A stretch of DNA of 64,000 nt from Macrostomum hystrix (GCA_950097015.1 CATNEN010000038.1:17794001-17858000), one strand, 5' to 3'; counted from the stretch's first letter, positions 1-64,000 are shown. Made by a program: numbers and translations. The notes: generated by a model not told the origin, from the sequence alone.

Positions 1-165
1 ACGGTCATAGCTTGTGGTGAGACGTTCATAGCTTGTGGTGAGACGTTCATAGCTTGTGGTGAGACGTTCATAGCTTGTGGTGAGACGTTCATAGCTTGTG
101 GTGAGACGTTCATAGCTTGTGGTGAGACGGTCTTTGAGACGGTCATAGCTTGCGGTGAGACGTTC
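1..165. repeat. 21-bp minisatellite (gagacgttcatagcttgtggt), truncated by window start
   Basis: About 7 direct tandem copies visible. Confidence 0.95.
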
Positions 166-1054
166 ATATAGGCGGAGATTCTGGACATTCAGACAAATAA
201 CTTGGCATTCCGACTGTTGGAAACAGTTTTGTACGAATCTCAAAACAGAAAAAGCCAAAAAGATTTTTTAAACTAAATCCTATACAAACTTAAGGTCCAT
301 CCATGGTGCCCAAGCCAATTAACTAAAACACGAAGCACATAGTTTCACTCTTCTGTAGAAAAGAATTAATTTCTCGCACCACGCAGAGCGGGCACTCACT
401 CTATGATGTATTAAGAGTACATTTTCTCACTCTGCCTCTCTTTCTGTAGGCAGCAGAGTATGACTGCCGGGGGCCTATAACTCGTTAGAAATGAAAACTT
501 GTTAATTCGCAATTGTTCCAAGTATTTTTTAAAGTTTCAAATTAATTTAGCAGCTTGCAATTGTAGAGGCCAACGGAGCGAAGAGACACGCATAATCTAT
601 ACTACGTACATTTTAGCTCTCTCGCAATGCATCTTTAGTGCTTTCTGTCTTGCGTAGACAACCTGTGTAGCTTCTAGAGGTAAATGAGGCCATTCTATTA
701 GAGCTTGCATTAGAACAGTGGCAAGAGTTGCTCTGTTAAAGATTTTCTACCAGACCCATTAGCTAGCGTATGTCCACTGAAACCCGCCGCGAAATGAATT
801 TATTTAGTGTCTCGCCTGCAGAGGACTGAGCAGTCAGCGCTGCTCACCCTCGCGACCCTGGAGGGGGTGGTTTTACGATGAATTCGTCACAGACTGGAGT
901 CGTCATTTAATTTCGGAGCGCAGCAGGCAGCAGCAGCCTATATTTATTTAGCACCTGAGCGAATAGAATTGCCAAAATTATCGAGATTTAGTTGGTAACA
1001 CTTGGTACAGTTACACTGCTAGTCCAGTGCTTTCTCTAGCCAGAACTATAAAAA

Positions 1055-2298
1055 ATGTCTGGAGCGTCCATCACTCAGAGACTGCCGCTTGTGGAGCTGA
1101 AAGGTCCTGTGTTCGAGTCCGACACGCAATGGCAGCCGGGCCGATCGCTGCAGGAGGCAGGCACCGCAGCTGCAGCGGACAGAATTATTAATCAGCAGGG
1201 CGCGATTCGAACCCGCGACCACAGACTGCTGTCGGAATCGCAACCACAGCAGCAGATGCCGACGTCGACGTCGACACCGCGCCAGCATCAGTATCATCAC
1301 CAGCTGCATCGCGAAGCCTCCCAGATCACCATGGCAACAATTGCCATGGAGAGGTATCGTCGAAGACGCGATCAGAACGCAGCCTCGGCCTCGATGGAAC
1401 TGGACGGGCGCCATCTGTCCGCCGTGGGCCAGCGTCGAGTGCATCAGCAGCAGTCCATCTCACTGCCATCAACAGCCACCACAAATCAGCAGGTAATTGT
1501 GTTGCGATTGTCGGGGAGTGTGGCGGAACGGTTAACGCTTTGCCTCCCGCGCCAAGGTCCAAGCTCGATTTCCGCGGCGAGGCCACATTTATTTGGAGCG
1601 CAGCCGCGCAGAGATGGCTTGGTGGCTTGTCGTGCAAATATACTCCATTTGAAGGCCGACCTCCAAAGCATAGTGAGCTGGTACGGTATCTGGTTGTGTG
1701 TGTGCTCAGGAGTCAGCGAAATGGGTACCTCCTCGCTGGCTGCGGGTCTCGTGCCATCAGAATGGTGTGCGATTGCCCACAGCTCTTCTGAAACTATTCT
1801 TAGCGATTTGATTGTCTGCTCAACGTGAAAATTCCTGGCCAGATTTATTAGAGATCCACGGTGATTTTTAACCGACTCTAAACGACTTAGGCAGCGTCGC
1901 CGCCGCCGCCCACAACATCTCTGACTATAACGGCGCCCCGTGCGGCTCAAGCGGCAGTGGCTTCATCCGGTGCCGCGGGTCCCAGCTCTCTGCCGTTCGT
2001 CCGGCGTCACCTAAGTCGGCACCGGACGCTGCTGGAGCTGACTCTAGGCCAGGATCGTCTAGTTGTTGACGCCTTCGCAGAGGCCCCCAATCCGGGGGAG
2101 CGGTTGGCGGCGAGAATGCGCGCCTGCGCCGGCGAACCGACGAGAGGCCAAGCAAGCATCATGCAGCGACAGCAGCTGGCTGACAAGCAGCAGCAGCAGC
2201 AGCAGCAACAGCCGAGTCGAAGGCGACGAATGACTAAACGAGAAAAAACTGCTCAAACAATCAGCCGCGCTATTCTCACCTATGACAGGTCTTTGTAA
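1055..2298 (+). CDS. Uncharacterised Q-rich protein, 2 exons join(1055..1492,1891..2298), ~281 aa
   Basis: ATG in aaaaATG context. Donor CAG|GTAATT at 1492/1493 and acceptor TTAG|G at 1890/1891 are both phase 0 and join ORF 1055 to ORF 1957..2298 in frame. Exons are GC-rich with poly-Q. No family recognised. Confidence 0.65.
1513..1800 (+). mobile_element. tRNA-derived SINE in intron of gene 1
   Basis: A-box-like TGGCGGAACGG at 1521 and degenerate B-box (agctcgatttcc). Body is homologous to 30815-30905 (reverse strand) and 31450-31575 (shared agtcagcg..aatggg..ctcctcgctggctgcgggtc). 3' end approximate. Confidence 0.65.
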
Positions 2299-2659
2299 AG
2301 AGCTTTATTCTTATACACAGTGTAAGACAATTTTTACACAACATGGGCCTTAGAACTTAGGATCTTTCATTTGAGTTTTTAATACTTTACCGGATTATTA
2401 CAACTGTTGACGAATAATAACAGCCAACGAATCGACACTTTCTACAGCTTATTTACTTTTTCCCTGTCTCAGTATATGAGTATAATAGACTTTGATAGAG
2501 ACTTGGATTTTATATTTGTAATTTTCGGTGGTGGGTCAGTAATCTGCATTATTGTTTAAATAAACAAAGTAAAAACGTTTAAACAAACCTACGCTTGTAG
2601 TGTATGTATTATTTCTACAAGACAAAATACGAGAACGACAGTGCCTATTTTGAAGTACT

Positions 2660-3105
2660 CAACTCAAGGAAAACAGAGTTCTCAAGTCTAGGAACTCAGA
2701 TTGCGTGATATTTTGGAAAAATAAGTTATCGCTGTCTAGTAAAACTGAGTTCTCAATTTCTGGGAAGACGGAGTTCTTTATTTCTAGGAAAATTAAGTTC
2801 TCATTTTTTAAAGAAAATTGACTTCTTAATTTCTTGGAAAACTTAGCTCTTAATATCTAGGAAAACCGAGTTCTTAAATTTCTAGGAAAATTAAGCGCTG
2901 AATTTCTAGGAAAACTAAGCGCTTTATTTCTAGGAAAACTACGCTCTCAATTTCTAGGAAAACTAAGCGCCCAATTTCTAGGAAAACTACGCTCTCAATT
3001 TCTAGGAAAAGTGTGTTCTTAATTATAAGAACTCAAATTAATTAATCTCTAGGAAAACGGTTTTTAATTTCTAGGAAAACAGAGATCTCAATTTTAGGAA
3101 CTTAG
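2660..3105. repeat. Degenerate ~30-bp tandem repeat with core tttctaggaaaac; partial copy again at ~3620-3685
   Basis: Recurrent ttctaggaaaa motif at regular spacing. Confidence 0.8.
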
Positions 3106-3749
3106 AGTGACTCAGCGATCAGCTGACAGAAAGTAGTTAGTAAAATTAATTTATAAATTAGAAAAAAGTTTGTAACTTTAAATTTACGCACAAAAAAATG
3201 CTGCTTAACTAGCAGTAATCAGGGAATAGTACAATAATTTTTGTACTTTTATTATATTTGTTTTTAAGTGGACGATTAAAACAGTCTAATGTCAACAGGC
3301 ATAAAAAATAGTCAAAGCATGCTAGTAACCGTTAAAACGAAAAGTTATGACGTTTAAATCATAATTTTTCTCGACTTCTCTGCATATGGTTGTGAAGCGA
3401 AGAAATAAAAGCAAAAATCGAAAAAACAGACATGCAAAAACGTATAAAAACACAAGAATCTATTGCATGGATTCATTCGCCTACGATACCAGTGATAATC
3501 ATCACAACTGTAGAAAGTGAGAAACACAGCTTGTAATACAGCAAGCCTAACTATAATAACGCAACTTGAATGTATTTTTTCATAACGGAATAGCAGACAA
3601 GTAAAGTAGCAAATGAAAATGCTAGGAAAATTAAGTTCTCGTTTTTTAAAGAAAATTGACTTCCTTATTTCTTGGAAAACTTAGTTACCTCTGTTACTCT
3701 GTTAAATTGTTAATTGGGATCGCAAAGAATTAACAAAAACTCAGCTTTT

Positions 3750-4588
3750 TGAGGGTCTGGGAGGATGGCAGATACAATTTGGGGATCTGGGAGGATGGCA
3801 GATACAATTTGGGGATCTGGGAGGATGTCAGACAATTTGGGGATCTGGGAGGATGGCAGATACAATTTGGGGATTTGGGAGAATGGCAGATACAATTTGG
3901 GGATCTGGGAGGATGTCAGACAATTTGGGGATCTGGGAGGATGGCAGATACAATTTTGGGGATCTGGGAGGATGTCAGATACAATTTGGGGATCTGGGAG
4001 GATGGCAGATACAATTTGGGGATCTGGGAGGATGGCAGATACAATTTGGGGATCTGGGAGGATGGCAGATACAATTTGGGGATCTGGGAGGATGGCAGAT
4101 ACAATTTGGGGATCTGGGAGGATGGCAGATACAATTTGGGGATCTGGGAGGATGTCAGATACAATTTGGGGATCTGGGAGGATGGCAGATACAATTTGGG
4201 GATCTGGGAGGATGTCAGATACAATTTGGGGATCTGGGAGGATGGCAGATACAATTTGGGGATCTGGGAGGATGGCAGATACAATTTGGGGATCTGGGAG
4301 GATGGCAGATACAATTTGGGGATCTGGGAGGATGGCAGATACAATTTGGGGATCTGGGAGGATGGCAGATACAATTTGGGGATCTGGGAGGATGGCAGAT
4401 ACAATTTGGGGATCTGGGAGGATGGCAGATACAATTTGGGGATCTGGGAGGATGGCAGATACAATTTGGGGATCTGGGAGGATGGCAGATACAATTTGGG
4501 GATCTGGGAGGATGGCAGATACAATTTGGGGATCTGGGAGAATGGCAGATACAATTTGAGGATCTGGGAGGATCGCAGATACAATTTG
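3750..4588. repeat. 30-bp minisatellite (gatctgggaggatggcagatacaatttggg)
   Basis: About 28 near-identical tandem copies. Confidence 0.97.
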
Positions 4589-4751
4589 ATAATTGTAAGA
4601 GTTGTGGAAGCAAGATAATGTAGGACTGAACTTATGCAACAGAAAAGAACAGCAACCGGACTATGAACAAATGCAGTTTGGTGGCGCCTTCTGCAACCAA
4701 ATGCTCAAGTTTTGAAGGCTTTCACTCTGAGAAACAGTCAGAAGTCAGAGA

Positions 4752-7700
4752 TCAGACGGCGCCACCGCCGTCACCCTCCCCGTCAGCGTCTTCCATTCGT
4801 CGAATTCTCTTAGCAGCCGTGGCGGCAGTGGAGTCTGGCCTGCTGCCAGTGTTGGCGTTTTCCACAGACCTGGCCAACTGGTCACACAGGTGACTCAGCA
4901 CCTCCTGCTGACGCTTCTGCTTGCGCTTTAGAGAGCACAATTCCCGGAGCATGCCAGTTTGGACTTGGTCTAGACTCAGCGCAATTCGCACTATGCGATT
5001 CAACAGGGTGAACTCGTGATTGTATTCCTGTCCATTGTTGCTAGCGTTGCCATTGGCAACCGGCGTCGTACTAGTCGCATTAGCTGCCGGAGCTGAGGAA
5101 ACCGCAGCAACTTGAATAGCCGAGGCTGAGGAAGTTGAAGACGAGGAAGCGGACGCTGAAATGGAGACTCCGTTGGATTGCTGTTGTCTCGGCTGCAATG
5201 TCTTCGGCTGCTGAGACTGAGCAGGTGTCCTGTGACGAATAGATTAAAATTATTCTCATCGATTAGACACACGATAAGGGAATCAGGTGTTGATTCTACG
5301 AAAGCTAATTTTAAACAACTTTTTTTCTTACCCAGACGGCCCAACTAAAGATTCGCCGATTAGCGGCTGCTCCGGTTTCACAATCACCAGATTGCCATCG
5401 TTAACTGCGGGATGAGATTCAATAAAATTTTGGATTATGAGTGTGATGTTATAGCGCGATAGTTTTAACTACTCGCAGACAAAAATGCGGATACTCAGGA
5501 TAGACAGACACACTAAGACACACTACGACAGACAGATGGACAGACAGAAAGACAAATACCTATAAAAGACAGACATCTGGGAAAGAGGGTCAGACAGAAG
5601 ACATAGGCAGTTAGACAGAAACAAAGACACAGACACTGAGACAGAAGCAGAGACACAGACAGTCAGACAGAAGCAGAGACACAGACAGTTAGACGGAAGC
5701 AGAGACACAGACAGTTAGACAGAGACAAAGACACAGACAGTCAGACAGAAGCAGACACACAGACAGTCAGTCAGAAGCAGAAACACAGAAAGTCAGACAA
5801 ACAAAGACACAGACAGTCAGTCAGAAGCAGAAACACAGAAAGTCAGCAGAAACAAAGACACAGACAGTGAGACAGAAGCAGAGACACAGAAAGTCAGACA
5901 GAAACAAAGACACAGGCAGTCAGACAGAAGCAGAGACACAGGCAGTGAGACAGAAACAAAGACATACAGTTAGATAGAAACAAAGACACAGTGATACAGA
6001 AGCAGAGACACAGGCAGTTAGACAGAAACAAAGACACAGAAAGTCAGACAGAAGCAGACACACAGACAGTTAGACAGAAACAAAGACATACAGTTAGACA
6101 GAAACAGACTCAGACAGTCAGACGGAAGCAGACACACAGACAGTTAGACAGAAGCAGAAACACAGAAAGTCAGACAAACAAAGACACAGACAGTCAGTCA
6201 GAAGCAGAAACACAGAAAGTCAGCAGAAACAAAGACACAGACAGTCAGACAGAAGCAGACACACAGACAGTCAGTCAGAAGCAGAAACACAGAAAGTCAG
6301 ACAAACAAAGACACAGACAGTCAGTCAGAAGCAGAAACACAGAAAGTCAGCAGAAACAAAGACACAGACAGTGAGACAGAAGCAGAGACACAGAAAGTCA
6401 GACAGAAACAAAGACACAGGCAGTCAGACAGAAGCAGAGACACAGGCAGTGAGACAGAAACAAAGACATACAGTTAGATAGAAACAAAGACACAGTGATA
6501 CAGAAGCAGAGACACAGGCAGTTAGACAGAAACAAAGACACAGACAGTCAGACAGAAGCAGAGACACAGGCAGTGAGACAGAAACAAAGACATACAGTTA
6601 AATAGAAACAAAGACACAGTGATACAGAAGCAGAGACACAGGCAGTTAGACAGAAACAAAGACACAGAAAGTCAGACAGAAGCAGACACACAGACAGTTA
6701 GACAGAAACAAAGACATACAGTTAGACAGAAACAGACTCAGACAGTCAGACGGAAGCAGACACACAGACAGTTAGACAGAAACAAAGACATACAGTTAGA
6801 CAGAAACAGACTCAGACAGTCAGACGGAAGCAGAGACACAGACAGTCAGACAGAAGCAGACACACAGACAGTCAGACAGAAGCAGACACACAGACAGTTA
6901 GACAGAAACAAAGACATACAGTTAGACAGAAACAAAGACATACAGTTAGACAGAAACAAAGACACAGACAGTCAGACAGAAGCAGACACACAGACAGTCA
7001 GTCAGAATCAGAAACACAGAAAGTCAGACAGAAACAAAGACACAGACAGTCAGTCAGAAGCAGAAACACAGAAAGTCAGACAGAAACAAAGACACAGACA
7101 GTGAGACAGAAGCAGAGACACAGAAAGTCAGACAGAAACAAAGACACAGGCAGTGAGACAGAAACAAAGACATACAGTTAGATATAAACAAAGACACAGT
7201 GATACAGAAGCAGAGACAAAGGCAGTTAGACAGAAACAAAGACACAGACAGTCAGACAGAAGCAGACACACAGACAGTTAGACAGAAACAAAGACATACA
7301 GTTAGACAGAAACAGACTCAGACAGTCAGACGGAAGCAGACACACAGACAGTTAGACAGAAACAAAGACATACAGTTAGACAGAAACAGACTCAGACAGT
7401 CAGACGGAAGCAGAGACACAGACAGTCAGACAGAAGCAGACACACAGACAGTCAGACAGAAGCAGACACACAGACAGTTAGACAGAAACAAAGACATACA
7501 GTTAGACAGAAACAAAGACATACAGTTAGACAGAAACAAAGACATACAGTTAGACAGAAACAAAGACACAGACAGTCAGACAGAAGCAGACACACAGACA
7601 GTCAGTCAGAATCAGAAACACAGAAAGTCAGACAGAAACAAAGACACAGACAGTCAGTCAGAAGCAGAAACACAGAAAGTCAGACAGAAACAAAGACACA

Positions 7701-9381
7701 GACAGTGAGACAGAAGCAGAGACACAGAAAGTCAGACAGAAACAAAGACACAGGCAGTGAGACAGAAACAAAGACATACAGTTAGATATAAACAAAGACA
7801 CAGTGATACAGAAGCAGAGACAAAGGCAGTTAGACAGAAACAAAGACACAGACAGTCAGACAGAAGCAGACACACAGACAGTTAGACAGAAACAAAGACA
7901 TACAGTTAGACAGAAACAGACTCAGACAGTCAGACGGAAGCAGAGACACAGACAGTTAGACAGAAACAGACTCAGACAGTCAGACGGAAGCAGAGACACA
8001 GACAGTCAAGATCCTCACAGTCGGAGGAGTCGCTGCAGCTTCCATCGGCGATGCTGGCAGATGAAGCAGTAGCAGCAGACGCTGTAGCCGTGGCAGCAGC
8101 CGCGACCGTTGCAGCGGGGGCGGTTGCGGTGGAGGCGGCTGGCTTATAGTTAATGGACGAGCCGGAGTACAAAGGCAAGCCGCCATTGGGATGCGAATCT
8201 GATCTGCCGCCAGCTAAACCCAAAGTTGGCACAGCGTTCCAGAGCAGCCTAGCAGACTCGGCATTGGTTAAGCGCCTAGTGGCCGGGTTCTCGTAACAGA
8301 CGTCTTCAAAGTGCAGCGAGCAGACAACGTATTGGCGTTCGCACAGTAGTTTAGAAGCCACTGTGCTTAATTTAGGATTCGCGACGCAACGCTTCCACAG
8401 TTCGCTGACTGCCGGCGACTGTGGAAATGAGTGCAGCAGTACCGGAGGATTTGAGCACTCGCTTGAGTAGCACTGGGGCACAATGCAGACGCGGCGGCGG
8501 CGCCGGCTCACAATGGCCGCTCGGCTACGGCGTTCGCGAGTGGCAGCGGCTGGAGATAAGGAAGACAGGGGCAGTTCTCAGTTACAGACAGTGGGGAGAA
8601 TGGCTGTTCTCAGTTACAGACAGTGTGGAGAGTGGCTATTCTCAGTTACAGACAGTGTGGAGAGTGGCTATTCTCAGTTACCGACAGTGGGGAGAGTGGC
8701 TATTCTCAGTTACCGACAGTGGGGAGAATGGCAGTTCTCAGTTACCGACAGTGGGGAGAACGGCAGTTCTCAGTTACAGACAGTGTGGAGAATGGCTGTT
8801 CTCAGTTACAGACAGTGTGGAGAGTGGCTATTCTCAGTTACCGACAGTGGGGAGAATGGCTGTTCTCAGTTACAGACAGTGTGGAGAGTGGCTATTCTCA
8901 GTTACCGACAGTGGGGAGAATGGCTGTTCTCAGTTACAGACAGTGTGGAGAGTGGCTATTCTCAGTTACCGACAGTGGGGAGAATGGCTGTTCTCAGTTA
9001 CAGACAGTGGGGAGAGTGGCTATTCTCAGTTACCGACAGTGGGGAGAATGGCTGTTCTCAGTTACCGACAGTGTGGAGAATGGCTGTTCTCAGTTACAGA
9101 CAGACAGTGTGGAGAGTGGCAGTTCTCAGTTACAGACAGTGTGGAGAGTGGCAGTTCTCGAGAAGTTAAGAAGTCTCACCCAGAGTGTCGACGGTCGCTT
9201 TTTGTCCAGCCGAAGCTGCAGAGCTGGCAGCGGCAGCCGCGCCACCAACGAGTTCCATCTCCTGCGCCACCGGGTCCGCAGAGTCAGCTTCCATGTCCAA
9301 ATCATCGTCAACTTCTTCTTCGTCAAAGGAGGCGCCCAAATTGCCAGTGGCAGAATTTGAATCGTCAGCTGATTGGGCCAT
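4752..9381 (-). CDS. THAP-domain (C2CH zinc finger) protein, 4 exons complement(9381..9180,8549..8019,5404..5332,5229..4752), ~427 aa
   Basis: Exon 2 has the full THAP signature CIVPQC..LHSFP..W..VCSLHF..AVPTL. All three introns are GT-AG and phase consistent (1,1,2). VKPE SUMO-like motif and a C-terminal coiled coil are typical of THAP factors. Confidence 0.85.
5500..8008. repeat. Complex (AGAC/ACAG)-rich satellite filling THAP intron 2, with ~0.6-kb internal duplications
   Basis: cagacagaagcagagacacagacagt-type units. Repeated ORF starts at 5991/6619/7199/7803 mark the larger periodicity. Confidence 0.95.
8565..9158. repeat. 32-bp minisatellite filling THAP intron 1
   Basis: gttctcagttacagacagtggggagaatggct, about 18 copies. 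Confidence 0.95.
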
Positions 9382-9689
9382 TCGATAGTTATATTAAGCT
9401 GCGACTCTTTAGTGTTGGGCTGAAAAAAATTAAAATGAGAATTGTTCACTACCCTAGCCGTCGGGGGTTCGAATCGCAGCCTATAGGCAAGACACTTTGA
9501 TTCCTTAGTGTAACAATTAAAACAGCTGTAAAACGGGTAATTACGTATTAACTAAACCTCTTCAGAAATGAGCCCGAAAATAATTGGCGTTGTTAGCCAG
9601 AGCAAGAGGATATGGAAAAAAAATTGTAAACAAAAAATTATGGTTCTTATCGATTATTGATTAATAATAATATTGATAATAATTGATTA

Positions 9690-9970
9690 CACCTGCCCCA
9701 ATTGGGTCAGATGTGCAGCCGACAGCACAGCCGCAGCTAATGCGCGGCGCATCTGAAGGCTGCGTACAGCTGTTCAGTCCACGGACTGGGGGGGCCACAC
9801 CCACCTTCAATTATCCCAGCTGATGCGGGTACCCATTTAACAGCTGGGTGAACTGAAGCAATGCAGAGTTTAGTGTCTTGCTAAAGGACGCAAATTGTTC
9901 CAGTGGAGTCGGGAATCGAACCCCCGACCTTCAAGTCGTGAGTCCGACGCCCTAGCCACTAGGCTTAAAC
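9690..9970 (-). mobile_element. tRNA-derived CORE-type SINE
   Basis: Reverse strand: A box (agcctagtggctagg), B box GGTTCGATTCC, then gtcctttagcaagacactaaactctgcattgcttcagttcacccagctgttaaatgggtacc, which resembles the MIR/CORE domain. AT-rich tail. Short + strand remnant at ~9458-9500. Confidence 0.8.
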
Positions 9971-10659
9971 CTCTTTATCGATGATAAAAGAACTCTAAAT
10001 ATCGGTAGCATTAAAGTGAAGAGACTGTCACGATACCTCCATCGTTTTTTGTAGTATATTTAAAAAAAATTGAGTTTAGAAGAAAAAATTAAAATAGCAG
10101 CAGTTAGTTTTTAGTTCTTACTACTGGCTATCACACACAAGTAGTATGACGAGTAAAACTGTTCGATGCTACTAAACAAAAATAGCACAGCATTCTAAGA
10201 AATGAAGTAAATACATTTGGAAACTAATAAATTGCACATAGTGCATGCATTTGCGATAAAAAAGATTGTTAGAAAAAGTATTTTCAATCACAATCTTTCC
10301 ACTAAAGGTCAAAACTGCTTTAAACTATTTTAAAACAGAATATTGCATCAATTCGACAAAGAACGAAATCTGTTAAAAAATTGCAGGTACCGGTGGCGGA
10401 CAAGAAATAGAAAAAAGTCTAATTTAAACTGAACACGGCAGTAAAACAAAAAACTAAAGAAATGGCAAGAACACGCGAAATTGAAGACAATGGACTACAA
10501 AAAACACAAATCTTGCTTATGGGCTTTACAAAGTTTCTACGACGCTGATGTAAAAACAAAACTCACTTTAAAAATATAAATTTTAAGAGAAACACACGAT
10601 TTTTTTGTTAATTAAAAAAAGGAACTAACCAAAATCTTACAAGCTAACACAATAGACCT

Positions 10660-11310
10660 TTTCAAGCTTCAGGGATCTGATAAGATGATCATTTCCCAAG
10701 CTTCAGGGATCTGATAAGATGATCATTTCCCAAGCTTCAGGGATCTGATAAGATGATCATTTCCCAAGCTTCAGGATCTGATAAGATGATCATTTCCCAA
10801 GCTTCAGGGATCTGATAAGATGATCATTTCCCAAGCTTCAGGGATCTGATAAGATGATCAATTCCCAAGCTTCAGGGATCTGATAAGATGATCATTTCCC
10901 AAGCTTCAGGATCTGGGATCAATAAGATGATCATTTCCCAAGCTTCTGGTATCTGATAAGATGATCATTTCCCAAGCTTCAGGATCTGGGATCAATAAGA
11001 TGATCAATTCCCAAGCTTCAGGGATCTGATAAGATGATCATTTCCCAAGCTTCAGGGATCTGATAATATAATCATTTCCCAAGCTTCAGGATCTGATAAG
11101 ATGATCATTTCCTAAGCTTCTGGTATCTGATAAGATGATCATTTCCCAAGCTTCAGGGATCTGATAAGATGATCATTTCCCAAGCTTCAGGGATCTGATA
11201 AGATGATCATTTCCAAAGCTTCAGGGATCTGATAAATTGATTACTTCCCAAGCTTCGGGGAGAACTGATAAGATGATCATTTCCCAAGGTTAAGGGATCT
11301 GATATGATTT
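10660..11310. repeat. 34-bp minisatellite (tttcccaagcttcagggatctgataagatgatca)
   Basis: About 19 tandem copies. Confidence 0.95.
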
Positions 11311-11317
11311 AAATTTC

Positions 11318-11476
11318 CTGGAATCAATTATTTTCTAGAACAAATTATTTCCTAGAATCAATTATTTCCTAGAACCAATTATTCCCTAGAATCAATTATT
11401 TCCTAGAACCAATTATTTCCTAGAATCAATTATTTCATAGAATCAATTATTTCCTAGAACCATTGCTCTCCTAGAA
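11318..11476. repeat. 17-bp tandem repeat (cctagaatcaattattt) immediately 3' of PRKAR1 stop
   Basis: About 9 copies. Confidence 0.9.
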
Positions 11477-11486
11477 GCAATCCATC

Positions 11487-14400
11487 TCAAACAGTCAGCA
11501 AAATGTAAGAGTTATACTTGGCAATATTCCGTTTGAGAATATCGCCGCAAGGTCCCATGACGCGTTCAAAGCGTTTGCGATCGAGTTTGACGCATTTTAG
11601 CGGGCCGCGAGCAATCACCGTGGCAGCGCGAGGCCGATCTAACAGAAGAGCAATTTCACCTGCGGGAAAATGGGTACTTTTAATTTGTTTGATTGTTTAT
11701 TACAGAACAAATGCAATAAAAAATGAACACCTACTACTTACCAAAGTAGTCTGACGGACCCAGTTTGCCTACTTCGACTGCGTCCTCATTCTCTGACGGC
11801 CTCTGCATGACGGCTGCCACGCCCTGGAAGTAAAAGTACAATTTAGCCGACTTTTTATACAATACTTATCTCAAATAAAATATTAAAACGTACTTGTTTT
11901 TTAATTTATATCTCACGCCTTAAGAGATTAAACCAGACTGAAATCTCACCCCTAAGATATTTAACCAAACCGGAATCTCACCCCTAAGATATTTAACCAA
12001 ACTGAAATCTCACCCCTAAGATATTTAACCAAACTCAAATCTCACCCCTAAGATATTTAACCAAACCGGAATCTCACCCCTAAGATATTTAACCAAACTG
12101 AAATCTCACCCCTAAGATATTTAACCAAACTCAAATCTCACCCCTAAGATATTTAACCAAACTGAAATCTCACCCCTAAGATATTTAACCAAACTGAAAT
12201 CTCACCCCTAAGATATTTAACCAAACTCAAATCTCACCCCTAAGATATTTAACCAAACCGGAATCTCACCCCTAAGATATTTAACCAAACCGGAATCTCA
12301 CCCCTAAGATATTTAACCAAACCGGAATCTCAGCCCTAAGTGATTTAAACAGACTGAAATCTCACCCCTAAGTGATTTAAACAGACTGAAATCTCACCCC
12401 TAAGTTATTTAAACAGACTGAAATCTTACTCCTAAGAGTGAGAATTCCTTTGCACAAAACTGCTTAAAAGGATACAAAATACTTTAAAACTAATCCTTAG
12501 TCCTAGTTTTTACCTCCAAAATGATGAAGAAGTCGTCACCAGCCTCGCCCTGACGCACAACAGCTTCATTGTCTTCGAAGGCCACAGTTTCCAGTGCATC
12601 GGCCACAGTTAGCCGTTCCCACAGATCCAGATTCTCCAGTATTGGCACTTTGCTTAGAAATTCTTCATACATTTTCCGTTTGCGAATGGTGCTACCCATC
12701 AGGATGCGCCTGTAGGAGTCGCGATCGATGCCCCAAAGCTTAACGTCTGTTTTGGCGCGAACCGTGGCAGCCCTGGGCGTCCCGTAGATCAATGCCAATT
12801 CGCCGAAACTGCCGCCTTCGCCAACTGTGCTAACGTATTCGCCGTTGACGTAGATGTCGACCTCGCCTTGGTCTAGGATGTAGAAATTGTCACCCTCGGC
12901 GCCTTGCTCGATGATAACTTCGTTAGCGTTGCGGTGAAGCGGGAACATCGCATCGAAGATGTCACTGGAGTTGCCAAAGAAAGTATGTAAGGATTCGGCA
13001 CACACACACACACACAAACACTGCAACAAGACATTTAAGCAACTCACCTTCGCTCATTATCGTCTAAATGTGAAAACAAAACATTCTTAGCGATTGCCTT
13101 GGACAAAGCTCCCATTGTTTTGTAGTCTTTTGGTACTACCTGGTTAATTGTTAAAATCAAATATGACTTCTTTGAATTTATGACTCTAGCAATGGATTAA
13201 ATATGCCTAAACTTGAACGTTGATTATCAATGGCCGACTCTGAAATACCGAAAACTGAAGGTCAATGACCGATTTTGAAATACTGAGAACTGAAGGTCAA
13301 TGACCGATTTTTGAAATACTGAGAACTGAAGGTCAATGACCGATTTTTGAAATACTGAGAACTGAAGGTCAATGACCGATTTTTGAAATACTGAGAACTG
13401 AAGGTCAATGACCGATTTTGAAATACTGAGAACTGAAGGTCAATGACCGATTTTGAAATACTGAGAACTGAAGGTCAATGACCGATATTTGAAATACTGA
13501 GAACTGAAGGTCAATGACCGATTTTGAAATACTGAGAACTGAAGGTCAATGACCGATTTTTGAAATACTGAGAACTGAAGGCAAATGACGGATTTTGAAA
13601 TACTGAGAACTGAAGGCAAATGACGGATTTTGAAATACTGAGAACTGAAGGCAAATGATCGATTTTGAAATACTGAGAACTGAAGGCAAATGACGGATTT
13701 TGAAATACTGAGAACTGAAGTACAATGACCAATTCTGCAATACTAAGAACTGATCGACAATGACCGATTCTGATATACCCAGAACTGATCGACAATGACC
13801 GATAATGAAATTCCGAAGAACTAAAGGACAGTGACCGATAATGAAATTCCGAAGAACTAAAGTACAATGACCATAGTCTGATCCACTGAAATCTGAAGGT
13901 CAACGGCCGATACAGTGTGATTAAAAGATTCAAGAGTAGGATCAACATAATTGAGCAAACCTTCTTAACATAGCTAGCAGCGTCTTCCTCGGTGTAGACT
14001 TCACCACTGACCGCACCTCGCCGACTGCGCTTCCTCTGTACTGACTGAGCTGGAGCCAACATTGGCGGCAGCATACTCTCGTCGTCGTCATCGATGCCGC
14101 AGGTTCCCGATGGCAAGCCAGCGGCAGCTGAACTAGTTGAGCCAGAATATTTCTGCACTGAAGATGACGGAGCTGAGTAAGCAGACCCAGCTAGTTCAGG
14201 CATTAGGATGCGATTCTGTACAATTGAAAATAACAAATAATTTTAATTACAGTATAGTACGACAGGCAGGTGAAGGCAACAACTTTCTAAAGATATCCAG
14301 AACATAAAAAACTAACTAATGCACCACTCAGAATTTTTTTAATCTGATTATACCTCATTTTTTCTATCTAAATGCATGGAAATCAAATAATGTTACAAGT

Positions 14401-17400
14401 ATAATTAACTGCTTATTTTTTACCTTACAAAAGTTTTCATTCTAGATAATATATTTCAAGTGTAAGGGCAATGAAATTCACTACTTCTACTAATGCAAGA
14501 TAATAAGGATTTATCAGAATATTTGTATTGAACTCTTTCATTGCAAACTATAACTTGAGAAATGTAGCACAATGTAGCTAAATGAAAAACAATCTATACA
14601 TTGTTCTTTTTGCACTACAATAAGCAACCAAAACATTATATACCACATAACTACAATTAACTATATATTTATAGCACATACAAGAGTGCAGAAAAAAATT
14701 AAATAAAAAAACACAAATTCAGTAGGCATTTCCTACTAATGAAACATTTATAGCCTTTTCTTGAGACTTTTTGGCATATAGAAATACAAGGTGGTGGCCA
14801 ATTACAGCAAGCTGCCATGCAGAAAAGGACAGATCCATGTAGAACATGGTCCAGATAATGTTTAGTGCACACCAGAAAAAATTAGGAATATTTGATTTGC
14901 ATGCCAAGTTTAGACATATTTTTGAATTGGATACCAGTGTGGTTTTCACACAAAAAATGTTATTTAGGACAAATGTGACACTTGTATTTTGTAAAAGACA
15001 CAACCTATTTTTGCTTAAAGAGACATTTGAAGTTGTTCGCATATTGTATTTAACTAAAAGCAATGGAACATAAAAATGAAGTTATTTTTAGAATTTATAG
15101 TCCTATTTTTAAATGGTAAAAAGTTGACACAACAGACATAATTTTTATTTATTTATGCTAAGTCTGTAATGTTTTATATAGATAATAGTATCTTTAGTAT
15201 ATCATTACAGTTTTATAGCTTTAAAACTGTCACCACTTTCTTAAATGATTCAAGACTATTCAATGTTGATAATACAAATAAACAAGCAATATATTAGATT
15301 TTTTATTGGAAATGCATGAATGCATACCACTGTCAAGAGGGTGTCCAGTGTATGCCAGAGTTTTTGTAGGCAAAAGTAAGGGTGTATGTCAAGTACACCA
15401 AAAATTTCCAACCCCTGTTTATAAAGTTATGCTGATATACCAATTTGTTTTGATCACTACACTAGGAACTAGGATCTATTTGAATTCAATTCAAATAAAT
15501 TCAAATCATGACAGTTCAATTTAGTAGCATTAACTTAGGGATATAGCTAAGAGCTTGTCATACTCACGAGGCTCAAATATTACATAATTTTATTTAGGCC
15601 TAACCTCAATGGGTTAATATATAATATGGATGGAGATATTATTACATGTGATATATTAGGCGAATTTAATGCTTCGCACATCACATGAGATATGTAGCAT
15701 TTAAAAAATGTTTCTAAGAAATGAAGGCTTCTAAGGTTGAGTATTTCTTCTTCTAGTGGTCCTTGCAGGAAAAGTTTATGTCAGCAATGTATTTCATATG
15801 AGGCCAAAATGTAGGGTTTTTTGAGAGATGAATCATCAGCATGGCTAATTGTCTACTTGGAGTGGGTTTGGGAATTCCCTGTCACACACCCCAATTAAAA
15901 TCTCGTCCTGCTAGCAGCCACCCCACTCCAGTGTATGTACATTTTAACATCAGTTTAACGTTGGTAAAAACCGATTGGCCAAGGTTATACACATAGAATA
16001 TGGCATATGGCTATAGGGATATCATTAACCTTGGAATGATGATGATTGAAAATCAACAATTTGCAAGCATAACACAAAAAGATCACTAGGCATTTATTAT
16101 ATGGTCCCATACATGTGCAACCTCCCAAATCTTAGCCGGCCTTGCGACTTAGTTTTTGCTCTCATTTGCGACTTAGTTTGTTTCATTGCTCTATTTACGA
16201 CTTAGTTTGCTCTCATTTGCTCTCTTTTTCTCTCCCCTTTTTCCTTTTCTTCACGCCTTCCTTTTTTGTCCCTTGGTCCCCCCTTTGATTTTTTTGCGCT
16301 TGGTCGATTGGTTTTTGCGACTTACCTTGCTTGGCCCTAGTTTCACCGGGTGTTGTGCATGTATGTATGGTCCTATAGGGTGGTTCTCACAGAGTTGCCA
16401 CTTTTAGTGTCCAAAGTGTTTTTTTGCCAATTTTGATTGTTTTTTTATCTATTACTGCAGTATATTATATAAGCTACAGTAAAAAGTGGTTTAAAGCAGT
16501 TTTTTAACACTTCATTGACAAATTCATCATTCTTCATTCAAATTCTTCATTCATCACTCATCGGATCTACGCTTTTGAGGGCTGTAGATCCGATGAGTAA
16601 AACTGCTATTAAATGCAAATATTAAGGAATCCATTGGGGCTAGAATAAAGTGCCATATGTCATTAGAGACATCTATGTACCCTTCATAATATGATATAGC
16701 ATTTGTGGTTTTACAGAATACACATCCTGAGAATTTTACATTTCCCCGATATAGATCCGATGAGTCAAACTGCTTACTCAAAAAAATCTGTTTTTTTACA
16801 TTTTAGTTTTTTGGTAGTTGAATAGAGATAGTATGTAGTGTGCCTATAGTTTTATGAAAGCACATAAATATATATTTCGTTTGCAAGAGGATTTAGCACT
16901 GAATATGCTACCACTAATTTTTTACTGACGAATTTAGGTCAAGAGGTCTGACGTAGATCTGATGAGTTAAGTTTTGTGAGACACTTAGAAAAGCCACAAA
17001 GTAAGTAGATATAGCTGAATTATAATAGAAATTATGTTTCCTAATGCTTATTTTAGTTATATATTGCCATATAAAAGAACAATGACGTCTTGAACACAAA
17101 CGCTTTTGACAAGGGAAAGTCTTAATCTTTGACTAACATGTGTGAGACACGGTGCTTTTACAGACTTTCATGATTTCTAGTGATTTAAAAATATGTAAAC
17201 AAATGGAATTTATAACAAAGCTTTAGTGCCCCACATAGGGAAACATTGATAGAACACAAATGGTTCAACAGGACAGCTTCAAATTACATTATAAAATATA
17301 TTTTTTGAAAAGACACGTTTTTTCAGTACTATGGCAATCCCGTGAGAATCACCCTATAGACATATTCTGTCTTCAAAATTAATTTTATATAAGGTACAAA

Positions 17401-18906
17401 CTTAATGTATTTTGCTTTTTATACATGCCACATTGCCTTACACTGCAAAGAATTTTTCTGTATTCCAAATATATGTTTATAAGATTCAAGCAATCAAATG
17501 TCTACCAATGAACTATAGAGGGCTAATTCATGCCAGAAAATGCAGGGCACCTTGCTGACAGTGGAATGCAACCTTTGTATTGCACACTAGGCCTATGCCA
17601 ACCCCTTGACATATAGGCCCTACACCAATGCATGCCAGCCCAAAGCAAATATATTCTGGAAAATTCTGACATTCACTAGGCCTACATGGTCCTGACTTAC
17701 AGACTAGCTATTATATGTAGATGAAGTTTGCAATATTCACACTGGACTGTGCCAATAGTAAGCACTGCCTAGTAAAACACTAAGAAAAATAAATAGTATA
17801 GGGCCTATTCATCACAAACATGGAAGTGCTTATTCGCATGGTCCCATGCCAATAATTTCAATTTTATCCACATGGATCCGTGCTGATACTTTCCTGCTTA
17901 TCCACACGGCAGCTTGTATGAATAGGTCAGGTCTACTTTCAAGTCCCTACCTATTATTCTCTAAGCATTAGGCTTTTGCTTCAGAGTATAGTGTATAGGG
18001 CCTAGTGTACACTATCAATGCATAGTATAAAAGAATAACAATGATGTATAATGTGTGACGAGTTTGGTGCTGACTGGAATTCTGCTGGTTGACTTGTATG
18101 ATTTTCTTTGATAGACTTTTTACTTTTTAAGTCAATACAATTCAAATGAAAACATGTAACAATAACAAAGTATGAGTTGTTATTAAAGTAATTAAAAAGG
18201 ATGACATTAATGTCGCTTAATGAATGTGTAGGTCGAAATGTAGAACACTGTCGTAACACACTGACAACTTTGTTGATCTATTGGCTCGAGGGTTCAACAA
18301 AACGTTCAAACCTGAAAGGGCCTCATTTCAAAGAACAGAACTGTGTGGATAAAATAAAAATTAACAGCACGGCATATTTATATGCAAAAAAGTTTTAGAC
18401 ATATTCATACAATGAATTATCGGCACGGGACCATGGGAATAAGCTCTGCCCACAAACATCTGAAAAAATTGCCATATTAACACTATAGACTATAATCTAG
18501 ATAAGTAATATACTCAAATGCATTATTAGTTGAAGATTTATCTAAAGATGATAGAGGACTACAGACTGCCCATAAGGGCCTACTGGAATATCTGCAAAAA
18601 TAGAGTGGATGCACAACAGGGACGTCTCAAATGTGTGACAATGACAAGCCCTCCTAGTTTTACCAAGATGCGTGACAAGCATCATTGCAATTGCAATTTA
18701 GTAAAAATTGCACAAAGAAAACAAAAAACTGAGACAAAATTTACCTTATCCAATTTCTCAAAGTAATCTCGAACAAATTTGAATGGATTTTCTGGCTGAG
18801 TTATACACAACCGCACAATGCACTCCTTTAGAGCCTTCTGAATTTGATGGTTTTTAAGATATTTTTCTACATCATTCAGATGTGCTTCCTCGGTAGAAAG
18901 ATTCAT
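11487..18906 (-). CDS. PRKAR1A: cAMP-dependent protein kinase type I regulatory subunit, 6 exons complement(18906..18745,14215..13961,13139..13048,12964..12514,11823..11742,11659..11487)
   Basis: Dimerisation/docking domain ([27 protein letters not shown]), type-I pseudosubstrate [36 protein letters not shown] and [22 protein letters not shown]. All introns are GT-AG and in phase. Confidence 0.97.
11935..12437. repeat. 32-bp minisatellite in PRKAR1 intron
   Basis: aaatctcacccctaagatatttaaccaaactg, about 15 copies. Confidence 0.95.
13225..13905. repeat. 35-36-bp minisatellite in PRKAR1 intron
   Basis: gaaatactgagaactgaaggtcaatgaccgatttt tandem, progressively diverged toward 13900. Confidence 0.95.
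16108..16365. mobile_element. MITE with 8-bp TSD (hAT- or P-like)
   Basis: TIRs catacatgtgcaac / gttgtgcatgtatg. Perfect TSD tatggtcc at 16100-16107 and 16366-16373. Internal gcgactta repeats. Confidence 0.85.
16376..17356. mobile_element. Non-autonomous Tc1/mariner-like element (TA TSD)
   Basis: TIRs tagggtggttctcacagagttgcca / tggcaatcccgtgagaatcacccta flanked by TA. Internal repeated motif tagatcygatgagt, including a 15-bp inverted pair at ~16556-16598. Confidence 0.8.
17822..18450. mobile_element. MULE-type MITE (GG(C/A)AGTGC TIR family), 9-bp TSD
   Basis: TIRs ggaagtgcttattcgcatggtccc / gggaccatgggaataagctctgcc. Perfect TSD cacaaacat at 17813-17821 and 18451-18459. Confidence 0.85.
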
Positions 18907-19602
18907 TGCGATTTTCAAATTTTACAGTTAGACTCAGAACATAGAAACAGGTAAATTACCAAATAATTATTACAAGTCAAGATTATGTCCTTTGTCTTGC
19001 CAAGCTTATCTCAAGGCCAACCAATAAAGAACAACAGAACCGATATTACCAATATTTTCTAGAAAAAGCTAAAAAACTATAAAGCAACAATTTTTTCACA
19101 GCAACACTTTTTTATACTCATTTTGCTCTTAAAAAACAGTTTATGTTATTTTTAGCTTCGAAAATTTGCTAAAAGAAGTCATTTGTTTAAAACTTTAGCA
19201 ATTTAAGCCGCGTGGTTTTAAGATGAAAACCAATGTCATGAATTTTTTATATCGTAAAAATATATCTTAAAGCTTAAATCGATAATGGGTAGTTTGTTGG
19301 TAGCTAGTCTACTTTAGTATTCCTATTAGTTTTCTGATTATAGAAAAAGTGATGACTGATTTTCGTTCGATTGGTAAGTAAGTTGGCTGTTTGTTGGAAA
19401 TATAAAGCAACACTAGGCCCTATCAGCTATCTGCTATTGAAATTGACTAGTAATGCTAATTAATTGTTTACTCTTTAGCATTAATTATGCTGTTTTGGAT
19501 TTTTGCATCTGTTTTTATAGATTTATTTTTTTATATTGACTTAAGTCTATGGTATTAAATAATATTATTGGTTATCTAATATATTCAATAGATAATTTCT
19601 TA

Positions 19603-20260
19603 GGCAGTGCTTATCCCCATGGTACCGTAGAAATAATTTTTGTCTTATTCCTACGGTATCGTGGGAATAATTTCCTGCTTATCCGCATGGCACACTGACG
19701 AGATAGCTGTCCTATCTTCAACATATTCTGTGGGAATAATTTCCTGCTTATCCACACGGCACACCGTTGAGATAGCTGTCCTATCTTCAGCTATAGACTT
19801 AGAAGGCTTGAGCTATAAGATTAGATAAATACACACTTCAGTTGGATTCTTTTAAATATATAAATAATTGAAATATATATTTTATATACTTAAAAAGCCA
19901 CCGTATTGGGTAACTACTTGCGAAAAAAGCAGAAAACTTTAATTTGTTTACTTGCTTTTAAAAACCAGAAGAAAAAATGAAAATTGCAGTCATGATAAAA
20001 AGATAGATGATAGGACAGCTATCTCGTCAGTGTGCCGTGCGGATAAGCAGGAAATTATTCCCACAGAATATGTTGAAGATAGGACAGCTATCTCTACAGT
20101 GTGCCATGCGGATAAGCAGGAAATTATTCCCACGGAATATGTTGAAGATAGGACAGCTATCTCGTCAGTGTGCCGTGCGGATAAGCAGGAAATTATTCCC
20201 ACGGTACGGTAGGAATAAGACAAAAATTATTTCTACGGTACTGTGGAGATAAGCACTGCC
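19603..20260. mobile_element. MULE-type MITE with ~190-bp TIRs made of ~69-bp subrepeats
   Basis: ggcagtgcttatc.../...gataagcactgcc long inverted repeats. TSD aatttctta / aatttccta (8/9). Same TIR family as 17822-18450. Confidence 0.88.
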
Positions 20261-20414
20261 AATTTCCTATGCAATCTTATCTTTAAATGCCTAATTCGGA
20301 AAATTTAGGCTATTGGTTTTTGGACGCTTTGTAGTCACATTAAATCTCACAAGTCTAAGGTCTTTGGATTCTCTCTATGACTAGCACTGAAACAGGCTGT
20401 AATGGGAATACAAG

Positions 20415-20578
20415 GGGTCCGTGGAAATGCCGAAACGGACGAAACGGACCGAAACGGACCGAAACGAACCGAAACGGGCCGAAACGGACCGAAACGGACC
20501 GAAACGAACCGAAACGGACCGAAACGAACCGAAACCAACCAAAGCGGACCGAAACGGACCGAAACCAACCGAAATGGA
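20415..20578 (+). repeat. Left TIR of MULE: unique tip plus 10-bp tandem array
   Basis: Inverted match to 28990-29167. Confidence 0.92.
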
Positions 20579-21591
20579 CGAATCGGGAGACTTAACTTCA
20601 GAATCTATATGCATATATGTAACGTGTACCTGATGTTGATGTCGGATTTTTTCCCTTTCAAACTCGCGCCTGATTGGGGACTGGGAACTGAAGCCTGATT
20701 AACAAAGTCGGGGGGGGGCGAATAATAACAATAATTGCAGGAGGGCAGTGGGCTCACTGGCGCAGCACGTTTGGCGTCATCGTCCCACAGCCAGCGGGGA
20801 GGCAATTCTGCCCATTCCGCTGACTCCTGGGGGGTTTCTTATGAAAGTATTCTCTATGCTTAATGCTGAAAATGTGCATCAATTAGGCGGAAATTGGTGT
20901 ACATTTTCAGCATAAAGCATATGATATAGGTATTTCTTCTAGCTATTCATGTAACTATTTTCCGGTGTAAATTTCCGGGTTTTACGTTTAAACCTCGTAA
21001 CATCTTTGTGCAGCAACCTCACTCCCCCGTGCTATATCTACGAGCCAATTCTATCGCAAGAAAATTCATCGCTTCATCCCTTTGGTATAAGCTTGCTATA
21101 AGCTAAGCTTGTTGGTATAAGCTTGCCTCCCTTGTCCAGTCCAGCTTTCGCGCCCCGGCCGTGCCTTTTGCCTATTTCGCTTTCTCCGCTTTGCCGCCAC
21201 GTGCGCACGCCAGCTATAGCTTTACTACCCTTTCCACTGGCAGTGCCGATCGCCCCTTTCTCACCTGCCTAGATCCTTTCCATCTGCCTTCCGTCTCTCA
21301 GCTTGTGAGTGAGCGCCCGGTTCCCCCCGGCTAGGCGTGTACTCACCTGTTGTCTGTCGGTTGGCACCTCCCCCTCCCTGCGCTAGCAGGCTCACTGTGT
21401 CCCTTAGCTTAGCTTAGCTAGTCATAGTGAACTTTAGACACCAAATAGCTTTCATTGCACTTAGACTTTAGTCTTTCTGTCTATTTTGACGGTAAATAGC
21501 AACTTTTACATTTATTTATTTAATTATTATAACATATTTACATAGCAAGCATAGAATAGAAAGTCTCCACATTAGCAAATCTCGCTCGGGC

Positions 21592-22236
21592 ATGAGCAGC
21601 AACGGCAGTCGACCTCCGGCCAGGTCTTCAGCGGCATCGGCGTCGAAGAAGCCAGGTGCAGAGCTCATCCCCGGCCCTCCAGCCACTTCATCCAAGCGCC
21701 AGCGGCCGTCGAACTCCCGTGCCAGTCTAGAGTCGGCAGCAGCAGCGGCCGCCAAGAAGCCTAAGGCCGTACCAGGGCGATCCTCGATCCCCGGCCGTCC
21801 CAGCGATTCCAACTGTGCAAGCGACTCCGGTCACGAGAAGATCGTTGAGCACCCGGCCGAGTCTGCTGAGACCGCCGAGACGACCCTCCGAGACGACTCC
21901 CCGATCGAGATAGACACCGACATCGCTTCGGCTGACGGTACCGTTGGAGCCGACGGCGCGAGACCTGAATTTGCGACTCCTCCGACCTCGCCTTCAACTT
22001 CTGGCACCGGTACCGGCAATCTTGAAAGAGTAGTGAGTGGGGAAGCTGTTTCTGCCGCTCCAAGCCCACTTGGTCTAGTGCCCATCAACACCTCGGGTCT
22101 TACCTCCACATCCTTTGTCAATGATCGCTGTCTGGTCGACTACTACCCAAACGCTTTCTCTTCTCTTGCCGATGACCTTCTTGAAACTATCAAATCCGAA
22201 CTAGAGCCAAACATTGTTGTACTCGTAGTACATTAA
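21592..22236 (+). CDS. Orphan S/A/P-rich 214-aa ORF inside the MULE, convergent with the transposase (cargo, second gene, or 5' fragment of a LINE ORF1)
   Basis: ATG-initiated GC-rich non-repetitive ORF preceded by a pyrimidine-rich leader. No domain recognised. Confidence 0.4.
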   Translation: MSSNGSRPPARSSAASASKKPGAELIPGPPATSSKRQRPSNSRASLESAAAAAAKKPKAVPGRSSIPGRPSDSNCASDSGHEKIVEHPAESAETAETTLRDDSPIEIDTDIASADGTVGADGARPEFATPPTSPSTSGTGTGNLERVVSGEAVSAAPSPLGLVPINTSGLTSTSFVNDRCLVDYYPNAFSSLADDLLETIKSELEPNIVVLVVH

Positions 22237-23986
22237 CATTGCGCGCATTGAATTGCTAATACTCTGTAGCGAATTGGCCGCACAAGCCTATCTTACAGCA
22301 TAATCGAATTCAAAACACGAAGGCACAAGGCTTGCAGTAACTATACATGTATCTGAATTGATGAAAATTTATATACCGCCGAAGGTCGACTCCACTAGAA
22401 TTTCAACGATGCTGAAGTACATGTAATAGAATGTTTATACTGTAGTTAATCGATTTTACTCATTGCGCTCCGATATACGTTTTAAAAATAATTTGGAACG
22501 AAAAAATGTAAGATAAAATTATTGAAAGTTTTTTTCGAAAAACGGTTTAGTTAAGAGCAGTTTAATTTCAGCAAGTCAAAGAGACTCAAAGAGATGGTAA
22601 GAAAAAGGCAAACAAAAACCTTTTTGCAAAAAGCATCTTTCATAGACATAAAAGTCAATGTGGTTGATAAATTTGGTTGTGGTTGATAAAAGCGAGGTGA
22701 AGACACTGACAGGTAGTACGAATCTATAAAGTCAATTCCGTTGGGCTGACAAAACGTTACTGGCACAATTTAAAAGCGGCACAAATCGGCAAGTCAAGTG
22801 AGAATAGCAAAAATTGATTAAAAGCAGCAGAACGACAGCAGAAAAAGCAAAACTTATAAGCAAGAATAATGTAAAAATGCAGTGAGCGCCAAAATGTACA
22901 CATGGAAGCCAGCGGTGCAAAATAAAGTGTGCGACCCGACAGCAAGACTTACAGTATATAAAGCAAAACTGACGATCCAAAAGATGGTAAAAAATCTTTC
23001 ACGCGTTTCTTCAGCAGGAAATGTCAGGCAAAATCGACAACTAAAAGCAGCAGATAGCAATACAAAAATAATCAGAACGAAAGTAAGGTAGGTTGGGAAA
23101 CTTATCCCAAAGGAAGAAATTAATTTCCATGAAGCTATTGAGAGAATGTCAGGTGCTTCTCAATGTGGCAGCCACCCAGGGGAATAGCCCACCCAGAACC
23201 GATAGGCTCCGGTGCTTGTGCACTTCTCTCTCTCTCTCTCTCTCTCTTAAATTGCAGCAGCTAAAATCTTTACTTCTTACTCAGTAAAGTAATCAATTAG
23301 CGTTTTACTATACTTGACTCCGTTCACTCAGCAAGGGAATCTGAATTGATGGACTTAAGATACAGTGCATGAATGCAAGGGTGGTTTGGAATCATGTTGG
23401 CCCAATGCTTTGAAATTCATCTTTAGCAAAAAAACATGTTGACACTGGTGGGCTGGTAGACGTTGTTTAGCATGAAATAGAAGTTGAGGTTGCAGTTGAA
23501 GACTAATGGTCCTTATGTGAAGTACATCACATTCATAATAAGCAGGATAAAATAAAATGCAAATGCAAACAGCTTTCCACGACAGCATCATACAGCTAGT
23601 AAGTAGTACATGTATAGTAGGAAACACAGCTGGCAAAAAAATTATTTGCACACTTAAAAATTCCTATATGTACTTACTGTAACAGTCAGACAGTTGCATA
23701 TGAGATGGTAAACAAAAAGTGGCTGGTGCAGTAGAAATATGGTTAGGCAGGGGTAAGTAAATGAACAATAATTGGAAATACAAAGCACACTAGATAGTCA
23801 GTCGTAGGATTACCGTCGCTGTCTATAAAAATGGTCATATGGTTTAGACTGTGATGGTCACTGGCACTGGCATGTGCATGGGATTTCTATCGGGATAAAA
23901 ACGAATATTCGAACTAAGCACACAAATATATAGCTAGAAATGCAGCGCTGCACTTATTCCTGTCATTGTCAAATTAGCTGACACAT

Positions 23987-26368
23987 TTATCGAAACTGAG
24001 TCGCTCGCTCTGCCTTCTGTCGTCGCTTCTGGTGGGGCTTCTTACCAGCAGATGGTTTCCTCATAGTTTTGAACCTGCCATTGGTAGATGTGAACACTCC
24101 TTCATCCTTAATCATTCGAAAGCACTTTTGGAAAGCTGCATCTCTTTGTTTTTTTGACATTTTCTTCCAAGCATCGAGAGTGATTTGATGATGTACATAC
24201 ATACAGGACAGTCGAAACTCGCCAAAGCCGATGAGAGCTCTTTCTGCTTCTAAATGCTGCTGCCTCGATAGCTCCTCCAAGCGAAAAATCAAGTCAGGAA
24301 GGTTTCTTGGTGTCCAACTTATTTTCATCTTCAAAACGTGATTCAGCGACTCAGCATTGTTGGTCGTCCACAAGTGACGCTCGCAGACAATGCTTTCTCG
24401 CAACAGTGGTAGCACGTGTGAGGCACAGTATTTCGCAAATGCTGGGATTGCACTTCGCATTTCATGTATAAGCTGTGCCACAGCAGCATCAAAAACAGTC
24501 ACTGTATTAGAGTTGGCAAGTCCATGTGTACCGAAAATTTGTGAAATAATTTTCTTTCGTTCGTACTTATCAACACCACATGTGTCTGATAGCTGCCTTT
24601 TGGCATTGTCCTTCAAATGCTTTGTACATGCCACTGTAAACGCGTATGGAAAGGAATGCATCATTGCCTTACGCATCCCCAGCTCAGCATCCGATCCAAG
24701 AATAATCTTCTTTTGAGGTGAATGTTCCAGCATCAAAGATAAATGGCTGAAGAAGTAGTTATATGTCGTGGCATCAGAATTGCCATGTAAAAAGATTGGC
24801 CCCATAAAAATGGGGGTATCTCCTGTTGATTTGCGATACAAAGCCAAGTTCTGATACGAACTAGGGGTAACAAAAACAGAGCCCAGATTGTATGTTTTGT
24901 CGAATGACAGTACACTTGCGTTGGAACCGCAGCAGAATTCTTTAACGTCTCGCAGTTGCTTATCTGTGTACAGAACAGCGCAAGGCGGCCTTCCATGTGG
25001 GTGAATTACATGTCGTACAAATTCATTCATTTGAAGCATTTCAACGACAGCCAACCACTCGTCTGCAGGGTTTGCGAATGGCACCCTGTGCCCCGAAGCA
25101 TTTTTACGATTTGCATCTCTTAATTGTTGAAGATTACGAGGAGACTTCTCACTCTCTTCCAAATTGTCCTTCACTAACTTAGCATAAACTTCTCTAGGTG
25201 GAAGCGACTTCAGCATCTCCTTCATTTTCTGTATAGTTTCTTCTGGTGTTCGAATGAAGTGTGAATCTTCTGCACTATCGTTCCCATGCTGCTTGTGTCC
25301 TGGGAATGTACCTGCGTATTCAAAAATGGCAATTGAGTGTGCTGCACTCTCAATCCAAGTAATCCGGCGACGATAGCTCGAAGCAGATTGTGAGCCAAAT
25401 TTCAAACTTGAATAATGGTGCACAAAAGTAACAACGTCTTCCTTCAATGGCTGTGGAGATAGTGGAACATAGTAGCGTTTGTTACTGCACTGAAATTCAG
25501 TGCAGTATTTTTCTTCTTTACGATGCAATCGAGATCCAAGACGATTACTTGCACATAAATATGGAACTCTAATAGTAGGCGAATTTGATGAGACCCACGC
25601 TCCACAGTCATCCCAAAAAAGGCTTTTCTTGCCACCCAGTCGACGCTGTATATTGTCAGTGTTGTCAACCACGAAGTATACATTGTCCTTTTTTCCAGTC
25701 GGAACTGATTTTAGGGCATTCTCTATCCCGGTTGTAGTCAAAACCTCATAAACTTTTTGGCCAGACATGAATTTTCCTCCTGGTAGACTAGAATCAGTTC
25801 CATAATCAGTAAACAGGTTTGACTCGTCGGCGATGTAATCATTCTTCCTCTTTGCATTCTTTGGATCTGAGTCAGAATTGGATTGCTTCTCATCATCGGT
25901 GCTCATTGATTCGTCCGCTCTTCTTCTTGTGTCCTTGTACTTCTTTCTTTTTGACTTCTGCGAACTTGAAGTGCCATTCTCCTCCACCCCAGCATCATCG
26001 CCTGCAGCTTCATTCTCTCTCTTTGTGCCTTTCTTCTTCTTTGACTTCTGCGAACTTGAAGCGCCACTCTCCTCCACCCCAGCATCATCGCCTGCAGCTT
26101 CATTCTCTCTCTTTGTGCCTTTCTTCTTCTTTGACTTCTGCGAACTTGAAGCGCCACTCTCCTCCACCCCAGCATCATCGCCTGCAGCTTCATTCTCTCT
26201 CTTTGTGCCTTTCTTCTTCTTTGACTTCTGCGAACGCGTCTTGTCCTTGTCCCCCACTCCAGCACCATTGTCATTCGCTGCCTCTTCACTTTCCTGCGCA
26301 TTCTTCTCTTCAGCCCTCCTCGCATGCGACTCACCTTCGTCACTCCCAACTTCACCATCCTTTCGCCA
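23987..26368 (-). CDS. MULE/Mutator-family DDE transposase (frame open from 26368; no dedicated early ATG)
   Basis: SFDKTYNLG (D, 24899-24901), LGSDAE (D, 24689-24691), CTKH (CxxH, 24617-24628), TTNNAESLNHVLK (E, 24350-24352). N-terminal 90-bp x3 K-rich repeats and a basic C-terminal tail. Confidence 0.9.
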   Translation of the reverse strand, partial: WRKDGEVGSDEGESHARRAEEKNAQESEEAANDNGAGVGDKDKTRSQKSKKKKGTKRENEAAGDDAGVEESGASSSQKSKKKKGTKRENEAAGDDAGVEESGASSSQKSKKKKGTKRENEAAGDDAGVEENGTSSSQKSKRKKYKDTRRRADESMSTDDEKQSNSDSDPKNAKRKNDYIADESNLFTDYGTDSSLPGGKFMSGQKVYEVLTTTGIENALKSVPTGKKDNVYFVVDNTDNIQRRLGGKKSLFWDDCGAWVSSNSPTIRVPYLCASNRLGSRLHRKEEKYCTEFQCSNKRYYVPLSPQPLKEDVVTFVHHYSSLKFGSQSASSYRRRITWIESAAHSIAIFEYAGTFPGHKQHGNDSAEDSHFIRTPEETIQKMKEMLKSLPPREVYAKLVKDNLEESEKSPRNLQQLRDANRKNASGHRVPFANPADEWLAVVEMLQMNEFVRHVIHPHGRPPCAVLYTDKQLRDVKEFCCGSNASVLSFDKTYNLGSVFVTPSSYQNLALYRKSTGDTPIFMGPIFLHGNSDATTYNYFFSHLSLMLEHSPQKKIILGSDAELGMRKAMMHSFPYAFTVACTKHLKDNAKRQLSDTCGVDKYERKKIISQIFGTHGLANSNTVTVFDAAVAQLIHEMRSAIPAFAKYCASHVLPLLRESIVCERHLWTTNNAESLNHVLKMKISWTPRNLPDLIFRLEELSRQQHLEAERALIGFGEFRLSCMYVHHQITLDAWKKMSKKQRDAAFQKCFRMIKDEGVFTSTNGRFKTMRKPSAGKKPHQKRRQKAERATQFR
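25945..26235 (-). repeat. Three in-frame 90-bp repeats (SQKSKKKKGTKRENEAAGDDAGVEESGASS) in the transposase linker
   Basis: Directly visible, near identical. Confidence 0.9.
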
Positions 26369-27124
26369 TCATTCCTCGAGTCGTCAACTCGTGAGTTCTC
26401 ACTATAGTCCTCTGCCCCCTCCTCATCCATCTCAACACTTGTTGGTGACTCATGTGTTGCATCGACTATTCGTATGAGTGGAATGACATGGTTCGCAACG
26501 AGTGCAGTTGCCTTGGCTGGAACGTGCGAAAAGTGAGACCACATTAATGTGATTACCGGACTGCATGGACGGCGGACACCACGACCACACACAAGGCGTG
26601 TGTATGGATGCTGGTCACAAGAAATAAGAGCATTTGGTGGATGATATGACTGAATCGCTTTACCAATGGCAGCACTCAGTGCAAAGAAGTGAATCATCTC
26701 TGCATAGGAGCCAGGAGTAACAGCACTCATCATTACATCTAGAAATGGCACTGGTGTATAGATCCGACAGTCATTTATTAGATCAGTAAAGTTTGCTGCT
26801 TCCAAATCATAGAATGATCTGTTGTCAATCAACTCTAGCCCAATTCGCAAACGAAGGTACAGATGGTGCTCCTGTGTGCCATAGAGAGCCAGGGAGGCTG
26901 CACGATAAAAACAGTTGCCATCCCCAGCAACAGCTGCAGGGTGGTACAAATTGAGTACACATGGCTGGAACAGCAGCAAAATCTTCTTGGCAATATCATC
27001 AGTACCAGTCTTATCGGTGCCAGCATTTCCAAAGATGACCTCTTGAAGTTGTGGTTCTACAAAGTATGTCGCCAGCAGAAGTTGTTCGCGCTCACTAGCA
27101 GACATAGCCACTGAAGTCTGTAGC
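26335..27124 (-). CDS. Exon encoding vertnin-like OTU-fold cysteine protease domain of the MULE protein (raw ORF runs on to 25903)
   Basis: Cys box GDGNCFYRAAS (C at 26911-26913) and His box NHVIPL (H at 26488-26490). Acceptor tttcag|G at 27125/27124 is in phase with the PHD exon. Confidence 0.82.
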
Positions 27125-27465
27125 CTGAAATTGTTGAAACAAAAGAAAGTAGCAACTTTTATGTTGAATTTGAGCTAGCTGACTTGCAAAATCCACTGGA
27201 AATGCTTTATACAAGTTTATCAAGATTTCTATCATGCACTATAGCAGACTGTAGCAGTTCTCAATCTGAGCTTTATGATACATTTAGAATTGCATGTAAT
27301 CTATTAAGAGAATGTAGAAAAATGATCCAGATATGAGTAATTCCTTGAATATGTCATATGACAGTGAAGTTGAAGTTTTAGTTTTCCTTTGCAACTACTT
27401 ACTGCTTACTACTATACTACTAAGTACAGTATATATTTTTTTCCCATTTTTTTATCAAAAGCCCT

Positions 27466-27856
27466 TAGGGTAAAACATCATCAACCAAACCATTCAAGAG
27501 AAATGAAAGTCATATTTATCTTTCATGTGATTCTTCCTAACTATTTTATTCATTTGTTATGATATTTCAAGTTCTATGATGCCTTTACTATGCCAAAATG
27601 AAAAACAGAACATCGGATTCTTTGTTCAGCTTGACAATGCATGAAAATTGTTGCTTGGTTTTGATAGAAAGTGGTCTATTACCTCTTTCAACTTAATTAA
27701 CTGCTTTGGATAAAACAATATTCTTCAAAAAGAAAAATATTAACTTTCTGCAACTTTGGGTTAGCTTCACTTTGATATGAAGCATACTGAAAGTTTAATA
27801 AAAGGTTGAATATATAAAATCATTGATTTCTTGTTTGGTTGATGACTTTTACCCCA
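27466..27856. mobile_element. MITE-like element nested in MULE intron
   Basis: Imperfect ~24-bp TIRs gggtaaaacatcatcaaccaaac / gtttggttgatgacttttacccc. TSD not resolved. Confidence 0.55.
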
Positions 27857-27918
27857 TTCTCTATTTTTATAGAATATGCTTTCCACCATTTTATATCACT
27901 GTTGATGAAGAAGCCCAC

Positions 27919-28075
27919 TAGAGTTCAGTTCCACCATAACTAAAATTTTCCCATATCCATATCTATATCCATAACCTCTTAATTTTCCCATAGCCTATCC
28001 ATATCCATATCTTTTATGAAAAAATCCATATCTGTAACTTCTCATAGACATATCCATAGCTATGGCAGAACTCTA
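27919..28075. mobile_element. 157-bp hAT-type MITE nested in MULE intron
   Basis: TIR tagagttc / gaactcta. Perfect 8-bp TSD aagcccac (27911-27918, 28076-28083). Internal atatcc repeats. Confidence 0.8.
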
Positions 28076-28323
28076 AAGCCCACCATTTGTAAGGTCTACT
28101 CTCTCTAGCACTACCACAAAGAACATCAATTTGATTCTAATCAAGATGCAAGTCATAGGCCTAGGGACTAGCATAAGTCATAAGGGAAGAATCTTAAGAT
28201 AGACAAAATGTATAATTTTATATACATCTGGTGGGGCACAGCACTGTGATTAGGCCACGAGGCCCCTGCAGCAATAGAATTTTGTGAATTTAATATGAAG
28301 ACCACACTACAGCATTTACTCAC

Positions 28324-28544
28324 CTAGAGAGAGCACCCTGAATGTCATATCCTCCATCGTTGATGTGGACACACGTGGGACAAAGGAAGTCTGCATTTGA
28401 GGAATCCCACTTAGCAAACAACACTTCGCTCATTGCAAGACATGTTCGATGGCTCCAACACTGGCATCCACAACAATAGATTGTATCGTCAGCGCATTCA
28501 AGACCACACCCAGTGCAGGGGTACATAGGACTCCGAATCCTCAT
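28324..28544 (-). CDS. PHD-finger exon (first coding exon of the MULE gene)
   Basis: C4HC3 pattern CTGC..CCGCQCWSHRTC..FLCPTC. Donor AG|GTGAGT at 28324/28323 is phase 2 and matches the acceptor at 27124. Confidence 0.85.
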
Positions 28545-28989
28545 AGCACACTGCTAGGATCTTTACCGTCTTGATTGAAATGTGGCTTGGTGATTTGATA
28601 GTCTGCACGTGGCGGTCCAAAATCGAATACTGTAAGTTTAATTTGTTAACTGCTCCTGTAAGTTAGTTTAAACAAAGTGTTGCACAAAGAACTCACGATT
28701 GATTTGAAAAAGCGTATGGTATGTAAACTGAAGCTTCTTTTAAAACGACCCGTAATAGTATACAATAAGCAAGGGTTGAAATTCTATTCTAAGCACAAAG
28801 GCAATGACGACTCGATATATGCAACTGCAACGGCATTACAAAATACAGAAAACACACACCCTAATATCGCACGTACGGTAGCTATTGATCGCACTCCCTC
28901 ACACCGATGTTGCTTCACTTTGCACGGCGGATGCTTTAATCAGCCATAGTTTGCCCTCGATCAATAATTTTGTCATTTTCAGGTTCCAG

Positions 28990-29167
28990 TTGGTCCGTTT
29001 CGGTTTGTTTCGGTCCGTTTCGGTCCGTTTCGGTTTGTTTCGGTCCGTTTCGGTCCGTTTCGGTTTGTTTCGGTCCGTTTCGGTCCGTTTCGGTCCGTTT
29101 CGGTCCGTTTCGGTCCGTTTCGGTTTGTTTCGGCCCGTTTCGTCAGTTTCGGCATTTCCACGGACCG
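28990..29167 (-). repeat. Right TIR of MULE
   Basis: (cggtccgttt)n followed by cggcatttccacggaccg. Confidence 0.92.
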
Positions 29168-30175
29168 GGAATACAAGTCCCCAACAGACTATAGTGGGTC
29201 CATGGAACTAAGGCAGTCGATTTTTTATCTAGTTTTTTATCTCATATGTCATGGCTTGAAGAGCTTTGCTGATTTTTAGCTCATATTTGTTTTAATTTAA
29301 CTTAATTTAAGAAACATAACAGTAAAACAAACAGGCATGGTTTTGGAGCAAAATGTGTTTGTTGCGGACTAATAGCAGAGCACTCTGGCTCTTTGTTCTT
29401 TGTCTTTGTTTTTATTGTACATTTTCAGCTTTTTAGACACTGCTAATTTGATCATCTCAGTCTCAAGATTTATTTTTTTATTGGCAGTGCTTGTCCCCAG
29501 ATACCATTGTAATAAGTGTCATACTGTTAGAATAATAAATCTGAACTCAATCAAATTTTCCTAATTTAATTACAATACACACATTTGGTGCCATTTAGTG
29601 ATAGCAGTTTGTGGCATTCTATTGTGTTTACATGGGCAAATCAGCAAAAGGTAGAGATCATCAGAATTTTTGTTGTTATAGCTGGATGATGGATGTTTAC
29701 ATTTTTAGTAGAATTTTAAATAGGATATTATTTACAAAAATGTTACAATTTACAATGTTTATAATTTACAAAAAAATTGTTGTAAATGAATTCTAGTTAA
29801 TTAATGCCCCCTAAATTAAAATAACTAAGAGTAGAATAGTTAAAAATAGTTTTTTAAATTTATGATTGTTGTTATCTTGGCAGTTTTTTCACTTAATCTA
29901 CTGGATTTACAGGAAGTAGAACAGAAGTGTTAAAATCAAACATATTACATGATTAATTACTTGCTCAAAATGTATTAATCAATTAAGTACCCATTTTAAA
30001 TCAACTATTCGAATGGTTAATGAGCTATCTGGTTTGATAATTTCGTTTTGTTGTCATATTACATTTTTTGTTACTCATCATTACTTTGGGACTGGTGACT
30101 AGGCATCCAACTATTTTTTCTGACAATCTTTGTGAATGTTTTAAAACCAAACTTTTTCCAATTTATCAATAAAAT

Positions 30176-33100
30176 ATGACAATTAGCTCTTCGAATTCAT
30201 CTCTGTTGTCAGTGGCCGAGAAGGAGCTGGAGTGGAAGACGGCCCTCAACCAGCAGGTCGCCCTTCTAGAAGAAACCCTAGCCAATCGGGAGGCTGAGCT
30301 AAAAGACGAGCATAAAAAGTCGGCCCAATTAACAGAGGATTTCAAATACAATTTGCGCCTTGTAAGAGAAAGAGATGAAGAACTGGGTGCCATGGAACGC
30401 GAAAACATTGTGCTGAAGCAGCAGTGCCTAGCTTTGGAAGACAAACTGTCTGCTGTGAGTGTGAAACACGACGAATGTGTTCAGAAGCTGGCCGAGGAAT
30501 CGCATGCGCATTCTCGCTTAGTTGAGCACAGCAAATCTGAGCAGGACTCGCGAGAACGAGAGCTGCAATTGTTGAGACACGAGCACGAACTAGAATTATC
30601 AAGGCTGCGGGATGAGCATCAGGTGTGAAAATTGATGATTGACAAGCAGCATTTGTTGAGTCATTTATTAAAATCGTTTATTGTATGTCTTAAACGCTTC
30701 TTTATTGATATTTAACTTTAGCACACACGCACACAGATACTGTACGCAGGCATACGCTCACACAAATGTGTACATCTGCCCTGCACTTTCACTGTGCCTT
30801 AGAGATTGGCCCTCAAGCGCGTAAATTACACGACAAGCCCCCAAGCCTTCTCTCCGCGACTGCGCCCCAAATGAATGTGGCCTCGCCGCTGAATCGAGCT
30901 CAGGGAAAAGTTTCTACCTACAGATACTACTGGGTTGGTTTTACAGCATGATTATAGTGTCTGCTAGGAGCAATCTCATGGATTCAAATTATTTCCCTTG
31001 GCTGACATTTTTTGAATCTTCTATACCTTTATTAAATAGTTAAGCTGTAATAACTGTAGCTTCCTGCACAATTTTCTTTGACCCCTATCAACCGACAGGC
31101 TCTTCGTCGTCAGCTAGAGATTGAGAATATTCGCTGCAAAAAGGAGCTGGAACTGCAGAAGCGCGAACTGCTCGGCTCGCTAGACCGGCGAGTTGATGAG
31201 ATCCGGGACGACTATCAGAATCGGGCCAGGCAGATGGAGAAGTCGCTGTTAGATAGCGAATTGAAATGCGACCTATTGGATAAGGAGGCTGCCAGTCTGC
31301 GTAAAGCGCGACTGGATCTACTCAACAGACTTGAGACCTGCGAGACTGAAGCTGCTCAACTGGAGAAACGGTTAAGCGAAGCTGCTGCTAGGTGAGAATT
31401 TTCGTTTCTTTTTTTATTTCGTTGACACGTGAGCACACATACTCACAGGTGAGTGGCGGAGCGGTTCCACTGTGTGAACGTGTGTTAAGTCAGCGGAATG
31501 GGCAGAATCGATCGGCTCCTCGCTGGCTGCGGGTCTACTGACAATAAATTATGTACCAGTACCCACGGCACTTGAATAATCAGAACTATAATATCGGCCC
31601 TGAAGGACGAGGGAATCGGCCCTGAAGGACGAGGGAATCGGCCCTGAAGGACGAGGGAATCGGCCCTGAAGGACGAGGGATTCGGCCCTGATGGATGAGG
31701 GATTCGGCCCTGAAGGATGAGGGATTCGGCCCTGATGGATGAGGGATTCGGCCCTGAAGGATGAGGGATTCGGCCCTGATGGATGAGGGAAACGGCCCTC
31801 AAGGATGAGGGAATCGGCCCTGAAGGATGAGTGAATCGGATCTACAGTATAAGGTCCTGAGGAATGAAGAAATCGGCCCCTGAAGGATGAGGAAATCGGC
31901 CCTGAAGGATGAGGAAATCGGCCCCTGAAGGATGAGGAAATCGGCCCCTGAAGGATGAAAGAATCGGCCCCTGAAGAAATTTTTTCAAACTAATTTACGT
32001 ATATTTAGCCTATCAACTTTAATCACGACCTCAGATACGAAAGCGACATAGCCGTATTAGAAAACGAGAAGGAGCGTCTCCAAGAGCTCATAGCTTCCCT
32101 AGAGGCCAATCATCGATCCGCTATTAGTCGACTAGAAGAAAAATTAGCCGCCGCTCAGACTGAAGCAGCCAGGCAAGATCAAAGCAATGCCGCCACTGCG
32201 GCCAAATTAAAAGAGGAACGACAGACGGTGCGGAGGCAGACGGCTGATTTGTTGGCTAAACTGCACGAAGCTGAAGCCAGCTTTCAAAGGAAGGCTACGG
32301 ACTTTGATAGCGACCTTCGGGCCAAGGATGCCCATATTAGAGGGCTTAATGACCAGGTAAGATTTTCGTACTTTTCCTGACAACGTGTAAGTTCGTGTGC
32401 TTGCTCAGGCATAGATCTCTGAATAGAGAACTTAAGAGACAACTTCCCGCCAAACCCACATTTTCCTGGGGTAGGCTGACTTACTGTCCTAAAAATACAC
32501 TGAGCAGATCAGCAAAAAATTATAGGATTTATTCAGCTTTCTAATAATAAAAAACCTTGAAAATATGTTGCCTGATACGAAAATAATTTCTACATTCAGA
32601 GCTCAGGTGTCGCAAGCTGAACATTTAGGAAAGTCTGCATTATATCAATTTCTGTTTATAATTTTACGTTTCCTAAATCGATATCAATCAACCAATCAGA
32701 TTGAAGATCTGCAGGCGCAGTTAAGCGCTTCCAAGGCCGATGTCAGTCGACTGTTCGTTGACAAAGACGCAGAAATTGATCGGTTAAAGCGAAATAATCA
32801 GAGCATTGCTGAGGAATTAAATCATCGACGCGCCGATATTGACAAGTGAGACTTTTATTGTTAATGACAATTATTATCCCTAGCTTTGGAGTTCAATCCC
32901 ATAAAATGTCAATCCGTCCCACGCATTTAATTAAAATCCCTAAAAATGGCGATTAATTCCCTGCAATAAAATGAAATCCCTAAAATAGAGTGAAATCCCA
33001 AGGGATACATTCCATCCCAAGAATCAGATTGAAATCCCAAACAGGACATTCCATGCCAAGAATCAGTAGAGTGAAATCCCAAAGAGGACATTCCATCCTA

Positions 33101-36100
33101 AGTATCAGTAGAGTGAAATCCCAAGGGGGGACATTCCTTCCCAAGAATAAGTAGAGTGAAATCCCAAGGGGGGACATTCCTTCCCAAGAATCAGTAGAGT
33201 GAAATCCCAAGGGGGGACATTCCTTCCCAAGAATAAGTAGAGTGAAATCCCAAGGGGGGACATTCCTTCCCAAGAATAAGTAGAGTGAAATCCCAAGGGG
33301 GGACATTCCTTCCCAAGAATCAGTAGAGTGAAATCCCAAGGGGGGACATTCCTTCCCAAGAATCAGTAGAGTGAAATCCCAAGGGGGGGCATTCCTTCCC
33401 AAGAATCAGTAGAGTGAAATCCCAAGGGGGGCATTCCTTCCCAAGAATCAGTAGAGTGAAATCCCAAGGGGGGACATTCCTTCCCAAGAATCAGTAGAGT
33501 GAAATCCCAAGGGGGGACATTCCTTCCCAAGAATCAGTAGAGTGAAATCCCAAGGGGGGCATTGCTTCCCAAGAATCAGTAGAGTAAAATCCCAAGGGGG
33601 GCATTCCTTCCCAAGAATCAGTAGAGTGAAATCCCAAGGGGGGACATTCCTTCCCAAGAATCAGTAGAGTGAAATCCCATGGGGGGGACATTCCTTCCCA
33701 AGAATCGGAGTGTCGAAAATATCAAGACCTTATCATGCCGCACAATGTATCTCGAATATGACAGCAAATCCCAACTGACAATGTACTTGACAGGTACCGG
33801 CAGGAGCTGGAGGCCGCTCTAGCCAGGGAGCGCGATCGCGACAGCCAGCAGCAGCAGATGGAATTGGACTATCAAAGGAAGGCTGGCGAATTAGAGGCGC
33901 TACAATACGAGAAATCAGAGGCCTACATTGAGCGCCTAACTAAGGCTAGAAACCAAGCTTTAAGAGAACTGGAAGCATTGCAGACAACCCTGCAACAGAA
34001 GCAGACTTTTATACAGAGCCTATTGAAAGATAGAGAGGCCGCATTGCAGGCAATGAAAGAACATGGCATTGTTATTCCGGAGCGTCAGCTAAATTCGGTG
34101 ACCACCTCGGCTATTGAAGCCAGTCAATTAGCTGCTAGCGAGCGTCGGGTTCGGGAACTAGTTGAACAGAATGAGGCTCTGAAAGAGATTGTCAAACAGA
34201 TGCGTTTAGAGATGGAATCTTTGACCGGATCTCAGCAGCAGCAGCAGCAGCAGCAGGCACAGAAAGACAAGATCTATCTTGGCGACGCGAAATCCGCTCA
34301 GGAGGTGTCAAACGCGTTATCGAAGCTTCGCAGCGAGAAGACCGACCTATTAGCCCAGTGCCGCAAACAGCAGGCTCGCATTAATCATTTAGAAAGTCGC
34401 CTAGCCGAATGCCAGACAGAGCGAGAATCGGCTGACACGGCGGCTGAACAGATGCGCTACGAGCTATCAGCCAAGGAGCGGCATCACTCAACTGAGCTGG
34501 CCAGTTTGAAGCGTCGATTAAACGAAGCCGAGACTCAATTAGACGAGAGCCAACGTGAAGCTGACGAATATTACAAAGCTAATATAGAGGCTAATAGATT
34601 AGTTGATAAGCTGCAACAGGAGCTGCTGTTCTTGAAAGGCGGCGGCGACCAACGGGTCAGGCCTGGCGAAGTGAACTTCGGCGCCCAAGAATTATACATT
34701 CAACAGCTGCAAGACGAGATTGCCAGTTTGCGAGATAGAATGAGAGCCAAACAGTTGTATGGAGATGGCCCTGAAGATGAGGCTAGCAATGAGAGTGAAC
34801 AGGTGAGAATTGTTTCATTCGCGTTCTTAATACTCAATTTTCGCGAAATTTGCTTTTCTCCCCTTCCCCCTTTTCTCCACTTTCAATTTTTTTCCTTTCC
34901 CCACTTCCTCCCCTCACCCATTTCATCCTCTTCCCCATTTTCTTCCATCTACATTCCCTCCCCTTCCCTATTTCCTCCTCTTCCCTATTTCTTCCTCTTT
35001 ACCATTTTCTCCCCTGACCCATTTTATTTTTTCCCGTTTTCTTCCATCTATAATTATACATTCCCTCCCCTTCCCTATTTCCTCCTCTTCCTATTTCTTC
35101 CTCTTCCCCATTTCCTCCTCTTTACCATTTTCTCCCCTGGCCCATTTTCTTTTTTCCCATTTTCTTCCATCTACATTCCCTCCCCTTCCCTATTCCCTCC
35201 CCTTCCCTATTTCCTCCTCTTCCCCATTTCTTCCTCTTCCCCGTTTAACCTCTTCCACATTTCCTACCCGTCTAAATATTCTTTCTCTCCCTTATTTCTT
35301 CCATATCCCATTTTCTTCCCCTTCCTCATTTTCTCTTCTTTCCCATTTCCTCCACTTTTAAATTTCCTTCCTCTCCCCATTATCTCTTTCTTCCCATTTT
35401 CTCCCCTACTATTTTCTCCATATTTTTCTTGGTTTTTCTTTTTTCTATTTTTTTCCTCTTCTTTTTCTTTGTTCCATTATTCGACGAAAAATCTGTCAAA
35501 ACTAAGGCTATTAATTAACAAATTACCTAACACTCTCAGGTAAGCCGCCTTCGAGCCAAGCTGAAGATGGCAGCCAATCAAATCAAAAAGCTGGCCCAGG
35601 AGAATCAGGCCCTAGTAGATTTGTCCAATCGGCTGCGAGCTGAGGCCAATAAGAAGCAATCAGGGGCTGCAACCCAGACCTACGCTGGGCCGGTTGGTCG
35701 GTACAGGCCAACTCGCCAGCAACAGCAACAGCAGCAGCAGCAGCATGGCGAGCCCATAGAACTAGAGTCGCATTCTCGACGAGCAGTTAAAGACGCTGTC
35801 GGCGATATGACTAGCAAACTGGCCCAATTGGAAAGAATGCAATATTATCTAACTAGAGAGGAATTGGCTAGAAATAACTCTCAGCAACAACAACAACAGC
35901 AGCAGCAGCAGCAGCAGTCGTCAATGAACATGGGCGATAGTCTGCCAGTGAAAGACACAGCTGGTGGCGGTCCATTGCGCCGTGCCGTGGGTCTTGAATC
36001 GGCGACTGCAAATAATCCCAATAGGGATAGTCTAAATTTATCCTCAGTTGGCGGCGGAGAATCTCTGAGAGACGTCTGGCGCTTGTTGGATTCTCACCAG

Positions 36101-36259
36101 CAGCAGCAGCAGCAGCAGCTGGAGTCTGAGGACTACAATGCCAGTCAGGTCAGCGGTGGCGCCGGGTTAAGAAATCAGGCCCTTCAATCGCTGCAAATTC
36201 GAGGCAGGCGCGCAGCCGCTAATCAACGCTTCGTTGACGATGTTGAAGACGATTTGTGA
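30176..36259 (+). CDS. CCDC57: Coiled-coil domain-containing protein 57, 6 exons join(30176..30622,31099..31391,32035..32356,32700..32845,33794..34802,35540..36259), ~978 aa
   Basis: Motifs recognised from CCDC57 (KELEWK, EDFKYNLRLVRERDEEL, DIDKYRQEL..ARER..LDYQRK..KSEAYI, LSNRLRAE). All introns are GT-AG and in phase. AATAAA at ~36395. Confidence 0.88.
30815..30905 (-). mobile_element. SINE fragment (same family as 1513-1800) in CCDC57 intron 1
   Basis: cacgacaagcccccaagcc..ccaaatgaatgtggcctcgccgc matches the reverse complement of ~1560-1640. Confidence 0.7.
31450..31580 (+). mobile_element. Internally deleted SINE copy in CCDC57 intron 2
   Basis: A-box tggcggagcggtt plus shared 3' block ctcctcgctggctgcgggtc. 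Confidence 0.6.
31592..31976. repeat. 22-bp minisatellite (ccctgaaggatgagggaatcgg), reverse-complement relative of the 37.2-50.2 kb array
   Basis: Direct comparison of units. Confidence 0.93.
32975..33706. repeat. 43-bp minisatellite in CCDC57 intron 4
   Basis: aatcccaaggggggacattccttcccaagaatcagtagagtga, about 16 copies. Confidence 0.95.
34850..35475. repeat. Polypyrimidine low-complexity tract in CCDC57 intron 5
   Basis: Almost G-free C/T-rich sequence with internal duplications. Confidence 0.85.
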
Positions 36260-37211
36260 ATTGAGTTTGTTTCGTTTATTTTTTCAAATATTCTACTATC
36301 AAGTAGGCATAAATGCGCATCAGTTTAAGTGTTGCAAATCAGATTTTTCTTTGCCTTTGTCTATTTACTCTTTCCTTAATTTGCGTTTTGTATTAATAAA
36401 CTGATTTTGTGACTTAAACTAGAACTACTTCTAGTAGCATAAATAGTTTTTTTAATTCCGTTGATATTTTTATAAAAACTTCTGCTACTTATCTGCAGGT
36501 CAGATATTGTTACATTTTTATTGCCCGTAGTTTTATGTTTACTATACTAGGACTAATTCAAACTTACTGTCACCTAGAAATTTTCCGTCCATTGCTAAAA
36601 TCTGTCCTACCTACGACTCTATGTGAATTAAAGAAAATTTAAATAGAATTTTTTAAAGTATTTTTTACTGTTATAAATTACATTTTTTGTTAATTCTTTT
36701 AAGACTTCTAGGATTGCATCTACCAGTCTACTTTCATATTCACTTATCTACTTTCCTATCAATTCTACACTGCACTTTTTACTAAAGTACACCCGGTACT
36801 TTTATTTTTTTTAGCATTATTGCTTCTTCTTAATCGGCAGCATCTATCTAGAAGATTTTATCGGCAATGGCATAAATGTCATTAGAATATCCAACTAACA
36901 GCCGACAGCTACATCGGGGGGAAACCAATTAGACTGTTTATGAAGCTTTTAATCTGTCCAAAGACCTACTAGCGCAATTTAGGCTGGGCTACATTTTAGA
37001 TGCCTAATTGTTAAGATTGCATAAAGTTATCGGTTCCCTCAATTAGACATGGGCTAGGCTAGGTTGGTTACACCATTGGCCATTTGCTTGCGTTGCAGAG
37101 CATATGATATTATCAAATATTAGATTTCAGGACAGCGCTGGCCTTAACCTTCTGTAGCGCTTCCATTGTACTTCAACAAAGATTTCTTTCCCCTCAATTG
37201 ACCGACCGAAT

Positions 37212-40200
37212 AGGGACCTATTCCCTCATTATTCAGGACCGATTCCCTCATCCTTCAGCGCCGTTTCCCTCATCCTTCAGGACCGATTCCCTCATCCTTC
37301 AGGACCGATTCCCTCATCTTTCAGCGCCGATTCCCTCATCCTTCAGCGCCGATTCCCTCATCCTTCAGCGCCGTTTCCCTCATCCTTCAGGACCGATTCC
37401 CTCATCCTTCAGGACCGATTCCCTCATCCTTCAGGACCGATTCCCTCATCCTTCAGGACCGTTTCCCTCATCCTTCAGGACCGATTCCCTCATCCTTCAG
37501 GACCGTTTCCCTCATCCTTCAGGACCGATTCCCTCATCCTTCAGCGCCGTTTCCCTCATCCTTCAGCGCCGTTTCCCTCATCCTTCAGCGCCGTTTCCCT
37601 CATCTTTCAGCGCCGATTCCCTCATCCTTCAGCGCCGATTCCCTCATCCTTCAGCGCCGTTTCCCTCATTCTTCAGGACCGATTCCCTCATCCTTCAGGA
37701 CCGATTCCCTCATCCTTCAGGACCGATTCCCTCATCCTTCAGGACCGATTCCCTCATCCTTCAGGACCGTTTCCCTCATCCTTCAGGACCGATTCCCTCA
37801 TCCTTCAGGACCGTTTCTCTCATCCTTCAGGACCGATTCCCTCATCCTTCAGCGCCGTTTCCCTCATCATTCAGGACCGATTCCCTCATCCTTCAACGCC
37901 GTTTCCCTCATCCTTCAGCGCCGTTTCCCTCATCCTTCAGCGCCGATTCCCTCATTATTCAGGGCCGATTCCCTCATCCTTCAGCGCCGTTTCCCTCATC
38001 ATTCAGGACCGATTCCCTCATTATTCAGGGCCGATTCCCTCATCCTTCAGCGCCGATTCCCTCATCTTTCAGCGCCGATTCCCTCATCCTTCAGGACCGA
38101 TTCCCTCATCCTTCAGCGCCGTTTCCCTCATCCTTCAGGACCGATTCCCTCATCCTTCAGGACCGATTCCCTCATCTTTCAGCGCCGATTCCCTCATCCT
38201 TCAGCGCCGATTCCCTCATCCTTCAGCGCCGTTTCCCTCATCCTTCAGGACCGATTCCCTCATCCTTCAGGACCGATTCCCTCATCCTTCAGGACCGATT
38301 CCCTCATCCTTCAGGACCGTTTCCCTCATCCTTCAGGACCGATTCCCTCATCCTTCAGGACCGTTTCCCTCATCCTTCAGGACCGATTCCCTCATCCTTC
38401 AGCGCCGTTTCCCTCATCCTTCAGGACCGATTCCCTCATCCTTCAGCGCCGTTTCCCTCATCCTTCAGCGCCGTTTCCCTCATCCTTCAGCGCCGTTTCC
38501 CTCATCTTTCAGCGCCGATTCCCTCATCCTTCAGCGCCGATTCCCTCATCCTTCAGCGCCGTTTCCCTCATTCTTCAGGACCGATTCCCTCATCCTTCAG
38601 GACCGATTCCCTCATCCTTCAGGACCGATTCCCTCATCCTTCAGGACCGATTCCCTCATCCTTCAGGACCGTTTCCCTCATCCTTCAGGACCGATTCCCT
38701 CATCCTTCAGGACCGTTTCTCTCATCCTTCAGGACCGATTCCCTCATCCTTCAGCGCCGTTTCCCTCATCCTTCAGGACCGATTCCCTCATCCTTCAACG
38801 CCGTTTCCCTCATCCTTCAGCGCCGTTTCCCTCATCCTTCAGCGCCGATTCCCTCATTATTCAGGGCCGATTCCCTCATCCTTCAGCGCCGTTTCCCTCA
38901 TCCTTCAGGACCGATTCCCTCATCCTTCAGGACCGATTCCCTCATCCTTCAGCGCCGTTTCCCTCATCATTCAGGACCGATTCCCTCATTATTCAGGGCC
39001 GATTCCCTCATCCTTCAGCGCCGATTCCCTCATCTTTCAGCGCCGATTCCCTCATCCTTCAGGGCCGTTTCCATCATCCTTCAGCGCCGATTCCCTCATC
39101 CTTCAGCGCCGATTCCCTCATCCTTCAGCGCCGTTTCCCTCATCCTTCAGGACCGATTCCTTCATCCTTCAGCGCCGTTTCCCTCATCTTTCAGCGCCGA
39201 TTCCCTCATCCTTCAGCGCCGATTCCCTCATCCTTCAGCGCCGTTTCCCTCATCTTTCAGCGCCGATTCCCTCATCCTTCAGCGCCGTTTCCCTCATCAT
39301 TCAGGACCGATTCCCTCATCCTTCAGCGCCGATTCCCTCATCCTTCAGCGCCGATTCCCTCATCCTTCAGCGCCGATTCCCTCATCCTTCAGCGCCGTTT
39401 CCCTCATCCTTCAGGACCGATTCCCTCATCCTTCAGGACCGATTCCCTCATCCTTCAGGACCGATTCCCTCATCCTTCAGGACCGATTCCCTCATCCTTC
39501 AGGACCGTTTCCCTCATCCTTCAGGACCGATTCCCTCATCCTTCAGGACCGTTTCCCTCATCCTTCAGGACCGATTCCCTCATCCTTCAGCGCCGTTTCC
39601 CTCATCCTTCAGCGCCGATTCCCTCATTATTCAGGGCCGATTCCCTCATCCTTCAGCGCCGTTTTCCTCATCCTTCAGGACCGATTCCCTCATCCTTCAG
39701 GATCGATTCCCTCATCCTTCAGCGCCGATTCCCTCATCATTCAGGACCGTTTCCCTCATCCTTCAGCGCCGATTCCCTCATCCTTCAGGACCGATTCCCT
39801 CATCCTTCAGGACCGATTCCCTCATCCTTCAGGACCGTTTCCCTCATCCTTCAGCGCCGTTTCCCTCATCTTTCAGCGCCGATTCCCTCATCCTTCAGCG
39901 CCGATTCCCTCATCCTTCAGCGCCGTTTCCCTCATCCTTCAGCGCCGTTTCCCTCATCCTTCAGCGCCGATTCCCTCATTATTCAGGGCCGATTCCCTCA
40001 TCCTTCAGCGCCGTTTCCCTCATCCTTCAGGACCGATTCCCTCATCCTTCAGGACCGATTCCCTCATCCTTCAGCGCCGTTTCCCTCATCATTCAGGACC
40101 GATTCCCTCATTATTCAGGGCCGATTCCCTCATCCTTCAGCGCCGATTCCCTCATCTTTCAGCGCCGATTCCCTCATCCTTCAGGGCCGTTTCCATCATC

Positions 40201-43200
40201 CTTCAGCGCCGATTCCCTCATCCTTCAGCGCCGATTCCCTCATCCTTCAGCGCCGTTTCCCTCATCCTTCAGGACCGATTCCTTCATCCTTCAGCGCCGT
40301 TTCCCTCATCTTTCAGCGCCGATTCCCTCATCCTTCAGCGCCGATTCCCTCATCCTTCAGCGCCGTTTCCCTCATCTTTCAGCGCCGATTCCCTCATCCT
40401 TCAGCGCCGTTTCCCTCATCATTCAGGACCGATTCCCTCATCCTTCAGCGCCGATTCCCTCATCCTTCAGCGCCGATTCCCTCATCCTTCAGCGCCGATT
40501 CCCTCATCCTTCAGCGCCGTTTCCCTCATCCTTCAGGACCGATTCCCTCATCCTTCAGGACCGATTCCCTCATCCTTCAGGACCGATTCCCTCATCCTTC
40601 AGGACCGATTCCCTCATCCTTCAGGACCGTTTCCCTCATCCTTCAGGACCGATTCCCTCATCCTTCAGGACCGTTTCCCTCATCCTTCAGGACCGATTCC
40701 CTCATCCTTCAGCGCCGTTTCCCTCATCCTTCAGCGCCGATTCCCTCATTATTCAGGGCCGATTCCCTCATCCTTCAGCGCCGTTTTCCTCATCCTTCAG
40801 GACCGATTCCCTCATCCTTCAGGATCGATTCCCTCATCCTTCAGCGCCGATTCCCTCATCATTCAGGACCGTTTCCCTCATCCTTCAGCGCCGATTCCCT
40901 CATCCTTCAGGACCGATTCCCTCATCCTTCAGGACCGATTCCCTCATCCTTCAGGACCGTTTCCCTCATCCTTCAGCGCCGTTTCCCTCATCTTTCAGCG
41001 CCGATTCCCTCATCCTTCAGCGCCGATTCCCTCATCCTTCAGCGCCGTTTCCCTCATCCTTCAGCGCCGTTTCCCTCATCCTTCAGCGCCGATTCCCTCA
41101 TTATTCAGGGCCGATTCCCTCATCCTTCAGCGCCGTTTCCCTCATCCTTCAGGACCGATTCCCTCATCCTTCAGGACCGATTCCCTCATCCTTCAGCGCC
41201 GTTTCCCTCATCATTCAGGACCGATTCCCTCATTATTCAGGGCCGATTCCCTCATCCTTCAGCGCCGATTCCCTCATCTTTCAGCGCCGATTCCCTCATC
41301 CTTCAGGGCCGTTTCCATCATCCTTCAGCGCCGATTCCCTCATCCTTCAGCGCCGATTCCCTCATCCTTCAGCGCCGTTTCCCTCATCCTTCAGGACCGA
41401 TTCCCTCATCCTTCAGCGCCGTTTCCCTCATCTTTCAGCGCCGATTCCCTCATCCTTCAGCGCCGATTCCCTCATCCTTCAGCGCCGTTTCCCTCATCTT
41501 TCAGCGCCGATTCCCTCATCCTTCAGCGCCGTTTCCCTCATCATTCAGGACCGATTCCCTCATCCTTCAGCGCCGATTCCCTCATCCTTCAGCGCCGATT
41601 CCCTCATCCTTCAGCGCCGATTCCCTCATCCTTCAGCGCCGTTTCCCTCATCCTTCAGGACCGATTCCCTCATCCTTCAGGACCGATTCCCTCATCCTTC
41701 AGGACCGATTCCCTCATCCTTCAGGACCGATTCCCTCATCCTTCAGGACCGTTTCCCTCATCCTTCAGGACCGATTCCCTCATCCTTCAGGACCGTTTCC
41801 CTCATCCTTCAGGACCGATTCCCTCATCCTTCAGCGCCGTTTCCCTCATCCTTCAGCGCCGATTCCCTCATTATTCAGGGCCGATTCCCTCATCCTTCAG
41901 CGCCGTTTTCCTCATCCTTCAGGACCGATTCCCTCATCCTTCAGGATCGATTCCCTCATCCTTCAGCGCCGATTCCCTCATCATTCAGGACCGTTTCCCT
42001 CATCCTTCAGCGCCGATTCCCTCATCCTTCAGGACCGATTCCCTCATCCTTCAGGACCGATTCCCTCATCCTTCAGCGCCGTTTCCCTCATCATTCAGGA
42101 CCGATTCCCTCATTATTCAGGGCCGATTCCCTCATCATTCAGGACCGATTCCCTCATCATTCAGCGCCGATTCCCTCATCCTTCAGCGCCGTTTCCCTCA
42201 TCTTTCAGCGCCGATTCCCTCATCCTTCAGCGCCGTTTCCCTCATCATTCAGGACCGATTCCCTCATCCTTCAGCGCCGATTCCCTCATCCTTCAGCGCC
42301 GATTCCCTCATCCTTCAGCGCCGATTCCCTCATCCTTCAGCGCCGTTTCCCTCATCCTTCAGGACCGATTCCCTCATCCTTCAGGACCGATTCCCTCATC
42401 CTTCAGGACCGATTCCCTCATCCTTCAGGACCGATTCCCTCATCCTTCAGGACCGTTTCCCTCATCCTTCAGGACCGATTCCCTCATCCTTCAGGACCGT
42501 TTCCCTCATCCTTCAGGACCGATTCCCTCATCCTTCAGCGCCGTTTCCCTCATCCTTCAGCGCCGATTCCCTCATTATTCAGGGCCGATTCCCTCATCCT
42601 TCAGCGCCGTTTTCCTCATCCTTCAGGACCGATTCCCTCATCCTTCAGGATCGATTCCCTCATCCTTCAGCGCCGATTCCCTCATCATTCAGGACCGTTT
42701 CCCTCATCCTTCAGCGCCGATTCCCTCATCCTTCAGGACCGATTCCCTCATCCTTCAGGACCGATTCCCTCATCCTTCAGGACCGTTTCCCTCATCCTTC
42801 AGCGCCGTTTCCCTCATCTTTCAGCGCCGATTCCCTCATCCTTCAGCGCCGATTCCCTCATCCTTCAGCGCCGTTTCCCTCATCCTTCAGCGCCGTTTCC
42901 CTCATCCTTCAGCGCCGATTCCCTCATTATTCAGGGCCGATTCCCTCATCCTTCAGCGCCGTTTCCCTCATCCTTCAGGACCGATTCCCTCATCCTTCAG
43001 GACCGATTCCCTCATCCTTCAGCGCCGTTTCCCTCATCATTCAGGACCGATTCCCTCATTATTCAGGGCCGATTCCCTCATCCTTCAGCGCCGATTCCCT
43101 CATCTTTCAGCGCCGATTCCCTCATCCTTCAGGGCCGTTTCCATCATCCTTCAGCGCCGATTCCCTCATCCTTCAGCGCCGATTCCCTCATCCTTCAGCG

Positions 43201-46200
43201 CCGTTTCCCTCATCCTTCAGGACCGATTCCCTCATCATTCAGGACCGTTTCCCTCATCCTTCAGCGCCGATTCCCTCATCCTTCAGGACCGATTCCCTCA
43301 TCCTTCAGGACCGATTCCCTCATCCTTCAGGACCGTTTCCCTCATCCTTCAGCGCCGTTTCCCTCATCTTTCAGCGCCGATTCCCTCATCCTTCAGCGCC
43401 GATTCCCTCATCCTTCAGCGCCGTTTCCCTCATCCTTCAGCGCCGTTTCCCTCATCCTTCAGCGCCGATTCCCTCATTATTCAGGGCCGATTCCCTCATC
43501 CTTCAGCGCCGTTTCCCTCATCCTTCAGGACCGATTCCCTCATCCTTCAGGACCGATTCCCTCATCCTTCAGCGCCGTTTCCCTCATCATTCAGGACCGA
43601 TTCCCTCATTATTCAGGGCCGATTCCCTCATCCTTCAGCGCCGATTCCCTCATCTTTCAGCGCCGATTCCCTCATCCTTCAGGGCCGTTTCCATCATCCT
43701 TCAGCGCCGATTCCCTCATCCTTCAGCGCCGATTCCCTCATCCTTCAGCGCCGTTTCCCTCATCCTTCAGGACCGATTCCCTCATCCTTCAGCGCCGTTT
43801 CCCTCATCTTTCAGCGCCGATTCCCTCATCCTTCAGCGCCGATTCCCTCATCCTTCAGCGCCGTTTCCCTCATCTTTCAGCGCCGATTCCCTCATCCTTC
43901 AGCGCCGTTTCCCTCATCATTCAGGACCGATTCCCTCATCCTTCAGCGCCGATTCCCTCATCCTTCAGCGCCGATTCCCTCATCCTTCAGCGCCGATTCC
44001 CTCATCCTTCAGCGCCGTTTCCCTCATCCTTCAGGACCGATTCCCTCATCCTTCAGGACCGATTCCCTCATCCTTCAGGACCGATTCCCTCATCCTTCAG
44101 GACCGATTCCCTCATCCTTCAGGACCGTTTCCCTCATCCTTCAGGACCGATTCCCTCATCCTTCAGGACCGTTTCCCTCATCCTTCAGGACCGATTCCCT
44201 CATCCTTCAGCGCCGTTTCCCTCATCCTTCAGCGCCGATTCCCTCATTATTCAGGGCCGATTCCCTCATCCTTCAGCGCCGTTTTCCTCATCCTTCAGGA
44301 CCGTTTCCCTCATCCTTCAGGATCGATTCCCTCATCCTTCAGCGCCGATTCCCTCATCATTCAGGACCGTTTCCCTCATCCTTCAGCGCCGATTCCCTCA
44401 TCCTTCAGGACCGATTCCCTCATCCTTCAGGACCGATTCCCTCATCCTTCAGGACCGTTTCCCTCATCCTTCAGGACCGATTCCCTCATCCTTCAGCGCC
44501 GTTTCCCTCATCATTCAGGACCGATTCCCTCATTATTCAGGGCCGATTCCCTCATCCTTCAGCGCCGTTTCCCTCATCATTCAGGACCGATTCCCTCATT
44601 ATTCAGGGCCGATTCCCTCATCATTCAGGACCGATTCCCTCATCATTCAGGACCGTTTCCCTCATCATTCAGGACCGATTCCCTCATCATTCAGCGCCGA
44701 TTCCCTCATCCTTCAGGACCGATTCCCTCATCCTTCAGGACCGTTTCCCTCATCCTTCAGGACCGATTCCCTCATCCTTCAGCGCCGTTTCCCTCATAAT
44801 TCAGGACCGATTCCCTCATCCTTCAGGACCGATTCCCTCATCATTCAGCGCCGTTTCCCTCATCCTTCAGGACCGATTCCCTCATCCTTCAGGACCGTTT
44901 CCCTCATCCTTCAGGACCGATTCCCTCATCCTTCAGCGCCGATTCCCTCATCCTTCAGGACCGATTCCCTCATCCTTCAGGACCGTTTCCCTCATCCTTC
45001 AGGACCGATTCCCTCATCCTTCAGCGCCGTTTCCCTCATAATTCAGGACCGATTCCCTCATTATTCAGGGCCGATTCCCTCATCCTTCAGCGCCGTTTCC
45101 CTCATCATTCAGGACCGATTCCCTCATTATTCAGGGCCGATTCCCTCATCATTCAGGACCGATTCCCTCATCATTCAGGACCGTTTCCCTCATCATTCAG
45201 GACCGATTCCCTCATCATTCAGGACCGTTTCCCTCATCCTTCAGCGCCGATTCCCTCATCCTTCAGGACCGATTCCCTCATCCTTCAGGACCGTTTCCCT
45301 TATCCTTCAGGACCGATTCCCTCATTATTCAGGGCCGATTCCCTCATCCTTCAGGGCCGATTCCCTCATCCTTCAGAGGCGGATTCCATCATCCTTCAGG
45401 ACCGATTCCCTCATCCTTCAGGGCCGATTCCTTCATCCTTCAGGGCCGATTCCCTCATCCTTCAGGACCGATTCCCTCATCCTTCAGGACCGTTTCCCTC
45501 ATCCTTCAGGACCGATTCCCTCATCCTTCAGGACCGTTTCCCTCATCCTTCAGGACCGATTCCCTCATCCTTCAGCGCCGTTTCCCTCATCCTTCAGCGC
45601 CGATTCCCTCATTATTCAGGGCCGATTCCCTCATCCTTCAGCGCCGTTTTCCTCATCCTTCAGGACCGATTCCCTCATCCTTCAGGATCGATTCCCTCAT
45701 CCTTCAGCGCCGATTCCCTCATCATTCAGGACCGTTTCCCTCATCCTTCAGCGCCGATTCCCTCATCCTTCAGGACCGATTCCCTCATCCTTCAGGACCG
45801 ATTCCCTCATCCTTCAGCGCCGTTTCCCTCATCATTCAGGACCGATTCCCTCATTATTCAGGGCCGATTCCCTCATCATTCAGGACCGATTCCCTCATCA
45901 TTCAGGACCGTTTCCCTCATCATTCAGGACCGATTCCCTCATCATTCAGGACCGTTTCCCTCATCCTTCAGCGCCGATTCCCTCATCCTTCAGGACCGAT
46001 TCCCTCATCCTTCAGGACCGTTTCCCTCATCCTTCAGGACCGATTCCCTCATCCTTCAGGACCGATTCCCTCATCCTTCAGCGCCGATTCCCTCATCCTT
46101 CAGCGCCGATTCCCTCATCCTTCAGCGCCGTTTCCCTCATCATTCAGGACCGTTTCCCTCATTATTCAGGGCCGATTCCCTCATCATTCAGGACCGATTC

Positions 46201-49200
46201 CCTCATCATTCAGGACCGTTTCCCTCATCATTCAGGACCGATTCCCTCATCATTCAGGACCGATTCCCTCATCCTTCAGCGCCGATTCCCTCATCCTTCA
46301 GGACCGATTCCCTCATCCTTCAGGACCGTTTCCCTTATCCTTCAGGACCGATTCCCTCATTATTCAGGGCCGATTCCCTCATCCTTCAGGGCCGATTCCC
46401 TCATCCTTCAGAGGCGGATTCCATCATCCTTCAGGACCGATTCCCTCATCCTTCAGGGCCGATTCCTTCATCCTTCAGGGCCGATTCCCTCATTATTCAG
46501 GACCGATTCCCTCATCCTTCTGGACCGATTCCCTCATCCTTCAGCGCCGTTTCCCTCATCATTCAGGACCGATTCCCTCATTATTCAGGGCCGATTCCCT
46601 CATCCTTCAGCGCCGTTTCCCTCATCATTCAGGACCGATTCCCTCATTATTCAGGGCCGATTCCCTCATCATTCAGGACCGATTCCCTCATCATTCAGGA
46701 CCGTTTCCCTCCTTATTCAGGACCGATTCCCTCATCATTCAGGACCGTTTCCCTCATCCTTCAGCGCCGATTCCCTCATCCTTCAGGACCGATTCCCTCA
46801 TCCTTCAGGACCGTTTCCCTTATCCTTCAGGACCGATTCCCTCATTATTCACGGCCGATTCCCTCATCCTTCAGGGCCGATTCCCTCATCCTTCAGAGGC
46901 GGATTCCATCATCCTTCAGGACCGATTCCCTCATCCTTCAGGGCCGATTCCTTCATCCTTCAGGGCCGATTCCCTCATTATTCAGGGCCGATTCCCTCAT
47001 CCTTCAGCGCCGTTTTCCTCATCCTTCAGGACCGATTCCCTCATCCTTCAGGATCGATTCCCTCATCCTTCAGCGCCGATTCCCTCATCATTCAGGACCG
47101 TTTCCCTCATCCTTCAGCGCCGATTCCCTCATCCTTCAGGACCGATTCCCTCATCCTTCAGGACCGATTCCCTCATCCTTCAGGACCGTTTCCCTCATCC
47201 TTCAGCGCCGTTTCCCTCATCTTTCAGCGCCGATTCCCTCATCCTTCAGCGCCGATTCCCTCATCCTTCAGCGCCGTTTCCCTCATCCTTCAGCGCCGTT
47301 TCCCTCATCCTTCAGCGCCGATTCCCTCATTATTCAGGGCCGATTCCCTCATCCTTCAGCGCCGTTTCCCTCATCCTTCAGGACCGATTCCCTCATCCTT
47401 CAGGACCGATTCCCTCATCCTTCAGCGCCGTTTCCCTCATCATTCAGGACCGATTCCCTCATTATTCAGGGCCGATTCCCTCATCCTTCAGCGCCGATTC
47501 CCTCATCTTTCAGCGCCGATTCCCTCATCCTTCAGGGCCGTTTCCATCATCCTTCAGCGCCGATTCCCTCATCCTTCAGCGCCGATTCCCTCATCCTTCA
47601 GCGCCGTTTCCCTCATCCTTCAGGACCGATTCCCTCATCCTTCAGCGCCGTTTCCCTCATCTTTCAGCGCCGATTCCCTCATCCTTCAGCGCCGATTCCC
47701 TCATCCTTCAGCGCCGTTTCCCTCATCTTTCAGCGCCGATTCCCTCATCCTTCAGCGCCGTTTCCCTCATCATTCAGGACCGATTCCCTCATCCTTCAGC
47801 GCCGATTCCCTCATCCTTCAGCGCCGATTCCCTCATCCTTCAGCGCCGATTCCCTCATCCTTCAGCGCCGTTTCCCTCATCCTTCAGGACCGATTCCCTC
47901 ATCCTTCAGGACCGATTCCCTCATCCTTCAGGACCGATTCCCTCATCCTTCAGGACCGATTCCCTCATCCTTCAGGACCGTTTCCCTCATCCTTCAGGAC
48001 CGATTCCCTCATCCTTCAGGACCGTTTCCCTCATCCTTCAGGACCGATTCCCTCATCCTTCAGCGCCGTTTCCCTCATCCTTCAGCGCCGATTCCCTCAT
48101 TATTCAGGGCCGATTCCCTCATCCTTCAGCGCCGTTTTCCTCATCCTTCAGGACCGATTCCCTCATCCTTCAGGATCGATTCCCTCATCCTTCAGCGCCG
48201 ATTCCCTTATCATTCAGGACCGTTTCCCTCATCCTTCAGCGCCGATTCCCTCATCCTTCAGGACCGATTCCCTCATCCTTCAGGACCGATTCCCTCATCC
48301 TTCAGGACCGTTTCCCTCATCCTTCAGGACCGATTCCCTCATCCTTCAGCGCCGTTTCCCTCATCATTCAGGACCGATTCCCTCATTATTCAGGGCCGAT
48401 TCCCTCATCCTTCAGCGCCGTTTCCCTCATCATTCAGGACCGATTCCCTCATTATTCAGGGCCGATTCCCTCATCATTCAGGACCGATTCCCTCATCATT
48501 CAGGACCGTTTCCCTCATCATTCAGGACCGATTCCCTCATCATTCAGGACCGTTTCCCTCATCCTTCAGCGCCGATTCCCTCATCCTTCAGGACCGATTC
48601 CCTCATCCTTCAGGACCGTTTCCCTCATCCTTCAGGACCGATTCCCTCATCCTTCAGCGCCGTTTCCCTCATAATTCAGGACCGATTCCCTCATTATTCA
48701 GGGCCGATTCCCTCATCCTTCAGCGCCGTTTCCCTCATCATTCAGGACCGATTCCCTCATTATTCAGGGCCGATTCCCTCATCATTCAGGACCGATTCCC
48801 TCATCATTCAGGACCGTTTCCCTCATCATTCAGGACCGATTCCCTCATCATTCAGGACCGTTTCCCTCATCCTTCAGCGCCGATTCCCTCATCCTTCAGG
48901 ACCGATTCCCTCATCCTTCAGGACCGTTTCCCTTATCCTTCAGGACCGATTCCCTCATTATTCAGGGCCGATTCCCTCATCCTTCAGGGCCGATTCCCTC
49001 ATCCTTCAGAGGCGGATTCCATCATCCTTCAGGACCGATTCCCTCATCCTTCAGGGCCGATTCCTTCATCCTTCAGGGCCGATTCCCTCATTATTCAGGA
49101 CCGATTCCCTCATCCTTCTGGACCGATTCCCTCATCCTTCAGCGCCGTTTCCCTCATCATTCAGGACCGATTCCCTCATTATTCAGGGCCGATTCCCTCA

Positions 49201-50155
49201 TCCTTCAGCGCCGTTTCCCTCATCATTCAGGACCGATTCCCTCATTATTCAGGGCCGATTCCCTCATCATTCAGGACCGATTCCCTCATCATTCAGGACC
49301 GTTTCCCTCATTATTCAGGACCGATTCCCTCATCATTCAGGACCGTTTCCCTCATCCTTCAGCGCCGATTCCCTCATCCTTCAGGACCGATTCCCTCATC
49401 CTTCAGGACCGTTTCCCTTATCCTTCAGGACCGATTCCCTCATTATTCAGGGCCGATTCCCTCATCCTTCAGGGCCGATTCCCTCATCCTTCAGAGGCGG
49501 ATTCCATCATCCTTCAGGACCGATTCCCTCATCCTTCAGGGCCGATTCCTTCATCCTTCAGGGCCGATTCCCTCATTATTCAGGACCGATTCCCTCATCC
49601 TTCTGGACCGATTCCCTCATCCTTCAGCGCCGTTTCCCTCATCATTCAGGACCGATTCCCTCATTATTCAGGGCCGATTCCCTCATCCTTCAGCGCCGTT
49701 TCCCTCATCATTCAGGACCGATTCCCTCATTATTCAGGGCCGATTCCCTCATCATTCAGGACCGATTCCCTCATCATTCAGGACCGTTTCCCTCATTATT
49801 CAGGACCGATTCCCTCATCATTCAGGACCGTTTCCCTCATCCTTCAGCGCCGATTCCCTCATCCTTCAGGACCGATTCCCTCATCCTTCAGGACCGTTTC
49901 CCTTATCCTTCAGGACCGATTCCCTCATTATTCAGGGCCGATTCCCTCATCCTTCAGGGCCGATTCCCTCATTATTCAGGATTGATTCCCTCATCCTTCA
50001 GGACCGTTTTCCTCATCCTTCAGAGGCGGATTCCATCATCCTTCAGGACCGATTCCCTCATCCTTCAGGGCCGATTCCTTCATCCTTCAGGGCCGATTCC
50101 CTCATTATTCAGGACCGATTCCCTCATCCTTCTGGAACGATTCACTCATCCTTCA
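37212..50155. repeat. ~13-kb 22-bp minisatellite (ccctcatccttcaggaccgatt variants) with 1122-bp higher-order repeat
   Basis: About 590 units. Rare variant gatcgatt at 39701, 40823, 41945 and at 47052, 48174 (spacing 1122 = 51 x 22). Confidence 0.98.
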
Positions 50156-50316
50156 GTGGCTGTTGGCAGATTCCATCATTCTTCTGTACTGTAGCTTTCG
50201 CCCGTTAAACCTGTTCTCTAATAACCACTGATTGCTTCCATTGTCTAATAAGACAGTTATTTAAGCATTTTTATATGAACAAACTATTATTAATAATGTA
50301 CATGCTGTCCGCAGAC

Positions 50317-53300
50317 ATGTCAAGCGCAGGCCTGAACTCTTCTAACAGCTTCGGCGTCAGCAACAGCAATAATAACGCCGCCCGCAGTCAGCTGCCAACG
50401 CCTAAAGCTAAGAAATATGACAGACAACTGCGCCTATGGGGCGATCACGGTCAGCAGGCGATTGAGCAGGCTAGAGTCCTGCTCATTGGCGCTAACTCAG
50501 TTGGCACCGAGACTCTGAAGAACATGGTCCTCCCTGGCGTCGGCTCATTCACCATCCTTGATCATCGGCGCGTCACCGATGAAGACTGCGGCGCGAATTT
50601 CTTTGTGGAATTGGCCAGTGTTGGCGAGCCGCGGGCCAAAGTGTGTGCGGAGCTTCTGCGCGAGCTCAACGACGATGTGGCCGGTGATTTTGTTGAAGAC
50701 CGGCTAGACGTACTGCTTCAACGCGATCCAGAATTCTTTCTTGGCTTTAGTCTTGTGATCGCCAGCAATGCCAGGCACAGCGACCTGCTGGTTCTCTCGG
50801 ATCTACTCTATGACAGAGGCGTGCCGCTGATTGTGTGCCAGCAGCACGGCATGCTTGCCACCTGTCAGCTGGTGGCTCGTGAGCACTTCGTCTGGGAGGC
50901 TCATCCAGATAATCCTCTGCCGGATTTGCGGCTAGAGCAGCCACTGCCAGAGTTTGTGGAATTCTGCGACTCCCAGGTCTGTGTTGCGAATTTCGGAAAC
51001 TAAAGGGAGATTGGAGACCGGGATTAGAGTGGGGAAGATTGGAGACCGGGATTAGAGTGGGGAAGATTGGAGACTGAGAAGAAAGAAGACGGGGATTAGG
51101 GTGGCTGGTAGATTAGAGACTTTTTTAGACTGACTGGGAGATTAGAGACTAAGATTAGACTGGCTTGGAGATCGGTGACTGAGATTAGACTGGATAGGAG
51201 ATTGGTGACTAAGATTAGACTGGCTTGGAGATCGGTGACTGAGATTAGAATTGCTGGCAGATTAGAGACTGTGATTAGAATTGCTGACAGATTAGTGACT
51301 GAGATTAGAATTGCTGACAGATTAGAGACTGTGATTAGAATTGCTGACAGATTAGAGACTGAGATTAGAATTGCTGACAGATTAGAGACTGTGATTAGAA
51401 TTGCTGACAGATTAGTGACTGAGATTAGAATTGCTGACAGATTAGAGACTGTGATTAGAATTGCTGACAGATTAGTGACTGAGATTAGAATTGCTGGCAG
51501 ATTAGAGACTGTGATTAGAATTGCTGACAGATTAGTGACTGAGATTAGAATTGCTGGCAGATTAGAGACTGTGATTAGAATTGCTGACAGATTAGTGACT
51601 GAGATTAGAATTGCTGACAGATTAGAGACTGTGATTAGAATTGCTGACAGATTAGTGACTGAGATTAGAATTGCTGGCAGATTAGAGACTGTGATTAGAA
51701 TTGCTGACAGATTAGTGACTGAGATTAGAATTGCGGACAGATTAGAGACTAGGATTAGAATTGCTGACAGATTAGAGACTGAGATTAGAATTGCGGACAG
51801 ATTAGAGACTAGGATTAGAATTGCTGACAGATTAGAGACTGAGATTAGACTGGATGGGAGATAAGCGACTGAGATTAGAATTACTGACAGATTAGAGACT
51901 GAGATTAGAATTGCGGACAGATTAGAGACTGAGATTAGACTGGCTTGGAGATCGGTGACTGAGATTAGACTGGATGGGAGATAAGCGACTGAGATTAGAA
52001 TTACTGACAGATTAGAGACTGAGATTAGACTGGATGGGAGATAAGCGACTGAGATTAGAATTACTGACAGATTAGAGACTGAGATTAGACTGGATGGGAG
52101 ATAAGCGACTGAGATTATAATTACTGACAGATTAGAGACTGAGATTAGACTGGATGGGAGATAAGCGACTGAGATTATAATTACTGACAGATTAGAGACT
52201 GAGATTAGACTGGATGGGAGATAAACGACTGATAGTATATGGCGGAGATTAGAGGAGCTAGTATCCTTAACTAGAAAAGGTCCTACTATTTCAAAGCATG
52301 GCCAAATCCGCAGGACCTATCCAGTATGGACAGCCAGCGCCACAGCCATACCCCCTGGCTGGTGATACTGTATAAATTTCTAATCGAATGGCGCCAAGCC
52401 AACGGCGGCAGATTTCCCTCCGGCTACGCTGACAGGCAAGCTGTTCGGCGACTAATCCGTTCCGGCGAGCGCGGCACCATGGCTAATAGCGAATCGGCAG
52501 ATCTACACGGCGACGAAGAGAATTGGCGACAAGCCCAGGCCGCCGTCACCACGGCTCTGTTGCCTAGCAACTTGCCCAGCCATCTAACTGAATTATTCGA
52601 ACTGGCCGACAGTCATTTTAATGCCGGCATCGACGATCGTCTAGCGTCCTCGCCGACGACAGCGTCGACCCCGTCTAGCCAGCCGGGCCACCACAGCTGG
52701 CTCATTCTCTGCCGAGCACTGTCTGACTTCTACAGGCAGCGCGGCTGTCTGCCACTGTGCGGCGGCCTGCCCGACATGGTCAGCGACTCGGATCGCTACG
52801 TGACCCTGTTGAATATCTACAAGCGAGCCGCTGAAGCCGATGTCGCCGAGTTCAGCAGAATATTGCGCTGTGTCTGCGCCAACCTGGGGAGAAGCGCCGA
52901 CTGCGTGCCCGCCAGCCTGACTGCCCTGTTCTGCAAGAATGCCAGGCATCTGCGATTAGTGCGCACCGCGCCTTATAGACAGGTAGGTAACTGGCGCTAG
53001 CTGCTCTTTGTTGCTATTTAGTCATCGCTTGCATGAGCTCATGACATTCTGTCGTCTGTCATCTTATGACCGTCATTTAGTCATCTGTGTCATAGGTTTA
53101 TGACCGTCATTTATTAATTAGTATTATATGCTCATGGCTGTCATTTCGTCATCAGTATGAGCATGGTAGTGTATCGTCATTAGCTTAAATCAAACATGAA
53201 TCATTAACATATTATCATCGTCATCGTCATAAAATGGCTGTCCATTATTCCTCCCGAAAACTCGCAGCTGAGTCGTCCCGAGCCTCAGCTTGTTGCCAGC

Positions 53301-53699
53301 TGCCTCGAAGAGACCGCGGCAGCTGAGACCGGGCCGTCGCCATTCTGGTGGTACATGCTGTTTCACAGCTGCGATCGCTTCCACGCCGAATTCGGCCGCT
53401 GGCCCGGCGACTCGGACGACGCCAATTTCCTAGCGGACGCCGGGCCGTTGAAGATCAAATGCCAGCAGGTGGCGCAGGATTGGCTAGGCTCGTCGCCGAC
53501 CTCGACCACCGCCGCAGTTCCTGAGGATCTGCTGCACGAACTGTGCAAATATGGCCGCGCCGAGGTGCACTCGGTGGCGGCTTGGATGGGCGGCGTGCTA
53601 GCACAGGAGGCAATCAAACTTATCACTGGCCAGTTTGTGCCAGAGACTAGGACTATGCTCTACGACGCCGTTTCCCAGACTTTCTCGCCTGTCTATTGA
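50317..53699 (+). CDS. NAE1: NEDD8-activating enzyme E1 regulatory subunit (APPBP1/ULA1), 3 exons join(50317..50976,52314..52982,53268..53699), ~586 aa
   Basis: KYDRQLRLWGDHGQ, GTETLKNMVLPGVGSFTI, HPDNPLPDLRL, HSHTPW, LPDMVSDSDRY, EVHSVAAWMGGVLAQEAIKLITGQFVP. Phase-0 GT-AG introns. Confidence 0.96.
51005..52232. repeat. 30-bp minisatellite filling NAE1 intron 1
   Basis: gagattagaattgctgacagattagagact, about 40 copies with alternating 60-bp dimers. Confidence 0.95.
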
Positions 53700-54249
53700 C
53701 AGTTGGAAATAATTTACTGGCTCTTTGTTCGCTGTGATTCGCTTTTCTGTCATGTGCTATCGAGTGTCTTTGTTTGGTCATAATGAGTGTCTCTGTTCGG
53801 TCATGTTCTTACCTGAGTGGCTTTGTTCACGCACGCCCTCTAGTGTCTAGTTCGGGTATTGCAGTTGGCGTCATCATAGTAAAAACACTTACAGCACACG
53901 CAAGTTCTGCATTTGCTGTGTTTAGTAAACAACAGTTTATTTAGTAGTTTTAATTTTTTTAGATTATATTGTGTGCTTTGTAATACATGATCTTAACTTT
54001 ATAATTTAAGTATGTTTCTGCCCTTAATTTTTATGTTCACATTGTTGTTTCAATTCATTTGATCAATGTTTGATATAAAATATTTTGCCCAAGTCAACTG
54101 TGCGTTACAGTTGACTCGTCGCACAAGTAGTGTTAAATATTTCTTTTAAAAATTGGTTCTTTTAATTAACCTGATTATATTCATATTAAGCTGGAGTAGT
54201 TTACTTTTCGTCATAGAGGCATTCTCAAAAACTCGTTGACTTTACCTCC

Positions 54250-54790
54250 ATGTATTCATCACGTGACAACTGACCTTGACATCTTAAATAGAATAATTGA
54301 ACGTTCATGTAAACATCACGTGACAACTGACCTTGACATCTTAAATAGAATAATTGAACGTTCATGTAAACATCACGTGACCACTGACCTTGATATCTTA
54401 AATAGAATAATTGAACGTTCATGTAAACATTACGTGACAACTGACCTTGACATCTTAATTAGAATAATTGAACCTTTATGTAAACATCACGTGACCACTG
54501 ACCTTGACATCTTAAATAGAATAATTGAACGTTCATGTAAACATTACGTGACAACTGACCTTGACATCTTAATTAGAATAATTGAACCTTCATGTAAACA
54601 TCACGTGACCACTGACCTTGACATCTTAAATAGAATAATTGAACCTTCATGTAAACATCACGTGACCACTGACCTTGACATCTTAAATAGAATAATTGAA
54701 CCTTCATGTAAACATCACGTGACCACTGACCTTGACATCTTAAATATAATATTACCTTAAATACCTTCATGTAAACATCACGTGACAACG
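54250..54790. repeat. 57-bp minisatellite
   Basis: catgtaaacatcacgtgaccactgaccttgacatcttaaatagaataattgaacctt, about 9 copies. Confidence 0.95.
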
Positions 54791-55427
54791 GAACATTAGA
54801 TACCTAAAGTACCCCTCTCTCTCAAATATCACGTGATGAATTAGAAAATAGTTAGATCCTTAGAAAACCGAAATAGTTCTTATTCGCTTTCATGCAGAAC
54901 TGTAACATTAATTCACTGTACAGAGTCGCTAGAGTCGAGAGTTCTTGGGGTTGTTTTACATACATTATTAATGAGAGCTGTGGTTCGTGGCCAAGCCTAA
55001 AAAATGAGACGCTTTAATTCCATTTACTTCCAGTTCCCATTTCTAGTCTCTAAGATTCGTGCCAAGCTCTGGTATCGTCTCTCCAGAAAGTTCTTTTCTG
55101 CAAAGTTAACTCACTCTGTGACCTGAAACACGCTTGCTTTACTTCAAGTTTCAGAAAAATTATGACGAGGTACTGGCCGGGACGCGAATAAATTAACGGT
55201 ATTCACTGAAAAGTTTAACGTTAAAAGTTTAGTTCATTTTGCATGAGTTTTTTGCTTATTGGTGCAGTGTGATTCAGTTTTAATTACGAGTACATAATGT
55301 ACATAGTGTTTACAAATCTGATGATTGATCTATTATATTGGTTTGCGGTATGAGATTTTCCTTCAAGAATGCATTTTTAATGCCTTTTATTGTTCCTAGC
55401 TAGTAGAATCACATTAGGGGCCATACA

Positions 55428-56010
55428 GTATGGAATCGAAGCAAGAACCATTCAGTAGCTATGGAATCGAAGCAAGAACCATCCAGTAGCTATGGAATCG
55501 AAGCAAGAACCATTCATTAGCTATGGAATCGAAGCAAGAACCATCCAGTAGCTATGGAATCGAAGCAAGAACCATCCAGTAGCTATGGAATCGAAGCAAG
55601 AACCATTCAGTAGCTATGGAATCGAAGCAAGAACCATCCAGTAGCTATGGAATCGAAGCAAGAACCATTCAGTAGCTATGGAATCGCGGCAGGAACTATA
55701 TATACTATAGGCTCAATGGAATCGCAGCAGACTATAGAATAGGTTCTATGGAATCGCAGCAAGAATTATGCACTTGGCTCTATGGAAGCGCAGCAACAGG
55801 AACCATCCAGTAGCTATGGAATCGAAGCAAGAAACATAGAGTAACTGGAATCGAAACAAGAAACATACAGTAACTTTGGAATCGAAGTGTAAAACATAAA
55901 GTAATTATGGAATCGAAGCAAGAAACATGCAGTAACTTTCGGAATCGAAGTTTAAAAAATAGAGTAATTTTGGAAGCGAAGCAAGAAACATACAGTAGCT
56001 ATATGGAATG
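55428..56010. repeat. 31-bp minisatellite (tatggaatcgaagcaagaaccatccagtagc), decaying rightwards
   Basis: Tandem copies visible. Confidence 0.92.
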
Positions 56011-56459
56011 GCTACACACGATTGCTTAACCATTGACTTTCAGTTGCTCTACACCACAGCAAATCAATTAAGTGACGATGACTCATCCACAATTAACGAG
56101 TGTTTGGTTGACTGAACGCAGTCTCTTATTGTCCCTTTGTGTCGGCCATAGCTTTGTCGGAAAACATCAAAGGATTCGATATTTCTTTAACCCGAACTGC
56201 CAGTCCACAAAATACCGGATCGCGGTCAAAAAGATCGAGTCAAACAGCTGACTTTCAGATTTCAGCAGCACGGTGACCATCAAACTCCTGGAGTTTCCAT
56301 TACACTCCTGGAATTGGTTTATGCAAAGAGACTGCATGCTGTTACAAAGAATAAGTGCCATATTTCAGTAATTTAGCAACAAAAATTGTGCACTGACGAT
56401 TTCTCAAAATTCTTCTTTTTGGTCTAGAAAAAACTGTGAAAGATTAGAAGATCGGAATA

Positions 56460-56910
56460 ATTATCTACCACCCCTCTACCATTTTATCTACCTTCCCTTT
56501 AAGATGATAGATAAAATCATTATGATATTCATCATTATGAAAATCATCATTATTATCATTATTGTATCTACAATCATTCTACCATTTTATCTACCAATCA
56601 TATACCATTGAATCTACCATCCCTCTACTATTTTTTCTACCGTCCATCTACCATTTATCTACCGTCTATCTACCATTTATCTACCATTTATCTACCATTT
56701 GTTCTACCATCTATCTACCATTTATCTACCATCCCTCTACCATTTATCTACCATCTATCTACCATTTATCACCGTCTATCTACCATTTATCTACCATCTA
56801 TCTACCATCTATCTACCACCCATCTACCATCTTATCTACCATCCCTCTACCATTTTGTCTGCCACCCTCTGCCATTTTATCCACCATTTCTCTACAATCG
56901 AATCTACCCC
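56460..56910. repeat. Degenerate (tctaccattta)n repeat
   Basis: Recurrent tctacca motif. Confidence 0.85.
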
Positions 56911-57539
56911 AAACTTATTAAATCTTATCTACGGATATCATTCTCCCATTCCATCCGTATTTCGTGTCTCTGCTATGGTATCCGAATTTCTGTAAAAGCT
57001 GACACTTTAATGAGTTTAAAAACCTCGAACGGACTTAAATTGACCTAGCGTAATGTAGCGTAAATTGCTCATACATTTGCCCAGCGCCCGAATCCCATGC
57101 TTATCCCAAATACCATTTTGCACTCTCCCTTTACTAGCAATGTCCCTTTTTCCTGTCTCCTCGCCTCCATTTTACACGCTAGCCTATAGCCCTATACATT
57201 TCCGGGCCTCTTAACTGAATTAGGGATCGTATCGGGCCCTGGGCGGGGGATTATAAAAGGACATTTCACTGGGAGAATTGATGAAGCAGAAACAAGAACT
57301 GCGCGTCCTTGTTTATCTAGAATCTTTCACGGCTATCTAAAGTGGTCTCGAAATGTTTTAAGTCTTACAGCCCATTATTATGGCCCATGAACTTACAGCT
57401 AGAAATAATTTTCTTTCTTTCATATTGTAATGATACGCTCCTATTATTATTGATCGATCATTTCGTGTCGATTTTTCGATCCTGTCATTCAAAGTAAGAT
57501 CATCCGTTCGTTCATCCACTCGGTCTTTCCCTCGAGCCA

Positions 57540-58166
57540 TCCACTACGGTCATGCATTCGGTCAATCATTTGCTTATCTAGTTGTCATCCACTTAGTCAT
57601 CTACCCGGTCATTCAGTTGCTCATCCGCTTGGTCATGCTCTTGGTCATTCATTCAGTCATGCTCTCGGTCGTTTATTCGGTCATCAACTCGGTCATTAAT
57701 TCGGTCATCCACTCTGTAATTCATTCGGTCATGCTCTCGGTCATTCTTTCGGTCATGCTCTGAGTCGTTCATTCGGTCATGCTCTCGGTCATTCTTTCGG
57801 TCATGCTCTCAGTCATTTATTCGGTCATGCCCTCGGTCATGTCCTGGGTCATTCTTTCGGTCATGCTCTCGGTCATTCTTTCGGTCATGCTCTGGGTCAT
57901 TCATTCGGTCATGCTCTCGGTCATTTATTCGGTCATCAAATCGGTCATCCACCCGGTCATCCAGTTGCCCATCTACTCAGTCATTGATTTGATCATGCTT
58001 TCGGTCATGCTCTCTGTCATTCATTCGGTCATGCTTTCGGTCATGCTCTCGGTCATTTATTTAGTCATTCTCTCAGTCATTTATTTAGTCATTCTCTCGG
58101 TCATTTATTCGGTCATGCTCTCGGTCATTTATTCGGTCATGCTCTCGATCATCCACTCGGTCATGC
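57540..58166. repeat. Degenerate 12-bp repeat (tcggtcatgctc)
   Basis: 12-bp periodic cggtcat motif. Confidence 0.9.
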
Positions 58167-58844
58167 CCTACACTTCCTACAGCTGCGGCAACCAATTCCA
58201 ACGGTTGTTTTTGTTTGAGGAAGAAAATTTTCTGCGACCGGATTCTGCCTGGCGCCCTGGTTGGCTGTTCAACTAATCCAGTCTTATCTTCTTTCCCTCC
58301 CTTTCTCTTCATCAGGGGTAGAAGTACAGAGCACAAGGAAGAATATTATATATATTATATATATACGTATATATGATTCAGTATTTGGCCGTGCTAACTC
58401 TGACCTCACACAAAACACCACAAGCCGATTCTCACAGTCTCAGTTACGAACTATTTCTATATATATAAATTTGCTCGCTAATTGAGTTTGGAAGTTATAG
58501 CCAGGCTTGAGACCTCGGTACACATCATTCGTCTCTATCACCCGACCCGAGGCCCGACCTTGTCTATCAGTTCGATTCGAGTGCTTGGTCCGTCAGAGCT
58601 TTGATCCTCTCTGTGATATTGGTCAGTGCCGCCCAGTTAGAATTATTAATAATGATAACCTAACCGGCTCTAGAGCTTTATTTGTATAAGAGCTCACTTT
58701 CCCCTGTTGCACAGTTGGAAATTATATCAACGATTGGTACCGCATAATCAGCTGAATTCCAAGCAGTTTAAAGATTATTTTCTGCTATAGCATAAAACTT
58801 GCCTTCACAAAGGTATTTTGCTACATTTTTGTTCTGATTGTTCT

Positions 58845-61800
58845 AGATCCTCAGATTGTTCAGCCAATATCCCAGATCCTCTGCAGATTGTTCAGCCAAT
58901 ATCCCAGATCCTCAGATTGTTTAGCCAATATCCCAGATCCTCAGATTGTTTAGCCAATATCCCAGATCCTCAGATTGTTTAGCCAATATCCCAGATCCTC
59001 AGATTGTTCAGCCAATATCCCAGATCCTCAGATTGTTCAGCCAATATCCCAGATCCTCAGATTGTTTAGCCAATATCCCAGATCCTCAGATTGTTTAGCC
59101 AATATCCCAGATCCTCAGATTGTTTAGCCAATATCCCAGATCCTCAGATTGTTCAGCCAATATCCCAGATCCTCAGATTGTTCAGCCAATATCCCAGATC
59201 CTCAGATTGTTTAGCCAATATCCCAGATCCTCAGATTGTTTAGCCAATATCCCAGATCCTCAGATTGTTCAGCTAATATCCCAGATCCTCAGATTGTTCA
59301 GCCAATATCCCAGATCCTCTGCAGATTGTTCAGCCAATATCCCAGATCCTCAGATTGTTTAGCCAATATCCCAGATCCTCAGATTGTTTAGCCAATATCC
59401 CAGATCCTCAGATTGTTTAGCCAATATCCCAGATCCTCAGATTGTTCAGCCAATATCCCAGATCCTCAGATTGTTCAGCCAATATCCCAGATCCTCAGAT
59501 TGTTTAGCCAATATCCCAGATCCTCAGATTGTTTAGCCAATATCCCAGATCCTCAGATTGTTTAGCCAATATCCCAGATCCTCAGATTGTTCAGCCAATA
59601 TCCCAGATCCTCAGATTGTTCAGCTAATATCCCAGATCCTCAGATTGTTCAGCTAATATCCCAGATCCTCTGATTGTTAAGCCAATATCCCAGATCCTCA
59701 GATTGTTTAGCCAATATCCCAGATCTTTAGATTGTTTAGCCAATATCCCAGATCCTCAGATTGTTCAGCCAATATCCCAGATCCTCAGATTGTTCAGCCA
59801 ATATCCCAGATCCTCAGATTGTTCAGCCAATATCCCAGATCCTCAGATTGTTTAGCCAATATCCCAGATCCTCAGATTGTTCAGCTAATATCCCAGATCC
59901 TCAGATTGTTTAGCTAATATCCCAGATCCTCAGATTGTTTAGCCAATATCCCAGATCCTCAGATTGTTTAGCCAATATCCCAGATCCTCAGATTGTTCAG
60001 CTAATATCCCAGATCCTCAGATTGTTTAGCCAATATCCCAGATCCTCAGATTGTTCAGCTAATATCCCAGATCCTCAGATTGTTTAGCCAATATCCCAGA
60101 TCCTCAGATTGTTCAGCCAATATCCCAGATCCTCAGATTGTTTAGCCAATATCCCAGATCCTCAGATTGTTCAGCTAATATCCCAGATCCTCAGATTGTT
60201 TAGCCAATATCCCAGATCCTCAGATTGTTCAGCTAATATCCCAGATCCTCAGATTGTTTAGCTAATATCCCAGATCCTCAGATTGTTTAGCCAATATCCC
60301 AGATCCTCAGATTGTTTAGCCAATATCCCAGATCCTCAGATTGTTCAGCTAATATCCCAGATCCTCAGATTGTTTAGCCAATATCCCAGATCCTCAGATT
60401 GTTCAGCCAATATCCCAGATCCTCAGATTGTTCAGCCAATATCCCAGATCCTCAGATTGTTTAGCCAATATCCCAGATCCTCAGATTGTTCAGCTAATAT
60501 CCCAGATCCTCAGATTGTTTAGCCAATATCCCAGATCCTCAGATTGTTCAGCCAATATCCCAGATCCTCAGATTGTTCAGCCAATATCCCAGATCCTCAG
60601 ATTGTTTAGCCAATATCCCAGATCCTCAGATTGTTTAGCCAATATCCCAGATCCTCAGATTGTTCAGCTAATATCCCAGATCCTCAGATTGTTTAGCCAA
60701 TATCCCAGATCCTCAGATTGTTCAGCTAATATCCCAGATCCTCAGATTGTTTAGCCAATATCCCAGATCCTCAGATTGTTCAGCTAATATCCCAGATCCT
60801 CAGATTGTTTAGCCAATATCCCAGATCCTCAGATTGTTTAGCCAATATCCCAGATCCTCAGATTGTTCAGCTAATATCCCAGATCCTCAGATTGTTTAGC
60901 CAATATCCCAGATCCTCAGATTGTTCAGCTAATATCCCAGATCCTCAGATTGTTTAGCCAATATCCCAGATCCTCAGATTGTTCAGCCAATATCCCAGAT
61001 CCTCAGATTGTTTAGCCAATATCCCAGATCCTCAGATTGTTCAGCCAATATCCCAGATCCTCAGATTGTTCAGCTAATATCCCAGATCCTCTGATTGTTC
61101 AGCTAATATCCCAGATCCTCTGATTGTTCAGCTAATATCCCAGATCCTCTGATTGTTAAGCCAATATCCCAGATCCTCATATTGTTCAGCTAATATCCCA
61201 GATCCTCTGATTGTTCAGCTAATATCCCAGATCCTCATATTGTTCAGCTAATATCCCAGATCCTCATATTGTTAAGCCAATATCCCAGATCCTCAGATTG
61301 TTTAGCCAATATCCCAGATCCTCAGATTGTTCAGCCAATATCCCAGATCCTCATATTGTTAAGCCAATATCCCAGATCCTCAGATTGTTTAGCCAATATC
61401 CCAGATCCTCAGATTGTTCAGCCAATATCCCAGATCCTCAGATTGTTCAGCCAATATCCCAGATCCTCAGGTTGTTCAGCCAATATCCCAGATCCTCAGA
61501 TTGTTCAGCCAATATCCCAGATCCTCAGATTTTTCAGCTAATATCCCAGATCCTCAGATTGTTCAGCTAATATCCCAGATCCTCTGATTGTTAAGCCAAT
61601 ATCCCAGATCCTCAGATTGTTTAGCCAATATCCCAGATCCTCAGATTGTTCAGCCAATATCCCAGATCCTCAGATTGTTCAGCTAATATCCCAGATCCTC
61701 AGATTGTTCAGCTAATATCCCAGATCCTCTGATTGTTAAGCCAATATCCCAGATCCTCAGATTGTTTAGCCAATATCCCAGATCTTTAGATTGTTTAGCC

Positions 61801-63795
61801 AATATCCCAGATCCTCAGATTGTTCAGCCAATATCCCAGATCCTCAGATTGTTCAGCCAATATCCCAGATCCTCAGATTGTTCAGCCAATATCCCAGATC
61901 CTCAGATTGTTCAGCCAATATCCCAGATCCTCAGATTGTTTAGCCAATATCCCAGATCCTCAGATTGTTCAGCCAATATCCCAGATCCTCAGATTGTTCA
62001 GCCAATATCCCAGATCCTCAGATTGTTTAGCCAATATCCCAGATCCTCAGATTGTTCAGCTAATATCCCAGATCCTCAGATTGTTTAGCCAATATCCCAG
62101 ATCCTCAGATTGTTCAGCCAATATCCCAGATCCTCAGATTGTTCAGCCAATATCCCAGATCCTCAGATTGTTTAGCCAATATCCCAGATCCTCAGATTGT
62201 TTAGCCAATATCCCAGATCCTCAGATTGTTCAGCTAATATCCCAGATCCTCAGATTGTTTAGCCAATATCCCAGATCCTCAGATTGTTCAGCTAATATCC
62301 CAGATCCTCAGATTGTTTAGCCAATATCCCAGATCCTCAGATTGTTCAGCTAATATCCCAGATCCTCAGATTGTTTAGCCAATATCCCAGATCCTCAGAT
62401 TGTTTAGCCAATATCCCAGATCCTCAGATTGTTCAGCTAATATCCCAGATCCTCAGATTGTTTAGCCAATATCCCAGATCCTCAGATTGTTCAGCTAATA
62501 TCCCAGATCCTCAGATTGTTTAGCCAATATCCCAGATCCTCAGATTGTTCAGCCAATATCCCAGATCCTCAGATTGTTTAGCCAATATCCCAGATCCTCA
62601 GATTGTTCAGCCAATATCCCAGATCCTCAGATTGTTCAGCTAATATCCCAGATCCTCAGATTGTTCAGCTAATATCCCAGATCCTCTGATTGTTCAGCTA
62701 ATATCCCAGATCCTCTGATTGTTAAGCCAATATCCCAGATCCTCATATTGTTCAGCTAATATCCCAGATCCTCTGATTGTTCAGCTAATATCCCAGATCC
62801 TCATATTGTTCAGCTAATATCCCAGATCCTCATATTGTTAAGCCAATATCCCAGATCCTCAGATTGTTTAGCCAATATCCCAGATCCTCAGATTGTTCAG
62901 CCAATATCCCAGATCCTCATATTGTTAAGCCAATATCCCAGATCCTCAGATTGTTTAGCCAATATCCCAGATCCTCAGATTGTTCAGCCAATATCCCAGA
63001 TCCTCAGATTGTTCAGCCAATATCCCAGATCCTCAGGTTGTTCAGCCAATATCCCAGATCCTCAGATTGTTCAGCCAATATCCCAGATCCTCAGATTTTT
63101 CAGCTAATATCCCAGATCCTCAGATTGTTCAGCTAATATCCCAGATCCTCTGATTGTTAAGCCAATATCCCAGATCCTCAGATTGTTTAGCCAATATCCC
63201 AGATCCTCAGATTGTTCAGCCAATATCCCAGATCCTCAGATTGTTCAGCTAATATCCCAGATCCTCAGATTGTTCAGCTAATATCCCAGATCCTCTGATT
63301 GTTAAGCCAATATCCCAGATCCTCAGATTGTTTAGCCAATATCCCAGATCCTCAGATTGTTCAGCCAATATCCCAGATCCTCAGATTGTTCAGCCAATAT
63401 CCCAGATCCTCAGATTGTTCAGCCAATATCCCAGATCCTCAGATTGTTCAGCAAACTAACTCAGATCCTCAGATTGTTCAGCCAATATCCCAGATCCTCA
63501 GATTGTTCAGCCAATATCCCAGATCCTCAGATTGTTCAGCAAACTAACTCAGATCCTCAGATTGTTCAGCCAATATCCCAGATCCTCAGATTGTTCAGCC
63601 AATATCCCAGATCCTCAGATTGTTCAGCCAATATCCCAGATCCTCAGATTGTTCAGCAAACTAACTCAGATCCTCAGATTGTTCAGCAAACTAACTCAGA
63701 TCCTCAGATTGTTCAGCAAACTAACTCAGATCCTCAGATTGTTCAGCAAACTAACTCAGATCCTCAGATTGTTCAGCAAACTAACTCAGATCCTC
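58845..63795. repeat. ~5-kb 29-bp minisatellite (atcccagatcctcagattgttcagccaat) with a 1566-bp duplication and a 30-bp variant at the right edge
   Basis: About 170 units. Variant cctcaggttgtt at ~61471 and ~63037 (1566 = 54 x 29). Confidence 0.98.
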
Positions 63796-64000
63796 TTGTC
63801 TGGAAGTTTTTTGAGTCTTGATTTAAATCTATGCGTTAAGCTGCTGTAAATCACACATTGCTGTGGTGTATTTTTATCGTAAAAGTGCAGCCCACTTTTG
63901 TATTTTTTTTGCTTGGCCTCTTTGTCAAGAATTTACCATCCAATTGGCCTTGATTGGTTTTCGCCTCAATAAGCCGTTTACGAAAATGTAGCCATATTAT

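Follow-up and report, generated by a model that had tools for sequence, protein, structure and literature searches.

The locus described here raises two questions: whether a stretch of DNA with inverted termini and a transposase-like gene is a transposon that has moved recently, and what a PHD finger and an OTU-like cysteine protease would do in front of its transposase. We analyzed a 64,000-nucleotide stretch of Macrostomum hystrix DNA, referred to as the window, together with further copies in the genome and relatives of the predicted protein. In our view it is likely that a very young cut-and-paste DNA transposon, a member of the Mutator (MULE) superfamily, is present as one copy in the window and that the gene in its sibling copies encodes a PHD-OTU-transposase protein, whose OTU domain would act in trans at chromatin.

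Element bounds and recent transposition

The original prediction had placed here an element with inverted termini and a perfect target-site duplication of about 10 bp. Its bounds proved exact, with GGAATACAAG abutting both ends (Table 1). The inverted arms (20416-20574 and 29008-29166) comprise 159 nt that are 89% complementary, within inverted ends of approximately 165 nt, and consist of a 10-bp unit of the type CGAAACGGAC repeated in tandem ~15-17 times; the number of units in the left terminal inverted repeat varies between copies. The terminal 21 bases, GGTCCGTGGAAATGCCGAAAC, are the same at both ends of the element and occur exactly eight times in the 220-Mb genome, corresponding to four copies with two ends each.

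Analysis of the genome revealed exactly four copies that are 99.9% alike (substitution divergence 0.05-0.13%), and their target duplications, of 10, 10, 10 and 9 bp, are all different. The sibling copy C32 is inserted within a foldback MITE, and an uninterrupted copy of that MITE in the window contains CCCAATACGG once. This paralogous empty site, the outcome of an empty-site search that had been proposed as a check, proves the ends of C32. The element's defined ends, the duplicated 10-bp target and the dispersal of four near-identical copies together establish recent transposition.

The element also contains sequences of other origin (Table 1). A piece of another repeat lies within the intron (27498-27854) and is ~73% identical to two other loci. 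The predicted product of the opposite-strand ORF shares 34% identity over 129 aa with the locus L036:2707-5382, which carries a 2OG-FeII_Oxy_2 domain (E = 9e-30). No AlkB core or catalytic part was detected in the element by tblastn, and the ORF is one apparent captured fragment.

Table 1. Features of the element and its flanks, in window coordinates
Feature	Position	Strand	Remarks
Left target-site duplication	20405..20414	.	GGAATACAAG, identical to 29168-29177
Whole element	20415-29167 (8,753 bp)	gene on -	4 genomic copies; terminal 21-mer found 8 times
Left terminal inverted repeat	20415..20582	+	Terminal GGGTCCGTGGAAATGCCGAAAC, then ~15 tandem 10-bp units
Unrelated dispersed-repeat piece (~106 bp) inside element	20721..20829	.	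At least 30 copies elsewhere in genome, ~84% identity
Opposite-strand ORF, 214 aa	21592..22236	+	Similar only to the N-terminal leader of ORFs with an AlkB domain elsewhere in genome
Transposase-frame stop codon	23987..23989	-	C-terminus fits family consensus GKKPxQxKR
DDE catalytic core	24338..24904	-	Residues (nearly) invariant in 51 relatives
Beta-rich N-terminal transposase domain	25280..25786	-	Motifs KDNVYFVVDN, DDCGAW, YRRRITW, IFEY
Linker, Lys-rich/acidic	25851..26300	-	Tandem 90-bp (30-aa) units SQKSKKKKGTKRENEAAGDDAGVEESGASS
1-nt deletion private to window copy	26360..26361	-	Separates OTU and transposase frames
Exon 2 start and OTU domain	26479..27124	-	Cys box GDGNC 26911-26925; His box ANHVIP 26479-26496
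Predicted GT-AG intron, 1,199 nt	27125..28323	-	Donor AG/GTGAGT, acceptor tttcAG/G at 27125/27124; in-frame join
Exon 1: start codon and PHD finger	28324..28544	-	C4HC3 spacing read from sequence
Right terminal inverted repeat	28990..29167	-	~16-17 tandem 10-bp units
Right target-site duplication	29168..29177	.	GGAATACAAG, perfect 10 bp

Gene model and the frameshift in the window copy

The coding sequence forms one minus-strand unit in the order originally proposed, with a PHD exon, a 1.2-kb intron, the OTU domain, a linker and the MULE DDE core. The exons join in frame, and their junction recreates the family motif AL-x-R-L (ALS-R/L here), which relatives such as P0008 and P0005 have as an uninterrupted stretch. 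This single two-exon gene is predicted, in the three siblings, to encode a protein of ~1,118-1,148 aa consisting of a PHD finger, an OTU domain, a repetitive Lys-rich/acidic linker, a beta-rich domain and a D-D-CxxH-E core. The linker of copies C1 and C32 contains one unit more.

The window copy had been described as intact, a claim that fails. It carries a 1-nt deletion after 26360, which is absent from 3 of 3 siblings; these have an extra T at this position (A4 on the coding strand, compared with A3 in the window copy). Here the reading frame of the OTU domain (ORF 25903..27111) is offset by one base from that of the transposase, which is open from 26368, and the exon-2 ORF, which is single in the siblings (1,040 or 1,070 aa), is split into 402 and 756 aa. 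The deletion severs the transposase from the PHD and OTU domains. Presumably lacking a transposase of its own but keeping both ends, the window copy could be mobilised in trans by its siblings.

It is fairly unlikely that the window copy is truly intact, either through an assembly error after 26360 or through a 41-nt GT..AG mini-intron (26334..26294) that would mend the frame. The deletion lies in a short A run, where an assembly error could arise, and the extra base is present in every public-run contig that spans the site (X1, X2); however, the run is merely three versus four bases long, and these low-depth contigs are unable to distinguish the four copies. The window copy also has two more private coding changes, a 3-nt insertion (26749-26751) that adds a Val to the OTU domain and a Leu at 25123 in place of the Val found in the siblings and the family consensus, as expected of a real divergent copy. 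Splicing from a consensus donor (AAG/GTGAGT at 26335/26334) to the acceptor AG (26295-26294) would bring both frames together, but the same 41 nt are ordinary in-frame coding sequence in the siblings, and an intron of 41 nt is very short for an animal.

PHD finger and OTU domain

Every single Pfam match of the window sequence was below its curated cut-off, and support for the domain assignments comes from the family, profile searches and folds. The Pfam PHD profile scored 16 bits on the window exon, under the cut-off. The putative zinc ligands of the C4HC3 pattern are C10, C13, C23, C26, H31, C34, C55 and C58, with W29 two residues before the His. A phmmer search with exon 1 revealed a homologous PHD finger N-terminal to the OTU domain in 17 relatives (best E = 1e-14), most of which have the C4HC3 pattern with the Trp, and in a set of 51 relatives Pfam PHD matched 11, the best at E = 5e-6; some relatives are N-terminally truncated. 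These data uphold the earlier designation of 28544-28324 as a PHD exon.

The OTU-like domain with Cys and His boxes was likewise recovered: GDGNC and NH are present, and both profile and fold match OTUD1. The catalytic Cys is kept in 64 of 65 relatives and the His in 63 of 64; in 60 of 64 the residue before the His is Asn or Asp, and the third catalytic residue does not occupy the usual His+2 position. Pfam OTU matched 18 members of a set of 26 relatives and 25 of a set of 51. Comparison of the family profile with the PDB identified OTUD1 (E = 2.4e-8), together with OTUD7B and OTUD5. An AF2 model of the domain (pLDDT 84) was matched by Foldseek to OTUD1, viral OTUs and OTUD5 (probability 1.00), with TM-scores by target length of 0.6-0.7 against the structures of OTUD1, OTUD5 and a nairovirus OTU. 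Judged by its Cys/His boxes and modelled fold, the domain appears to be a real OTU cysteine protease.

The OTU fold family comprises deubiquitinases. Complex prediction with OTU residues 36-225 and the genome's own ubiquitin gave a score of 0.58, compared with 0.03 for the best control, and was graded as weak support; contact agreement between runs was at least 69% and partner pLDDT at least 82. In the tool's own benchmark counts, 51 of 78 solved complexes reach the pass mark, as do 2 of 108 mismatched pairs. Since only 5 of the 78 solved complexes but all 4 passing mismatches (180 counted) score 0.60 or less, the pass at 0.58 is weak, and it may also echo memory of solved OTU-ubiquitin complexes.

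Proposed role of the PHD-OTU module

We favour a trans-acting chromatin deubiquitinase over self-cleavage of a polyprotein. Working in trans, the OTU domain would be an isopeptidase for ubiquitin (or a ubiquitin-like protein) on the chromatin at the element's present or new site, and would blunt the ubiquitin-dependent responses of the host, for example DNA-damage signalling at excision or insertion breaks, repressive histone ubiquitination or transposase degradation. The PHD finger would tether the predicted protein to histone H3 tails, and the linker may carry nuclear-localisation signals. The beta-rich domain is conserved in all relatives and is modelled at a pLDDT above 90; it had no Pfam match, and as part of a larger model it resembled SSR4 (Z 8.2) and the GCM domain on DNA (Z 6.8), both middling; a WRKY-GCM1-type DNA-binding domain at the N-terminus is a mark of Mutator/MULE transposases. 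The beta-rich domain is presumed to be the DNA-binding domain for the 10-bp repeats and would bind them in their subterminal position. Their period is approximately one turn of the DNA helix.

A more specific form of this proposal, possible but doubtful at present, is that PHD-OTU is a self-contained chromatin tool, brought to the 10-bp arrays at the ends by the DNA-binding domain and to histone tails by the PHD finger, which removes ubiquitin, or a ubiquitin-like modifier, from histones or from repair factors. If this is true, deubiquitination would keep the element accessible or steer break repair, and the module would do in an animal, by enzymatic means, what sequence-specific anti-silencing proteins do for plant VANDAL elements.

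The OTU domain could instead be a cis-acting processing protease, through which the polyprotein cleaves its PHD-OTU half from the transposase, but this is quite unlikely. Some RNA-virus OTU or papain-like proteases offer a precedent for self-cutting, and the linker between the two halves is long, disordered and variable. Self-processing has also been proposed (Babu et al. 2006, PMC1702500) for those MULE transposases of Medicago that carry an OTU-superfamily protease at the C-terminus. In contrast, the linkers of 68 relatives range from 32 to 489 aa, and the nearest folds of the OTU domain are cellular and viral deubiquitinases. Because these linkers have no common site of the Gly-Gly type (GG in 22 of 68, [LIVM]xGG in 3 of 68), sequence comparison makes self-processing the least favoured of the functions first suggested, which also include targeting to promoters, erasure of ubiquitin marks and protection of the transposase.

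Transposase and superfamily assignment

Catalytic motifs, family profile matches and the fold of ISCth4 agree with the MULE D-D-CxxH-E core described in the original prediction. The motifs are FDKTYNLG (D, 24881-24904), GSDAELG (D, 24677-24697), CTKHLKDN (CxxH, 24605-24628) and NNAESLNH (E, 24338-24361), whose D, D, CxxH and E residues show little or no variation across 51 relatives. Pfam analysis of the window ORF gave 19.6 bits for MULE (PF10551) and 17.3 bits for Transposase_mut (PF00872), both under the cut-offs; among the relatives, MULE matched 49 of 51 (best E = 6.8e-9) and Transposase_mut 33 of 51 (best E = 3.9e-9). The best fold for a model of the catalytic core was ISCth4 of the IS256 family (Foldseek E = 2e-7; VIA Z 13.0, rmsd 5.6, 228 residues), which was also the top match in a Foldseek-independent fold search. 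Taken together, the CxxH-bearing DDE motifs, profiles, 9-10-bp duplications within the 8-11 bp of the superfamily, long terminal inverted repeats and modelled IS256-type fold point to real membership of the Mutator/MULE superfamily.

It is improbable that the element belongs to the Rehavkus group and not to canonical Mutator. Rehavkus elements have been described as foldback transposons whose long inverted termini contain tandem repeats; they make 9-bp duplications and have a single ORF as well as a PHD finger (PMC6446971; 10.1101/2024.12.02.626372), and all four of these traits (foldback tandem-repeat termini, duplication, single ORF, PHD finger) are seen here. However, comparison by eye with the Rehavkus catalytic motifs DATGS, vvTDfS and C-x-AHf (supplement of PMC6446971) revealed that FDKTYNLG, GSDAELG and CTKHLKDN differ from them, and the motifs of the present element fit Pfam MULE and Transposase_mut. 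Neither PMC6446971 nor 10.1101/2024.12.02.626372 mentions an OTU domain for Rehavkus.

Conservation of the accessory module

The family includes 4,483 cluster representatives at E <= 0.001. The OTU domain precedes the transposase in 68 of the 74 relatives with enough N-terminal length, and a PHD finger is present too in 17. PHD, OTU and transposase occur together in proteins of Lingula anatina (XP_013388573.1), Branchiostoma floridae (XP_035685260.1) and Styela clava (XP_039247589.2) and in a B. lanceolatum protein; Macrobrachium nipponense LOC135209391 has OTU and transposase only. The order is kept at 27-40% identity across phyla, several of them of marine invertebrates, a level that argues against the relatives being one recent horizontal spread. 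Its conservation in brachiopods, cephalochordates and tunicates argues that the accessory module is a maintained part of the element. Failed profile searches, or PHD and OTU exons missing from sibling copies, had been named as findings that would speak against the architecture; the domains are recognised by profile and fold at the level of the family, and PHD and OTU are present in all siblings and in other phyla. MULEs frequently capture host fragments and the element carries one such apparent fragment (ORF 21592..22236), but a Pack-MULE style chance capture of PHD and OTU as host exons without a role for the element is extremely unlikely, because the homologous domains recur in the same order in Lingula, Branchiostoma and Styela (OTU and transposase in Macrobrachium) at the identities given above, with the catalytic Cys/His in ~98% of relatives.

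Comparison with known systems

The original prediction named no characterised family with this architecture, and a literature search, with Repbase and Dfam outside its scope, likewise found no paper describing a PHD-OTU-MULE combination. Transposons that bring along a ubiquitin/UBL protease are in themselves known. Helitrons are rolling-circle elements with Rep/helicase and, unlike the present element, are not known to have a DDE transposase, terminal inverted repeats or a target duplication. Animal Helitrons are nonetheless similar in having a transposon-borne OTU-like cysteine protease (cited in PMC2836005), and that source lists OTU or Ulp1 for Ginger1, OTU for Helitrons and Ulp1 for MULEs. 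Ginger1 resembles the present element in joining an OTU domain (pfam02338) to a DDE transposase in invertebrate genomes, and one Ginger1 family has Ulp1 and PHD (PMC2836005), but Ginger1 belongs to another superfamily, with a Gypsy-integrase-like DDE and C-terminal OTU/accessory domains.

Closer to the present element, MULE transposases with a C-terminal OTU-superfamily protease in Medicago and with a C-terminal PHD finger in Ciona and C. elegans have been reported (PMC1702500). In those MULEs the two domains are separate, C-terminal and in other lineages, and the combined N-terminal PHD-OTU is not described there. The nearest solved fold of the catalytic core, ISCth4 (PDB 6xgx, 6xg8), is that of a bacterial protein without PHD or OTU; identity to ISCth4 and to the OTU structures (OTUD1, OTUD5, nairovirus OTU) is just 13-21%. 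The Ulp1-MULEs (Arabidopsis KAONASHI/VANDAL20, melon CUMULE and the MuDR elements of Hydra and Branchiostoma, the last two listed among Ulp1 (C48) MULEs in PMC2836005) share with the present element a Mutator affiliation, long terminal inverted repeats, a deconjugating cysteine protease and sometimes a PHD finger. In contrast to these, no Ulp1/peptidase C48 family match was found in Pfam searches of 26 or 51 relatives, and the protease encoded here has a predicted OTU fold and lies N-terminal to the transposase.

Domain architecture of the transposon gene

Exon 1 and exon 2 of the minus-strand gene were searched separately, with the frameshifted gene of the window copy used as pieces or through the intact open reading frame of a sibling copy. 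The ORFs of the window alone scored under the Pfam cut-offs (OTU 18.9, Transposase_mut 19.6, MULE 17.3 and PHD 16 bits), and the domains were identified through homologous proteins, the number of which varied with the test. A word-indexed search returned 25 relatives with a best E of 3e-182, and an exhaustive search returned 4,483 cluster representatives at E <= 0.001, with 430 at <= 1e-30.

Pfam OTU matches were found in 18/26 and 25/51 relatives, and a family profile compared with PDB sequences matched OTUD1 (E 2.4e-8), OTUD7B and OTUD5. When residues 1-260 of exon 2 were modeled with AlphaFold (mean pLDDT 84), the model matched, each with probability 1.00, the folds of OTUD1, nairovirus OTUs, OTUD5 and OTUD3. 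The Cys box (G-D-G-N-C) was kept in 64/65 relatives and the His in 63/64. A word-indexed search with the OTU part alone (residues 1-240) gave no matches, which is a blank of the method and not evidence. In a protein atlas, the neighbours of this domain were molluscan, cnidarian and fungal clusters, either unnamed or labelled OTU; no vertnin was found among those listed. In the transposase part, D, D, CxxH and E show no or almost no variation across 51 relatives. Its model (mean pLDDT 86.5) matched best the IS256-family transposase ISCth4 (Foldseek E 2e-7; VIA Z 13.0, rmsd 5.6, 228 aligned), followed by P element, Hermes, RAG1 and retroviral integrase cores. The PHD exon contained a complete C4HC3 pattern, and phmmer identified homologous fingers ahead of the OTU domain in 17 relatives, to E 1e-14. 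Taken together, these data support the PHD finger, the OTU-like domain with its Cys and His boxes and the MULE D-D-CxxH-E core of the original prediction.

A beta-rich domain lies ahead of the transposase core. Its fold matches were middling (SSR4, Z 8.2; GCM domain on DNA, Z 6.8), and no match was found in the PDB by sequence. A WRKY-GCM1-type DNA-binding domain has been described for MULEs (PMC1702500), and the modeled domain is compatible with this type, which falls short of proof. The nearest protein-language-model atlas neighbours of the domain (25280-25786, minus strand) were clusters of CG-1, the CAMTA DNA-binding domain (score 0.91, 189 shared features; recognition low), and by eye the two have a common motif order, DG..W / h.Y / RR..W / hh.Y. 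Pfam matched CG-1 in 1/51 relatives (E 0.047), and hhalign of the domain against the single divergent CG-1 piece of the genome was not significant (P 0.15). We therefore treat kinship of this N-terminal transposase domain with CG-1 as a lead only.

Gene model and conservation of the layout

An ATG at 28544 starts a 73-codon exon (exon 1, 28544-28324; donor AG/GTGAGT), and exon 2 begins at 27124 at the acceptor tttcAG/G, giving a predicted intron of 1,199 nt with an in-frame join. The predicted junction reads ...GALS-R/L-QTS..., and in 17 relatives the PHD is followed, uninterrupted in one protein, by G-x-(F/Y)-(D/N)-(F/Y)-x-x-(A/S)-L-x-R-L. Because these relatives carry the motif contiguous after the PHD, the predicted splice recreates a conserved motif, which favors the PHD exon and 1.2-kb GT-AG intron as first proposed from the sequence. 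Contigs from four public runs over 23900-28700 (4,801 letters) covered the intron sequence and contained no joints; these small runs belong to one study, none is recorded as RNA and their contigs are low-depth genomic. No AATAAA was identified on the minus strand within 2.4 kb past the stop codon, an uninformative result.

The OTU domain preceded the transposase in 68 of the 74 relatives that have at least 200 residues at that position, and the order PHD, OTU, transposase was found in 17. All three domains were present in proteins of Lingula anatina (XP_013388573.1), Branchiostoma floridae (XP_035685260.1) and Styela clava (XP_039247589.2), which we counted as three phyla, and in a B. lanceolatum protein misannotated as PIN4; Macrobrachium nipponense LOC135209391 contained the OTU and transposase parts only. 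The named members are annotated only as uncharacterised proteins. Since this layout is conserved in distant relatives, chance capture of the PHD and OTU domains is very unlikely. Conservation of the catalytic residues across phyla argues, at the level of sequence, that the protease matters to the element.

A probable frameshift in the window copy

The element had been described as intact, which was not borne out. The OTU ORF of the window copy (25903..27111, 402 aa) overlaps the transposase frame, which is open from 26368 and has 793 codons; the two are out of phase, with a 1-nt deletion after 26360 between them. All three siblings, on contigs C25, C1 and C32 of the same genome, carry one extra T at this point (A4 on the coding strand, compared with A3 in the window), and the extra base was also present in contigs of two public runs. 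This base makes exon 2 one continuous ORF, 1,040 aa long in C25 and, with one additional 30-aa linker unit, 1,070 aa long in C1 and C32. The window copy also has a private 3-nt insertion (26749-26751), which adds a Val to the OTU domain, and a private Leu at 25123 where the family consensus is Val. We consider the deletion probably real; that the base after 26360 was lost as an assembly error is the less probable explanation. Removal of a 41-nt GT..AG stretch (26334..26294) as a mini-intron would in theory bring the two frames together, but the siblings use these nucleotides as normal coding sequence, and the length is very short for an intron. If the deletion is real, the most that the window copy could encode is a PHD-OTU protein ending in an out-of-frame tail; the copy would rely on its siblings for transposase, with both ends retained.

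Ends, copy number and age

The inverted arms (20416-20574 and 29008-29166) are 159 nt each and 89% complementary. Each is a tandem array of 10-bp units (CGAAACGGAC type), with about 15 units in the left arm and 16-17 in the right. The terminal 21 bases, GGTCCGTGGAAATGCCGAAAC, are the same at the left and right end, and a target duplication, GGAATACAAG, is present at 20405-20414 and 29168-29177, immediately flanking the element. Because GGAATACAAG directly abuts both ends, the predicted coordinates of the element, 20415-29167, proved exact.

A DNA search of the M. hystrix genome (220 Mb, 42 contigs) identified four full-length copies: the window copy, on contig C38, and the siblings on C25, C1 and C32. 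Each copy has a different flanking duplication (GGAATACAAG, TTGTTTTTTA, CTCACAGGC (9 bp) and CCCAATACGG). The terminal 21-mer occurred exactly eight times genome-wide, compared with 0 for a reversed control pattern; eight occurrences for four copies therefore mean that the genome holds no solo ends or short derivatives by this count. The copies differ by 4-11 substitutions per ~8.7 kb (0.05-0.13%) and also vary in how many 10-bp and 90-bp units they carry. When the genome was searched at the protein level with the transposase part, the four copies and one marginal match were recovered, and no older, diverged family members. Four near-identical copies without diverged kin fit a recent arrival or burst. 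The element is mobile and very young.

The copy on C32 interrupts a foldback MITE of an abundant family (at least 40 scored genomic copies, 83-95% identity), of which the window contains an uninterrupted member (see the table). The uninterrupted MITE reads ...CAAGTAGTTA CCCAATACGG TGGCTTTTT..., with the 10-mer CCCAATACGG present once; in C32, CCCAATACGG borders the element on both sides. This paralogous empty site, with the 10-mer single in the empty MITE and double around the element, proves the C32 duplication and the exact ends, and the empty-site check thus came out in favor of the original prediction. The window copy lies 155 bp from its MITE member, so that two of four insertions are in or beside this family, greatly exceeding the number expected by chance from the size of the family. 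A cAMP-kinase-regulatory-subunit-like gene and a coiled-coil gene flank the element, which lies ~1 kb upstream of the latter gene's first coding exon. MULEs favor the 5' regions of genes, and this upstream position fits the preference as a single case. Elsewhere in the window, a 12-kb block (38000-50000) with G+C ~0.55 and a marked asymmetry between strands (GC skew ~-0.5, AT skew ~-0.3) has the look of an extended satellite or low-complexity array.

Features within and around the element (window positions)
Feature	Position	Strand	Remarks
cAMP-kinase-regulatory-subunit-like gene	12490-14236	minus	Cyclic-nucleotide-binding domain; flanks the element
Foldback MITE	19603-20260		187-nt arms, 94% complementary; 69-bp tandem units
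Dispersed-repeat piece, ~106 bp	20721-20829		At least 30 genomic copies at ~84% identity
214-aa ORF	21592..22236	plus	Matches N-terminal leader of AlkB-domain ORFs, 34% identity
Other repeat piece, ~330 nt	27498-27854		In transposase-gene intron; ~73% identity to C39 and C1 loci
Multi-exon coiled-coil gene	30176-36259	plus	Poly-Gln runs; first coding exon from 30176

Internal repeats and a possible captured fragment

The left part of the element, 3.4 kb from the left end to the stop codon, contains the ~106-bp piece and the 214-aa ORF listed in the table. The ~106-bp piece is probably part of a short dispersed repeat. The 214-aa ORF ends where the AlkB domain would start and has no Pfam family; with a match to the leader only, it was rejected as a functional second gene, and either capture or decay may have left it as a fragment. 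Elsewhere in the genome, two stretches of contig C1 (L036:2707-5382 and L037:2001-4619) encode 891- and 872-aa ORFs with an AlkB-type 2OG-Fe(II) oxygenase and CCHC zinc knuckles, and several paralogues are present. Pfam 2OG-FeII_Oxy_2 matched the L036 ORF, the only one tested, at E 9e-30. Judged by their domains, they resemble ORF 1 of a retroelement equipped with a nucleic-acid demethylase.

Proposed mechanism

The evidence shows a MULE-type DDE enzyme, a conserved OTU catalytic dyad, ends built of phased 10-bp repeats and target cuts staggered by 9-10 bp. From these we infer a scheme in which the beta-rich domain would read the 10-bp end repeats, spaced about one helical turn apart, the Lys-rich linker units would serve in nuclear import, the PHD finger would keep the protein on histone tails, and the OTU domain would strip host proteins there of ubiquitin or a ubiquitin-like modifier. 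Foldback termini with a larger number of tandem repeats are reported, by way of a citation in 10.1101/2024.12.02.626372, to give stronger transposase binding and excision (Liu and Wessler 2017); the variation in repeat number among the four copies fits this report.

Alternatively, the OTU domain could cleave the long protein itself. Because the linkers of 68 relatives (32-489 aa) have no common Gly-Gly type site and the nearest OTU folds are deubiquitinases, sequence and model comparisons lead us to prefer trans-acting deconjugation over self-cleavage. Complex prediction of the OTU domain with the genome's own ubiquitin scored 0.58 compared with 0.03 for the best control, a weak pass that may also stem from solved OTU-ubiquitin complexes known to the predictor. 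DNA-repair factors have been suggested as the targets of OTU and Ulp1 domains in transposons (Bao et al., PMC2836005). For this element, such a role is a guess on a par with chromatin de-repression and with protection of the protein itself against degradation.

Comparison with known systems

To our knowledge, nobody has shown the role of transposon-borne ubiquitin-type proteases. This family is a practical system for asking what they do, with four copies ~0.1% apart, three of them with an open frame, exact ends, an empty-site proxy and a natural frameshift copy that separates the PHD-OTU part from the transposase.

Ubiquitin or ubiquitin-like proteases have been gained independently in at least three unrelated DNA transposon superfamilies, MULEs, Ginger1 and Helitrons. 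Ginger1 carries OTU or Ulp1, once with a PHD, animal Helitrons carry OTU, and MULEs of plants, Hydra and lancelet bear Ulp1 (PMC2836005). MULE transposases of Medicago have a C-terminal OTU-superfamily protease and, separately, those of Ciona and C. elegans have a C-terminal PHD finger (Babu et al. 2006, PMC1702500). Rehavkus resembles our element in its foldback ends with tandem repeats, 9-bp duplication and PHD finger; in contrast, its catalytic motifs (PMC6446971 supplement), compared by eye, are unlike those of the element, which fit canonical MULEs. Neither OTU nor any other protease is mentioned in the MULE-diversity surveys PMC6446971 and PMC13359780. A full-text literature search, with Repbase and Dfam outside its scope, did not turn up any MULE transposase described as bearing an N-terminal PHD-OTU module, in agreement with the initial view that this exact architecture is not known as a characterised family. 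Protease-bearing DNA transposons as such are already established.
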